A DNA stretch of 61,449 bases, filler included, from Hausera hauseri (taxonomy: Eukaryota), in NCBI GenBank assembly GCA_046269625.1. It is 11 parts of 11 records of this genome, joined end to end, with 100 filler letters (N's around TTAATTAATTAA, not from the genome) between each part and the next. Parts side by side here need not be neighbours in the genome. Positions count along the whole stretch, not along the records: positions 1 to 7,197 come from JBJURY010031558.1; 10 more parts are not named here. One strand, given 5' to 3'. How positions within the stretch are numbered: the stretch's first letter is position 1; each line of letters begins with the position of its first letter. The notes under the pieces were generated by a model, which made no database searches, was not told the DNA's origin, and worked only from the letters and a program-made list of their open reading frames with translations. Below are positions 1-61,449 of this stretch, piece by piece. The position numbers and the translations under genes are program-made.

Positions 1-35
1 ACAATCAACAATTTGTGACACTACCCATTCTTTCC
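1..35 (-). promoter_or_regulatory. Polypurine tract (21-35) and first 20 nt of the 3' LTR (TGTCACA...)
   Basis: Minus strand reads gtcgtGGAAAGAATGGGTAG|TGTCACAAATTG, about 60 nt after the last ORF stop. Confidence 0.7.
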
Positions 36-92
36 ACGACTTTATATAGTAATTTGCCAGTTTATTTACACTTCATTTCTTCGGACTAATTA

Positions 93-650
93 TCAATTAT
101 TAATCAATTTACGACCTTTTTTATTTACGACACTCTCGGATGTGCCCATTGCGTCAATAGGGGTGCCGCGTAATCTGTCCATTCGTCCGCGTAAGTCCGC
201 TTCCGAATCTGTTTCGTTAGATGGTGACTGCGAGTCATTAAGGTAGGATGTAGTGGCCTGTTCGGGCAATATCTCCACTATTTTCTTATTCTCTCCATTC
301 GAGTAGTGTTTTAGCCTTGTAGCTTCAGCTCTGCATACTGGGCAGGTCGTTTTACCATTTTTCAGGGTCCACGTTTCTAAGCAGTATCTGCAGTATTTAT
401 TACTGCAGTCCTTGTTATCTAGGACCACGAAACCTTGATAGAGATCAGCATTACAAACGGGGCATTCTTCTTTTTTAGCTGCGTCGATGTCCTCAAGGTT
501 TTCATCCACTTTTATTATTTCAAATACCAGTCCTTTCTTATCTTGATATAAGTATCCGTACAATCTCTTTTGATTTGGGTCTATTGAGCTTTTCTTTGGG
601 TCATCGGATACTGCGACTAAGGTCCATTCGACGATTTCTTTTTTGTCCAA
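93..650 (-). CDS. RING-finger (C3HC4-like) domain, probable C-terminus of the retroelement accessory protein
   Basis: CPVC...CSNKYCRYC...W...CPVCR at about 333-464. The His ligand position is Asn (AAT, one base from CAT). Confidence 0.75.
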   Translation of the reverse strand: MDKKEIVEWTLVAVSDDPKKSSIDPNQKRLYGYLYQDKKGLVFEIIKVDENLEDIDAAKKEECPVCNADLYQGFVVLDNKDCSNKYCRYCLETWTLKNGKTTCPVCRAEATRLKHYSNGENKKIVEILPEQATTSYLNDSQSPSNETDSEADLRGRMDRLRGTPIDAMGTSESVVNKKGRKLINN

Positions 651-1098
651 ATTGGGTACTCCAGTCTTCTTGTACTGTCCTTTAGTTGAATCCTAACTTG
701 GGTATCCACGGGAATTGTTAATCTGTTAGTTCCACTCTTTCATTGAAATACTGGGCTAGGTATCTGCCGATAGTGTGGTCTTCTCTGGCATATCCGTTTC
801 CACTCACTGTCCGCCTTGGAACGGTAGATGCGTAAAATATAGCCTCTTTGATCTTTCCTTTGCTATAGTATTCGGCCATGACGAGGATTTGTTTATATTC
901 TTTAACTTGGCCAAATTCTGTGACAATAATTGGGGTATGTTTTTCCCAGTTCTTCCGAAGAACGTTAACTTCCGTTTTAAAAGGTTTCGGCTTAGTAATT
1001 TCTAGTTGGGTTTCTCTATCTTCTTTCCATTTTTCCTGATTTGCTACTCCCTTCTGATCTTTTATGGACTTCTCCGGGATTAAGTTATCTGTCGTTAG
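651..1098 (-). pseudogene. Frameshifted middle part of the accessory gene, linking the 487-aa ORF to the RING ORF
   Basis: Manual translation gives ...KQILVMAEYYSKGKIKEAIFY... and LTIPVDTQVRI..., matching MLVSTEYYSKKIIKEAMFF and IVVPVDKQIRV of 19082..19429. Confidence 0.7.
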
Positions 1099-2519
1099 GC
1101 CCTTGCTGGTCTTGCTTCTTTTTTGTTGATATAGTCCAGAAAAGAGGTCTTTGTTTTTTGCCTCTTTGGTTTCTCAAAATTATCAGCTCTTTTTGTTACT
1201 TCTCCTTGAGCTTTACTGGTTGATGGTTTCTGTGGATTGGTTGGGACTTCCGTTGGGTTGTTATAGACTGTTATTCCGAATTTGTTATGTTCATGGGTTT
1301 CGATTTGTCGGTAGCTAGGGTATTCACTAAACCCTTTTCGGAATTTTTGTATCAGTGCCTTGGGGTTATTGTCAGACATCGTATTCTGTATGGGACTTCT
1401 GGGTTTCCATTCGTAATCCAATCGTAATGAGTTATAGATATCGTTTATAAATTTGGTCCTTTGGCTGGCTGTCATTAGCTTAGGGAATTTGAATCGATCG
1501 CCATTCATGGCTTCTAGCATCATCTTAAATTGCGATTCGCGGGATGCTGACGGAAGCAGACAGCCTCTTTTTCGCATCAATGTACTTTCCACTTGGCTTA
1601 CTACTGCTGGGTTTTGACTCAATTCGCGAATTCCGGCTATGTATTCTTGTCTGATTCCTAGTCGCTCCAATGCTTCGTGCACTCGGAATTCGGTAATGAC
1701 GTATCCATATGAGCAATGGCTTATATCTTCTTGGATCTCCAAAAAATCTTTTCCTTTTTTGAGCTGGGGCTTCATGATTCCAGTAACGTCGGGAAAAGTA
1801 TCCTTTATCCTAGCACGAGGTGCGATTATTTTGTTTATGATTTCCTCTCCATTAGTATTTCTGATGGATACTTCGATCAGAAAGTACCATCCGTCATCCT
1901 TTTCTCCATAGTTTACGGCCAATATCCGAGTGTTTCGGCCATCTGGGACTAATCTGTAAGATTCCCCATTTTGCTCTATTTCGTCTTCAGATGGTTTCTG
2001 TACATATAATAACGGTGGTAGCGGCTTCATTACCTCGGTTCGCCACGTCATCTCTATCATAATCTTGGTCGGAAGGTCTGCGATCCTAAATTCCAGGGCA
2101 TAATTTATGAGGCTATAGCAACATAGCTCATAAGTACTAAACTTCCATTGCTGCCCTTTTTGCGTACTCCAGAATTGTCCTACGATCTTGTACTGAATTT
2201 TTTCATCAGCGACATGTATGTACAATTGCTGATGTGTCGGCTCGTATGGAATCAGATCCCTCAAGAGGTATGCTCGTGAATCCTTGGGATTTCTCATGGA
2301 ATATAATCGGACCAGTCGATTCTCTTCTAAACCCCATTTTAGTCCGTTCGGTATTTTACTCTCTTGTTTCAATTCTACATAATTCTGGCTTTTCAAATTT
2401 TCTTCAATTTGTCGGTATAGGTTTTTGGATAACGGCTTGAGGGCAGTGACGTGCTGCTGCAAGAATTTATCGATATCAAAATTGGAACTGACTGATGAAT
2501 TCTTCGCCTTCTCGGTCAT
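1095..2519 (-). CDS. Uncharacterised retroelement accessory protein, N-terminal ~475 aa
   Basis: Long open ORF, alignable along its length with 17490..19118 (INYALEFRIADLP/INYELEFRVAALP; SYRLVPDGRN/SYRLVQDGQN; LMTASQRTK/LLMASQRSK). Confidence 0.75.
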   Translation of the reverse strand: MTEKAKNSSVSSNFDIDKFLQQHVTALKPLSKNLYRQIEENLKSQNYVELKQESKIPNGLKWGLEENRLVRLYSMRNPKDSRAYLLRDLIPYEPTHQQLYIHVADEKIQYKIVGQFWSTQKGQQWKFSTYELCCYSLINYALEFRIADLPTKIMIEMTWRTEVMKPLPPLLYVQKPSEDEIEQNGESYRLVPDGRNTRILAVNYGEKDDGWYFLIEVSIRNTNGEEIINKIIAPRARIKDTFPDVTGIMKPQLKKGKDFLEIQEDISHCSYGYVITEFRVHEALERLGIRQEYIAGIRELSQNPAVVSQVESTLMRKRGCLLPSASRESQFKMMLEAMNGDRFKFPKLMTASQRTKFINDIYNSLRLDYEWKPRSPIQNTMSDNNPKALIQKFRKGFSEYPSYRQIETHEHNKFGITVYNNPTEVPTNPQKPSTSKAQGEVTKRADNFEKPKRQKTKTSFLDYINKKEARPARA

Positions 2520-2602
2520 ACTTACTCGACTGAAATAAAAATAAAGAAAATGAAACAAAACATTTTCTCTGTCTGATGATAGGATAACCCAATCTGTAGT
2601 TG

Positions 2603-4117
2603 TCAGGTTATGCTATCATAAGGTCCGTCTCGGTGCCCTATTACCCGTTTATCTCCCTCTCGATTTTTACAGTGTTTATTACAATTTTTGGAAACTAGAA
2701 AAATCATCGCTGTTGTTATGACAAGAACGAAAATTGACAAACTAAGTATAGCTATTATCGGTAAATTACTTGGCTCAGTAGAACTTTCCGTGGTAAATAC
2801 ATTTTGAGTGCTGATATCTTTATACGGCATTACTTCAAATTTATTGCCAAGCGTTCGTACTGTAAAAGTTTTGGGGTTCTTACCTTTCGCGGTAATTCTG
2901 ACTATATACTCATGTTGTGGCCGTAATGACCTGCATACGGCCCCCAGACTATTCTTTTTCAGGATCACAACTTGGTTGGTGTGCACGGTGCGACACTCAA
3001 TTTTGACGTCTCGATTTAACGTTTATGCAGCGTAAAATAAAATTCTATCACTTTTTGCTAAAATCTTAACCGGTATGTTTTTCGGCATTTCGCTCGAAGT
3101 TACAATCGTAGTAGTTCGAGTTGTACTCGGAGTCGTGGACGGTTTTCCTATAGTGGTTGGGAGCGGAAGCTTCCATATTCCATCCTTTGGACGATATCCT
3201 CTTAAATAGATACTTGGTTCTCCGGGATATATATCGTACAGATCGAGTTGCAACCAATAGTCTTTTCCTAATAGCAGTACAAAACACACAATAGGACGTC
3301 GTTTGGCCAAAGAATAGTATCCTGGTTTAGGAATTGAAGTGTTCAGTGGCGTAAATTGGACAGAGATTTCCTTGTCTTCTGGTAGTCCGCTTTTGGTCTC
3401 AATTCGAATGCACTGGTTCTTTACGTCCTTACGAATTCCAATAATGTTGTAGTCTAAGAGCCTTTTAACCGGATCGATGCTTCGAATTATTTCGTCCGTC
3501 TTAGCTTGATTTACGTCTTTCTGTTGGAGCATCCTTATTGAGAGTTCCATAGTTATGTAGGCCTGAGCCCCGAATTTATAAGAATAAAACATTTGAAAAC
3601 TGTATCCGTAAGTTTGTCCAAAATCCAAACTACAATATATATGAACTCCGTACGAAAAATCACACATTCTCATCGTGTCCTTGGTCTCAAATATTATTTG
3701 AAATTTTACGTAGCTCCGAATAGGTTCGCTTGATTCAAACCATGCACATGGCTTTCTCCAATCCATATCGCGTACTCTAAGTGACTGTAAGTTTTGGATA
3801 TCCTTTCGCTTTTCGCTTTGAGCAATCGATTTCGCAGTTGGTATATACGAAGCGATTAATGATAAGGCCAGGAATATTTTCACATAAGATATTGGTCTGG
3901 TCACTATCGACGATGTTTTCTTTTCTTTATTGACTTTATTTGATCGCAAATTATAGCGTTTATCCGGTCTTATTTCCGTTTTCACTACTCTCTGAATCGA
4001 TAAAATCTCTTCCTTGCCGTTTTTATTTATATAGACTGTGGTCGGCGTAACCTTAGTGACTTCATAAGGTTTTCTACCGGTTCTAGTAAGTTTAAGAGAT
4101 GTGCTCTTTTTCGTCAC
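2603..4117 (-). CDS. Integrase C-terminal tail fused to an env-position type-I membrane protein (signal-like segment, three FN3-like repeats, Thr-rich linker, TM), with one in-frame stop at 3023-3025
   Basis: ORFs 3023..4117 and 2603..2986 share a frame. Hydrophobic IFLALSLIASYIPTAKS; repeats CSLDFGQTY, CFVLLLGKDY, CRSLRPQHEY; TM IIAILSLSIFVLVITTAMIFLV. Confidence 0.65.
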
Positions 4118-4965
4118 TGGGAAGTGTACGTAAACTCAGTTTCCGGGTTCTAGGTCATGTGGTTTAGCCTTCTTATCATACTGTTTCTTAAATTGTTCCT
4201 GGTATTCTTTAGATAACTCTTTGGCTATTTCCTAACACCTGTGCAATCTTGATTGTACTACTTCGACAAAATTCTGATCTAAATCTTCCGTTCTAGTTGT
4301 ATATGGAATCAATCCCAAATCAGTAGGCAGTACAGCTTCTCTACCGTACATCATAAAAATGGACTGAATCTTGTCGCAGGATGTGGAGTAGTATTAATGG
4401 CAAATTGTGTGCCTTCTAAGAACTCGTCCCAATATTTCTGATCCTTCGCGACTACTGTCGATAGAATCCGTATAACGGTCGCGTTCATTCTCTCGACCAT
4501 TTCATTACATTGGGGGTGGTAAGCTGTAGTAGTTAATCTTTCGATCTCAAAAATCTTGGTAATTTTCTCGAACAGTTCACTCGTGAAGTTTCTTCCTCGG
4601 TCCGTCAGTATTTGTTCGGGTGGCCCGTATCTGCAGATGATCTTCCGGACTACGGCTTCTGTTATGGTCTCGGCCTTTTGGTCTAATAATGCTATAAGTT
4701 CGACGAAATGGGTCAATCGATCTACACACATCAGAATGTATTTGTTATTTTTGTGCGTTGTAGGCAAGGGTTCTACAATATCCATAGACATTGCTTGCAT
4801 TGGTCTATCGGGCACATCGATAGGCTTGAGCTCGGCGACGTAATTCTTTACTTTTCTTTGCTTGGTGGCACATACTTCGTACGCATTTACCCAATTTTTC
4901 ACGTCGATATAGATACTTGGCCAATAGCATTTTTTTAAATCCTTTTTAATATCTTTTTCCACCAC
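4118..4965 (-). pseudogene. Gypsy integrase (zinc-binding remnant and DDE core)
   Basis: YWPSIYIDV; MDIVEPLP; ILTDRGRNFTS; TTAYHPQCNEMVERMN. Confidence 0.93.
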
Positions 4966-6047
4966 AAATGTCCAGCCAAATAAGAATCATGTTCGGCCAT
5001 GAGTACTTCCGTTCGTAATCCTTTCGGTATGACAACTAGTTTCTGTCCCTTTCGTTCGTAATATAACACATTCTCGCGGTTCAAATCTCCAGCGACGCAG
5101 TATTTGTGACCATATCGTCGTAAGTGTTTCCGTAACTGATGACCTTTTGGTGTTACGTTGGTCTCTATGAACTCGATAATTTGTTGTAAAACCCGATATT
5201 TTCTTTGCTCAACAGCAATTTTTAATGCCTTATCTAGTGTGAGAATCTGTTGTTTCTCTACTAAGTCTGCAAGGTGAGCTTTTCTCATTACTGTAACTGC
5301 GCTTGTTTTCGTTTTAAGTCTCGATAATGCATCAACGTCAACATGTTTGCTTCTGGGCTTGTATTGGAACTCGATATTATATAGCGATATTTCCTCAATC
5401 CATCTGTTGAGCCTACAAGTTGGGTTATTCGCTTTACCTTTCAAAGTCGTAACTGCTTTATGATCCGTAACGATTATCATCTTTTGTCCATAGACATATA
5501 CATTGAAATTCCGCAGTGCTTCTTTTACCGCTAATGTTTCTAGTTCCGTAACAGAATAGTTCTTTTCTGCTTTCTTCAAAGAACGTCCCCCGTATGCAGT
5601 CGGGTGTTCCAACTCTTCGTCTTCTCGTTTTTTGGCCAGTTCATATCCTATACCTTCCTTACTGGCGTCTGTTTTGATTATGAACGGCAGGTTGAAATCG
5701 GGATATCTTAAAACAGGTTCGCTAGTTAGAATTTTCTTCATTTCATCAAAGGCCATTAGTTCAACATCGGTCCATTTCCATTTAATCCCTTTCTTTAATA
5801 AACGATACAAGGGTGCATTTATCTTTGCGTTTTCTGGCACGTAGGTGGCGTAATATCCACATAATTCTAGCCAATGCCTCAATTCTTTTTGGTTTTTGGG
5901 CTCCATGCAATCCGATATTTTACTTAACAGTGATTTATCCGGTTTTGATCCTCCTTCCCCAACTATATGTCCGAGGTACGACACAGCATTTTGAGCCCAT
6001 TTACACTTTTTGGGATTCAGCTTTAATCCAGCTTGCTCTAATCTCAT
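4935..6047 (-). pseudogene. Gypsy RT thumb/connection and RNase H
   Basis: LKLNPKKC...YLGHIV; FIIKTDASKEGIG; NYSVTELETLAV; VTDHKAV; DALSR. Confidence 0.93.
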
Positions 6048-6089
6048 GAGCGTACCTTCAATATCATTTATGTGGTCCTCTTTCGTTTT

Positions 6090-7197
6090 TCATGCAATCA
6101 TGACGTCGTCCAAATAGGCGAACGCGTGCTCTAGTCCCATTTGCATTTTGTTCATAATCCGGGTGAAAATGGCTGGCCCGGTAGTTATCCCAAATGGCAT
6201 AACATTAAATTCGTATATACCGTCGTGTGTTTTAAAGGCTGTCTTATAGCGATCTTCCTCTTCTATCTCTACTTGCCAATATCCAGATTGCAAATCGAGC
6301 GTGGTAAACCATTTAGCTCCCGAAAGTCTGTCTAAGGCTTCCTTTACTGATGGTAACGGAAAAGAGTCCTTCATCATAAGTGTATTTAATGCTCTATAGT
6401 CGATGCAAAATCGGTGTTTACTGGTACCTTTCTTCTTAACCATAAGTATAGGCGAGTACCAAGATTGGTAACTTGGTCTAATTATGTCGGCCCTTAACAT
6501 TCGTTCAACTTCCCTAGTTATTTCTGGCCTTAGCGAGTGTGGAGGAGGATACCATTTCGGCATCTTTTGATCCTCTAAGTCTATTTCATCATTAGATCCT
6601 GGCTTTTTCTTAACCTGAATCGTGAGCCTTAAAGTTTTGGCTCGGCCAATATCCTCTTCATCTCTCGCGATAATTGAGCTATAAAGACAAAGTAGTTCGT
6701 AGAATCGGCAATATGACTCTGGTGAAAATTTGGTCTCAACGTGGGGTGGAAATTCGGCACACTTGTATAGTTTCTCTTCGATGGTAATCGATGACACTCT
6801 ATACGTGTGTCCTAGAGTAGTATTGGCGTACAGTTTAATCGGAGTTGGTGCGTTATTGGCTATTCTGATTGGCACACGGCCCGTTGATACTCTTGTTAAA
6901 ACATTGCTGATCACTAGGTTTGGATCGAGCGATTCCTTTGGCTCAAAATATATTGGCTGATCGTCAACCTGACGTATCTGAGCATATATTAGGATTTCTG
7001 TTCTAAGTGGTATGGTTTCATCCACTGGAATCCATAATTCTCCAAATTTTTTGTCTTTAGTGGTTTTAACTCCTTTTATTGGGCCAAGTTCTATAAATTT
7101 GCCTGCATTGAAATCGATTGCTATATTAGGTAGTTGCCTCAATAGATCACACCCTAACACTACGTCATCCGTTAGTTGCTCCATTACTGAGAATTCG
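6090..7197 (-). pseudogene. Gypsy protease C-terminus, spacer and reverse transcriptase
   Basis: VVLGCDLL; RFCIDYRALN; LDLQSGYWQV; MPFGITTGPA; YLDD. Confidence 0.95.
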
Positions 7198-7297
7198 NNN
7201 NNNNNNNNNNNNNNNNNNNNNNNNNNNNNNNNNNNNNNNNNTTAATTAATTAANNNNNNNNNNNNNNNNNNNNNNNNNNNNNNNNNNNNNNNNNNNN
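7198..7297. other. Artificial contig linker. Identical linkers at 11953-12052, 17343-17442, 22471-22570, 29079-29178, 33346-33445, 40633-40732, 46913-47012, 51347-51446 and 57247-57346
   Basis: 44 N + TTAATTAATTAA (stops in all six frames) + 44 N, repeated ten times. Confidence 0.98.
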
Positions 7298-8130
7298 ATC
7301 AATTTTTAAACATGTGCCAGTCGATAGTGCACATGGAGCACTATCGATCGGTAATGTGCTAGGTAACGGTGCCGGTACGTACCGTTGCTAAGCACATTTT
7401 TGCACTTTTAACAAATCGATATCTGCACATGGCACAATTGATCGAATCAATCGGTACAAAGTGCTAATCGGTAGTACACATTAGTGCACACAGACTGGTG
7501 CTCAGTGCAGGTGCATTTCACATGTGCAAGTGTGCAAAAATCAATAATATCGGTTTACCGATATTTCGAATATCGATGATTATCACATGGCACCGGTTGC
7601 AATCGAATGAATTTACAATTAGAATTTAAATGGATCAAATGGTTTTCGAATAAATGCCAAGTGGGACAGACTTCCCATTGGCCTTTCCGGTGTAAAATGA
7701 AAAATAGATAAAATCGTAATGTCACATGTACTGGTCGGTAGTGAATGCCGTGCACTACCAATCGGAAAATTCTCAAGGCGGAGGTACCCTTGGGCACCGT
7801 TGCCATGACTCTTTTACACTTTTCACATTTTTGTAGCTGTACAGCCTAGGATTGATGGAATCGATTGGGGCCAAGTGCTAGGGAATACAGCATGTCGAGG
7901 TGCATCTTGTTGTTCACTGTGCAGGTACGCAGCACATATGCAAGTATGCAAAAATCAATAATATCGGTTTTCCGATATTTCCAATATTGATGATTAGCAC
8001 ATTTGACTAGGTGCAACCGATTGGAAATACGGTGTACTATGTGAATGTGCTATTCGAATTTTAATAGATCGAGTGGATTTGGAATAATATCGACTTGAAG
8101 ATGAGGCGGGGCAGACTTCCTATACGTTTT
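7298..8130. repeat. Hairpin-rich non-coding repeat with an internal ~415-bp-spaced duplication
   Basis: Stems at 7321-7347 and 7353-7398. Block GTGCAAAAATCAATAATATCGGTTTACCGATATT occurs near 7533 and again near 7946. Homologous to 47013-47150 in reverse orientation. Confidence 0.75.
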
Positions 8131-8758
8131 ATTTGTCCTAAGTACTTAAAATTCGATACAACAATTAGCGAGGACAGATAGGATGTCGAGTATGGAGATC
8201 TCGAATATCCAGTCGAATATTCGAAATTCGAAAACTTCCCCATTCGAATATCGAAAATCGAACTTTTCGAAAAATCAAACAACTGCATTTGATTCCCCAT
8301 GTCCGAAAATCTCTTTATGCATTAAAGTTATTCCATGAAAATGTGCTTTATATATACAGAATCAATATTTCCAATTGAGCAAAATGTGCATTTTAAAGGC
8401 CCATAAAGCATAAAAATTGATAAATCTAATAGTGGGACTGGGTAGGAACCAATATGAAGTGAATAGAAATATTTAGCTATTCGAACTCGAAAACTCGGTC
8501 AAGCATGCATTATTCGAAGAATCTAATGATATCACCCAATTCCCAATGTATGAACACCTCTTAAATTTGGCGCATAAGTGCATTTAATTTATTTAATGCA
8601 TTAAAACAAAGTGTTCTAGAATATTCGAAAATTCAAAAGTTACAAAATAAATAAATGAGGCAGTGTATTTTGAAATGGCTATACGTTTCATTATTTCCAA
8701 AATCATTTCCACGAATGGTGAGATTTTTATTTGTACTCTTCAAATATTTGACTTTTAG

Positions 8759-11700
8759 ATGTTGAATCTATACAAAGAATGCTTGACTCAAATCCACGAG
8801 TCTGAAAATTGCCACAACATTATGCAGAAATACTTCAGCCATCTATGCAACAGAGCTGAGTATTATATATGCCCTACATGTGAGGTAGTGTGCCCAACCA
8901 ATTATGAAGACTTTTACGATGTCCATAAACAACACCTGATTTCCTTCACCAAGTCGGAAAAACAATTATTTAATATCACTAAGCCAATAATGACTTCCAT
9001 ACCTAAGCAAAATCAAAGATGCAGTTGATACGTGTATTGCACATTGCCCTCAGAACTGACATAATACCATTAGAAGCTATTATGAATACAAATCCAATAG
9101 TATCCTCTATTATATTTGTCCAGGATGGAAGTCTATATGTGATGGAGAATTCATGCAGTTTTACGAAGATTATTTTGCCCATTTGACAGAATTTACGTCA
9201 AAATCAAAGAAGATCATCTTTAATGAGCAGCCTCATAATCATGCTTCGGTAGCACAGCCAGTTGTACAGCCTGCTTCAACAGCACAGCCAAGTGTTGAAG
9301 GTCCGATGCAGAACTAAAATGCATAGCAGCAGCAGATGCTCCATTAAAAAGCCAAAGACAGCTGCCATTTTATGCTACAGCATTAAAGAGAAAATTCCGC
9401 AGATATGTTATTGAGGCAACTGATCAAACAACCTTCGAACATTTCCTCTTATACACAAAGGAAGAGACAGAAGGAATTCTTCAGGATAACATAACTGAGC
9501 TCAAAACCTTTAAAGTGAATATGAAACTGGAGGCCAAATACATCAATGTTGATTGAAAAGAATCCAATAGGGCCTTCAAGTCTAAAAATATGCTCATATT
9601 GGAAAACACCAATATAGTGGAATGGCTGCAAGAGGCGCACGAGAAGCTCTTCCGTAAAACCGGGGAATACTTGGATAAGAAGAGCGGTTTGACTCTGTCA
9701 ACCATCAAGAGATTGCTTGTGTATGTGCACAAGTACTCCCCCATGCGGGACAGTTAATATATTCAGCTCCTTGAATGGATCATTAATAAAAAAGCATGCA
9801 TCAATGTCTATAATAGCAACAACATGTGTTTCATATATGCCATTCTATCAAAACTCGTAACAAATCAAAAGCATGCTTACCGTGTTTGGCTATATAAGGA
9901 TCTGCAGCACAACTATAACTTCGAATGTATTAAGTTCCCTCCATCCATAGATGAAGTCAAAAAATTTGGAAAAGTCAACAACATGTCTATTAATATCTTT
10001 GAATTGGTTGAACAGGACAAATTCTATACGCTGCAGATATCAAGAATTGGAAGATCATAGAGATCTGCTCCTACTAGACTTTGGAGAAAAGAAATATTAT
10101 GTTTGGATCAAAGACTTTGAGTGACTAATCAGATTCCAAATTAAGAAACATCATGGACAAATCGAAATATGCAAATGATGCTTGTCCCATTTCAGCGGCG
10201 ATGTAGTTGTATTGAAGCTTGCAGACCACAAGATGTTCTGCCGCAACAATTACTGTGTAAAGCACGAATTTCCCAAGGAGGACTACACGACTTTGAAGCT
10301 ATTCTCCAGCCATTTCACAGCTGCAATCCCAGTCCTCAACATAACAGCACAACGGCACACCAATACCATGAACTCTCATCATATTGTATGTATGCCAAAG
10401 GACTGGGCAGAGAATCATATATACTTAAGGGTCGAAGTGCAGCAGCTCATTTCATGAAGCGACTCGAAGACATGACTCATAGGCTTGAAGATATGTTGCA
10501 GTAGCATAAGGATAACGTGAGTATGTCGAATAATCAAGAAGAATAATGGCGTAAGACCACAGCATGTTACTTGTGCTCCAAATCATTTACTAAGGATAAT
10601 TATAAAGTCAGTGATCATTGCCATTTTACAGGCACATATCAAGGCGCCGCATGAATCAACTGAAATCTGTGTTGCAAAACATGTACATATGTGCCTGTAG
10701 TGTCTCCAGAATCTCAGTAGCTATGATTCCCATTTTATAGTCCGAGAATTAGGCAACATTGATGGTAATATAGATGTGATCCCCAACAATGAGGAAAAAT
10801 ATATCACTTTCACAAAGCATGTGGGCAAAATTCGACTTCTCTTCATAAACAGCTTTCCTTTCATGTGGTCTTCACTGGACAGTTTAGTGAAGAACCTCCC
10901 TGCAGAAGAACTCAAGTAGACGAAGTGGTTCTTCCCCACTGCATTTGACCTTGTCAAGAGGAAAGGCGTGTTTCTTAATTAATATAACTTCATGGGAAAC
11001 ACTGGATGATACCTCATTGCCGGACAAGAAAGACTTTTACAAAATCCTCTCTAATTGCGATATCAGTGATGCTGACTACCAGCATGCCCAGAACATGTGG
11101 TATGCATTCCAATGCCAAATATTAGAGGAATATAGTGATATATATCTCCAAACCGATGTGCTACTGCTGACGGATGTATTTGAGAGTTTCAGGTATGTTA
11201 CAATGAAGAGCTATGCACTGGATCTAGCTCATTTCTTTACGGCTCCAGGGATGAGTTGAACAGCTATGCTGAGATATACTGGCATTAGGCTGCAGATCAT
11301 AAAGGATTACCACATGATCCTCATGATTGAGAGAGGTATTAGAGGCGGAATATTCTACGTCATTCACCAGTATAACGAGGCCAACAACAGGTATATGGCC
11401 CAATATGATCCATCCCAGGAATACTCATATGTATCATACCTGGATGCCAACAACTTCTATGGATGGTCAATCAGCGCTCCATTGCCATATGATGACTTCA
11501 AGTGGGTCGAGCATCTTGGAAACATTCCTATACTGGACCTGGATCCCACTGAAGATACGGGATACATACTGGAGGTGGATATGGAATATCCGGCTTCTAT
11601 CCACACGAGGAATTAACTGCTGACTTTCCTCCCTCAGAGCCAGCCTCCGCCCCATAAATGCATAGAAAGGAGCTTTGCCATCTGTATAGTAGGGAGAGGT

Positions 11701-11952
11701 ATATAGTCCATTACATAAATCTCCAGCAAGCTGGCATAAATGGACTTCGCGTCACTACGATCCATAGAGCCCTGTAGTTCAGCCAGTCATATATAGATCT
11801 TAATACGAAGCTGTGGACCAATGCCAAGAAGGATGTTGAAAAGGACCAGTTCAAGCTTTACAATAACAGCGTTTTTGGCAAGACCATGGAGAATATCCGA
11901 AACAGGATCAACATCGAACTGGTTTCTGAGTTGAAGCGAGCAAAGAAGCTTA
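8759..11952 (+). pseudogene. Degraded protein-primed DNA polymerase B (Polinton/Adintovirus type) with N-terminal Cys/His repeats and an endonuclease VII-like insert
   Basis: CFIYAILS; CYLC...VSDHCHFTG; YLQTDVLLLTDVFESFR; IERGIRGG; YLDANNFYGW; GYILEVDMEYP; KLYNNSVFGKTMEN. Many stops and frameshifts. Confidence 0.9.
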
Positions 11953-12450
11953 NNNNNNNNNNNNNNNNNNNNNNNNNNNNNNNNNNNNNNNNNNNNTTAA
12001 TTAATTAANNNNNNNNNNNNNNNNNNNNNNNNNNNNNNNNNNNNNNNNNNNNTCACAGGCCCACTGTTTTGGGACCATCAACCGTTGGTCTATAACGTTT
12101 CCCACTTCCCCACAAACCATATGCGGGTTCTGGATCACTTTTTTGCCTGAACCCTTTCTTCCGCCAAGCATCCGATCGACTTCCTTCCTTCGGCATTCGA
12201 TGCGTCTTCCGTGCCCCATCATTTCTATGTGCCACACATGACCGTGCACCACTTCCTTCTAACATCCGCTTTTTTTCGTGCACTTCCCTTGCTTCCGGGG
12301 TGCACCGTGCACTGGTGCACGTGTTTTTTGGAATCTACGTCGCCGATTCTATCCGGCCATGCGGGTGTACGCATCAAGCACGCTTCGTATTGGCTGCAGG
12401 GGGGGGGCGGCGGGGGGTGATCCAGAACCCGCGTTTTTATACTACTGCCA

Positions 12451-12786
12451 TTGACACAAACGGTCAAAATCAAACCGGTGAAAAATGGTCTATTGGTGGA
12501 AAGGATCAGCGACGATAATTTGGATACAATGGAAGACACAATTTGTAAAGTTGACAGTGATTTGGTGTTGAGTAACGATATCCGAGACACATTGTCGACT
12601 TTTCTCAAAGGAAATATGGCGAAAATTGGCAGTTCACATGGAGGAGAAACAGCAACAGCAGCAGCAAAAGCAGTTTTGCCACCGAAAGGAGCTAAACGCC
12701 ATCTAACATTGAAGTTAGAAGGATACAAGGATCTTCACGGCGTTAAATCACCTATATGGAAGCTGGGAAAGTTTACTCTGATTTGA
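12451..12786 (+). CDS. Small ORF convergent with pPolB; probable gene of the Polinton-like element, function unknown
   Basis: 111-aa open frame followed by AATAAA in a short AT-rich spacer shared with the pPolB 3' end. Confidence 0.4.
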   Translation: MTQTVKIKPVKNGLLVERISDDNLDTMEDTICKVDSDLVLSNDIRDTLSTFLKGNMAKIGSSHGGETATAAAKAVLPPKGAKRHLTLKLEGYKDLHGVKSPIWKLGKFTLI

Positions 12787-13009
12787 CTTACTTTGTTTTT
12801 GATTTTAGCTTATGACGATTAATAAATTTGATTGATTTTGTTTGTTTTTCATATTGTTTCTCATCACATTAAATTAAATAGATAAATTAAGTGATAATGA
12901 AACAAAAGGCAAGAACAACGAATAATATACATTATTTATGCAAAACAAGCATCACAATGAATTGTCACAGTAATTTGATCTGTCTGCACCGAATATATGC
13001 ATGCGTGTT

Positions 13010-16000
13010 TTATTCCAAACGCCAATGTCCGTACGCCAAGCTCTTATTTCGCCCCACCCACTTACGCTTATCATCAATGCATGAAAAAGCGGCTTTTGTG
13101 TTGGTCACCGTATCTTGTGTTGAATCGACCGGATGATCGTTTGAGATAACAGCTCTTGATTGTCTTCCTTCATAGACACGGCGATAATCACCGTGATTTA
13201 TTTCCGTCTGGGCCAACTGAATTCCTTTGGCACGCATTTTAGGTCCATTGAGTTAAAAGACTAACATTTTGCCGTAGAAATACCCATTCCCGATACTGAA
13301 CCCGACCTTCTCTTTCATCCTTGAAGCAGCCGATTTTGTTTGTGATGACATTGCTATACAATGGATGATTCTGTGGGTAATTGGACGTGTCCAGTAATCC
13401 GTCTGCCTTCATTTGCTGCAGTAGTTGTTTGCGATTGACCTTTTCCAGTTTCAAGGAAAAACTATCTGTGTAACGGGCAATAATATTGATCCTGCTGTCG
13501 CCGTCGAACATTTGCCGGTAACGTGCCAAATCGCGATACTGCAGCTCATACATCCGCAACTTGCTCAGGTCCAATATCACTTGTCCGATGTAACTTCACT
13601 GTGTAAAAGCACGGCAACCATTCCATCGGCAATTTGCATTGACTGCCGAAACTGCGCCTTACTCGTGTACGTGACAAACTGCTTTTCGCTATTGTATAGG
13701 CGTATATTGAGCCGCTTTTTCATATTCTCCACTGCTTTTCCATACAGGGAATTGTTTTTCAGCTTGTAGTAGTCCTTTTCGAACTTTTCATCCAAGCTGC
13801 GGCTCGTTTCTCCGAATTTCCATCTATGTACGCCTTGAATATGGGAGCTTGAGCAAATCGGATTGCGCGATGTCGTGTGACGCGTACACCCTACTGCATG
13901 TAAAATTGCAACAGACGTCTATGAACTATGTAATTTTGCTTGGGTTCATGCGTCATAAGCAGCTTCTTCACCTTCGATCACGGTGGACATTGGCTAATTG
14001 GTGCGACCGGCAGTTCATCCAAAAAGTCATGCAGTTCACCTGGTACAACGTGTATGCTCTCGATACATTTTTCAGTATTGTGTCCAGGTCCCGTTTGTCG
14101 ACTACTCATTCGAATGAACCGAACGGCAAGGGTTGTGAAAGTGTCAAACCGTACAGGTTATCAATGTTGATATGCAACAGTGATGTGGTATCATCACTGG
14201 TTGCGTGATGGTTGTTGACAAATGTCATGCCGCCATGAATACCAATATCAAACATTCGGTGGATTTCCGAGTATTGCAACAGCTCGATATCCCGATTCAG
14301 TGACATCAGAGCTGATGCCCAAATCTTTCGCTCGAAACGCCTGAAGCACATCGGCTAACAGGAACACGTCCAGGTTAAGATAGTGGAGCATGTAATCCAA
14401 CATATTTCTACAGCCCAGTTCTGTCCAAGATTCTTGTGCTCTCCGATATTCATCTTCTGTGATGCCTGTCCATTGCAGCGGTAATTCTTCTGCTGTCCGG
14501 AGTCGCTCATATGATGTTGCAAAGTCATATGGAAATATGCCGTTGCTTTGTGCAATATGTGTGGGGAACTGCGTTGAGGTTATCGGTATATTCGGCAAGG
14601 CATTTACCAGATTCGCCAATGTTTCATTGAGAAATTTCAATGAATCAAGGAAGCATACCTGGAACCGGTTTATGCGTGTTGACAGGGACAGGTACTTATC
14701 CATTGTTGTTGGGATTATGGACAGTTCCCAGTGCTGAAATCCGTTGATGGCCCATTTCAGTATATGGTGACAATCATAACCTCGGAAATTATGAAAGATC
14801 ACCGTAGGAATGGCTGCACACGCATTGTTAAATAGCTTGCGTTGCATGCTGCCCCCAGGTATCGACCGTTGAAATGATCATTATCCGGTACGAGCCGTTC
14901 CTGTGCATCAAAAGGCAATATTTTGTGGCAGAGGTAACATTCATTGGTGACAGTGAAAAGCAGTGGTTTATATTCGTCTGTCCATATCAAGGGTTTAGTG
15001 CTATTGTTACTGTACCACGGCGCGATTTCCGTTTCCACAATTGTTTCAAACTGTTGCACGAAATCGCGTATACAGTTACAGCCATGAAAAACGTAATATT
15101 GCAGTTGTCCGGCGGCTTTGATTGGAATAACCAACATACCGACGGCGATTGGAATGTGCTTTTGGTCGTATACGTTGTGCCGCGGTAGGATTGCCTCCAT
15201 ATTGGCATATACCACACATACCGGAGTGTCTGTTTCCGACCAGTCACTGAATTTCAGCTCCTTTTTGACTGGCATGACGTACATTTTTGTCCCTAATGAA
15301 TTTTGTCTGCACACCGCCACATGTTTTTCCCATGTCGTTTTTGACCTGAAACCATACGCTTTTTGATTAATTGGTGGTGATCCATGTTCAGCAGTCTGTC
15401 CAAATTGGTTACTGCCACGTAGTGAAATTTATCTGCTTTTTCCAACAGCAACAAATTTACCTAGCGTCTATTCGGCTTTTTGTATCTCTTCGTATGCTGG
15501 TATTTCTACGATTGTGTTGTACCGGAACACGTTGATTGCCAGTGTCGGATTACGCCGTTCAAAAGCCGGAATGGTAGTCCAATTCTGAGAAATACTTACT
15601 GTACTGCTTTGGACAATTTGCATGATGTCTGGACACTTGTTCATATTTCAATATGGCCAGAATGCTGTAAATAAAGCAGTATTTGTCGTTAGTATTTTGT
15701 ACATTCTATACCGCCAGAGACTGCTTCAAGGATTCAGGTGTCGGTATGAGTGAACGTCCGGACAGGTAAATCATGTCACTCGTCTTGGTTAGAATAAAGC
15801 CGAGAGTGACAATCTTTACAATTCGCCAACCAGTGCCATTTTCGGTGTAGTTGGCGATTTATTCGTCAAGCTTCTCGCCTACATCGGCAATAAAATCCTC
15901 AAAGTATAGTACGACTCGATGTGACATGTACCATTGTTTCCTGTCACCTGCAGATTTTCAAATTCTGCAAGAGCATAATATTGCACTTTGCAGTGGTGTT

Positions 16001-16639
16001 GTTGGAATTTGGTTATCTCTGATTCCAACCGGTTACGTGCGTTAGCTGGTACATCCTTCAACTACGTTGCTGTTTTCGTCGACATGTCCACCTTCATGTC
16101 CACGTACGATCTGTTCAGGTCGTACATAACAGTAATGGGCGGTTCACGTCAAGGCTTGCTGATGATTGACGTTTCCTGCTGCTTTTGCTGCGTCCATTAA
16201 TTTCCTTTTTGGACTTCTGAAACTGGTTCAAGTGGTCCTTGTGAATGTTGTAAAATTGTTCGTAGTTTATTTCATCAATTATAGAACAACCGGGATAAAC
16301 GTAGGCCCGTTTACCGTGCACCGTTGTGGCGCCATAATACTACTCCATTACACTATGACAACCATCAACGTCATGCACTCTACTACTACTACAGTATCGC
16401 GGATATGTGGGGCAATGCACAACCATCATCTTGGACTGCTTGAAAGTACCGAGATGATGCTTGTGCATCTCATAAAAGTCGGCATACGGGCATGTGTTTT
16501 GAATAAAACACACGGGACACAGATACGTGTTCTTGGCCAATGAATAAAATTTGGCCATTTCCTTGTGGCATTGTTCACCCTCATGTATGTGTGAGACGCA
16601 ATACATGGGATATTGCGAACATTTCTGAATCATAAACAA
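13010..16639 (-). pseudogene. Second degraded protein-primed DNA polymerase B (Polinton/Adintovirus type)
   Basis: VVYANMEAIL; CYLC...DHFNGRYLGAACN; FHNFRGYDCH; FLDSLKFL; FPYDF; YLNLDVFLLADV; IDNLYG; KLKNNSLYGK; YTDSF; IGCFKDE; RAKGI. Confidence 0.92.
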
Positions 16640-16794
16640 ATTAAAGTAAATGTTAAACTAAAAAGAAAAAATGTATTAATTGTAAATAAATAAATTTAAT
16701 TACAATATACCATAACTTATTTTCTCACTGCAGTATCAGACGTCGCCTAAATTGTATATAAACGTGCATCAACATTACTACTACTCTAAATCAC

Positions 16795-17061
16795 ATGGAA
16801 GAGTATATTGAAAGTGAAATTCAGAGATTGACCGATGACATTTTGACCGAACATGTTTGATGTACAGTTTTTGAGCTCACAGAAAAGGGAATAATGAGCA
16901 GGCGAGAGTATATTAAATTAATAGTCAGATCTCTCTTCGTAAAACGTATCGCGGATGAAATGAGACGAAAACGACAACAACGACGTATTAATTTCCTCAT
17001 TGGACTTGTATTTACTGCTTCGCTTTATATTGTAATGAAAAAGTTGATTGATCATATTTAA
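16795..17061 (+). pseudogene. Small divergently oriented ORF remnant with a C-terminal hydrophobic anchor
   Basis: TATA-like TGTATATAAA near 16753, then MEEYIESEIQ...RRKRQQRRINFLIGLVFTASLYIVMKK, interrupted. Confidence 0.3.
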
Positions 17062-17489
17062 TCACAAATATATTATTTTGCTACGTTTGTTTTCGTGAAT
17101 CAATATAATTTCTTTCACGTGTCTTTTTTGTTGTTACATTTCAGTATAAATACTTGCGTTTCCTTACGGTATGACATTACGGCATGTTCCATTTAACAGA
17201 ACTCATTCGTTTATATCACTCGTTCGACGGTCTCCGGAGTCACCTATGCAATCTTGATCGACCTTTACATGATTCACGATACCGTTCTCCCTATGAGATA
17301 CTCCGGCGTGCTGAGGAGAATTGGAGGGTACGAGAACCTTATNNNNNNNNNNNNNNNNNNNNNNNNNNNNNNNNNNNNNNNNNNNNTTAATTAATTAANN
17401 NNNNNNNNNNNNNNNNNNNNNNNNNNNNNNNNNNNNNNNNNNCAATACTTTGTTTTAGGATTGACCCTTATTTTGTATTTATTTTTAGA

Positions 17490-19400
17490 ATGGTAAGTAC
17501 GAACAGCCGACCTAGGATCGACACCTTTCTACAGGAATACGGAACCGTCCTCATTCCAAAATCCAAGGGAATTTATAGAAGAATCAACGACGCCCTGCAA
17601 ACAAAGGCATATCTGGAATATAAGAAAGTAACAGAAATACCCAACGACTTAAAGGGTACGACAGAGGATAATCGTATCGTCATGTTATATGCTATGAAAG
17701 ACAATCACCAAGCCGAATCTTACGATCTGAAGGAATTAATTCATAATCAAATAAACCGAGTGGAGAACCTATTTATACACCTCGCAGATGGAGAAATTTA
17801 TTACCGAATAAAAAACCAACAATGGAACGGAAACGAAGGGCGCCAATATAGATTCAGTACATTCAAAATAAATGAACAAGGTCTAGAAACCATCAATTAC
17901 GAACTAGAGTTTAGAGTAGCAGCGTTACCTGTCAAGTTGATGTTTGAAGTGACTTATAGAGAGAATTGCAACTTAGGTTTGCCAATTCTAGAATTTGAAC
18001 AGACCCCAACAGAGGAAGAGAAAGATGAACATAAACAATCGTACAGACTAGTTCAAGATGGACAAAATGTGAGAATAATAGCGATAAACTGCGGTAGAGG
18101 AGATGATGGATATGGAATACCCATCGAGATATCTGTCAGGGAGAGAAACGGAGTGGAGATATATTCGACGATAATAAACCCTCGAAAACTAGTACAGGAA
18201 TCATATGGAGAAGTAACAGGATTAAGAAAGGACCAGTTAATAAGTGGAACAGATATCTGTCAAGTCCGCTCAGAATTAGAACACTGTTTGTATGGTTGTA
18301 TGATAGCCGGTTATTATGCCCAACATGAGATGAAGCTATTAGGGATATCCGATGCAAATATTGCAGGACTTAGGGAAATAGCTTCTCATCCAATCGTCCA
18401 GGAACGGATGGAAAGAATTATACAAGGGAGAAACCGACCAACCGCGCCCGAAGCTTTCCTCAAGCTAACTATAGATGCTATGAGTGACCACCCGAGTAAA
18501 ATACCCAGACTTTTGATGGCCAGCCAACGGTCCAAATATTTGCAAGAAATATATGTTAAACTAAAATGGGAACATGAATGGACCCCAAGAAATCCCATAT
18601 ATAATTTACGCAACTCAATAGCCCCGGAACAACTAGACGGAAGATGTAGAAAGGGCATTAAGCCTTATTCCCCGATTCGAACTATCCAGATGATGGACGA
18701 ACACAATATCCAGATTACAGTACCAAAAAAGAAGATTGAGAACGAGAGGAGACTCCAAATGACTAAAGGAAAGGAGATAGTGCAAGAAACATCAAGGTGC
18801 CTACAAGAACAGAGAAAAGAAACAGGACCAGAAGTGATAAATAAAAAGATGAGATTAGAAAAGGAACTCCAACCAAGAAAAAAATTATCTATATACAATT
18901 ACCTATTTAAAAGACGGAAGACGGATGAAGAACAAGAACTAGACGATCAACCAAGCACTTCTCAAAGTACAGAACCGTCAAGGAAAGGAATTAGGAACCC
19001 CCTAATAACAGAAATCAGTGCCCTAATAAGCAAAAGAAGCAAAGACGATGTACATTTTAAAAAAACCAAGAATTTCCTAGAATGCTGGTGTCCACCGAAT
19101 ACTACAGCAAAAAGATAATAAAGGAAGCAATGTTTTTCGTAAAACTTGCCCCAGCCAGAGAAGTATTCGCAAATACATATGTGTGGGAAAACACTAAAAT
19201 CGGAACTTACCTTACATCGATCTTTCGTTCGAAAAGAACTGGAAAAATAGTAGTTCCTGTGGACAAACAGATACGAGTGCTGCTGAAAAAACAATATCAA
19301 AGGTATAAGATAGAAGGAACTATCCCTGACTTAGACAAGGATGTGATGACAGATTGGACTTTAATCCAAGTGGATTGCGACCCACGTAAAAGCTCCATTA
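17490..19400 (+). CDS. Diverged second copy of the Gypsy accessory gene (542-aa ORF plus frameshifted continuation from 19082), truncated before the RING
   Basis: Colinear similarity to 2519->~590. Ends LDKDVMTDWTLIQVDCDPRKSSIN versus LDKKEIVEWTLVAVSDDPKKSSID. Confidence 0.78.
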
Positions 19401-22400
19401 ACCTATGTATTAATGTAATTCCATTTTGATTCTTCACTTTTCTACTGAATGAACCATATTCTATTCGCAACAAACGGTTTGTAGTACTTTTAATATTGTT
19501 CAATCCAAAAGGGGACATTCTTGCTCTCACTCCAGTATGTTATTCTTATATTTGTTACATGCAGAATTTTCGCTACCTTCATGCACAGTTTCACTCCTAT
19601 GCACGCGGCCATTAACTCCAATCTAGGGATTCATATAGGTTTTATTGGGGCAACTTTTGATATTGTTGCGATTATATTCGTTCGTATTTTGTTCTTACTT
19701 ATACATATGAGATAAGCTACCGCCCCATATGCTATACTGGATGCATCACAGAATATGTGAATTTCCTTATCATCAGTCCCGTTCATTCCCATTCATCTTT
19801 CTATTTTTATTTCGTTTATTTCAGCTAATTGATCCAATCATGTCATCGTACGTTTTTCAACCCTTCGGGAATCTCATGATCCCAGCCAAATCCGTTTAAC
19901 CACATTTCTTGTAGCAGGCATTTGCCCACTATTGTGATAGTGCTCAATAGACCCAAGGGGCCGAATATTTTTGCTAAAGAACTTAAAATATTTCTTTTGG
20001 TTAATCTATTATCGTGGTCTCCCCCGCCGTCGAAGGTTAATCGATCTTCTTTTACATTTCATTTAAGTCCTAGAGTTTTTGAGACACAGCTGACTTCACT
20101 TTTGAAGGTGTATTCTCTTGTCTTCTCGCCTTCTGGGATTTTATAACATAACTGCTCTGAATTTGATAGCCATTTATGGGTCTTCATTTTTGATGTGCCC
20201 CAAACTTCTTTTAATTGGTGGTATAACTCAACGGTTTCACATTCTGTTTCAACGGAGTCTATACAATGGTGCATATACGTGGATTGTTTAATCGTTTCAA
20301 CCGCTCATGGATATGGGTTTTCAAATGTATCTGCGTTAACGTGGCTCACGAGCTGTGCCAGGAATGGTAAAGCATTCAATCCAAACATTACTCTTGTGAA
20401 TTGATATGCCTCGACATTACCATCCTTTCTCCATAGGAATGGTACGAATTTTCTGTCACCTGGAGAGATCCTAATCTGTAAGAACATTTTAACAATATCG
20501 CAGATCAATACAATTTTATATCTTCTCATACGTATTAAAATATCTACTAGATCTTGCTGTAGCTTCGGCCCTGGATATGATAAGTCATTTAAGCTTTTTC
20601 CTTTCACTTTTGCGGCTTCGTCGAAGTCTACTCTAACTTTAGTGGTAGATCTATCCGGTTTTAAAACAGGGATATGCGGCAGTATCCAATAATTCATCTC
20701 GATTTCCATCTTCTCTACTAATTCCACATATCCTTTTTTGATATGATCTTCGATGACTTGCTTTGGATATTGGTATCTCTTCCATTTCGTCTCTTCACGG
20801 CAGATAAACCTCATACCTTCCATCTTCAGTCTTCTTTATTTTATCTTTTGTAATCTGAAGAATTTCTTTATCCAATTTCGACCAAGTCTCTTTTACTTCA
20901 ACCGAATTTCATTTTCCCATAATCTTTTCATATTATCGTTCATTTCATCTACTCTGGTCCAATATGTTCGCACTAAGTTATTTCGCATTAAATTACCTTT
21001 CCGTTTATTCAAAGTTCCGACACGTCCAACCAAGGGGTGTCAATCTAGATAATAGTATTCCTGGCTTCCCGGAGACTTCTTTTGTGGATTTATGAAGGTG
21101 TATATAAATGGCACCTATAATTCCATCTGCATGCTCATCTTCTCCCGCTCCTACGAATTTAATATCTCGTAGGTGTGTCCATTGTCTCTTTTCTATCGTC
21201 CAACTGACGTAATTCATGTTCCCTGTTGGCTTTCTCATGGATAGTGCATTGAATCGTTCACAAATGCTATTATCCAAACCCTCCAAGATCTTGTGAACTC
21301 TGATCATATTTTGTTTTTGTTGCATACCTCCAACTACTGCCACTGTAACGTTTTCTTCTTCCCCACTAAGTTTTAATTGTCGTGCAATGTCTTCTTCAAG
21401 AAAACTATCAGTACTAGCGTCATACAACAGCATATTTACTTTAATTTTTTTGATTCCGTTAAGTAAGTATACCGATACGGTCGTCAAGGCTATTCCATCT
21501 AATACTTCAGATTTTTCTTCCTCCATCTTTCTCTTGTAAATTTGTCTTTCTGAATAATCACATTCATTTGTTTGGCAAGAAATGTCGTTCAATCGTGATT
21601 TTGTTCTGTCGGTATCTACGGAGGTTTTGGGGTTTTTGTCTTTATCTAAATTTCCATCAAGAATTTTTGAATAATTGACTTCTCGTTTTAAAGTTTTTGG
21701 AGAATCTCCATGCTTGAACCAACAATTCCCACCGTATCTGCAATTTCCTATTTGAAAGTATGGACAAGGTTTTTGATTTATATTTTTATAACTACTCTGA
21801 TCTCTCTTTTCATGTTGATACGTACATTAGTCTTTGAATTGGAATTTACCAGTTAGGAAATATATGCAAGGTCTCCGTTGGATCTCTTTATTTTTCCAAC
21901 AATTATTACTTCTTTCTATTCTTTTTCCTTTATTACGGAACCCAATTTTGTCTGTTGACTTATTCCTTTCCTTCTTTTTATCGGTATAAAAGGAATTTTT
22001 CACTAATCTTTCGGAATGTATATTTTTGTTTGGCATTAAAACATTTATTCCATGAACTCCTGCAGCAAGACGTTTTAACTCTGCTTCTTTTTCTACCCAC
22101 GCTTTCAAGTCTTGTACGTTTCGTTTTTATCCTTATCTTCGCGATATCGCTCCCATGTTAAGACCATAATTTCGGGTAACTTTTGGATTAGATTTTGTTA
22201 CAATAGACCGCCTTCCAACTCTATTTCAGGGTCTAAATGTTTCAATCTTACTATGGCTGAGTCCAATAACGTGGCGAAGGAGTCTAACTCTTTAATGTTA
22301 TGTACGCCTATTTTTTGGAACTCCATAATCTCTGACATGAGAGAGGCGTAATTTCTCTGGTTCCCTGCATAATATCTTTCCAATTTTTCAACAACTGCTT

Positions 22401-22470
22401 TGTAGGAATCTTCTGAGAGATTATAGTTTTGAACTAAGCGTTTTGCTTCTCCATACAAACAATTTTCTAG
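19400..22470 (-). mobile_element. Degraded BEL/Pao retrotransposon (Gag, protease, RT, RNase H)
   Basis: GEAKRLVQNYNLSEDSYKAVVEKLERYY (BEL Gag); STTKVRVDFD...SLND...GPKLQQDL; DIVKMFLQI; HIFCDASSIAYGAVAYL. Confidence 0.92.
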
Positions 22471-23099
22471 NNNNNNNNNNNNNNNNNNNNNNNNNNNNNN
22501 NNNNNNNNNNNNNNTTAATTAATTAANNNNNNNNNNNNNNNNNNNNNNNNNNNNNNNNNNNNNNNNNNNNTTGACAACACGATTTCGATTTTCTTTGATG
22601 CGTAAGTCATTTCGATTGTCTTTCAATAAGGATTATTTGAGAAGTACTAAAATAAAATGAAACGAAATTTTGTATTTATGCCATCAGATAGTGTCGCGGT
22701 TTGTCCCAAATATATCTGTATCGGTTACTGATTTTTAAAGTGATTAAAAAAGGTAAAATGTTCAAAAATTTTAACCCAACTTTGTTGGTGCATCGAAAAA
22801 TTAAATTCTGGATTTCTTTGCACCAACAATGTATTTTTGTATTTTGATAATTTGGACCCTTTGAAATACTTTGGAAGTAATGAGGGATGCTTTTCTTTGT
22901 TGCTTCTCATTAAATTTTCAAAAGTAAAAGATGATTGAACCAAATAAAATTTATTTGTAAACGTTCAAAAAGTAATAACTTTCAATTCGTAGATATCGCG
23001 TGTTAATAACAATATAATTTTCAACACAAAACTATTGAATATTAAGTCCAGCCCTTGTCTCCGAACCCCCCACAGCTTCTTCATGTCACAAAAATTATA

Positions 23100-23592
23100 C
23101 AGAAAGACGATGGACTTGTTTTATGAATCTGCAGTCATACGTTTTACAAACCTTGTCTTAGGAACAACATAAAAAAGTCTGAAATTCAAATACGATGTCC
23201 GGTGATAAGGTGCTGTAATAAGCTTCAGAAACGAGAAATTCAAGGAACATTAACAAATTCAGAATATGAGATTTATCAGTTGAAATGTCAAGAGATAGCC
23301 GAGTCGAAATTGTCAAATGTCTTTCATTGTAAAGCAACGGATTGCAAATACTTCGCCGTTTTAGAAGATAAAATATGCAACGGCTATAATGTCCTTGTTG
23401 TCAATCTGTAAATTGTATTTCGCGTTGTATGATCCACAAATCTAGTGAAACATGTAAGGATTATCAGATGAATATCAACAATGATAATAATGTTTGATGT
23501 GAAAACTCAGAAATACCTTGAAAAGGAAATAGCAGAGGGTAATTGTATGAAATGTCCTGATTTTGGGTCAATTATTCGTAAAGGTGGTGGCA
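23100..23592 (+). pseudogene. RBR E3 ligase remnant (RING1 end, IBR, start of RING2), HOIL-1/RBCK1-like
   Basis: IRCP...LQKREIQ...IAESKLSNVFHCKATDCKYF...CPCCQSVNC...H...CKDYQ...MKCP. Frameshifted and truncated. Confidence 0.75.
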
Positions 23593-23594
23593 CT

Positions 23595-23720
23595 ACACTG
23601 AGACTCATTGCCCAGCCTTGTAAGTTGTTTGCATCCAGATATGTGATGAAAGATGATGGTTTTGTTTCATCATAATAAGGCATGTAATGATTATTTGCCT
23701 CTTGGTGCGTACATTTTTTA
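23595..23720 (-). pseudogene. Short protein-primed PolB fragment (motif A)
   Basis: ANNHYMPYYDETKPSSFITYLDANNLQGWAMS. Confidence 0.85.
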
Positions 23721-26597
23721 TAATACTTAAATGGCCTTGGCCTGATGTGACATTTGCGGGATAAAAAAATAATCACGAATTCACCAAATCCGGGATAAGT
23801 ACTAATTTCGGATTCACCCAATCCGGTATACTGTATTATCACAGATTCATCCAATCGGCGGATAAAAAATAAGTACCGATTTATCAATTCGTGAAATTCA
23901 CTTTTGTTTAAACGCATAAATTCAAAGGGGGTGTATAGTTTTGTGCCAGAACTCTCATTTTTCTACTACTCATGGATACTGTGTCGATTGCATCAATGAT
24001 TATTTGATTATTGATTGCCATTGTCCATTTAGATGTATTAGCAATGACAAATTGATTTATTTCAACTCAATTCATTCAGATAAAATGTGTAGAGATGACA
24101 ACTTTTATCGAAATAATGCCCAGCAATTTCTGCACTATTTTATTGATTCTGAGTCTGTTTGTATTGATCAAACATTGAAAAAGATTCAGAAATTTACTCA
24201 TGCATTACGAATGGGAAATGACTTTTCTAGTGAAGATGAAGAAGTGGATGTCTTTGGAGCAATACCTCATATTTATGTGATGAAAATTTCATGATTATAT
24301 GGACAATTTCTGGAAATATCGATTTTTGAATATATGACGTAATTTACATGATTCATGTCGAGAATTTTGCACATATCATAAATTAGACAATTCTTACAAC
24401 GGAAGTATTCGAATTGTGGCCCATGAATTTTTGTAAAATCAGGCAGTAACATGTTACTCATCATGTTGATTATTTATCACAAATCAAAAATAGCTGCAAA
24501 TTAAAATACGGAAGTTACAAATTTGTAACGGATATTCAATCCTCGCCAATCATAAACATTAAATATTTTGACTAATATAAATTGTATATAGATTTTATTA
24601 TATAAGCACACAGTTTTTTAAATATTAAAATTTTTCATTTCGAAATATGGCCTATTCTGTTGTCCACATTCTAAACTTCTTGTTCAGTAGTGACGATACC
24701 TCTCTCCTATGTATGAATTTTTATATCCATGAAATATACACGGTGATAAGAAAAATTTCGGAAAGTCTGCACGAAAATTCAATTTGTGTATTTGTAAAAT
24801 TTCCATATAGTACTTGAAAACCACTGATTCCGTCAATATTTTCCTCCTCGTCTGTCCGTTAATTTAGGCAGTCAGTCATTTCTGAAAGTGAATCCATCAT
24901 GCCAGTTGCATTGTGTACATTCGTGAATATTTTCATAAACACCCATTGGCCACTATTGGAATATTTCAACAGTCCAAAATGAAATATATATTTTACAAAC
25001 AACTAATCCGATTGTGACATTTAATATTGAATTTAAATTAAATGTGATTAAATTAAATTTTCAATTATTAAATAATTTAAATGAATTCCAATGGGGTATA
25101 TTTAAAATAGTCATTAAACAATAAAGTAATAAAAAATAAAAATACCAAATGAAATTTGTTTCTGATTCAAACTTATCAAATTGATTCTGAAATATCGATA
25201 TTAAAAATTGCAATTATTGAATTTCATTTAATATTCGATTTTCACATTTATTCATTTCGAATGACATTGTTATTGCAAGGACGAAGTTTCCATGTAAATC
25301 AAGGAGATTAGTCCGGAATATACTGACATTTTGTTGCATATTTTAAACGTCAATTATTGATTTATTGGATTTTACACAACAATTGCAAATTGTATTTCAT
25401 TTCATCTATATGGTATAAAATGCAGAAACTGCAATGCAAAACAAATTCGTATTTGAACTGTCTATTTCGACATTCATTCGTTGTCTAATGAATGTTTATC
25501 TGAATATGGTATATGATCAGTATTATCGATTATTAACTGAAATGCCATTTGTTATATACTTTACTTATAAATCAATAATTAATCGACATTAATTATTTAT
25601 TAAAAATTGATTTCCTTCAATCAATTTCCACATTACATATTAATAAATTTTGATATTACAAATTACGTAAAATGTACATTTTACAAATTTTTATTAAATA
25701 AAAATTTCTAATTGATTTTGTTTCAAATTTATTAATTTTTCTCAATAAATAAATTTTAATTGATAACAATAATTACCGTATTTGATACGGCCCGTTACGT
25801 GATTCAAAATTATGACAAAAATCTTACGGAAAAATATAAACATTTAAATAATACACATTATTAAATAATCAATTTTTATTTTTAAATATATTTTTAATTA
25901 CAATCAATTATTAAATATCGATTAAATTAATCTATATTTTTTGCGAAAATTTAACAAATTGTAATTTCTTTATTTGGAATTGATTTTTTGTGTGACATTG
26001 ATTATTTGATTATTGATTTTGATATACTACTTTAAATTGTAAAATTTGATTAAATGTTTAACAAATTTAAAATACAACTCATTTAATTAATAATGATACC
26101 AGAGATGAAAAAGAAATACAAATTTTACTTAATTTTGAATGTATACAGTAAAATATGATATGCACACATACACGTCATTTTAGAAATGGTATCGAATCAC
26201 CATTCATATTCCACAACGCAAATACATCACAAAAATATCAACACTACAATGATAGTTCCTTTGACTTTATTTAAATAAATTTGATTATTGATTTTAATTG
26301 ACAATTTAAATTTAAATATTTATAAAAAGTTAAAGTCACAATTGAAAATTTTTCTATTTACAGAATCCTTATTTGGATGAGTAAGATGTGAAATAAATGG
26401 GACAAAGAAAAATTTTTACAAAGTAATAAAATCAGTAAACGATTGCGATTTATTATATAATCGATTTCACAGTCCGATTTAAAATTTAATTTTTATTTAC
26501 CAAAAATATTTAATTAAAAAATTAAATTAATAATTTTATTTAATTAAAAATTTGTTTCAAAAACACAAAATAAGAAATCATATTTTAACAAAAATCA

Positions 26598-27563
26598 ATG
26601 AGTGAAAGTAATCAACAAACAAGAAAGAGAAGCAGTCGAGAAGTATCTGAGTTCGTAAAGAATCACGCATTGAATCTGGCACGTCAAGGAAAGACAATGA
26701 ATGAAATTTGTATTGAAGTCGGTCATTCAAGACCAACAGTTAAATATTGGGTTAAAAAGGCCCAATTGAGAGTAAATCCAGCACCAAGGAGAGGTCGAAT
26801 TCCAAATCAATTAAAACAGAATTGCACTGAATCAAAATTACCGAGAAAGAAAAGTAGCAGAGAAATTCCAGAATTCGTAAAGAATCACGCATTGGATTTG
26901 GTTGTCAAAGGAAATCGAGTCAGTGACATTTCGAGGGAAATTCGACGTTCGGCACCAACAATTAGATACTGGATAAAACGAGCTAAATTGACAGTAGCTA
27001 AAGTAAAACGTCAAGCAATCGAATTGCAAAAGACTCAAAGAAAACGAAGCAGTAGAGAAATTGCTGAGGAAATCAAAATTCGAGCATTGAATCTCTACCG
27101 CAGTGGGAAAACATTGAAACAAATTTCAAGAGACATTAACCAATCAGTACAGACTATAAGATATTGGATCATCAAGGCAAAAATTCTGCGAACTCGACAG
27201 TCAAAGGTAAATTCGACAAATAATGAAACTAATAACGAAATCGAATATTCAAATAAAATTCAGACAATCGATGAAGGACAGTTGATAAAATTGCATCTCA
27301 CAGACAAAAGTACCCTCACAGTGAAACAAGAACCAATCATTGAAAATCCACAATCAAAAATCGATATTGACAATCAACCAATCAATGCAGTTGATGAACA
27401 TGCGATGCATTTACAACAGACTCGACAAAAATGCAAAAGGGCCATGGAAATATTGGACACATTCATTACTTCATCACAGAAGACATTTTCTGAGATGCAG
27501 AATCTTCTCGATGAACTTGATGCTGAAGTGGAGGTGCATAGGATAAGAAAAACAATTTTTTGA
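26598..27563 (+). CDS. Intact single-exon protein with three tandem helix-turn-helix repeats and a C-terminal helical region
   Basis: Three copies of RK(R/K)SSRE...AL.L...G.....I...I..S..T(V/I).YW..(K/R)A. AATAAA about 45 nt after the stop. Confidence 0.8.
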   Translation: MSESNQQTRKRSSREVSEFVKNHALNLARQGKTMNEICIEVGHSRPTVKYWVKKAQLRVNPAPRRGRIPNQLKQNCTESKLPRKKSSREIPEFVKNHALDLVVKGNRVSDISREIRRSAPTIRYWIKRAKLTVAKVKRQAIELQKTQRKRSSREIAEEIKIRALNLYRSGKTLKQISRDINQSVQTIRYWIIKAKILRTRQSKVNSTNNETNNEIEYSNKIQTIDEGQLIKLHLTDKSTLTVKQEPIIENPQSKIDIDNQPINAVDEHAMHLQQTRQKCKRAMEILDTFITSSQKTFSEMQNLLDELDAEVEVHRIRKTIF

Positions 27564-28540
27564 TTTCTTTTATTTTTGAATATTTTTCAATGGGTATTCG
27601 ATTTTAATAAAATATTTTTGTATGTTTATTGATTTTATTATTTGAAGTATATTTTACATGGGTATCAGTAGGATAACTCATTTACAATTTTCCATTTTAT
27701 CATTTAAATATTATTCGTGATCAATATTCAATAAATTTACAATTGAATGCTATTCAATTTGTTATTGATTTTTAACATCGATTTATTTCAATTTGCAACT
27801 TTGCTAGCTCAGTAAGAAAAATAGAAATAAAAAATTGTGTCGATGATTCATCAGAACTATTTATGCATAATTCTACATGTCCATTGGATAGAATTGAATC
27901 ACACAACATCACTTGTTCGTTAATGCATAATCATTCATTCTGTATTGAAATGGAAAAAATCAATATTTAAAAAATAATTCTGAACGTACGTCAGATTAAT
28001 CAAAACGGATTAATCAAAAGAATATCGAATTTACTGACGAACCAATAAAATTCGCTGCATCCCAAACGAAATTGAGGTTTGCAAAAATGTTGAGTCAAAT
28101 GAGCCCACATTCAATAATTTCCAATGAGCCCAATCGCTAACTACCAGCTGAATGTTGACGACAGCTTGGGTAGTGATATTAATAAAATTTATATACTGAT
28201 CAATATTGTGACACTCTCTTATTGATCTAACTGTATTTTTCTTTATTGTAATTGTATTTATTTTATTCTCTTGGATTATTATTATATTCTTATCGTATTG
28301 GCAAAAAGTTAGTAATATTTTATTGTAAATTTTATGATCAATAAATAGTTGTGGACTGACTATATATACATATTCCTTTGTTACACAAACAACCGAAAAC
28401 ATTGCTAATGAAGAATTCTATGTATTCTTTTGATAATTGTAAGTTTTGATATTCTATTCTTTTATCATTCATTTCGTAATATTTATTGGAAAGGTATTTG
28501 TATCATTAAAGATCGTTGTAACATTTCATTTCTTATTTAG

Positions 28541-28713
28541 AAGACGAAGGGAACATTAACCCTTACGCCACATATAATGAGATCAAGCAAGCTGTGGCAC
28601 CAGAGGTTCGAACCACCATCCCTCTCAAGGGAGCAGCCGTGCCCAAATCTTCTTCTGAGGAGGATGATATTGCTATGCAGAAAGCAGCAGCAAGGAGAGA
28701 GGGCGGAGCTTGA
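28541..28713 (+). CDS. Possible terminal exon of a receptor cytoplasmic tail (PYATY motif, Dscam/Robo-like)
   Basis: Acceptor tttcttatttag, then (E)DEGNINPYATYNEIKQAVAPEVRTTIPLKG...GGA*. GC rises sharply relative to the upstream sequence. Confidence 0.35.
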
Positions 28714-29789
28714 TGAATTTCTGTTTATTAAACACAATGACTCCTTCAAGTAAAACTTGAGACTTTACTTCTATTTGTCTTTTGTTGTTCTGAATTTTGA
28801 GGACAGATTTGACTGATGATTGCTTTAATTTTTTTTTTTCTTTTTCCTTTTTCGGAAGTCAGAAATGGGGAGGGGCAGTCAGACAGACTCCCGCACACCC
28901 CGACCGGGATCCACCCGGCGCGCCCACCAAGGGGCGATGCTTTGCCCGCCCCGGGGCGTAGTTCCGCCGCATCCAGAACCATTGCAGCGCCTGAGGGAGA
29001 GGCCACAGAGCCGTCCTCAGCGCCCGGGCCAGCTCTGCTCCAGTGGAGCCTTGGCTGTGGGAGGGGAAGAAAGAGACANNNNNNNNNNNNNNNNNNNNNN
29101 NNNNNNNNNNNNNNNNNNNNNNTTAATTAATTAANNNNNNNNNNNNNNNNNNNNNNNNNNNNNNNNNNNNNNNNNNNNCACACAAGACAAGTGTTTCAGT
29201 CGACAGTTTTAACTTTAAAAAAGTCACAAATCTGAGCTGAATCCACAGAAATAAGACTTTGTTCTGTTTTCTGGATGTAAGGAGCGTCTGAACACGCTGT
29301 TAGATTTTTTTATTTAGTTTGAGTTTTTATTGTTTAAATGATCTAACAATCATGAAACTGAACCCCGGGACTGAAAATCATTTATACTCAGACAAGAAAA
29401 CAGAGCAGCCTAAAATGATGAAGAGAACCTCAGTCCAGTCTGTAAAGTGTAAAGTTTTTATATTTTGTCATGTAGTTGGAAACACACAGAGCGCAGGCCT
29501 GTGAGGCGCACACACAGCTGAGGAGAAGAAAATGTGTGTGAACTGTCTAAGAAACATTTTAATTCTGAGATAAAAACTTTGTCAACTCAGCAGATTAATT
29601 CAGAACAGCTCAGCTGTGATGATAGCCTGCAGATAAAAGGTTTGTTGCTGCGTAAAGTTGTGTGTAATTTGTGGAACACCGTCAGCTGTTGCGCTGGAGG
29701 ATGACATCATTAGGAAGAATTGAGGGCAGTGTTTTTTGATCACATTGAACAAACAAATTACAATCAGTTATTTTAGGCCGCTGTAGTTC

Positions 29790-30688
29790 CAGAGCCGAGC
29801 CATGCACGAGAGACCTCTAAAATATAAATCTACAAGCTCATGGCAGAAACTCGCCACGGTGCTGCATTGGTTGTTCTTTACCAACAAATAAAGACAGGTC
29901 TATGTTCTACCTACTAAACTAGGGATAGAGTTCTTTCCTCTGTGTTTACAGTAGCTGAGTTAATATTAGATCTAAAGTTGGAAATATATCTCAGCCTCAT
30001 GTGCTGGTGAAGATAGCAGTTTTACGTGCGCATGCGGACACACTCAGGACATCGCCTCCAGCTTCCCTGGCCAGCTGCTTTGTTTCAGAACCTCTTTCAG
30101 GGACCAGATAAAACAGCAAAACTCTATTGCGGATCTGGCAAAAATGGAGCTTGTCAACCACCCAGCAGTGATTTGTTCATTCAGTGAGGTTAGCACCGCC
30201 CTTCTTTTATTTTTGAATCTTCCCCTCACCGTTGCAACCTCTGAGCACTCATTCTCAAAGTTAAAAATGATTAAAAGTCACTTGAGAAGCACAGTGGGAC
30301 AGGAGAGACTGAGTGGACCTGCTGTGTTGTCAATAGAGAATGAGAGAGATAAGGAAATGGACATACAGACCATCATGGACGATTTCGCAGAGCACAAGAC
30401 ACGTCGTTTGCCCTTCTAATAATAGTGAGTAGGACATCACATGTAAATTGTTTATGAACATGTGGGCCGCTGTGGCAGTTTTACTAAAGTTTATAACTCC
30501 TGATAGGCTACAGCTCTCAGTTGATATAGATAAAGTGGGGGTCTCAAAATCCGATTGCTATCCATGGTACTGAAGCTTGTAAGCCCCGCTGTCGCAGGCA
30601 TGTGTATGTTGTAAGATGATGTCATCATGAGCTTTAATATTTTGGCATAAGGCCCCGGTCATTTCCCCCGCCACCCGGCCCGGCTCTG
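29790..30688 (+). mobile_element. Internally deleted hAT (ZMYM1-like) transposon retaining the C-terminal dimerisation domain (30144..30419)
   Basis: LPLTVATSEHSFSKLKMIKSHLRSTVGQERLS. Candidate TIRs CAGAGCCGAGCC / GGCCCGGCTCTG. No clean 8-bp TSD. Confidence 0.7.
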
Positions 30689-31379
30689 ATTTCTTCCGCT
30701 AGTGACCCTGATAACTGAAAATTTGCACAGGCAATATTAATAATGAAGCTGAAAACAGATGGATCATTAACCTGGATGCAAGTAAAAGTGTTTCCGCTGT
30801 CTCTGGTAGTTTGTTCTAGACATGTGGAGCATTGAATCTCAATACAGCTTCTCCAGGTCTGCTTTTGACTGTGGGAACTGGTCCAGATCAGATTTAGAGG
30901 CCCTGAGGGGTCTAGTAGGTTCATTTTGGACCATTCTGAGCTTTATAGACAAACAGCAGAACTTAAACGTATGGCTTCTGACAGACAGGCAGCCAGTGGA
31001 AAGAACTCAACTACTGTCTTACTAGATTTTATACTTTGATCTATAAAGATCGTGTTACAGTACTTAGGCCAACTAAAGATGAATGCAGGAGTTGTCTTCA
31101 CGTTTCATCTGATATTTTCTTAAGGTGATAAGCTGATTTTGTGATAGCCTTAACATGTTTTTCCAATTTTATGTCTGAAATTGTGGCCACATTTAGATTT
31201 CTGGTGTGGTTAGTAGTTTTTTAAGTGTAGATTATTATTCCTGTCCATCAATTTTTTTTAATAAAAGCACCATAACTCAAGTAAGCTTTCCGCAACATGG
31301 AGGAAACCAAAATTTATCTTTCAGCAGATCTTATGACAGGATCAATTGGTACATTAAAATAAGAGACTACGAATAGCTT

Positions 31380-33290
31380 ACTGGTCATGAGCATTTCTCA
31401 TACGTCCGTTGACAATGAACTCGACTGCGGCGTGAACCAGGGAGTCCTTTTCCTCCAGTTTTGAGACATGTCTAAGGCAACCCATGATGCTAAGGATGTC
31501 AGCTGCTTCTTCAATGGCAAAATTTGCCTCCTTGGTGGTTTCAGCTTCTTGTATCTGAATAAAGATAAGTACATAATCACTTAAACATTTAAACTCACCT
31601 AACATGCATGTCTTTGGACAATGGGAGTAAGCCAGAGTAGCTGAAGCGAAACTACATATACACAGAGAGAACATGCAAACCTCACACACAGAGGCAACTG
31701 TTGAGTCTTACCTGGATTAGGCTCCAATGTATTCAGGACTAAGCAATTACAAAAATGACAGATGGATTACACACTTAAAGGGTTAGTTAAATATGAGCTT
31801 ATATTAACACCTTCATTAGCTGCTCCCGGAGTTTGTGATCATGCAGATCTTCAACTCTGACAGTGGCAGTTGGAAGCCCACAAATCTGCTGAAACAGCCT
31901 CTCAGAGAAAAAATGGGGGCCAACTCCTCCATGGACAACACAGACAGTAATCATTTTTGCTACAAAGTAGTACAACTTTGTTTCCAATGCTGCAGAAGAA
32001 ACACAGAAGGACAGTTTGTTAAAAGAACTCTAAAAAATTACAAGTTCCACTGCTTATAATACACACAATTAATAGAAGCATCATTAAAAAAGAAAATACT
32101 CTGGCATACAAGACAGCATAGCACAGATATACATTTTTCCTAACCTTCAGAGCTCAATGTCAGTTGGCGAGCCTTTTCATGCCCCTCAAAGATGCAGCAG
32201 TCATGAATTGCCTTCATAAGCAGCCTCAAAAACTCTCTAGTTGGACCTCCCTCATCCACCGCCCCCTCTCCATTCAAGTCCTCATCCACAAAGACGACGT
32301 CAAGTTTTGCCTCTGGGGTAAAGCGGCGACGCTGAAATGCTTTCAAGCTGCATTTCAAGACGTTGCTCCTACACACATTTATCTGATTGCTGGTTGGAGA
32401 AATACTCATGTCCACTCCACTGATCAGCTAGCAACGTAACTCTGTGAAAGATAGGAAGGGGAGAAAGCTTACCTTTTGTGTAAAAATTCTATCATCTCAT
32501 TTTAAAAGTTTCAGTTCCCAAATTTGTAATGTCTCAAATTAGGTTTTGATTAACATCAAGCACAATCATAACACATACTCATTTGGAGAGTCTAGGGGAA
32601 AAGCATTCACAGGAGTCTGAAGTCCAGGAGAGACAGGGACTTCACTCTCATCATCATCATCATCATCAATCAGAATTGGTATCATGGACAAGTCTGGTAT
32701 TGGGCTGGAAGGCAGAGGACCATGTGGAATGAAGAGCAGCTCAGAGGCGGCCCCTGTGGTCTGTGGTTTCTTGTTTTCCATATGACTGGAAATCCATTCC
32801 TAAGTTAGGAAAAAGAGCACAAATACGAAAACCGATTAATGCTACAAGTGTTGAAATTTAAAAATTCCCCAATTCTAAAAAAGTTAACATTAGTCTTACC
32901 TCAACATCCATGCTTGACATCCAAAGTACATAGAATGTGGAGTTAGTTCGGAGTCCTTGGTCTGAAATGATCCCACTTGAGGTGCTTGCAATGGCTGTGC
33001 AACTAGTGGCTTCCTGCACCTTAAAAATTTCACTGGCTTCCTCAGCTTGACCAATGTAGTCAAACAGAACCTAGGATATAGATTTTTCTTTCATTTAATT
33101 ACTGCCTTTTATGTAGTGATTTTTACATGTTAACAAAAACTTAATGTGAAACATTACCTGAATTGGCTCAGATTCATTAAATTTGCCCATCTTTACTGAA
33201 CCATCAGGGAACTTAAACTTCAAGGAAATTCCATCATTGGGTTCCTTTCGCTCAGCCAGTCGAAGACAGCGTTCCCTGATGGCCTTCAAT
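31380..33290 (-). CDS. Multi-exon partial gene: UBX-like domain plus HECT N-lobe (G2E3-like)
   Basis: LKFKFPDGS...F...EPIQ|VLFDYI; EGAVDEGGPTREFLRLLM; VVHGGVGPHFFS. GT-AG exon borders near 31380-31557, 31811-31992 and 32144-32442. Confidence 0.75.
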
Positions 33291-33445
33291 GTACATTAAA
33301 TATTTAAAATGGTCTTATTCCATTATTGTTTTTTTCTCTTTTTGANNNNNNNNNNNNNNNNNNNNNNNNNNNNNNNNNNNNNNNNNNNNTTAATTAATTA
33401 ANNNNNNNNNNNNNNNNNNNNNNNNNNNNNNNNNNNNNNNNNNNN

Positions 33446-36400
33446 ATAGTAAATTTAAATGAGTTAAGGGACTCGTTGGATCTAATTCTGCTTTGACATA
33501 TTGGTATAAAAAGGTATTAAAAATGGTATCAAAAGCATATTATATAATTGTTCTAATCTCTTTACGTCATCATCCAGTTCCTTTATATTCTTCTGATATT
33601 TCTCCAAATCTTCAGTTCTTTCTAAAGAGTTTGTTGTTACATCAATAATTATGTAGTAATATATTAATGTATCTCGACCTATTATGCAAGGAATAGTGGC
33701 GTTATTCACTATAAAGTATTGAATTTTTGTGCGTTTACCCTTCAATTTCATTAATGTTGTAGTTACACCTATTACTTTTAATTGATTTCCGTTTATTAAC
33801 TTATTATTTATTTCGCTACCTTCAATTAGTTTTAATTTCAGTGTTTTCAAAGCAGCCTTATTTAGGTCATTTTTGCTGCACTCATATCAACTATAGCGTC
33901 TATTTGGATTTTATTAATGGTTATTATCGTAATTTATGTATTATTATTTGACCCGACGTCGACAAATGCGACTATTGTACCACTAATATCCGATTACATT
34001 CGACTTCTTAGTGGGTATTTGCAAGGTACTGGCTGTTACAGTTTATGTTCCTTGGCCAATGGTCTACAACGCTGTACACTCATCCATGAAATTTTATAGG
34101 CATTAGTTAAATTTTGTAATTCCACACTTGATTCTGTTACTCGGAGTATTTAATACGGTTCTTTATATGGCGATTTCAATTTTGGACTCTCGCCTGGTTT
34201 ACAGGTTTCATTTAATATATTAACCAAATCTCCAATTTGATACACATGAGGTTTTGCCCTTTTGTCATATTGATCCTTGTAATTTTCTTGATGATATTTA
34301 ATTTTTAATCCAGCTCTGATCCATGCTTTTTGTAATCTTTCTTGTAAAATTGTCGCGTAATCTGGTCCTTCCATCATTTGTGATTGCGGTGGCCTATATT
34401 CTAAATCAATTGGCATAATATCTCGTCTACCGTAAAGTAAAAAGTATGATGATTTTCCAGTTGTCGTATGAGGACTTTGTCGGTAGGCATATAAACAAGG
34501 TTTTATATACAGATCCCAATTAGCCGGGTGATCATATGCATAAATAGATATCATAATTGAAAATTGTTTGTTAAAGGCTTTTATTGCGCCATTGGCTTGG
34601 GGATGAAAAGGCGAAGTAAATTTGTGGTTGACTTCTAATATCGCTAGCACTTTTCCGTAAGTTCACTACAAAAATTACTTTCTCTATCGGATGTCATTGT
34701 CATTGGTACTCCATATTCGAATATTACGTCGTCAACCAATCTTCTAGCTATAACATCTGTGGTTAGATTTATCATTGGCATTGCTATTGGAAATTTTGAG
34801 TGGTAGTCTACTGCTGTTCGTACACATGTGTTTCCTCTTGTAGTGGTTGGTAAAGGTCCAACTACGTCAACACCTATACAAACAAATGGTAAATCTAAAA
34901 CTGGTACTGGTTTTAATGGTGTTTTCTTTGCTTAAAAGTTTCCTATTCTTTTTGAACAAACCTGTCCGTTGGTACACCAATCTTTTACATCCTCTGTAAT
35001 CTTTGGCCAATAATATTTTTGCTTAAGTCAGCCTAATGTGGCTTTATAACTTCCATGTCCTCCAAGTTGTCCGTCATGATAGTGCAGTAAAAGTTTTGCG
35101 CGCATGTGTTTTGGTACAACCATAAGTAAATCTTCATACTTTTCATAGTAGATATTTCCCCTTTCCATTTTATATTTATTTTTGATCCCTTCTTTGTTTA
35201 GACTATTACGGATTTTACGAATTTAATCATCCTTCGCCTGTTCCTTAGCTATGGCTTCGTGTGTGATTGGTATTGACAAAAATATGTGCATTTCTTCATT
35301 AATTTCTGCATTATCCACTTCATGTATCATAGTTTGAATTAGATCGATCATCTTATAGTATTTATATAAAATATCTTCTACTAATGGGTCTTTATAGTCA
35401 CTTTGTCTTGTATTTTGTTGATTATCCTTGTTAAATGTTTGAATAATCATACTTATAAGTTGGTCGGTATCTTTGGTGCGTTTCTTTCGTGTTGCTTTAG
35501 GTATGCTTGGATGGATTTTTTGTGAATAATATTCTTTCAGATCCTGCATGTCCTCATAATCAAGATTAGAGTGATCGTTATAGTCCTGGTCGATATCGCT
35601 TTCTTGGAGTCTCGACAAAAAGTCTGCATTGGCGTTTGCTTTTCCTTGTCGATATTTTATTGAAATTTCTAAATCCTGGATTTCTGCAGCCCATTTCATT
35701 AATTTTCGGCTAGTATCTCGTTGTTTCATTAACCATTGAAGAGGTTTTTGATCCGTATATAATATTATTTCTCGTCCCGTAATATAATATCTGAAATATC
35801 GTAGAGCATATACTATGGCATAACATTCTCTTTCAATTGTTGACCATTTACGTTGCGTTTCACTTAGCGTTTTACTGATACACGCTATTATTCCTTCACG
35901 TGGTCTATCGGGAAGTGATTGTCCTAAGACTGCTCCTATCGCATAGCCACTGGCGTCAGTCATGATTATATAAGGGTAATTAGGGTCAGAAAACTGTAGT
36001 ATTGGTGGGGAAGTTAAGACTTGTTTTAAGACTTCGAATGATCTCTGATATGTTTCTTCCCAATTCCATGCTGTTTCTTTCTTTGTTAACTCCACTAGTG
36101 GTTTATCTATACTTGCAAAATTATATACAAACTTTCTATAGTAGTTAGCCATTCTTAACAGTCGTTGTAATTCTTTAAGACATTTGGGCGTTTTTAATTT
36201 CTTAAGTTTCTCTACATTTCTAGGGTCAGGCTGAATTTCTTTACTTGACATTATATGTCCGCGAAAGGTAACAGTATTCTTAGCAAATTCGTACTTTTTC
36301 AATTTGATCTTTAGATGGGCATGTTGTTGTCAAAAACTTGTGAAATATCCTTCAAGTGTTGCTCGAAGTTTTCAGAAAATATTATTACATTATCTACGTA

Positions 36401-37253
36401 TACCATACAACAAGTTAGTCCTTGTAATAAAAAATTCATACACCTCTGAAATGTAGCAGGTCCTCCTGTCAAAGCAAAGAGCATAAGGTTAAATTCCCAT
36501 AGTCCAGTTCCAGTGGAAAAGCTGTTTTTTGTTTATCTTCTTCGGCGACTTCGACTTGCGAAAATCCACACTGTAAATCTAAAGTGGTAAATATCGCTGC
36601 ATTTCTAAGGGCTGTAAGCATTTGGTCTATTTTTGGTAATGGATAATTATCCTTCTTTGTAACATTATTTACCGCTCTAAAATCCACACAAAATCGTTGT
36701 CCTCCATCTTTCTTCTGCACTAATACTACTGGAGATGTCCATGGTAAGAAACTTAGTCTAATAATACCATGTGCCACCATGCTATTAGCCCTTCGCGTGG
36801 TCTATCAGGAACTGATTGTCCTAAGACTGCTCCTATTGCGTAACCACTGGCATCGGTCATTATTATATAGGGGTACTTTGGATCAGGAAATTGCAATATT
36901 AAAGGTGAAGTAAGTACTTGTTTTAAAATCTGGAACGCTCTCTGATGTGTTTCTTCCCAATTCCATGTTGTCCCTTTCTTAGTTAATTCTACTAGAGGTT
37001 TAACTATACTTGCAAAATTATATACAAACTTCCTATAGTAATTAGCCATTCCTAACAATCTTTGTAACTCCTTAAGACATTTTGGTGGTCTTAATTTCTT
37101 GAGCTTCTCTACATTTCTAGGATCAGGTTGAATCCCTTTATTTGACACTGTGTCCGAGAAAAGTAACAATGTTCTTAGCCAATTCACATTTTTCAACTTA
37201 AATTTTAAATGAGCTTGCTTTCGTCTATCAAATACTTGAGAAATATCTTTTAA
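33446..37253 (-). mobile_element. Rearranged, degraded Ty3/Gypsy pol: duplicated RT-RNH piece, RT, RNase H, integrase, then a protease fragment
   Basis: RFCVDFRAVN; MTDASGYAIGAVL twice; TIERECYAIV; FHPQANG; CIIGRD at 33482..33850. Confidence 0.92.
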
Positions 37254-39390
37254 CCCTTTTAATACTGCGGGAATATAAGTCCCAGACAATTTTCAAAAAT
37301 TACTAGTGCGAAAAGCATTCGCTTTTAAAGCGATTGGAAGGGGCAAAACGGTAGTCTGTGGTCAGTACTTCACAACACATGCTTCGGTTAGCATAACCTA
37401 ACTAATTCATACTTGGTATACGTTAATAAGTGCAGGCATGCTCTTCGTGAATACACATATAAGCAGAACTTTTAGTTTTTTCTGTTTTAGTGAAAATTTT
37501 GTGTTTCTAATTACGGAAGGAAAAGATAAATTACATGTAACATTTATATAAGGATAAAATGATTTGTATGCATTATTTAACCTTTGTTGTATTGAGGCAT
37601 ATATGTCCCTGAAGAGCTTTAGTGTGGAATGTATTTGTCCCAGCAGTATTTTATCATGCGAATTTAATTTTTATTATTGAAATAATTTTAGAATGAATCG
37701 ACCACTGTCTAACAAATAATTAGAGGACGAGCTTGGTAATTTATCTGATATGGAGGTGGATCCTTATCACGACAGTGACGATAGCAGTGACACAGATTAT
37801 AAAGGCTCTGATGGCTCTATGTCTTCTGAAGTAGGTAGCACGGATTCTTTAAATGGTGTAGATATCCAGATGCATGAAAATGTACAAACGGTAAATGAAG
37901 ATAGCGAAAGTGTAAATTTCACTGATACAACTCCTGCACAATCAACTATCAATACTAAATTTATTTGGCACGGCGATATGGATAATCTGTTCCCAAAAAT
38001 GTCACTACCTCAAGAGGACAAGGCAATTATTATGTCTAACCTAAACAGAGGTTCGACCAAGCTTGATTGTTTTTATAAACTATTTCCAAAGAGTCTCATA
38101 ATGCAGATAAGTTATACAAATCTGCGCCTACAAAAGCTCAATAACGCAAAGATGACATCACCAGGAGAAATAAAAATTATTCTGGGTTGTTCATTGATAA
38201 TGTCATATAATCGTGTACAAGCAATGCATATGTATTGGTCGCGCAACAAATCCCTCCGGAACGCAGCAATATCAGAATCCATTTCCCAAAATCGTTTTAT
38301 GCTACTGATGTCAAAATTGTATTTCAATGACCCCGAAAAACCTCCAGAGGCATAGAAAACGTATTACATTGAAGGCGTTTTGTCCTGCTTGAAAAATACA
38401 TTTTTGAAAGCGAGAACTGACATCACATTTCAATCCATTGATGAGTCAATGACGAAATTCAAAGGGCGGTCCAGTCTGAAACAGTATCTCCCCTTGAAAC
38501 CTGTCAAAAGAGGAATCAAACTTTGGACAAGATGCGATGCAGTAACGGGGTATGTTTATGACATAAACATATATAGTGGACAGGAAGCTGAAGTTACTGA
38601 AGGAACCTTGGGCGAGCGTGTGGTTCTAAAATTGGCAGAAACAATTACAAGTTCAAACGTTGCTTTATGTTTCGACCGTTTTTTCACGTCAACACGCCTA
38701 CTTGACACCATAAATTTTTCTGTTGTAGGAACATTTATATCAAATCGTAAAAACACACCCAAGTTTCAAACTAAACTAAAAGAAAGAGGTGAATGTGAAA
38801 TAGCAGTATGTGACGAAGGGATATTAGCAATCAAGTGGAAAGATACAAAAGATGTGTTACTTATGAGCAACTGTCACAATGCCACTATTGATACTACAGT
38901 TCGAAAAATGAAAGATGGTACTACTAAAAATATTGAATGCCCTGAAGCTATGATTTTCTACAATAAATATATGGGGGGGGGCGTAGATCATGCAGATCAA
39001 ATGATTACTTTATACGATTTAGATAGAAGTGGGAAATGGTGGAAGAAAGTATTTTTTAGGTTGCTAATGACCTGTGTTCATAATTCGTATATTTTGTATC
39101 AAGAACTCACTCGCAAAAAATTCCATTTATCGATTTCTTAGTAGATGTAGCTGAAGAGTTGATTAGTCAAGGACGATCAGAATCTTTGTACAAACGGTCC
39201 AGAAGACAGGGCAGGGTTTCAAAGAATGTCAAAGTTTTCGCAAATGTTGGAGATCATCTTCCAGTTGAAAAGGCGGCCGAAACAGATGCATAGGATGCCA
39301 GTCCAAGAAAATTGAAAAAAGGACTAAAATCATTTGCCAAAAATGTCAAGTAGCTTTATGTATTGATTGTTTTACACCATACCATAAATA
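37254..39390 (+). mobile_element. piggyBac transposon (left end and interrupted transposase, ~37693-39390) inserted at TTAA within Gypsy RT
   Basis: TTAA|CCCTTT at 37250-37259; SIDESMTKFKGR; FDRFFTS; YNKYMGGVD; C-terminal Cys-rich CQKCQVALCIDCF. Stop at 38353. Right end not found. Confidence 0.92.
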
Positions 39391-39929
39391 ATGTAACAGG
39401 TTTAATAAAAATATTTTCTACTTTACATGCAACGACAAAATGCTTACAAAGGAAAAAACTGGAGCAATTCAGATTTTCGTTAACAACTCTTGAATAGTAA
39501 AATCTTGAATTTCCTGGATGTTAGACAAGATATTAGTCAATAAATTTCTCTTTCGCGTTTCAATCGTAATGATTTGGTGCAATTAACATTGAATAGATGA
39601 CATAATCAATACTCATTTTCAGCTACTTAAGACTTGTTTTGGAAATTTCATTGATCATTTAACATTTTTTAGATAAATTTAATTGTCACAATTATTTGAA
39701 AAATATTTTACTCATCATTATCAGTTGATATTAAATATTGAAAAGGTATCAAAATATTAACATTTTATACTTTTAGGTGAAGTTAATGTCATCAAAATGA
39801 TTTCAGTTTTTTTGAGATTTACAGTTGGTACAAAAGTATATTCATACTTTGAAAACTGTTTATCAGTGAAGAAATTGATGTGTAATTTATATACCATGAT
39901 TCACCAGGGTCATTTTTATTACAATAACG

Positions 39930-40632
39930 TACGTGGTGAGGCTAAAAGTCCTCAGACTCGTATAGAAATAAAAAAGATGGGGAACCAAATTTTGCATTTA
40001 AAAAAACAATTGTATGTAGGTAAGTGAAATGTTTTTTTTAATTGTTGTACATTTTCTTTGCAATCAGTTGGCGTTTATTCGAAAGAATGTACGGCGCAGT
40101 CGAATTTTGCAGTGTTATTCGTTTTTTTCTGTTGAAGAACACTAACAAGAAAAACATTATTCTCCAGCTTCAAGAAACATATGGTGACGAAGGCCCATCA
40201 AAGGCGACCATTTATAATTGGATTTGCCAGTTTTCCTCTGGTCGAACAAGTGTGTTTGACAGCGAAAGAAGTAGGAGACCAGTGTAAATCGGTTTTGAGA
40301 AAAAGGAGAAATTGAAGTAAATTGTGGCCCAGGAGAGGAAGATTATCAAAATGGAGCTGTCTCAGCGACTGAATGTGCGCAAGAGAACAGTGCAGCTTCT
40401 GTGGAGAAATTGGGAATAAGGTAGCTGAGCAGTCGATTAGTACCACAGCCGAAATGATGGACAGACGTCAAACAGCATGTGAAAACAAGCCACGCAACCA
40501 GAATCTTTGTTTGCTGTACGACAACACTTCTGTGCTCACATCGCATCGAAAACAACAGGCAATTGCAAAAAGTGGATTCATGGACCACTCTCCATACAGT
40601 TCTGATATTGCATCCAGCGATATTGCAACCAC
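39930..40632 (+). mobile_element. Internally deleted mariner transposon
   Basis: VIRFF...LQETYGDEGPSKATIYNWICQF..GRTSVFDSERS; HSPYSSDIASSD (YSPDLAPSD-like); candidate TA+TIR at 39930. Confidence 0.85.
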
Positions 40633-41045
40633 NNNNNNNNNNNNNNNNNNNNNNNNNNNNNNNNNNNNNNNNNNNNTTAATTAATTAANNNNNNNNNNNN
40701 NNNNNNNNNNNNNNNNNNNNNNNNNNNNNNNNTTGGTACATGTTATTTTATTGCACTTGGTTCGTTCGATTTTCGGTTTCGGGCAAACTATGGGAATTTT
40801 CGATACATTTATGTTTTCGAGGACTTTGATATAATCTGACTTTGATATAATCTGACTTTCATTAAGAACTTATTCGATTTTCACATCATGAAGACTTTGC
40901 TTCGAGAACCGAGACAAATGGCACGTCGTTTAAGTACTCGTTTAATAAACTTGCATTTCTTCTTAGATCGTTTCACGGTCGCTATTGTTTATCTTGAAAA
41001 ATTGGCTCTTCTACCTGAATCCGCGGCACCACAATATTCCTTAAA

Positions 41046-44000
41046 GTGCAGAAACAATCTCAAACAAATCAGCTGCATTTTGGTGACCACCCGACGATCG
41101 CGTTTAGTAAGTCAATACTAAAGAAAACGACTACCAATTTGAATTATTTTTATAATCATTTATTATATAGAAATTTTTATTACGGCAGAAAATACGATAT
41201 TGCCAACTGCATGGCACCCATTACTAATAGCACAGCTGCCAACACCATCTTTAACACAAACATCCTGCACCAAATACCATCCAGTCACAATACTTCTTCT
41301 ATAACTCATACCTCAACTGCATCCAGTCACAATGCATCGACACCATCGGGTAATTTGTCGTCATTGCCTTCTGATCTACAGAAATACATTTCGTCCTCCT
41401 GCACGCATCTGTTGCAAAAGAACACGTCATTCATACCACCTCAATCCACCTTTCACCACATAGTAGCAGCACACCAGAGACCAATACGTCAAAAGGTCCT
41501 CCCGCTGAGTTTTTCGACCTTGAGAAATCAAGTATAATGAGAACATTCAAATCCCCCTGGTCTTCACCACTGCATGTGGTTCCAGAAAAGATGGCACCTT
41601 TCGCCCATGCGGTGATTACCGCCAACTTAACACCATAACAGCAATGGATGCCTACCCTCTACTATTAATCAACGATATCCTTCACAGGCTCCATTGTGCG
41701 ATCATCTTTTCCTGCACTGATTTGCACAAAGCATACTACCAAATTCCTGTGGCCCAGCAGACATTTCGAAAACAGCTGTCATTACATCTTTCGGCATTTT
41801 CAAATACCTATTTATGCCTTTTGGACTCCGTAGCTCTTCGCAGACCTTCCAAAGGCATATAGATACAGTTCTATCATGTTTAGACTTCGCTTATCCATAC
41901 ATTGATGATATTTTAATTGCATCATCCTCCTCGAAGCAATACTCTAAACATTTACGTTTTATCTTTCAACGTTTGCACCAAAATAACTTGCAAATCAATT
42001 TCTCCAAATGCCCCTTTTTCAACACGAGGTCAATTTCCTAGGACATGTCATTAGCTCCGCCGGACATTCACCTCAGCCAGACCTCATCGCACAGCTCAAA
42101 AGCATACAGCTACCACGTACATAAACAGAGATGTGCTCTTTCCTCGGAACCTTGCACTTTATTCATATGTACGTTCCACATTGTTCCACTCTAACCGCTC
42201 CATTTGCATCACTAAGCTCTGGCAAGACGAAACAGTTCATTCAATGGACCACCAAACTAGTCAACGCTTTCGATAACCTCAAAGACAATTTAAAAACTGT
42301 CGAAATCCTGGTTTATCCAGACTCCCATGCAGAACTCTTCTTAACCACGGATGTACCCATAACAGCTGCAGGTGCTGTCCTCCTTCAAGTTAAAAATGGA
42401 TCCCATGAGCCATTGGAATTCTTTTATCGAAAATTCACAGCACAAGAGCAAAGATATTTCACCTTTGACCGTGAGTTGCTTGCAATGGCCCTTGCCGTAA
42501 AACACTTCAAACATATGCTAACTGCACGAACTTTTACAATACAAACGGACCACAAGCTCTTGCTTCAATTTTTCACTATAAAATCGCATTCTCCACGTCA
42601 GGAGAGGCAAATATCATATTTGTCAACATTTAATTTTGTAATTAAACACCTAAACGGAGTTGACAATTTAGTAGCTGACTTTTTGTCCCGATCGGTAAGC
42701 TCGACTGATTTTACACCAATTTTTTCTCAGTCCAAATATCAGCAAAACCAGCCACTTCCTGACATCCTTAAATCTTTTAAATATTGTAAAACCATCGATG
42801 GTGTGGCCTTTTACACCTCCAAATCTAATAATCTCAAAATCATTCTTTCTGAATCGCTTCAAAAAGAAGCATTCAATAGCATTCATTTGTTGCATCATCC
42901 TGGTGCCAAGGACACTTTTCGCCTCTTACAACGCCAAATAGTATGGCCATCGATGCGCTCTGACATGCAGGCATTGGTTAGGTAGTGTGTGGCATGCCAA
43001 AAATACAAAGTTATTAAGCACTTAAAGCTACCAATATTTCATTTTTCCTGCACGTCTCGTTTTGAATCCGTTCACATTGACCTTGTAGGCTCACTACTTT
43101 TAGACAACGGTCATCAGTTCATGCTCACAATGATGGACTGTTCCTCGCGATGGCCAGAAGCCGCCCTGCTTCGGAGCACCAACACAAAAACCATTGTAGG
43201 CGTTTTTATCCGCACTTGGATCAGCAGGTTTGGATTACATCGCCACATCATTTCGGACCAAGGTCCACAGTTCGAATTCAACCTGCTTAAAATCTTGTCA
43301 ATCGATTGGGAATTAACCATATTCATACATCGCCATATCATCCCCAATCGAACGGCCTTCTCGAACGCTTTCACCGAACAATGAAAACATCTCTCGAAAT
43401 CCTCGCTGCGTCCAATCGCAGTTGGATTACACGCAAATAAACCCTACATACCGACGATTTATATACTGCCAAGTTCGTTTGGTTAAAGAATCAGACGCCG
43501 TGTGGCTTTCAATCTCAGTATGTCGGCCCTTACAAAGTAGTTTGCTTGCACTTCCACAACATCATCATTCTTAAAGACGAAAAAGAAGTAGCAGTTCACA
43601 TCAACAACGCTAAACCGGCTTTCTTCATTGACGACACGTCTCCAATCGAAACCACTTCTCCGCGAACATCTTTACACGACGAGCAGCAATCTAACAATCC
43701 ACCTTCCATCTCTGCCCAATTTCTTAATACACTTTTGCTTACGTTTTCTCCCAAAACTTCCACTTCAATTTCTTCTCACAATTCAGCCTCTTTCGCCCCA
43801 TCCGATTTTTTACCTTCAAGCCTTCCACCATCTTCATTTCCTCACAACAACCTGCTTTGTCATTTTACAGCACTTCCTCCATCAAACACAATTTCGACTT
43901 TACCAATCTCTCCATCTACACTTTTTATCATTCCAGCCTCCTTCACACCACTTTCGAACTACTCTCTTTTGCATTCTCCATCTTTTTGCTGTCTTCAGTT

Positions 44001-44640
44001 TTTTACCTCTTCGCCGTCTTTTCTCTTTCTTTCTCTTTCCACATCTTTCTCATCTTCGGCGCTTTCTTTCTCCTTTGTCCTCACACATCATCTTCTACTT
44101 TTTTCACTTCCGCTTTACAACTTCCTCCTCTCTTTACATCTTTCCATATCCCCTTTTCTCTCTCTACTGCTACTTCAGTTTCATATTCTACTTTTACTCT
44201 CTCACACAATTTAATTCCAACCTCTACTCCAACTTCGCTTTTTCTTCCTTTATCCGCCACTACACATTGAACCATTCCTTCGTCTTCAACAATCTCTTTT
44301 CCCCTTCACCTTCTTCTTCTCTTCAGTCTGATTCATCTGTGCAGAGTTCCCTACTCACAACAAAATCCGATAATTTTTTCCAAATTTCAACCTCTGCAAA
44401 CAAACACACAGCATAAAGACAAAACACGCAGAGTCACATTCAACAAGTTTAGCAGGGAAAAATCACTAGAAGGCACCCAACGTCTTGTCTACACTGAGAC
44501 CGACTGACATAGACACTTTTTCGTTTTGCGGTTTTTTGTTTTTCTTTCTTTTTTACCCTTTATAGTTTTCACTTTGACACGAGGAGGTGGTGTGGTGCCC
44601 ACAGCGGCCGGCGTCCTCTAACCCATTTCGTTGTGCTTCT
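41046..44640 (+). mobile_element. Degraded Ty3/Gypsy pol (RT, RNase H, IN), pyrimidine-rich tail, PPT and 3' LTR start
   Basis: DLHKAYYQIP; MPFGL; YIDD; FDRELLA; VHIDLVG; SDQGPQF; GAGGAGGTGG|TGTGGTGCCC at 44581-44600. Confidence 0.92.
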
Positions 44641-45545
44641 TTCAAGGTGCTTCTTTGAGTTATCGAATGTTAGAAATGGTTCACAGTCACGATCTGCATG
44701 GTAATTGAAAGATCTGGAGTATAAAGTTGAAAAGATAAGGAAAATGGAATATGGGGAACTGGTCGAGGAGGTACAGCATCATAAACCGAATAAGGTCGCA
44801 TCTGATAACTAGTTTGATACAAATAAGAATTCGATCTAGACCCGATTCCAAAATCCGGATACAATTGATCGGTATCTGTCGTCAGTGTGGTATTGTAAAA
44901 TGATGTTTCGATCGGCGGTGGTTGACTCAACGACGGTAGTTCCATACCATTCGGCATTTGCAATTGCAAACCTGTCTCGGTAATCACAATACCATATGAT
45001 GAAATACTCTGAATCAAATGGTTGTTTCCATCATCGACACGAACTTATGTATTCCTTTCACGTTCGATAAAAAGGGACTGAGATTCGCCGTAGTTCTCTA
45101 TATTTCCTGAATTCGACATTTCGTAGTTATTTGTTGCATCCGAATCAACAACATAAGCCGGGTGTATTGTTCTACCGACATGGGAACCCTCAATATTAGC
45201 CTTTGAAATTAACGAGTTAACCAATCTCTGTGGAGTGTTAATATATAGGCTGCATTGTATTAGTTTATTTACTTTTTTCAACTTTTTAAATTCGTACCCA
45301 CCGTATATTTCTTCCAATAATTTAACTTTATTTTTCAGATCATTTGTTACTTTGATAAATCTAAGAGACTTGGCTTTAACTTGTTTATATTTCTATTTTA
45401 ACTGACAAAGTGACGGAACTGATGAAAATGAAATATTACTAAGAAAAGAGGAATGCTTCTCATTAGGTGAAGATTGGTCAGTAAGTGAGAGCGGAGATAA
45501 TGAGCCCGATTGAATTGCATCTGGTTTCATAAATTTATCTTCACT

Positions 45546-45650
45546 GTGGTGCCCACAGCGGCCGGCGCCCTTTGGCCCATTTGGTTGGGTGTGGCCGGGC
45601 TTTCGTCGCCGCCGCGTCGGACTTATAAGCGGCCCCCAATCCTCCTGTCG
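45546..45650 (+). repeat. Second GC-rich LTR-start fragment
   Basis: TGTGGTGCCCACAGCGGCCGGCG identical to 44591-44613. TATA-like TTATAAG downstream. Confidence 0.7.
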
Positions 45651-46199
45651 AAATAGTCAAAGTGCCTTTGGGAATATTGTTCGTTTCGGTACAGTGCTTT
45701 CATAAATTGGTCATTCTATTTAGCACTAAAACATTGTCTTTCACAGAATCTCAGGAAGTAACAAATAAAATGGCTCAAAGAACATCTCTAAATATTTTTG
45801 ATGATCGACCGCCAGCACGTTCAAGCATCAGTTTGTTGATAATTCTGTTGATATGTTTAATATTGATAAGTTACGATCATATATACTGTTTGTGAAGAGT
45901 AATTTTCATCCAAAGGGCGTCCTTCGGAAAATCGGTTTTATTCTCCAACTGGAAAATCATTATTGCAATATTATAAATAGTTCGGTTGATTTCCAAATCG
46001 ACACAGATATTCCTTTGTTATCTGTGTTTCAAAATCCAAAGATTCGTTATTTAAAAAGCGATAAACTTCCGTCTAATTTGCGAAAAGAATATTTGCATCG
46101 ACAGGGTGTAAAACAATCAGAAACACAATTCAGAAAAGTATAGTCGAATCGGTGGAGAAATTCATCGTGAAATAAAACTGCCATTGTTGTACCAGCGGG

Positions 46200-46772
46200 T
46201 TTTGTCAGAATTTCCCCAAAATGGACTTTGTTGTGCATTTGCGTACAGATTGACCGTTTATAAACAATTAGGCCAAGCCGATGGCGTGGCAAAAATGATG
46301 GATTTTATTTGTCATTATCGACGATCCGTTGAATTGGCATAAAGAAAATATGGACCAACATCCTCATTATTATTCATTTTGGAAATATTGTGTACCAAAT
46401 TTATCGATCGAATTCAGTGGAGTCGTTTTGATACCAATGTCTATTTCAATCCTCTAGTCCGTTGTAAAAGTCAACTAAGCAATGCAAAGTAATCTCGATA
46501 AAATCATTTGTGAATGACTTAAAATCGTAGAAACATCTTTACGTTAGGCGTCGACTCCACAAATCCGTCTTTTGGATAAAGAAAAACATCACTGGCAACA
46601 GTGATGTTTTGAAAGATTTCTAGTTTCTCACAATCGAAGTGTCAAACAAGTCGTTGCCGTTGCGTTGTTATTATCACCGCAGCCGTTTAGCAAAGAAGAA
46701 CATTATTTGAACATTTGCAGTGTTTCGTACAGTGATGACATTCGGATGATTTTCGGTGAAGACAAGTCCACT
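46200..46772 (+). pseudogene. TAM41: Intronless TAM41 (mitochondrial phosphatidate cytidylyltransferase) pseudogene
   Basis: AFAY; MMDFI; DDPLNWHKEN..HPHYYSF; VYFNPL; LYV..RLHKSV; SYSDDIRMIFGEDK. Multiple stops and frameshifts. Confidence 0.82.
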
Positions 46773-47012
46773 TATTAATGGTAAATAGAAAACGAAATGT
46801 CGTTGAGGGGATGGCATACTATCGCCGACTTAACCCCACATAACGATATTTTTTTATTTTGTTTAAATAATAAAAAAGACGTAATTTTTGCTGCCTTGAT
46901 GATTCTTGTAAANNNNNNNNNNNNNNNNNNNNNNNNNNNNNNNNNNNNNNNNNNNNTTAATTAATTAANNNNNNNNNNNNNNNNNNNNNNNNNNNNNNNN
47001 NNNNNNNNNNNN

Positions 47013-47150
47013 AGTGCACTGTGCAGTGATCGATAAGTGAAGTGCAAGAGTGCCCTTAGCAACGGTGCCTAGCGGCACCGTTGTTAAACACTTTATGGAT
47101 CGATAGTGCACACAGTGCACTATCGATCGGCACATGCGCAAAATCGATCT
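47013..47150. repeat. Double-hairpin repeat, reverse-orientation homolog of 7298-7440
   Basis: Stems TTAGCAACGGTGCC/GGCACCGTTGTTAA (47056-47087) and a perfect 14-bp GATCGATAGTGCAC/GTGCACTATCGATC (47098-47128). Confidence 0.8.
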
Positions 47151-47466
47151 ATCTATTACCCCCCGGGGTGGGACAGAACCGCCATTTTCTCCTTACTTAT
47201 ATTTATACGTCGGTGCTGACCATTTCCCACACAAATCCCATCATTATTTACGCCAGTATAAAAAAGTTGTTTATTAAAATTTATTTCTTTCATTATCTAT
47301 TAGCTGCTTCAATTTTATTAAACTTGTTACCGACCTCTTTTGGAAATATCATATTTTCTCTTTGTTTTTCATAATTCCATTCGATTCTTGTCACCTGAAA
47401 ATTTTGAAATAAATCTGGTACTTAACGCAGTCGTTTGTTGGCGATAAATGTTGCTACTATTTCGGC

Positions 47467-49200
47467 ATGACTTCTGATGTCCCCGTAATTCTAAATCATT
47501 TCAGCAAAACACTTTTTTTCTTTATTTCTCAGATCATAAATTCCGTCTATTCTATTCAATCGTTGCTTTACTTTATCTTTTGTCCACGACATTGCTTCTC
47601 GAGATATTTTGCTACTGTCGACAAAGTTACTCATTCTACATTGAAATTTAAATTAGCTTCACTGGACAAAATTAGTAAACTACGCTTTCATGATCTGAAG
47701 TATTTGACAGTCGTAGGAATTCATGAACTCGACGATGACTACATAGAATTTAATAAAATGACCCAACCACCTTGTGGCATTGTTAAATACTCACCACTCG
47801 TACTTTGTCCTACCAAACCGTTCAAGCCCAATACCGAACCATCTATGGAAATTAATGGATCTGTAATGAAACAAAGTGGAATCGGTTCACATTATCGCAA
47901 AGTAACCTTCTTAACTTCGTACAACCACGTTGACATACCACTCTACCCAGCTTGCCATCTATCATCGCTGTTTTCATTCTCTCTTTATGTCAATAATATC
48001 TTACTACAAACCGTATATATCACACAATGTATGGAAACATCACAATTATACTCTTTCGTTTATAATACCACCGCCTACAGCGATTTCTACCTGACTCACA
48101 ACGGTTTCATTTTAACTGACCTCACACAAGTCATAGCCTCACATCACCATCTATATATACATGTCAATCCTAGGGTCCGCGGCGGTATGATTGCTCCACT
48201 AACTAGTGACACCACCGATAAAGTGACCACAAAACCCAAACCGATTTTCTACTACCCCAAACCAAATCATCCACCTACTTCAACCGATGCAAATTCTTCT
48301 CAAAAAATCCTATCAATACTACACCACATTGTACTGAATACTTTACAGACAATGAGAAGTCTAGTAAAACCTGGCTCCACTTCCATCAGCTCTGGTTACA
48401 GTCCAACGGTATCACTGACTCGTTTTCCAAAGCTCATAATCTACTTTATCTTTTACCAAACTCTATAAAGGCTTCAATCCATAACTTACTGGACATCTTC
48501 CAACACCCTGACACTTATACACAATGGTTCAATGCTGTGTTAAAACAGACAGAACCACCAATTGATTCAATAATGCAGCGTTTCTTTAATGAAAATGCAA
48601 TGGGGACAAAAAACCTAGCGATTTCCTAAGTACCTCGTTGGCTCACTTACGTACTCTAGGCGTCACCAAGGAACATAACCCGGATCTACTTCGACAATAT
48701 TTCCTTAACGCTTTACCAATTCAGATTAGGGCTTTGCTTACCGTTGTTCAAGATTCTGCAGCCTTAGATAAGCTAGTTGAATTGGCAGATAAAGCACACG
48801 AAGTCTTACAAATCCAATTACAACCTATCATATCAGCCGCTATTACGAATGATGTCGATCAACGACATGCATCCATCAAACACCAGTTAAATCATTTACG
48901 TGCCAAAAATGAGGCACTACAACACACAATCAACCCCATCAACAATAAACTGAACGAGATTGCACCGACTCGACGTGAGGGTTTCATACGTGACAGTAAC
49001 CTTTCAGTATCTCGTGGTCGTTCACCTTCATTTGGACGATCACTGATTTGCTACTACCACGGTAGGTTTGATAGCAACGCGCAAAAATGACACCTAGGGT
49101 GCAAATTTTATGATCAAAGATACCATACAAACAACGTCATTTGCATATATCATGCAAAATTCAGACAATGCACGCAAATGCATTCCAGGTTGCACGTTTA
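47467..49200 (+). pseudogene. Gypsy gag with N-terminal leader (unknown ~168-aa region plus ubiquitin-like domain ending RVRGG), frameshifted
   Basis: Leader is in frame with MIAPLTSD (48187). Gag-like LLRQYFLNALPIQIRALL...LDKLVELADK; knuckles CYYHGRFD and CIYHAKF. Confidence 0.75.
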
Positions 49201-49399
49201 AAAACAAATCACACCATGCAAATGACGAACGCACAACTTTCGTTTCTAACAGTCGCTCAGGTTCACCGTTTTCAAATAACTAACTTCGCCGCCAGAGTTT
49301 TCGGCAAGCACTGTCGAAGGCAACTCTTTACTTTATAATAGCCGAAAAATTTCTTTTGCTGTGTTGACATTAAAAGCCTCCACCATCGGACCGACATCT

Positions 49400-51346
49400 C
49401 AACACAGATTTTCTTATCGATTCAGGTGAGGTGATTTCTTTACTACCGCTCACCTTTCCAACTCAACACACTCCATCAAAAATTAAACCTTTATTTACAG
49501 CTTCCGGACAACCGGTACATGTTTCCGGTGCATGTAGGCTTTGGTTTATCCTTTCGAAATTTACTCAAACGTTCCACTGGACATTTACCGTTGAAAACGT
49601 CCAAACAGCCATTTTAGGATCCGATTTCCTTTCGCACTATAACCTCCTTGTCGATTGCAAACAACGCTGCTTAACAAGTGGTCGCAATAAGGAGCGATTC
49701 GATCACGACGATACTATTTCAGCTGTCGTACGGGTGAATACAGCTCAAAAGCCGATATTAAAAAATTATTAAACGAACCTTTTTCTTACAACCATGGCAC
49801 CTTGCTTTATAAATCACTAAAGAACAATGTTATTGACGATTGAAGTTTACACAGAGATGAAAGTGATTCTGTTACTACTATCATATCCTTCGATAAAACT
49901 ACAAACTACAATATCATCTTCAATACTACCATCCTGCATCGAATACCACTTCATTCTCGACCACCAAGCAACGTCCAAATTGCTACTGTTACTGACACAG
50001 CCAAAGCTATCGGTAAGACTTTCTTGCTCCCACCTAATCTCTCACAGCTACCTACAACGTTACAGCAATTCGTCAACAAATCATGTCCACGCGTGCTTAA
50101 AAAAGATTGTACTTTTACTCCGGCCAACAGAACTTTACACCATATAGTTACACAGCATCAACGTCCAATACGTCAAAAGATACGACCTCTGTCACCTCGT
50201 CGTAGACAGGCCGTAGAAGCCGAATTTCTAGAACTAGAACATTCCAAAATTGTACGCCGCTCCAAATCCCCGTGGTCGTCACTACTACATGTCGTGCAAA
50301 AGAAGGACGGAACTTTTTGACCATGTGGTGATTACCGTCAGTTAAACACTTTGACAATAATGAATGCATACCCGTTGCCATTCATTAAGGATATCTTACA
50401 CCGTCTCGACTCAACTGCAATTTATTCTACTATTGATTTCTCCAAAGCGTACCATCAAATTCCTGTGGCACCTGAAGATATCGAAAAAACAGCCGTCGCT
50501 ACTCCTTTTGGCCTATACGAATATCTGTATATACCTTTTGGTTTACGGAATGTTGCGCAGACTTTCCAACGCCACATCGATACTATCCTTTCCGATTTTC
50601 CGTATGCTCATCCTTATATCGATGACATATTAATTGCTTCTTCCTCAACCAAACAACACGAAGAACACTTCAAATCAATCTTTCAACGCTTACACCAACA
50701 TAACCTGCAGATAAATTTCGCTAAATGTCACTTTTCCATAAACCTATACATTTTCTTGGTCATGTTATTTCTGCCGAAGGTCACTCGCCTCAGTCTGACC
50801 GAGTTGAAGCCTTAAAAAACGTACAGCTACCTCGTGCAACAACAGAAATGAGGAGTTTTTGGGATACTTTGTTCACAAGTATGTGCCATACTGCTCCGAA
50901 CTTACCGCACCGTTTGCTCATCTTAGTGGTGGAAACAAACACCAACCAATACAATGGACCCCTGAACTTGTAAACAAATCGAAAAGCTAAGAGAAGGCTT
51001 AAAAACTGTCGAAATATTAGCTTTTCCCAAGCACGATGCACAAATGATCATCAATACAGACGCCTCCACCACCGCTGTGGGAGCCGTACTTCATCAAATC
51101 TATAAGGGTGAGAACCAGCCTTTGGAGTTTTTTTCACGCAAGTTAACACCTCCCGAAACTAGATACTCCACCTTCGACCGAGAACTACTGGTGATAGTTC
51201 TGGCCTTAAAACATTTCTCACATTTACTAACTGCTCGACGTTTCACCATACAAACAGATAACAAACCTGTAATCAACATCATGACGATGAAACATCCATC
51301 ATCTAGGCAGGAACGTCAGATCTCATACTTGTCGACATTCAATTTT
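49400..51346 (+). pseudogene. Gypsy pol (protease, RT, RNase H), same family as 41046-44640
   Basis: FLIDSGEVISLLP; ILGSDFL; IDFSKAYHQIP; YIDD; TDASTTAVGAVL; FDRELL. Confidence 0.93.
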
Positions 51347-51446
51347 NNNNNNNNNNNNNNNNNNNNNNNNNNNNNNNNNNNNNNNNNNNNTTAATTAATT
51401 AANNNNNNNNNNNNNNNNNNNNNNNNNNNNNNNNNNNNNNNNNNNN

Positions 51447-52400
51447 TCGCGTAGCTTATCAAATTTGTCAACCAATTCAGGTGTCCACTGGATTGGCTGA
51501 TGTTTTTTGCCGCCTCTTAGGTGTGCGAATGGTGCTGTCAATTCGGAGAAATATGGTACGTATTTATGTACAAAGCGTAGTGTACCAGAAAAGCTGCGCA
51601 TTTCAGTGGTTGTAAGTGGCAACTGGATATTTTTAAGAGCTTTGACTCGGTCTGGTTGGGGGAATGAACGTCTGGTAAAATAACGTGGCCTAAAAAGTTA
51701 ATGCGTTTTTTGAAGAAATGGCATTTATCGAAATTGTCTTGAAGATTATGGTGGTTAAGGTGTTGGAATATTGCGCGAAGGTGTGCCTATAACATTGTCG
51801 TGGAAGAAACGTTGTATGATCATGTCTATGGAAGGTTCTGTGATCTTAAGAACTGCGCTGAAAAGTTGGGAATATAGGTCAGGAAGTTCAAAGATTTCGA
51901 TGATGTTGTGAATACGTGTTTTGATGTTATTAGGGAGTAAGAAGAGAAGATTATGTGCTTTAGTTAAATAGTCAGTAATGTTATATGCCTGCAGCCATAG
52001 TTGATGAAATTGCAACCAAGTTTTGCTGGAGACTTGGTTGTCAATAAAGAATTCGGTGCAGTTAGGGAAAGAAGCGGAAGAGGTAATGGATGGGAGGTTA
52101 CTAGTAGTGGTAGGAATGGGTTTTTGAAGCAATATGACAGATTTTAATTTCGTGGTGGTTTTATCCGTGGTGTCTATGATTGGCGAAGAGTTCATGCCAC
52201 CATGAGTACGGAAATGTATGTGGAGATAAGTGTGGGTTGAGAAAGATGGTATGGTTCCGGTGAGAATATTATAAAACCGTTATGTGTAAGATAGAAATCG
52301 AAAGAGTTGAGTAAGAAAGAAATGAAGGTACACAGGGTTGAAATATATAGATGTGATATAATGAGTGTGTATGTGTTTATTATTAGGAAAAGAAAAATGT
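51447..52400 (-). mobile_element. Deleted copy of the same Gypsy family: Ubl leader and Gag N-terminus joined to an RT fragment
   Basis: DFYLTHNGF...YLHIHFRTHGG|MNSSPIIDTTDK; SKTWLQFHQLWLQ; RT thumb at 51447-51750. Confidence 0.85.
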
Positions 52401-52415
52401 AGAGTGGAGAGGTAG

Positions 52416-52607
52416 TGTGCCCAGGGGCGTGTTGCGGGGCTGAAGCAAAAAGCGCCGCCTGACCCACTGGCGCAGGGTGGGCAGCCGGGACCTCAGCCTC
52501 GCTGCGGCGGATCCCAATTTTTCGGGGTGACCGATCACCCCTCTGGCCGTTCAGGGTAGTCTTCACTTCTAAAGTCAAGTTGCTGGGCTTCACCGGGCAT
52601 GGTTACA
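52416..52607 (+). repeat. Candidate short GC-rich LTR (TG...CA) preceded by a PPT-like tract
   Basis: AGAGTGGAGAGGTAG|TGTGCCC ... GGTTACA. Sharp GC boundaries; internal hairpin GGGGTGA...TCACCCC. Confidence 0.5.
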
Positions 52608-54017
52608 AATGATTTTAATGGTGGTGAATAAACAAAATAATTTTTGTAGGCAAATTTGATCAAAATGTCCATATGGCACTTAATGTATACTGCAACAATT
52701 ATTCGATTACCTTTATATGAATCTGTCAGTCCCGATGCAATAACGAAAATGATAATCAAACCGGTCTGATTGATACTGTCGACGATATTGCACTTCTTTG
52801 TTTCGTTGATACCCCGCATATTTGTGGACAAGGCAGTCAACAAAGTTGGCTATGTCACAAAGAGATCCCGGTTAACCAGAAGAGGTTGTTCCGTTAAAAC
52901 TCAAATATCTCGAGTAAGATGTCGATCCTGCATTGTGGACATGCTTGACGGCTAATTGTGTACGAAATTCGTGATGACTTCCATTTAGAACAGACACAAT
53001 AGCGAATTGAATTTCCTAGAATAGTTCATGAAAATTTGCCGTAATATGTATGGCAATTCATCTTCCATCGTCGTATGTGCGTATCAGTCCATTTGTTATC
53101 GAGGATTAAACGTTTTGTCAAATTTAACGTTTTCGCTGAATCAAACGCGTTGTGTTTTGATTGCCAGATTTTTCTTTGTGATTTCACCAACATCAGAATT
53201 TAAACAGATGTTTACATCGAATTTTAATCTGCTTACCAAGGCATAAATTATGCTCTTTTGGTTAGTTGTGTTGCCGTTGAGCTGAAAGGACAAGAGTATT
53301 TGATCAATAAGTCGGACTGCTCTAGTTGCAAAACTAATGTAATCTGTTTCTACAATGTGCCCTATTATGATTTCCTCCATGGAATCAAGTAATCCGGTTC
53401 CAACTAGATTCCCTTGGCTAGAACTGACTTCATTCGTACAAGCCAGAGGATAAAGAAATGGTAAAATCGCTGCTGTAAAGTGTTGTTTAATAATTCCAGC
53501 AAATGGATAGAATTTGCCTTGAACCAAATCGCCAATCCAATCGCACATCATTGTCGGAAAATTACCATGATGAGTTCATTCCCGTCATGTTTTTAACACA
53601 GACCAGCAAGACGTATGTTTGCCGCAATGAATTATGACCGTTAGAGTTCTGAGTGCACAATTTTAATGCCCAGATATTCGCGATCTGGAAGTTTTAATAC
53701 ATCGACAAGTTCTTCAACGTGAATAACGACGAGCTTCAGTTGACTTTCGGACAATTCGTCGTCGGTGTTTGACTGGTTTTTATTAACAGATGCATTAGTC
53801 GATTGACAACATAGTGTTTCTATACCGTCCAATGAAGTATATGTACACTTTTCATCATTTAAAGACAAATTATCATAATGTCCACTTCGACGTCGTATGT
53901 CATTGGTGTGATCACAAGTAATTCTACTCAATGGCAAATTGCTGTTTTTCATCTGATGCGCACTGATCAGAGTCTGGATCGGTCTCTTGACGGAATGAAT
54001 TATTGTTTACGTATGTC

Positions 54018-54830
54018 TTAAGGGCAACTACACCATACCAGATGTTGCTTGTCGTGGACTGTTTGTTTTCCGCAGAGCAATTTGATAGACGTGTCAGAAT
54101 TCTGAGAACATTTCCCGAATCCTGATTCAGTGACGACCATAATCATGGTGTCATCGACATTAATTCTAAATATGTGAGCGATATTTGCATGAACAAACTG
54201 TGCAAGGCTGACAGTATTTATCCACATCGCTGCGAATATTTGTGATCCGCCCTTTTCAACTAAACAGTAATACAACGGTTCCATTGTTTTAGCCCGAACT
54301 GGAAGAATAAGGCAAAGATTCGGTTCCAATTTGTTCTGTCGAGTGCGACAAATCGGATAGACAATAACCAACTGTTGACGTGTGGCGAAAATCGAATGAA
54401 TTCGGGATTTGTTCTGGTTGACGATTTTCTGCGCTTCGAAATAGAGAATATTCTTTCTCAGTTTCTTGACTTTCTTCGGTTCCAAAACGACACCGACTTT
54501 CAGACATTCGTGGCAGTGGTTGTGTAGAAACAACAGAAACTCTTGGGCGTCCTGTTGATCATTGCTTTGCAAACTGCGTTCGGTATTTGGCAATTCCAAA
54601 CGGAAATCATCGGACAACGAATTACAGTCGAGTTGTAACAACCAGAGACTATTGAGAAACATGAAGAATTTCGTTAACAACATCAAATTCATAGTGTCTG
54701 AATTCTTCGAGGATTTGCTATCGTCAACGAATTCGTCGAGAACAAAATATTTCGCAAGTTGATCGATTGAATTCAAACATTAGATGATGATATTGATATA
54801 GCATGTGTTGCCATTGTTCGCAGTATCCTT
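54018..54830 (-). pseudogene. Ubiquitin-specific protease (USP, peptidase C19) N-terminal catalytic remnant
   Basis: Cys box ANNGNTCYIN (about 54795-54822), an in-frame stop, then QQDAQEFLLFL. No His box seen. Confidence 0.8.
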
Positions 54831-57065
54831 CGGTGTAATTTCCTCTGTTACTGTTCATGGGATGCAATGAACAATGCCAATCTCGATCGTCTTCGTCACT
54901 TCACAGACAAATGGCTAGCAACATCGCCGGTTTCACGATTTTGGTCATCATTGGAACGTCTCATTCTTGTCGACGATATGTCCAACGATTTGGAGAAAAT
55001 CATCTTCAATGAAATCAGACCCTTTTTCCCATCAGGTTGATTACAATTATCCAATTCTTTCGGAAATGTTTGGTTTTTTTGGTGAAGAATTTTAATCAAA
55101 CGAATTTGCTTTAGAAAACGAAGATCGAAGTTTGGAAGATACAGTAAAAGTCCTGTCAGGCTTTTCGTTGCAATTATTCACGGAACTCTTGGAATTTTCG
55201 TCGTCGATTTCTTGTCTTTAGAGAATGAACGGATTTCCCACTGGTACTTTTACGGTTTGACCAGAATTGATTGTGCATTCTGATGTTAGTTTGGAAAGAA
55301 AATTAACTGTTTTGTACTGGTATAATCTGACACCAGTTTCGAGTTGCCAACTCAGGCTCCCGAATTCTGAGAAAATACCGAACAACTAATATCTTACAAT
55401 TGATCAAGAAAATTAAACAAATCTCCAACATCATAACTAATGGCCTGTAGATTTAAATATTCATGCGATAATTTTAGATGTTTTTCAAATATTTTGATAA
55501 CTTCTTCCAAATATTGATTGTTGTTATCATAATCATTCCAGATAGGAGAATCAATGTCTTTCATAAGTGCTTGGATTAATAAAACAGCATGAGACGTGAC
55601 ATGCAATTATAAAACAATAGTTTGTAAAGACTGTCTAACGGCATGCGGTGTCATACTTTCGGACTATTGTTCTCTAGCCAGTCCAAAGTCACATAATTCT
55701 CTATTTCGACCAAATAAATAGCAATTTTTCAGCCAATCATTAGTTTTTGAATTAATTTTTTGTCCTTCATAACATCTAAATGCAAACCAGAGGGCGGCTT
55801 TCCGGTCCAATCTGGAACTTTAAAATTGTTGACATTTGGTATTTCTGATGGTCTGTGTTTAGACATTTTGCAACAAACTTTCAAATAAAACGAAAATTCA
55901 AATATTGAGTTTACATTAAAATGAATTTAAACAAATTATTTGTTATTAGGCATGAAAACATGTAAATCACATATCTATATTTCATAATTGAATTCGTGAA
56001 ATAAAATTTCCCGTTAACTTCAAACACGACACCAATAACTTTCATTGCTTGAAAATACCATAATTGTATTAATATCGAATTACGCAACAACGTTGGAAAT
56101 GATTTAGGTTCATTGTCTGGATTTCGTCTGCTGGGCAACTTAGACAATCAAACGGTTCCAAAAGTCTACTAATCGTCCACGGTGTAAAAACTAACTCCAT
56201 TTGACGCGATTGTCTTTCTGATCTTAAAAGTGGTTTGGATGATGTAATTGCAACATCGTACGTTTTAGCTTTATCGTTTGATGCACTTCTCGGCACCTGT
56301 CTGAGGATTGTATTTGTGGCTGCATTCCAATATTTCAAATGATTTCATTGCATCCCATGTTGAAAATATTTTGTGGCTGATTGTTGAAAGAGATTCACAT
56401 TCCTTTAGGAGGCTACTCGTCATATACAAAACAACATCAATTTCCAATAAATTTTTTATTGAACTTAATATGTCAATATTACGCATAGTGTCAATGACAA
56501 ATCCAATATCGACAAGAATTCTGAGAGGAGTTCCTGTACCAAATTCTTTGACATTTCTGAAAAATCTTTAAAGCCTTTTTACACCGTTTTAAGCGAATTT
56601 AATTGTAGGTTATATTTAAAAAGATTTCAAAACATGAATGTTAAAACAAACTATTTTAGCAAATGTTTTCAGCGTGTTTCAGTATTTCTTCCAACTAAAC
56701 AGGAGTAAATTAGGCTTATTTACATTTGACATTGGGGTGGAACGGAAATGACTTCAGCATTTTTTTGCAAACAGATGACTGCATTTTATGCATCGCTTAA
56801 CGGACCAACAGTGCTGTCATTTGTGATACTAGAGGCGCTACTCGATGTAACTTCTATCAAGGCNNNNNNNNNNCCGTGTTCAACCCAATGGGCCAAAGTG
56901 CACCAGCCACTGTGTGCACCACAGACAGGATGAAAGAGATTGTTGATCCGGTTAAAAACCAAAGTGGTGGTGGTGTAAAACGAAAAAGACATGTAAATTA
57001 AGCTGCTCTGAAACGAAGATGATTAAGTATAAACAAACGCCATAAAAGTACGATTTTCGGTGAAT

Positions 57066-57246
57066 AATGGCTTTAGTTCAAAATCGGAATTGTGCATTTT
57101 CGATCATGCAGTGCCACAAGTTGTTATAGAAGCATCTGCATTTGAAACATATTACCCCAAAGATTCGATTTCTAATACCAATACTATAGAATTCAACAAA
57201 TGGATCAGATACTGATTATTTAGACTTAAATGACACATTGCTGTAT
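57066..57246 (+). pseudogene. N-terminal fragment of a Polinton/Adintovirus major capsid protein
   Basis: SKSELCIFDHAVPQVVIE...YYPKDSIS...IEF...GSDTDYLDLNDTLLY resembles the KSELDLF..P.TQ..IE...P...IEF...YIDL pattern. Preceded by a basic QSGGGVKRKR segment. Confidence 0.72.
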
Positions 57247-58224
57247 NNNNNNNNNNNNNNNNNNNNNNNNNNNNNNNNNNNNNNNNNNNNTTAATTAATT
57301 AANNNNNNNNNNNNNNNNNNNNNNNNNNNNNNNNNNNNNNNNNNNNAAAGACTTGCATGTTTAGTAAACTGTTGTATAATAAAACTTAAATGTGTTTTGT
57401 GTTCAATAAAAACAAGTCACTGATTACAAAATTTATTATATTACAACAATCATTGACTATATTTAGTAAAGTTATTAATTGCATTGTTCAGTTCCTTCTG
57501 ATTGTTTTACAACTCTTCTATTATTCTGATTATTTTACCGATCATTGGACTGACATTAGTCAATATGTATCGTATCACTTCCAACAATATCTCTGGTGCA
57601 ACATATGTTAACTCATTTGTTGTAGTAAACAGGTTTTGCACTGCATTCAATGCACAGTGAATTTCTTCTTCTTTCAATTGTATCAGTACTGAAGCAGCAG
57701 AAATTGGACAATGTTTTCGAGTCAATTGCGTGGGACATTTTACATTAATCTAATTTTCAAGGTCTATATTTATACCCGATCACCAAAATTAAAACAAAAT
57801 TTTTTTGACACAAACCAACCAATCAGATTACACCAAATTAATTAGGGGTGGGAATAGTGAAACCCAATCTGCACCAGAAATCCCTTTGTTTACAACCAAA
57901 TGTAAATTAATTTTTACGTGCGAAATTTAAATTTTTTCATACCGCCCGAATCCATACAGTACGCGTGCTTGTGTATCCACTTTTTGACTGTGTCTCCTAT
58001 CTCCGCCCTATTAATCGCGTATGTGCGTATCATTTTTTCTATCCCATGACTCATCTGCAAACCACAAAAATTTTCCTTCTCCGGAGGAGTGGGGTATAGT
58101 GCCGTGTCCTTACACCCTACTACTCTTTTTCATTAAGAAGCAACTGGATAAGGACGGAATTAAAGCCCTGATGATTTTCCATGTACATCAAGCAGCTTTT
58201 TATACCGTATCCTTTAGCTACCAT

Positions 58225-58470
58225 TGTAAGGCTTTTTCTCGTCCGAAAAGAACCGGAGGCGGCCCGATGCATCATTCTTCAGACATGTGATGAAATGCTG
58301 GCATTTTACAACTCTCTTGGTCTTCATGACTACCGAACCATTAGAACAAAGCTGTTCTAGTGCAGATCCTCATGGACGATCTTCCTCACTGTCCCGTCAC
58401 CAACCTGCAGAATAGCAGCCATTTTCCTCATGGACATCCTTGGATCTTCCTCTACTATGATCTAAAACCT
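58225..58470 (-). mobile_element. Tc1/mariner-superfamily transposase fragment
   Basis: DPRMSMRKMAAILQVGDGTVRKIVHEDL...KRVVKC...LRFFSDEK. Confidence 0.75.
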
Positions 58471-61449
58471 CTGGATAATTTCTTTGGATCAAATCTTTTC
58501 ACCATGTTTTAACTACGATAACCTACCGATCGATAAAAACATCTATGCATTGTCGAATCTTAATCAACTTCTATCAGTCTGTATTTCATAGTTCAATCTA
58601 TTATTTATCACATAACAAAACTACAATAAAATACTTGTCACAAAATCTACAACTTAAAATATTCCTTACTTTTTCGGATTACGTAATGAAATCCTATTTA
58701 GCATCTAACAAAAATTTTCTCGGAATTTCTAATTCAATTTTCTTTGACAAAACTAATAACAATAATGACCAGATTTTAATCAAAAAATTTTCAATAAGGA
58801 TTAAACAACACAATCCATTTCAACAATTTCCTAACGATAAAAAAAGAATTCAAATAATACAATATTCAACAAACTGAGAAATAAATTTCTTTTCGTAATA
58901 TCGATGGTTACATAATATGTTGTCCTTAATATGTCATCAAGCGAAATTTATATCGTTATGCTACAAAAATGATTCATACAAGTGATGGCTCGTCAGAAGA
59001 CTACAAAACGACCAATGAACATCTCCATTTAATTTTCCATAATGTATCATTCCTTTACCAAAGAAATAAATTCCTTAAAGAAATTGTTTTGTAAAATCCG
59101 ATTGCTGATTACAGCATTAAAGCTGTCCATCAGCTTACTCATAGACTACAGTAAATTTCGATCGCCAATTACGGCATATTATCGCCCACTTCATAACTTA
59201 CGCAACGAATCTCTAGTATCACTCGAACATCTGGATTTTCTTAATTGATTTTCCGCCAGTTGTAAAAAGTAACAGTCGCATATTATTCATCTCCAAGTAT
59301 ATAGGATATCGTTGCATCTGTTTACTGAATATAATATTTCGAGTATAATTATTTGGAGTTAAATTGCATAATTTATAAGTATAGTATTACTAATTCGGTG
59401 AAACAATAATTTATTAATAATTGCCGTCGTAATGAATCACGCATGACAGAATTACGACAACTATCAATAGTAATTACAAGTAACCAATATTTATTGTACA
59501 AATCAATAACAATAAATAAAGAACGGCTAAATATTTTTACTATTACATTTCAATTTAACACTAATTCAAATAATTCAAGGGAATTTTACCCATTTCGTTA
59601 TTGATTTGATTCATCTCTTGCTGATAATCTTGATTATTCATAATGTATCGTTGCCTTTATATTTGTAATGATCTGATAAGAAAATTCTCCGAATATTCCG
59701 ATTGTTAGTCAGCTGCAATGAGTTTAGCTTTTTCCAAAATAATCCGCTAGATACAATAGCAATGGTTTGGATGGAATAAACTATAAGACAATTGTATAAG
59801 TGAATAAATTTAACACTTAGCAACTTGGATTTCAGTATGGCCCTTTATGATGAACTTCGTGATACCATTAATGATTTCAATTAAGTCTATAAATAATAGT
59901 AAGAAAGAATTTACTTTCTGACTAAGACGTACATCTGAACTACTTTGAATGAAAATCTGCGTTCAATTAATGGTTCGATTCGGACTAAGAATGTTTATTG
60001 ATGTGGTTTCGCACTGGCTTATATAGAGATGATGAATTCCAAATTCCATTGGACTTCATGTCTATGTATGATAGTGTTTTTATTAAAATTGATGTTATCC
60101 TTGTGTTATTTCGTACATTGTTATATCGAATTTATAAATATAAAATTGGCGGGAGACATCCCTGAACTTTTAGGCAAATAAAAGTGTCCTCTCTACCTTA
60201 TTCCTTTGATTGATCCGAAAACCACTTCCTCACCTGATTGGCTATTTCGATCATTTCACTAAAGATTTCTCACGACCTCCATGGCCGAAAAGGAGGTCGA
60301 GCAACGGACTTGGGACCAAGTGACATTGATAGCGCGTGACGAGGTGTGCAAAAATTAATATAAGTGCGGCTTACAGAAATGTAAGGGAGAGGCGCTAGAA
60401 GAGGAAGAAGCAAAACAGCAAATGTGCCACGCATAACGTGAAACATGTTGCTAGCACTCAGAAAATGTGTATAATGAATAAATCGATGTTGGCGATCTTA
60501 ATGGGCACGGCTGCAACGTTGTTTGACTATGTGAACATAGGGAAAAACTTATGGGAAAATTTCAAATTTGAAAAGTTTCCCATTGAACAAGTCAGACGGT
60601 GGTCGAAATGGGTTGTGCACATAGAACTTTTAGGCAGATATATGACTTTAAATTATTTTATAGTTTAAGCATAACAGTATGATTATGTTATGTATTAATA
60701 TAAATTAAACGTATTGTTATAGTTACCGGTGAACCCCATTCGTTTCCTGACTATAACAGTAAATTACACTGGAAGCTAGATTAAACTTATGCAAGTTTGG
60801 TTTAATGTTTTCGTTAAAACAAATGTATCCTCCTTTAGAACGCCTGCTGGGTAATGAATGCAATGTCCTGTGCAGAAGTTTACAAACTCTTAACTATATA
60901 ATTTACGTCAATATTTTGCTGTTTAGTGGATCTCAGATCACTTTTAAGGAGCGATGAAAAACTATATTAATAGATTTCAAAATACACAGAAAAATATATT
61001 TACAGAAAATAAATAAACCACAACCTCCTTAGGTTAGACCAATTCCGTAAGTAACAATTCTTCAGATCAATGATAAGTCGCGTCTCTAGCATCTCGTAAG
61101 GTTTCCTTCCAATTTGCTTCAAGATCCTTTATTCTGAATTCGGAGACTTTAGCCTGCTAAACTTCAACTTTTGTCATATTCGTTTTGTGCTAATTTGCTC
61201 TGCTATTTATACCATTCTCTACGTGGGTTCATTAAATTTGGTCTTCAATTTTTCGTGGTGTTATCAATAGTTTTTCAATTTAAAATAATTCATTCTACAA
61301 TATTTCTATTATTTGTACTTCCAAATAACGCATTCATTTTATAATATTCAATTATGACTTGTTTTTCTCACGGATAACGATAAAATATTCCAAAATATTA
61401 TTGATTATTATAAAACAGTTCTTCATTTCACACTGGTTATAATCAATTA

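Follow-up and report, generated by a model that had tools for sequence, protein, structure and literature searches.

A decayed Ty3/gypsy element from Hausera hauseri with a predicted membrane module and a RING-containing accessory gene inside its 3' boundary

The window analysed here is a stretch of 61,449 nucleotides from the Hausera hauseri assembly GCA_046269625.1, in which 11 contigs are joined by N spacers. The element under study lies on the contig at positions 1-7197, on the minus strand, as do all features described below unless stated otherwise. Along positions 1-7000 the GC content is even and the coding strand is A-rich. Only the 3' half of a decayed Ty3/gypsy element is preserved; the 5' half is absent from the contig, which starts inside a protease-like region. 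In the sense direction, pol is followed by a signal-like stretch, a fibronectin type III (FN3)-like domain and a transmembrane segment, then by a splice acceptor, a long gene, a purine tract and TG. The Metaviridae are usually taught as elements with gag and pol, with or without env. The preliminary description had instead proposed a Gypsy element with accessory coding capacity inside its 3' boundary, and this is confirmed with four corrections: the membrane reading frame is not separate, the long gene is broken by frame changes, the 3' LTR is a presumed one of which the window contains just 20 bases, and pol is broken as well.

The pol fragment (3941-7197) holds a protease-like end, a spacer, reverse transcriptase (RT), RNase H and an integrase ending in the motif RYNLRS, as delimited by Pfam, reading frames, the match to Ty3 RT and alignment to the pol of two related loci, L001 and L003. 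RT, RNase H and integrase stand in Ty3/gypsy order upstream of the accessory genes (Pfam RVT_1 5e-25, RT_RNaseH 7e-29, rve 6e-15), and the best solved RT relative is Ty3 itself (1e-32). Assignment to Ty3/gypsy (Metaviridae) is given by this order of protease, RT, RNase H and integrase with a Ty3-like RT, and by a polypurine tract that abuts TG. Stops at 6092-6090, near 4234 and near 4138 interrupt the frame, which also shifts near 4985-4935 and near 4355; the window copy is therefore dead, given that pol is broken in addition to the cargo genes. A word-index protein search found no pol homologues among longer proteins at E 1e-60, a poor threshold that makes this a weak test.

A membrane protein had been described after the integrase. 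Its hydrophobic stretch and transmembrane helix were found, but it is not a separate reading frame: the module extends the integrase frame beyond the end motif RYNLRS (3958-3941), with one interrupting stop at 3025-3023. It begins with a signal-peptide-like hydrophobic stretch (3827-3892; hydropathy about 1.5-1.6) in frame with the integrase tail, and the equivalent position in L001 holds a stronger one (2.6). There follow a predicted beta-rich ectodomain with a Thr/Ser-rich stalk (3080-3826; model pLDDT below 50 for residues 1-274), a predicted FN3-like domain that contains the stop (2831-3079), and, at 2603-2764, a transmembrane helix (2764-2693; hydropathy 2.74, a confident helix in the model) with a short tail up to the stop at 2605-2603. 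The FN3 assignment comes from a single-sequence model with a mean pLDDT of 41, for which FN3 domains dominate the list of structural matches at Z 7-9; VIA-align matched integrin beta4 FN3 with Z 8.8 and an rmsd of 2.4 over 81 residues. The same region gives a weak profile match to the tails of L001 and L003 (E 2e-4, probability 47%).

Pfam assigned no fusion-glycoprotein family to the X-bridged membrane protein, although it does detect the fusogens of L001 and L003. Judged from a model in which residues 1-274 are unreliable, the post-integrase protein does not appear to be an env fusogen of the F or gB type. The idea of a surface protein thus survives as a predicted type I membrane protein with an FN3-like domain, but not as an env; in the relatives the fusogen is separate, gB-like and located before pol. 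No relatives of the ectodomain were found in the word-index protein search, and the Atlas gave no usable match. A match of the membrane protein to complement receptor 1 (E 0.013) was dismissed as short stretches agreeing by chance, and a Pfam Lig_chan match was rejected for falling under the cut-off.

A splice-acceptor-like site (2520-2554) stands between the membrane module and the start of the long gene, with a pyrimidine tract, CAG at 2530 and, four bases on, the sole GTAAGT of the element. The acceptor at 2530 ranks first among 80 acceptor-like sites in the element. An identical arrangement, ranking first of 22, precedes an accessory-gene paralogue located on a different contig of the window (17488-19402, plus strand), which was recognised by homology and by these shared splice signals and is cut before the RING by a reverse-oriented BEL/Pao-like insertion. 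The signals are kept even though the two proteins share only 39% identity (413 residues, E 2e-101). In L001 and L003, TAG stands immediately 5' of the accessory ATG.

The long accessory gene (93-2519) was traced by tblastn to P0003, an intact natural protein of 870 aa. In the window copy the gene is interrupted between about 1143 and 671 and occupies at least three frames, which run over 2519-1095, about 906-736 and 671-123. P0003 aligns in three collinear tblastn blocks (43, 42 and 50% identity), and comparison with this intact protein establishes that the broken frames are a single gene. The claim of one long gene ending in a RING finger therefore holds for its organisation, but not for its integrity in this copy. 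P0003 consists of a predicted AlkB-like beta-helix fold, a predicted ISG20-like exonuclease fold without catalytic residues, a further domain and a RING finger. Its contig is 16,242 bases long, that of the homologue P0001 12,445 bases, and many proteins of the family are found on contigs of 14-17 kb. Both of the folds that open the gene are covered by 32 of 87 scored database matches, 25 of the 32 having been used in building the profile. The word-index search returned one accessory-protein homologue; no relatives turned up when viral_contigs was scanned with P0003, the RNase H frame and the queries A1, A2 and A4, or in a first metagenome scan with A1.

The RING finger (330-467) passes the curated cut-off of Pfam zf-RING_2 (3.7e-7) with seven of the eight zinc-ligand positions, the histidine ligand position not being His. 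The RING of P0003 has the full C3HC4 pattern (zf-C3HC4 2.6e-7) and matches RING E3 ligases in the PDB. It is preceded in the window copy by a conserved domain of undefined fold (468-906), split by frame changes, 42-50% identical to P0003 and the paralogue, and matched by no Pfam family. Among 27 aligned proteins the RING fusion occurs only in P0003, to which the last frame of the window copy can be added. The earlier proposal of a ubiquitin ligase is accordingly retained in part: E3 activity of the RING protein would be predicted from the motif, but the accessory genes of L001 and L003 have no RING.

The preliminary description placed these genes on the sense strand, upstream of a junction of polypurine tract and TG at 35-1, and the layout is as claimed. 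The tract (21-35) has 13 purines in 15 positions, and the 20 bases that follow it (1-20) are presumed to be the first of the 3' LTR, with the start TGTCACA at 20-14. Of the 54 TGTnACA sites in the window this alone has such a purine tract, and shuffled elements give an expectation of 0.04 each, for a criterion that was set after the site was seen. L001 ends similarly, with a purine tract (13815-13836) and then TGTTACA. A second copy of the presumed LTR start was not present in the window, and long direct repeats were not found in the L001 and L003 sequences, from both of which the 5' ends are missing.

That the genes are cargo rather than flanking host genes is well supported by multi-copy cover, by the paralogue, by the layout of L001 and L003 and by the lack of room for an LTR before the long gene. 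Contigs of run X1, which may be the source sample and whose summed depth does not equal copy number, cover the element in 30 of 30 bins; they number 17,692 and are divergent, with 906 at 99% identity or more and 7,626 less than 90% alike. Only 1% of them continue into unlike sequence. The gradation of these contigs, together with the paralogue, identifies a dispersed multi-copy family. Run X2, with a small share (0.07) and low depth, was not counted as independent support. The third codon positions of the cargo frames hold 6 of 8 family-polymorphic sites and 2 of 12 copy-private sites, whereas pol has no third-position excess (2 of 6 and 2 of 11), figures drawn from 37 of 1,824 reported sites and not from a random draw.

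It is improbable, by comparison, that the long gene belongs to the host or is a separate mobile gene beside an inserted Gypsy, or that the contig arose as a chimera when short-read repeats were collapsed. The assembly is indeed short and fragmented, the LTR is presumed, no read set bridges all junctions, no single X1 contig among those placed spans pol to cargo, and a host exon could account for the acceptor and donor signals. However, only 73 bases separate the membrane stop (2603) from the acceptor (2530), which is too short for an LTR, and the 2.4 kb of coding sequence that matches P0003 does so without introns. Cover by X1 contigs is high and divergent over the bin 2401-2640, and no loose end was seen at either junction among the 12 listed of 2,132. 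The same gene order is also found in L001 and L003.

These two are among three loci found, the third being a 2.5-kb fragment. Both are intact distant Gypsy elements in which one frame runs through a fusion glycoprotein, proteases, RT, RNase H, integrase, a hydrophobic stretch, an FN3-like domain and a transmembrane segment, with a related accessory gene next. The fusion glycoprotein before pol is gB-like (Monjiviricetes-type; L001 8.7e-84, L003 5.4e-94). The window pol is only 38-40% identical to theirs in RNase H, and a different Gypsy within the window is closer (49%), yet has no visible accessory tail. A gB-like env therefore cannot be assumed for the window lineage.

The layout is conserved between elements that share 34-40% identity in pol and about 19% in the accessory protein. 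This conservation, the intact 870-aa homologue, the conserved splice signals and the number of matches spanning both domains argue against a passive origin, by which the membrane module and long gene would be host fragments taken up through recombination and retained without benefit. That origin would agree with a window copy that is broken throughout and with folds typical of host proteins (FN3 receptors; ISG20/REX4, AlkB and RING), but we regard it as very unlikely.

The predicted fold of the N-terminal part (2037-2501) is a double-stranded beta-helix like that of AlkB/2OG-Fe(II) dioxygenases, in a model with pLDDT mostly 80-95. Residues 4-162 match Ofd2 with Z 10.6 and an rmsd of 3.7 over 141 residues, and ALKBH6, ALKBH5 and AlkB with Z 9-10. 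No conserved HxD metal motif was seen in the accessory-family alignment A3, where 23 of 27 members retain one His. The second predicted fold (1401-1934), identified by structural model and family profile, is that of an ISG20/ISG20L2-like DEDDh exonuclease with its catalytic residues replaced. Its model matches human ISG20 with Z 19.8 and an rmsd of 2.0 over 159 residues, and ISG20L2 with Z 18.9; the family profile matches ISG20L2 with E 9e-26. In the window copy, the paralogue, P0001 and P0003, the D-x-E of ExoI is A-x-N, and the H and D of ExoIII are replaced in all three close homologues that reach ExoIII. Because the loss is common to all four, it predates the decay of the window copy. The window subfamily is thus predicted to keep the fold of a DEDDh nuclease without its D-E-D-D and H residues, and not to be an active exonuclease. 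A parallel is offered by Maelstrom and EXD1, inactive DEDD derivatives that retain RNA binding (PMC5408684).

A quick tree of the nuclease domain, built from 85 of 90 rows after five short rows were dropped, unites the window copy, the paralogue and P0003 in one clade with support 100 and a long stem. The stem separates from the two-domain family on one side and from 43 single-domain proteins on the other (support 89-90), a position compatible with a single origin or with more than one. This history bears on another account, in which the accessory protein serves replication of the element as an RNA chaperone, in packaging or, in catalytically intact relatives, in trimming RNA or cDNA ends, with the RING tuning its own turnover or particle budding. 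The ExoI D-x-E and the ExoIII H and D are intact in 14 of 27 aligned family members and the catalytic set is kept in L001 and L003, most members have no RING, and 3'-end processing has been proposed for a rotifer DEDDy ORF3 (PMC5408684). Against this, the long-branched window subfamily lost its catalytic residues while carrying a RING and an extra conserved domain, as would be expected of a protein turned adaptor. We consider the replication role rather doubtful.

Our preferred reading, which we judge moderately probable, is that of a multi-copy Ty3/gypsy element, present here as a decayed 3' half, with two cargo modules: an in-frame predicted FN3 membrane protein and a likely spliced accessory gene, whose product is predicted to be an RNA-binding ubiquitin-ligase adaptor directed against host defence. 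The FN3 protein could be released from the pol polyprotein by signal peptidase or by the element's protease and, on the particle or cell surface, might serve for attachment or mimic a receptor, next to a gB-like fusogen such as the relatives encode before pol. The accessory protein would be made from a subgenomic spliced RNA; its two enzyme folds, both presumed dead, would bind RNA or complexes of RNA with protein, while the RING would recruit an E2, leading to ubiquitination of host silencing or antiviral factors gathered on the element's RNA. The accessory gene would then likely help the element to disable host defences, in the manner of the accessory genes found in complex retroviruses. Viral RING or E3-adaptor accessory proteins include ICP0 of herpesviruses and Vif, Vpu and Vpr of lentiviruses. 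The likeness to these is one of proposed principle only, from spliced accessory gene to ubiquitination of restriction factors, and is an analogy by which no relationship in sequence or fold is implied.

More tentatively, the family could represent a lineage of complex infectious animal retroelements, about 16 kb long and so far undescribed, with a gB-like fusogen and a separate FN3 attachment protein cut from pol. In such a lineage a captured ISG20-like antiviral nuclease, fused to the AlkB-like domain, might have become a dead RNA-binding RING adaptor, a Vif/ICP0-like counter-defence gene that evolved independently in Metaviridae; we consider this possible but less likely than not. A layout of four parts (fusogen, pol, FN3 surface protein and spliced accessory gene), kept at only about 35-40% pol identity, would come near to complex-retrovirus organisation. 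The accessory family, with both catalytically intact and dead-plus-RING members, would offer a natural series from host RNA enzyme to counter-defence factor, and P0003 is an intact natural protein that can be assayed directly. To our knowledge, gB-type elements are without the gH/gL of herpesviruses, and a surface protein apart from the fusogen is a testable answer to how they choose target cells.

The combination of parts described here was not found in a literature search. The GAG-ENV-POL errantiviruses of gB type described from nematodes, bryozoans and flatworms (Chary and Hayashi, PMC13524379) share the Ty3/gypsy pol and, with L001 and L003, the gB-like fusogen before pol; the likeness to the window copy runs through these relatives, given that its gag and env region is missing from the contig. 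Here pol continues into the signal/FN3/transmembrane module and a separate accessory gene follows. The words exonuclease, RING, fibronectin and accessory do not occur in the main text of that paper.

The giant planarian Gypsy Burro/GYPSM1 (PMC6431247) resembles L001 and L003 in having env in frame between gag and pol in a large polyprotein. It too carries accessory domains linked to ubiquitination, including an AIR1 motif called RING-type, MATH and BIR, but these are located within a 4,873-aa polyprotein or ahead of it in an element of more than 30 kb, whereas here the extra genes follow the integrase on its 3' side and the elements measure about 13-17 kb. The domains listed for Burro include neither an FN3 membrane tail nor an ISG20-like or AlkB-like domain. 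The bdelloid elements Vesta and Juno (PMC5408684) likewise are Gypsy-type with a DEDD-superfamily exonuclease gene after pol, and some clades have small transmembrane ORF3s. Their ORF3 is an RNase D-like DEDDy enzyme with intact residues, in contrast to the ISG20/ISG20L2-like DEDDh fold found here, which is fused to an AlkB-like domain, predicted to be dead in the window subfamily, and accompanied by a RING. Finally, Gypsy elements of Phalaenopsis orchids also have an extra reading frame with a 2OG-Fe(II) dioxygenase fold (PMC9289625). The orchid AlkB is a recent capture, an active m6A demethylase found by standard profiles, whereas the fold described here emerges from structure alone, shows no metal motif and is joined to that of a nuclease.

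The element on the contig at positions 1-7197 (minus strand) has the Ty3/gypsy order of reverse transcriptase (RT), RNase H and integrase as defined by Pfam, and its nearest solved RT is that of Ty3 (1e-32 to 2e-33), with orthoretroviral RTs at 1e-8 or weaker. The preliminary description had placed a membrane-protein frame and a long RING-ending accessory gene after the integrase on the sense strand, and this layout was confirmed. Over 1-7000 the GC content is even (0.385-0.414) and the coding strand is A-rich. Given that the contig begins within a protease-like stretch, gag and anything upstream of it are absent from this copy. The copy is dead; its pol region carries stops at 6092-6090 and near 4234 and 4138, together with shifts of frame near 4985-4935 and 4355.

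The integrase tail closes with RYNLRS at 3958-3941, and the reading frame then continues into a membrane module. In order, the module comprises a hydrophobic stretch resembling a signal peptide, beta-rich sequence, a stalk rich in Thr/Ser, a stop, another domain, and a transmembrane helix with a short tail after it. The single stop that interrupts the module, at 3025-3023, looks private to the window copy, as nearly all of the depth there has another reading in X1, a sequencing run whose contigs were matched to the element. A model of the module, made from a single sequence with an X in place of the break, is of low quality as a whole (mean pLDDT 41) and includes a beta-sandwich at residues 275-358, for which a fibronectin-III (FN3) fold is predicted. 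The best FN3 match has a Z of 8.8 and an rmsd of 2.4 over 81 residues; the likeness is moderate by Z (under 8-9), yet the match list is uniform, with FN3 domains in most of its 50 rows. Protein database searches found no sequence relatives of the membrane protein, and a family profile search gave no match to fusion-protein families.

The three frames of the accessory gene (93-2519, minus strand) are a single gene, given that P0003, an intact homologue of 870 residues encoded on a 16,242-base contig, aligns in three collinear blocks, at 2480-1143 (43% identity), 906-736 (42%) and 671-123 (50%). The C-terminal end of P0003 is a full C3HC4 RING. A profile search with the accessory family against 1.84 billion representatives gave 88 matches; both domains are covered by 32 of the 87 that were scored with a 27-sequence profile, which itself included 25 of the 32. 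The two-domain model built from 27 sequences (mean pLDDT 76) predicts an AlkB-like fold at residues 7-161, resembling the dioxygenases Ofd2 (Z 10.6), ALKBH6 (9.8) and ALKBH5 (9.2), and an ISG20-like fold at residues 196-373, which matches human ISG20 with a Z of 19.8 and an rmsd of 2.0 over 159 residues, and ISG20L2 with a Z of 18.9. The family profile also matches ISG20L2 at 9e-26. The D-x-E of ExoI is replaced by A-x-N in the window copy, in its paralogue elsewhere in the window, in P0003 and in another homologue, P0001. Therefore, the catalytic loss predates the decay of the window copy. The ExoI D-x-E and the ExoIII H and D are kept in 14 of 27 aligned family proteins, and no conserved HxD is visible in the beta-helix domain of the family alignment. 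A RING is present in one of the 27 aligned members and in none of 14 further matches scanned; the paralogue and P0001 are truncated before the RING position. The accessory relatives P0070, P0014, P0007, P0013 and P0017 come from independent assemblies and lie on contigs of 14-17 kb, as expected of collapsed full-length elements. In the P0070 cluster, 11 of the 15 members listed are on contigs of 15.6-17.0 kb, and a further one is at 15.6 kb.

Scanning metagenomes with a distant accessory subfamily recovered three loci, of which L002 is an uninformative 2.5-kb fragment. The other two each have one intact open frame of more than 3,000 codons (L001:2-9040 and L003:1-9624), with a gB-like fusion glycoprotein, proteases, RT, RNase H, integrase, the motif R/N-Y-x-L-R-P and about 440 residues that end in a transmembrane helix. 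Each frame matches Pfam Monjiviricetes_fusion (9e-84 in L001, 5e-94 in L003). Ahead of the RT lie two aspartic-protease domains in L001 and three in L003. A two-domain accessory gene lies 3' of the polyprotein frame in both. The tails match one another at E 5e-15 and the window FN3 domain weakly (E 2e-4, probability 47%). The 3' end of L001 has a purine tract followed by TGTTACA at 13830. The L003 polyprotein has an extra signal/FN3-like/transmembrane cassette between its proteases, at about residues 1363-1559. An extra helical, coiled-coil-looking frame adjoins the accessory gene, before it in L001 (9207-9875, with TAG directly 5' of the ATG) and after it in L003 (11571-12008); neither has a Pfam match.

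The preliminary description took the membrane module and accessory gene to be element cargo rather than flanking host genes, and this reading is well supported by X1 cover, by the paralogue, by the layout of L001 and L003 and by the lack of an LTR gap. X1, perhaps the source sample, gave 17,692 contigs on the element at 80% likeness or more, most less than 95% alike and together reaching 30 of 30 bins; no single one of these short contigs runs the length of the element. Across the cargo bins the depths sum to 415-26,616, against 5,533-62,342 for pol, with minima in two low-complexity linkers, and 1% of contigs continue into unlike sequence. The paralogue (17490-19402) is 39% identical to the accessory gene and is interrupted by a reverse-oriented BEL/Pao-like insertion. 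The membrane stop is just 73 bases away from the splice acceptor-like site, so that pol and the accessory gene have no LTR between them. Of the 54 TGTnACA sites of the window, a single one has a purine tract, at 35-21, by a criterion set post hoc. From 40 variant sites listed of 1,824, 38 were used, 37 of them within a frame. Cargo sites fall at third positions in 6 of 8 polymorphic versus 2 of 12 copy-private cases, a weak signal given that the corresponding pol counts are 2 of 6 and 2 of 11. Counting against cargo, no LTR pair or target-site duplication was seen for the element in the window, and its RNase H is only 38-40% identical to those of L001 and L003. Another decayed Gypsy, at 33446-37300 (minus strand), is closer to them (49-63% across RT and RNase H, 49% in RNase H) and has a protease-like stretch (33482-33950) after integrase in place of the membrane module. 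Taken together, the two genes are very probably cargo.

The acceptor-like site at 2530, the strongest of 80 in the element, lies 11 bases upstream of the accessory ATG, and the sole GTAAGT of the element is 4 bases past it. The paralogue has a matching pair, its acceptor ranking first of 22; L001 and L003 have TAG immediately 5' of the accessory ATG, but not as top-ranked sites. These signals suggest that the accessory gene is probably made from a spliced subgenomic message.

The FN3 protein would be cut out of the pol polyprotein and could act at the surface as an attachment factor or receptor mimic, with a gB-like fusogen if the lineage has one. The gB-type elements are not known to have the gH/gL of herpesviruses. 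The accessory protein may bind RNA or RNA-protein complexes via its two presumably dead enzyme folds, and its RING would ubiquitinate host silencing or antiviral factors. ISG20 has an antiviral role, and the RING or E3-adaptor accessory proteins ICP0, Vif, Vpu and Vpr of viruses are an analogy. A counter-defence E3 is a tentative reading, held at somewhat less than even chances; its main rival is that the protein works in the RNA handling of the element itself.

Each ingredient has loose precedent in some Gypsy lineage, and published cases include Burro elements (PMC6431247), rotifer DEDDy ORF3s (PMC5408684) and an orchid AlkB Gypsy (PMC9289625). The gB-type GAG-ENV-POL elements of nematodes, bryozoans and flatworms (PMC13524379) may contain unannotated members of this family; the words exonuclease, RING, fibronectin and accessory are absent from the main text of that paper. 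The combination of an in-frame FN3 surface module with a putatively spliced gene of AlkB-like and ISG20-like folds, which in the window subfamily is dead and has a RING, was not found described for a Gypsy element in the full-text literature searched, which covered few subscription papers.

The window consists of 11 short contigs with N spacers between them. Those other than 1-7197 carry a piggyBac-like transposase, a DNA polymerase B of protein-primed type and more LTR elements, a content that fits an animal-like genome, rich in repeats and fragmented. The BEL/Pao-like element that cuts the paralogue (19430-22470, minus strand) is decayed, with gag-like, CCCH zinc finger, protease-like and, by eye, RT-like parts. 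The decayed polymerase sequence, present on two contigs (7298-16000; DNA_pol_B_2 at 14251-14877), is Polinton/adintovirus-like. The transposase (DDE_Tnp_1_7; 37720-39138, plus strand), its frame split by one stop, shares a contig with a Gypsy. A seemingly unbroken frame of 324 residues (26589-27560, plus strand) has three repeated helix-turn-helix units of the Sleeping Beauty/centromere-binding type (Pfam). A ubiquitin C-terminal hydrolase (USP) fragment at 54021-54779 (minus strand) precedes a decayed gag-pol-like region of a Gypsy in the same orientation, and may represent further ubiquitin-related cargo or a host pseudogene. Short palindrome-rich repeats common to two contigs (7321-7351, 7735-7765, 47100-47130 and 7498-7616/7912-8030) are probably a small non-autonomous element.

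Follow-up and report, generated by a model that had tools for sequence, protein, structure and literature searches.

Retroelements must splice part of their RNA and keep part of it whole. The leader exons of the HIV-1 vif and vpr messages are about 50–75 nt long. These messages depend on donors that are bound by U1 but remain unspliced (A1-D2 and A2-D3), as described in the available text of PMC4163160. The element analyzed here resembles this arrangement in that an acceptor would give access to an accessory gene, the donor would be unspliced and the start codon mostly lies behind the donor, but the HIV-1 donor stands a real leader exon away from the acceptor that it enhances, whereas only 4 nt separate the two sites here. 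Similarly close acceptors and donors are known from micro-exons (3–30 nt) and from recursive splice sites, where both are adjacent; steric interference has been reported for exons shorter than about 50 nt (PMC8911335, available text). The spacing observed here falls within the range of micro-exons, but the element presents no long intron and no zero-length gap, and no strong downstream acceptor was found within the contigs. Recursive splice sites were rejected as a class for this motif, with 4 nt between AG and GT in both DNA copies.

Several retrotransposons also carry genes in their 3' part. Cer1 of C. elegans, for example, expresses its 3'-ORF protein through a spliced mRNA whose acceptors are conserved (PMC3315495, PMC10309623, in the portions available). 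As in Cer1, a consensus acceptor precedes the 3' ORF of our element and is kept among relatives, but here an env-like membrane gene stands between pol and the accessory gene. The accessible parts of the Cer1 papers describe no donor 4 nt past the acceptor, and they describe a GTPase-like fold without mention of a RING for the CERV protein, whereas the protein studied here is, comparing by description, exonuclease-like with a RING (PMC3315495, PMC10309623). The bdelloid elements Juno and Vesta share more of the gene content: they are LTR elements with an exonuclease ORF of the DEDD superfamily in the 3' slot, for which a spliced message is expected (PMC5408684, available text). Their ORF3 is RNase D-like (DEDDy), retains its catalytic residues and mostly replaces env, whereas the domain found here is of the RNase T/SDN1 kind without the first acidic motif, stands behind an env-like gene and is continued by a RING end; a word search of the accessible text of that paper returned no mention of a RING (PMC5408684). 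Errantiviruses, which are gypsy-type elements, express env as a subgenomic 3' gene through a well-conserved acceptor (PMC13669377, available text), but the acceptor described here serves a gene located after env, and the env-like protein matches no Pfam family. Finally, RING-like and exonuclease cargo are listed solely in unrelated elements in the part of PMC6431247 that was available. The general plan of a spliced 3' accessory gene, of exonuclease cargo and of silent donors is already known. Full-text searches of open-licence papers brought up no account of the adjacent donor motif, nor of an accessory gene that fuses a dead exonuclease to a RING.

Organization of the element

The window, i.e., the whole stretch of 61,449 nt that we analyzed, consists of eleven contigs of 4–7 kb joined by N-spacers. 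Copy 1 of the element fills the contig at 1–7197 (minus strand) and copy 2 opens the contig at 17443–22470, which begins only about 45 nt before the acceptor AG. The two copies lie on separate contigs joined by spacers and are therefore neither neighbors nor linked.

The pol gene of copy 1 (4351–7197, minus strand) is cut by the contig end and encodes a reverse transcriptase, an RNase H and an integrase in three pieces, with the Pfam families RVT_1, RT_RNaseH and rve in Ty3/gypsy order. By this order of pol, the element is a Ty3/gypsy LTR retrotransposon. The best named solved relative of its reverse transcriptase among 3 hits was the Gag-Pol of Ty3-G (E = 1e-32), a placement by similarity with no tree behind it. 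An env-like ORF of the type I membrane kind (2603–4135, minus strand) continues in frame from an integrase-tail-like stretch; signal-peptide-like and transmembrane-like stretches are visible by eye, and a stop at 3023–3025 interrupts it. The env-like pieces returned no Pfam family and no usable Atlas hit, and an errantiviral identity, which would imply an envelope of the baculovirus F type, was rejected in the absence of any Pfam hit. By eye, we take the last extracellular part of this ORF to resemble a fibronectin III domain. The second-best donor-like site of copy 1 is located inside the same ORF (2878–2883, minus strand). A secreted form of env made through this donor at 2883 was considered but set aside: it would end two codons past the junction, within the last extracellular domain.

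At the other end of copy 1 (1–35, minus strand), the sequence reads as a purine-rich run (35–21) followed by TG (20–19), and positions 35–19 likely represent the polypurine tract and the start of the 3' LTR. The contig ends cut gag and both LTRs, the LTR of copy 1 ending after about 20 nt. Any donor upstream and the greater part of the 3' LTR (a possible location for a partner acceptor) lie beyond the contigs. The element presents, in order, pol, the env-like ORF, 71 nt, the motif described below, three pieces of an accessory ORF and the putative polypurine tract with the start of the LTR.

A strong acceptor-like site followed by a donor motif

Direct reading of the sequence reveals a U-rich tract, an AG, four nucleotides and GTAAGTA in both copies (2531–2519, minus strand; 17487–17499, plus strand, from the AG onward). 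The tract of copy 1 (2532–2562, minus strand) has 23 T out of 30, more than any other stretch of 30 nt on the sense strand (7.2 kb). It is followed on the same strand by the AG (2530–2531, from the sequence and an acceptor scan), by the spacer TCGA without a start codon (2526–2529) and by GTAAGT (2525–2520). The latter belongs to a donor-like U1 site, GTAAGTAT (2518–2525, minus strand), which overlaps the ATG at 2519–2517 and contains a TAA in the phase-1 frame. In copy 2, the tract and acceptor span 17467–17488 (plus strand; AG at 17487–17488), the spacer AATG (17489–17492, plus strand) contains the first in-frame ATG of this copy, and GTAAGT (17493–17498, plus strand) opens the donor-like site GTAAGTAC (17493–17500, plus strand). 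When sense-strand GT sites were ranked against the U1 consensus, these two sites were the top matches among 295 (copy 1) and 70 (copy 2), and the match runs on to +7 (A) in both DNA copies. No other acceptor-like or donor-like site of the element is as strong as these two.

The first-pass annotation had reported this combination of acceptor, 4 nt and GTAAGT with the same spacing and phase in both copies, and it was right on each point: the gap is 4 nt, the junction is in phase 2 and GTA AGT is in frame as Val-Ser, while the neighboring sequences cannot be aligned. The motif was also said to mark the start of both gene copies. It is indeed common to both, but the unlinked copies differ in the position of the ATG, which stands 10 nt downstream of the AG and after the donor in copy 1 (acceptor TTTCAG), and 1 nt downstream of the AG, within the spacer, in copy 2 (acceptor TTTTAG).

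The motif is far beyond chance, real and conserved. In the whole window, the 16-nt pattern TTTYAG-N4-GTAAGT has 2 matches against 0.03 expected and none of 100 shuffles reached 2, a significance that is overstated because the pattern was taken from the two sites themselves. Only 3 sites of the 61-kb window present at least 15 T in the 20 nt before YAG, and two of them are the motif sites. With the loosest cut-off, 2 of the 39 acceptor-like sites of the window have GTAAGT within 0–10 nt, both at +4. RNA folding around both sites gave no structure signal (z of −0.14 and −0.28).

Conservation of the motif in diverged homologues

Searches of protein collections returned two homologues (P0001 and P0002) and the exonuclease P0003, and nothing more. 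A Phe-rich run, one residue and Val-Ser precede the conserved core in frame in P0001 and P0002 also, i.e., in four of four homologues, which is the expected translation of a U-rich tract, AG, N4 and GTAAGT. The simulated chance of this signature is 0.0007–0.005 per sequence; the base-by-base reading comes from the two DNA copies, the codons of P0001 and P0002 being deduced from protein. In P0002, Leu-Ala-Lys stands before Val-Ser, which would suit a 4-nt spacer but equally one of 0 or 5 nt. The homologues bearing the signature are 37–54% identical and the peptide flanking it is not conserved, in a region that is otherwise unalignable. At the level of sequence, these observations give good support to the spliced subgenomic RNA proposed by the first-pass annotation: the strongest acceptor-like site of the element stands 71 nt after the env-like stop, and its signature recurs in all four homologues. 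The AG is thus predicted, with good confidence, to be the splice acceptor of an accessory mRNA, in cis or in trans.

The distance from Val-Ser to the conserved core is 15, 6, 43 and 35 codons in the four homologues, always in frame and without stops (for the two longest spacers, this would occur by chance with probabilities of about 0.06 and 0.11). This suggests that ribosomes enter from an upstream exon in phase 2. The same evidence bears on trans-splicing, in which the AG would be a spliced-leader site resolving a polycistronic or internally started RNA, with the donor as a helper U1 site. The U-rich tract, TTTCAG/TTTTAG and the nearby ATGs would suit a trans-splice site, and the copy-1 and copy-2 contigs show no CpG depletion (CpG ratios of 1.08 and 0.89), as in many invertebrates; the element's host is probably an invertebrate. 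The spliced mRNA of Cer1 bears SL1 (PMC3315495, available text). But the conserved phase and the stop-free spacers argue for translation entering from an upstream exon, and we consider trans-splicing rather unlikely; it concerns the acceptor and would be compatible with a regulatory donor.

A Met is found behind the donor in three of the four homologues, as in the silent-donor messages of HIV-1. In copy 2, it lies before the donor, such that use of the donor would retain a start codon. The position of the ATGs also allows that the TAA within GTAAGT is the conserved feature, with ribosomes entering in phase 1, stopping and restarting at the adjacent ATG. Phase 1 does stop two codons past the junction with an ATG within 5 nt in both copies, and the donor-like site at 2883 would cut the env frame in phase 1, but the G, the GT and the A at +7 are left unexplained and the next Met of P0001 and P0002 is 34–43 codons away. 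Such stop and reinitiation seems extremely unlikely.

The copies are 37% identical in amino acids and 38% identical at third codon positions (204/534), which appear near saturation. Given these values, neutral inheritance of the motif is unlikely. If the acceptor were real and GTAAGT merely reflected Val-Ser coding or shared ancestry, without function, one would expect what is seen in the four proteins, namely Val-Ser in frame, and the DNA was read for two copies only. Val-Ser coding alone, in contrast, would produce GTA AGT codons in both copies with p of about 0.005, the element's ORFs contain 10 further Val-Ser pairs without a single GTAAGT among them, and near-saturated third positions and an unconserved flanking peptide leave little room for shared ancestry. 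We consider a functionless GTAAGT quite unlikely. Selection on the donor motif at the nucleotide level, beyond Val-Ser coding alone, is supported by these comparisons, and the motif is probably functional.

Further copies were sought in larger collections. Protein patterns gave 159 candidates in metagenome contigs and 42 in viral contigs, none of which was confirmed as a further copy. Motif scans yielded 117 and 22 loci (the metagenome scan took in 41 of 64 parts); with an E cut-off of 0.1, none of the 139 showed similarity to the accessory proteins or to the env-like ones, and they are therefore chance matches. Two runs returned 17,678 and 1,675 contig pieces over 1–7190; every one of the 30 bins of copy 1 was covered, suggesting that diverged relatives are numerous. 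Among the 15 joints between pieces listed over this interval (91 more exist), none touches 2525–2530, but these contig runs are of unspecified kind and their joints constitute no test of splicing. Over 2490–2575, 102 and 20 pieces were found, covering 2490–2546 without joints; all of the pieces listed (16 of 122) span the donor, each with 2–9 other letters at unlisted positions. The summed depth of pieces drops from 19,755 to 15 past 2546, a weak hint that the block common to relatives begins at the tract, although contig depth cannot rank the parts of a gene.

The accessory gene and its protein

The accessory ORF of copy 1 is found in three pieces on the minus strand. The first (1095–2519; 474 aa) comprises an N-terminal domain of no known family, an exonuclease-like domain (about 1925–1614) and a basic linker. 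The middle piece (718–1173), in a different frame, matches residues 599–655 of P0002, and the last (93–692) carries a C3HC4 RING (about 467–330) and is 50% identical to residues 679–856 of P0002. Copy 2, delimited from its ORFs and by comparison of the copies, has a first piece at 17490–19118 and a second one in another frame at 19061–19429 (both plus strand), where similarity stops before the RING. P0002 is a single ORF of 870 aa that takes in every piece of the accessory ORF, three from copy 1 and two from copy 2. The frame changes fall at different places in the two copies, for which decay or an assembly error is the best explanation. In P0002, the RING forms the C-terminal end of a single long ORF, and its separate frame in copy 1 is therefore also better accounted for by decay or misassembly than by an exon of its own.

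This organization bears on the idea, put forward in the first-pass annotation, that a micro-exon or re-splicing switch yields a shorter isoform containing the RING, considered here as a RING-only product. A perfect donor and a RING encoded in a separate ORF of copy 1 would be expected under this scenario, but it is hard to reconcile with the continuous ORF of P0002 and with frame changes at differing places. Moreover, none of the 38 AGs conserved between the copies downstream has a tract comparable to that of the acceptor (at best 8–10 pyrimidines out of 14, versus 11–12), and the best conserved AG near the RING (612 in copy 1, 19369 in copy 2) has 7 and 9. The short isoform is unsupported and appears very unlikely.

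The exonuclease-like domain presents family similarity to DEDDh (RNase T-like) exonucleases: SDN1 (E = 0.00096), the PolC exonuclease (E = 0.005) and ISG20L2 (E = 0.017) were among 5 PDB hits, the comparison with P0003 (Pfam RNase_T) gave E = 3.9e-5, and the Atlas scores were 0.88, at lead level. The first catalytic Asp-x-Glu is replaced by Asn-x-Gly/Ala in all four homologues, which predicts a dead nuclease. With this replacement and a match of the RNase T/SDN1 type, membership in the bdelloid DEDDy ORF3 type was rejected. The RING passes the Pfam cut-offs in copy 1 (zf-RING_2, 30.7 bits versus 27.3) and in P0002 (zf-C3HC4, 30.8 versus 21). Structure prediction on the four-sequence alignment was unusable (mean pLDDT of 31.9). 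We regard the protein as a candidate silencing suppressor or RNA-export regulator. In the linker (about 1165–1120, minus strand; 18875–18920, plus strand), we noted by eye a motif of Ser-hydrophobic-x-Asp/Asn-hydrophobic between basic runs, which recurs in copy 1, copy 2 and P0002 amid an otherwise unconserved linker. The basic runs resemble nuclear localization signals, and the motif faintly resembles a PCNA-binding degron.

Possible roles of the donor in splicing

The explanation to which we give most weight, at nearly even probability, is that the acceptor makes the accessory message and that the donor mainly serves as a U1 site that is bound but left unspliced and modulates use of the acceptor. 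The AG would be joined to a donor situated either within env or close to the element's 5' end (beyond the window), and translation would cross the junction in phase 2 from the upstream exon or begin at the nearby ATG. The full-length protein would need the donor to remain unused because the nearest start codon lies behind it in three of the four homologues. Across a gap of 4 nt, U1 and the AG-recognizing factors would crowd each other, and the donor would most likely act as a brake on an over-strong acceptor that spares unspliced genomic and env RNA. By the same mechanism with the opposite sign, the donor would enhance the acceptor, as in HIV. The brake is the preferred sign because a retroelement needs unspliced RNA, the acceptor is strong and exons under about 50 nt are sterically hindered. 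The direction of the effect is a guess, since the silent donors of HIV act across a real leader exon while short exons suffer hindrance. A role of the donor in protection from early polyadenylation received no specific support: the poly(A) hexamers of the accessory ORF (3 and 6) are unmatched between the copies.

The donor might instead be truly spliced, either in different transcripts or once the first splice has been made. Joining it to an acceptor located within the 3' LTR or past it would then remove the accessory ORF from env or genomic-length RNA, making the env and accessory messages mutually exclusive. The donor is perfect, the 4-nt gap makes it hard to use both sites together, and a partner acceptor in the LTR, which is cut at about 20 nt, would be invisible. 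But scanning copy 1 from 2520 to the contig end revealed no acceptor-like site, and known recursive sites have GT directly after AG, in long introns (PMC8911335, available text). This dual use is unlikely, although not negligible.

The nearest plausible partner acceptors for the donor are weak conserved AGs at 2457–2458 in copy 1 (minus strand, in Phe-Leu-Gln codons) and, as its counterpart, at 17533–17534 in copy 2 (plus strand). Splicing to them would turn the 4 nt into a micro-exon with a short in-frame intron behind it, whose retention or removal would affect the N-terminus only. The AG is kept with 8 and 10 pyrimidines out of 14, the introns (69 and 42 nt) are both multiples of 3, and their removal would account for the variable, unalignable spacer. 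However, these introns would contain the Ile-Asp-x-Phe found in all four proteins and the nearest start codon in three of them, the pyrimidines and AG are dictated by codons, and copy 2 shows no branch-like motif. Such a micro-exon is, in our estimate, rather unlikely.

Returning to the silent U1 site, a conserved, perfect donor 4 nt past the strongest acceptor would constitute an unusually compact way of setting the splice balance and a natural test of how U1 behaves when its distance from a 3' splice site is too short. The fusion of a putative dead exonuclease to a RING after an env-like gene, a candidate regulator or anti-silencing factor, is possibly as interesting as the motif. One speculative extension, which we find unlikely, is that the two sites act as a binary switch between env/genomic RNA and the accessory message. 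The encoded protein would bind RNA and recruit ubiquitination against small-RNA silencing or for export of genomic RNA, feeding back on the switch, as a Rev/Vif-like circuit evolved independently outside retroviruses.

Other contents of the window

Copy 2 is cut at about 19430, where it abuts a decayed element in opposite orientation (19430–22518, minus strand) that has a CCCH finger and motifs that we take to be BEL/Pao-like. Decayed Ty3/gypsy fragments of at least two other families were observed at 33482–37292 (minus strand), 41019–44416 (plus strand) and 47413–52279, one of these families having a strongly C-rich sense strand. The segments 35881–36355 and 36778–37253 form a duplication with 81% identity.

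The contig at 29179–33345 has a CpG ratio of 0.37, compared with 0.67–1.11 in the ten other contigs, and the window may therefore mix organisms; this contig probably entered the same assembly from another, vertebrate-like organism. Its minus strand presents several canonical introns, each roughly 100 nt long, as well as a weak UBX hit and, presumably, HECT-ligase-like exons, the latter with no Pfam hit. Elsewhere, we observed a fragment of a type B DNA polymerase, presumably Polinton-like (14248–15428, minus strand), a 324-aa protein with repeated helix-turn-helix domains (26589–27563, plus strand), a piggyBac-type transposase split by a stop (37720–39141, plus strand) and a decayed, intronless ubiquitin-hydrolase fragment (54018–54779, minus strand).

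Follow-up and report, generated by a model that had tools for sequence, protein, structure and literature searches.

A predicted ubiquitin-like leader with a Gly-Gly tail in front of Gag in CsRn1-type Ty3/gypsy retrotransposons: a candidate pro-domain for host deubiquitinases

In a group of Ty3/gypsy retrotransposon lineages, Gag is preceded by an in-frame leader whose tail motif recurs across lineages and ends in two glycines, and the residue after these glycines varies. The leader is predicted, with good support, to adopt a ubiquitin-like beta-grasp fold. The explanation that we favour, at a probability of roughly 65%, is that leader and Gag are made as a single precursor from which a host deubiquitinase would remove the leader by cutting after the Gly-Gly (GG), as happens in FUBI-eS30, in SDE2 and in the ubiquitin insertions of pestiviruses; the support for this reading comes from few lineages.

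The window, by which we mean the whole stretch of 61,449 nucleotides of Hausera hauseri DNA that was analysed, consists of 11 eukaryotic contigs with artificial N-TTAATTAATTAA-N spacers between them, so that adjacency across the spacers has no meaning. Two copies of the element are present. Copy B, on the minus strand of contig 10 (51447-57246), is a decayed, internally deleted Ty3/gypsy retrotransposon; copy A, on the plus strand of contig 9 from 47968 onwards, belongs to a sister family. In copy A the order is leader, Gag, protease (49374-49769), reverse transcriptase and RNase H, spread over several frames, while copy B goes from the leader and the first capsid half of Gag directly to the end of the reverse transcriptase: in tblastn, similarity to the Gag of P0001 ends at 51785 and similarity to the Pol of P0022 restarts at 51783, which places the internal deletion at about 51784. 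Both copies terminate at contig ends, and both are dead. Judging from a capsid identity of 64% and a synonymous divergence (pS) of 0.6-1.0, they are separate families that are similar through descent. The features are as follows.

52196..52404, minus strand: predicted ubiquitin-like leader of copy B, from the first strand to GG, split over two frames; aligned with its relatives in alignment A6 and matching P0001 at E 1e-5 (pairwise).
52273..52299, minus strand: DFYLTHNGF block, corresponding to the third strand and turn in the predicted beta-grasp; 9/9 identical to copy A.
52263..52272, no strand: frame break in the leader of copy B, from reading frames and length differences against 10 related contigs.
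52196..52210, minus strand: R-x-x-G-G tail with a putative deubiquitinase cut after the second Gly; motif in 6/7 lineages, in register with the ubiquitin tail.
52193..52195, minus strand: Met after GG, possibly an ancestral Gag start codon; M in 3/6 leader-bearing lineages, not conserved in the family.
51785..52192, minus strand: linker and N-terminal half of the Gag capsid, DUF7041-like (Pfam PF23055 at E 0.084, below cut-off); 64% identical to copy A.
51449..51783, minus strand: end of reverse transcriptase and start of RNase H, fused to Gag by the internal deletion, up to the contig end; from tblastn with P0022, with 20 contigs continuing differently at 51784.
52405..52602, minus strand: open frame upstream of the copy B leader, 66 codons without Met; partly similar to the N-terminal extension of P0001, with synonymous differences at 52405-52423.
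52522..52533, minus strand: possible degenerate tRNA-Trp primer binding site (uncertain), with 2 mismatches to a 12-base motif.
47968..48186, plus strand: predicted ubiquitin-like leader of copy A, frame intact, ending R-V-R-G-G; from an AlphaFold model, Foldseek and VIA matches and a profile match at E 5e-7.
48187..49177, plus strand: Gag of copy A in several frames; tblastn with P0001, 45-47% identity.
49374..51346, plus strand: pol of copy A (protease, reverse transcriptase, RNase H) up to the contig end; Pfam RVT_1 and RT_RNaseH, and tblastn with P0022.

Two candidates for further parts of copy B were rejected. The stretch 52399-52608, bounded by TGTA and TACA, was considered as a long terminal repeat (LTR), and neither a second copy nor a target duplication was found for it. 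A ubiquitin-specific protease gene lies upstream of copy B (53144-54779, minus strand; Pfam UCH at E 5.6e-9), split by introns like its neighbour, a NIPP1-like gene with an exon at 55732-55926 (minus strand, E 3.5e-8); past about 52750 the contig depth drops to 54-84 (the contigs were aligned only up to 53200). With these properties the protease gene was dropped as a part of the element, both genes being host genes, and its position next to copy B looks like coincidence.

A phmmer search with the frame of copy B against 1.84 billion representatives gave six matches at E up to 0.001. Four of these, P0001-P0004, from metagenome records in ENA and JGI, are whole or nearly whole Gags with a capsid half 29-51% identical to those of A and B, and all four carry an in-frame leader of 70-81 residues; the record of P0004 begins inside the leader, which is whole in its cluster member P0009. 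Their leaders end in R-L-L-G-G, R-L-C-G-G, K-A-Y-G-G or R-L-L-G-G, with the capsid Cys 20-39 residues further on, and those of copies A and B in R-V-R-G-G and R-T-H-G-G. The motif [R/K]-x-x-G-G therefore closes the leader in 6 of the 7 lineages examined, with leaders that are mutually only 15-32% identical, and all six leader-bearing lineages have the basic residue three before GG (R in five, K in one). As background, the motif occurs 16 times in the 105,581 residues of 120 Pol and Gag-Pol matches, a chance of 0.006 per 40 residues, and four Gag cores contain no GG in 1151 dipeptides. GG is followed by M in A, B and P0001, by S in P0002, by N in P0003 and by G in P0004. Of 1904 frames in the window, a profile made from the four outside leaders alone picked out the leader of copy A at E 5e-7, the next best frame being at 0.24.

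The seventh lineage, P0005 (with P0010), has no leader in its record; these two near-identical gene models show a diverged N-terminal capsid half fused to leucine-rich repeats, possibly a domesticated capsid fragment or a chimeric prediction. P0006, a match of 33 residues in a leucine-rich repeat protein, was dropped as a chance match. Nine canonical DUF7041 Gags (L005, P0017, P0021, P0050, P0055, P0100, P0126, P0127 and P0132) lack the tail before the capsid (0/9), where three resemble chimeric models and five begin at Met, so that an upstream leader could be hidden; the only conclusive leaderless control is L005, in which a stop codon precedes the Met by five codons. Other searches added little: a word-index protein search with the copy B frame for longer proteins gave none among 833 candidates, family profile A2 retrieved only P0001 and P0003, and metagenome contigs gave one locus from 121 candidates, L005, a canonical element without leader. 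Viral contigs searched with alignment A5 gave 0/40, and four viral loci from 143 candidates were rejected as look-alikes of 34-41 residues in closed frames.

How the leader folds had to be approached through profiles and models. Pfam and PDB searches with the leader of copy A alone came back empty, and PF00240 matched neither this leader nor any of the 10 aligned rows (Rad60-SLD appeared in one, at E 0.9). With the profile of alignment A6, all 14 rows retrieved from the PDB are ubiquitin fusions, eS30 or SDE2 precursors, at E 0.066-1.5 and thus none significant alone; in the two alignments shown, GG stands in register with the ubiquitin-type tail. The AlphaFold2 model of the copy A leader (10 rows, no templates) has strands at 9-16 and 19-27, a helix at 32-43, a strand at 48-52, a helix at 60-66 and a strand at 69-76, with a mean pLDDT of 74, a core of 75-88 in ten-residue blocks and a low-confidence tail at residues 80-83. 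The best Foldseek match is at E 0.0024, which is not significant, and among the matches listed 48 of 48 are ubiquitin-fold proteins. A VIA search of 48,161 chains gave Z 8.0-10.8 over the best 50 matches, with PB1 domains in the top three places, followed by SUMO, Ubl domains, FAT10, ISG15, ubiquitin and Fubi; identity to solved ubiquitin-fold proteins is 7-22%. The leader of P0003, 20% identical to that of A, was modelled by AlphaFold with the same order of elements, and the Atlas's own model of P0003 finds ubiquitin-family clusters at TM 0.72-0.78; feature scores of both leaders to named clusters are below 0.9 and are leads only. In P0003, residues 91-114, the GG tail and the linker, fall under pLDDT 50, and the linker behind GG is predicted to be disordered; the helical capsid part of this protein matches the PEG10 capsid domain (TM 0.63 by target, E 0.077).

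The fold alone does not separate family members that are cut from those that are not, and a domain that stays on Gag with a structural or regulatory role (matrix-like, as a shuttle or as a degradation tag), with GG as a flexible hinge, would agree with the high rank that PB1 and integral Ubl domains take in the fold comparison, with the strong divergence of the leader from ubiquitin, and with the internal SUMO-like domain that the available text of PMC6431247 describes in the planarian Burro gypsy polyprotein. A hinge, however, has no need of [R/K]xxGG in the ubiquitin register across six lineages with such dissimilar leaders. We also looked at the positions that we take, by alignment, to be those of I44 and K48 of ubiquitin. 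The first varies (T, Y, M, H), no leader has Lys at the second, and the leaders of A and P0002 have no lysine at all, which argues against a degradation tag that accepts chains and against a true modifier. We thus regard a permanently attached domain as unlikely.

The same positions bear on another possibility, that the leader is cut off and acts mainly as a free molecule, either as a decoy for ubiquitin-binding domains or deubiquitinases or as a conjugated modifier. Cutting would expose a free GG, and the excerpts of PMC13572447 describe binding of the free SDE2 Ubl, through its terminal GG, to the ZnF-UBP domain of USP5; the fold is also retained over great divergence. The conserved binding patch and the chain lysines of conjugatable modifiers are nevertheless absent from the leaders at the aligned positions, surface residues are unconserved, and constraint is weaker than on the capsid; one would expect a specific binder to retain a surface. 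This role is distinctly improbable in our view.

The comparison of copies A and B, from which the leader was noticed in a first-pass annotation, supports part of what was then claimed. DFYLTHNGF and GG-M are indeed both present in copy B: the former lies at 52299-52273 on the minus strand, and after five more bases a different frame takes over at 52267 with the piece that runs from ILTG to HGG-M. In copy A they are found at 48082-48108 and 48181-48189, and the Gly codons differ as described (GGT GGC in B, GGC GGT in A). The frame shift had been ascribed to an insertion of about 5 nt; the five-base offset is real with respect to the distant copy A, but as a history of the break an insertion is probably wrong, since ten closer contigs from sequencing run X1 differ from B by fewer than five bases at 52263-52266. 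Copy B is damaged further at 52373-52400, where it shows small length differences from its relatives, and by the internal deletion at about 51784. The frame that carries its hairpin at 52346-52387 is ambiguous, both frames being weak against the leader profile (E 0.75 and 1.2). The DFYLTHNGF block is identical in protein and has five nucleotide differences, all at third codon positions; the block was picked because it matches, and so this is no clean test. The contrast drawn with neighbouring residues is not clear-cut: the linker after GG is identical at 10/18 aligned codons, compared with 10/24 and 20/39 in the leader pieces. Because the neighbours are not clearly less conserved, the two copies alone are no proof of selection on the junction. 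Piecewise pN/pS between A and B is 0.42 and 0.47 in the leader, 0.44 in the linker after GG and 0.21 in the capsid, with pS close to saturation; by these figures the leader is under constraint, though weaker than that on the capsid and not above that on the linker.

Closer relatives come from run X1, with 3331 contigs aligned on 51450-53200 and 364 on 52150-52470. Length differences from B cluster at 52263-52266 (the ten contigs above) and at 52373-52400 (five rows of 1-4 contigs each), and none are listed at 52150-52262 or 52267-52372. Indels scattered without regard to frame, which had been named as the sign of a neutral leader, were therefore not seen in these contigs, which drop rare variants and dip in depth at the breaks. 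The single-site differences are the 40 listed out of 91, of which three inside the break and two in Gag were excluded, and they were split into segregating and private at 70% of depth, a cut-off that was set after seeing the table. In this set of 40 listed rows, segregating differences are synonymous in 7/13 cases at 52196-52372 (p 0.02-0.08, depending on transition weight) and in 7/10 at 52393-52414; pooled, 14/23 are synonymous where 24-35% would be expected (p 0.0002-0.01), the rows being non-independent and the counts not equal to a dN/dS estimate. In two wrong frames, the same 13 differences are synonymous in only 3/13 and 2/13 cases. Differences private to copy B, in the same 40 rows, are synonymous in 3/11 cases, which fits neutral decay; one more private row, at 52423, is synonymous and stands outside both counts. 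The GG and Met codons carry no differences among the 40 of 91 rows listed.

The proposal of protein-level selection on the cleavage site can thus be kept for the ubiquitin-like core and for GG, given the predicted fold, the tail motif across lineages and the synonymous excess among related copies, and not for the Met, which varies. As far as sequence can tell, GG rather than GG-M is the conserved junction feature; that cleavage takes place there is what we infer. These data also speak to the idea that a ubiquitin-family mRNA was captured and that its relic, the leader, is not translated; Gag would then start with the ATG that follows GG, and A and B would agree there only through descent. Met directly follows GG in A, B and P0001, G stands at -3 in A and B, in canonical relatives the initial Met lies 20-70 residues ahead of the capsid core, and an upstream start is not conserved. 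Against a relic stand the absence of the junction Met in P0002, P0003 and P0004, a frame that is open from leader into Gag in copy A and all four outside lineages, a synonymous excess that is confined to the leader frame, and a fold that is kept at low identity. We consider a relic very unlikely.

Without Met after GG in three of the six lineages, their Gags cannot start at this point, and in the reading that we prefer, translation would begin upstream of the leader, which is its weakest link. Copy A has four in-frame ATGs upstream of the leader, the nearest 34 codons before it, copy B has no Met in 66 codons, and no upstream start codon is conserved. The N-terminal extension before the leader varies as well, from about 15 residues in P0003 to about 95 in P0001, and this would suit a device by which the position of the start ceases to matter: leader and Gag would be made as one protein, a host deubiquitinase would cut after the two glycines, and Gag would be freed with a defined N-terminus wherever translation begins. 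The leader might in addition aid folding or expression, or serve as a host-timed switch. The GG-M of three lineages may be the old Gag start codon behind a captured unit, or the junction of a polyubiquitin message; the 8-row capsid tree has none of its five branches supported, so it gives no order for gain and loss of the Met. A domain that shares 7-22% of its residues with solved ubiquitin-fold proteins is not certain to be recognised by a host enzyme. We also entertain, as a speculative and rather unlikely extension, a retrotransposon ubiquitin mimic in which capsid assembly is licensed by a host deubiquitinase, depending on the state of the cell, and the released domain, its GG exposed, is a decoy or modifier in the ubiquitin system of the host.

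It could also be argued that the element's own aspartic protease removes the leader and that host enzymes are not involved, as copy A encodes such a protease and the junction is predicted to be disordered. The motif, however, copies the ubiquitin tail, the signal of ubiquitin-specific proteases, and GG is found nowhere in four Gag cores, where sites of the element's own protease would recur; retroviral-type proteases usually cut between hydrophobic residues. We therefore rate self-processing at this site as highly improbable.

By its domain order and its CHCC motifs, the element is classed as CsRn1-type. The gypsy order is seen in copy A (Gag, PR, RT and RH up to the contig end) and in a sister on contig 8 (RT-RH-IN), and two CX2HX9CX3C (CHCC) motifs are present in each of four whole relatives, while they are degenerate in copy A and deleted in copy B. 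DUF7041 (PF23055) stays below the Pfam cut-off, at E 0.084 in copy B and 0.0002-0.012 in three relatives, with 4.7e-5 as the best value; the family profile finds 7/8 PF23055-bearing RT matches at E under 0.01. In the RT tree, copy A groups with P0018, P0019 and P0022 (support 95), and the nearest named RTs, 50-58% identical, come from DUF7041-bearing animal elements. For the primer binding site we used a 12-base motif that we take to be that of tRNA-Trp; it matches 52522-52533 with two mismatches, with 4 such matches in the window where 2.1 are expected by chance, which is no excess over chance, and no such site was found upstream of copy A.

The CsRn1 clade is known from ecdysozoan and lophotrochozoan animals, according to the available text of PMC2582038, and shares with our element, through CsRn1, PwRn1 and AgCR, the Gag-PR-RT-RH order, the CX2HX9CX3C motif and probably a DUF7041-like capsid. 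Taken with the intron-split genes on contig 10, the animal range of the clade makes an invertebrate host likely. The in-frame, GG-tailed ubiquitin-like leader and the second CHCC motif set our element apart from the clade as described there, in a text whose available part does not contain the word 'ubiquitin'.

The sister on contig 8 (40733-46912) has a pol of the same clade, its RT being 62-67% identical to that of copy A, and its Gag lies off the contig. Behind this pol there is a long pyrimidine-rich stretch, with an LTR-like start at 44591 after a purine tract; similar short copies of this start are found at 45545 and 56881-56924. The window also contains another gypsy element, at 93-7197 (minus strand) and 17445-19429 (plus strand), in which extra frames come after RT-RH-IN. 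One lies at 3023-4135, a second, whose end is hydrophobic, at 2603-3022, and a RING finger is encoded at 93-692; a further frame of 505 residues has no Pfam match and shares 39% identity over 413 residues with a frame of a different contig. The element possibly carries 3' accessory genes, among them a ubiquitin ligase. Fragments of a protein-primed DNA polymerase B (14248-15428, minus strand), of a BEL/Pao-like protease-RT region with a CCCH finger (20305-21826, minus strand) and of a piggyBac-like transposase (37720-39141, plus strand) are present as well, as is a 324-residue frame with three repeated helix-turn-helix units and no transposase catalytic domain in the frame (26589-27563, plus strand). 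A palindromic repeat at the start of the copy A contig (47013-47170), 76% similar to the start of contig 2, is probably a small non-autonomous element.

Several known systems resemble the arrangement proposed here, as far as the available parts of the respective papers describe them. In FUBI-eS30 and ubiquitin-eS31, ubiquitin or a diverged Ubl precedes a structural protein and is removed by a deubiquitinase, USP36 in the case of FUBI (PMC8354635), and such precursors are the top rows of the A6 profile search; they are host genes, whereas the carrier here is a mobile element, with a far more diverged domain, a variable N-terminal extension and a putative cut. The excerpts of PMC13572447 describe SDE2 as having a diverged Ubl as pro-domain and show that cutting by USP5 requires GG and an Arg three residues before it, the same spacing as in the leader tail, and sets a new N-terminus; in SDE2 the Lys after GG is conserved and gives an N-degron, whereas the residue here varies between M, S, N and G. 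In the cytopathic pestiviruses BVDV CP1 and CP Rit, a ubiquitin unit behind other sequence is a host-cut signal in a viral polyprotein, and such inserts, even behind foreign sequence, are cut by host hydrolases to give the authentic start of NS3 (PMC8310069, in its available sections); these insertions are recent, nearly intact ubiquitin and found in single strains, in contrast to an old, fixed and diverged domain across a retrotransposon lineage. The giant Burro elements of planarians resemble ours in their SUMO-like domain, which in the accessible text of PMC6431247 is internal, accessory and downstream of Gag, with no N-terminal GG leader described there. The 2A-like peptides of non-LTR retrotransposons are likewise a borrowed device that splits a retroelement polyprotein, but by ribosome skipping and not by proteolysis (PMC3708506, in the part available). 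A report of a ubiquitin-like unit on a retrotransposon Gag was not found in the literature searched, which excluded subscription journals, Repbase reports and supplements; the accessible part of PMC3383448 mentions only a SUMO-interaction site.

A practical consequence concerns annotation: a gene model begun at a Met within the leader or downstream of it, as for P0004, loses the domain, and Pfam is blind to it. The Gag of LTR retrotransposons is taken to begin with a Met of its own and to be processed by the element's protease. If our reading is true, a lineage in which the pro-domain persists although the capsids have diverged to about 30% identity would leave the first step of maturation to an enzyme of the host, a fixed and old trait that would parallel the ubiquitin captures of pestiviruses. 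Mobile elements would then join the short list of natural Ubl-fusion precursors, and there would be a testable interface between host and element, namely which deubiquitinase acts, when it does so and whether uncut Gag fails in assembly.
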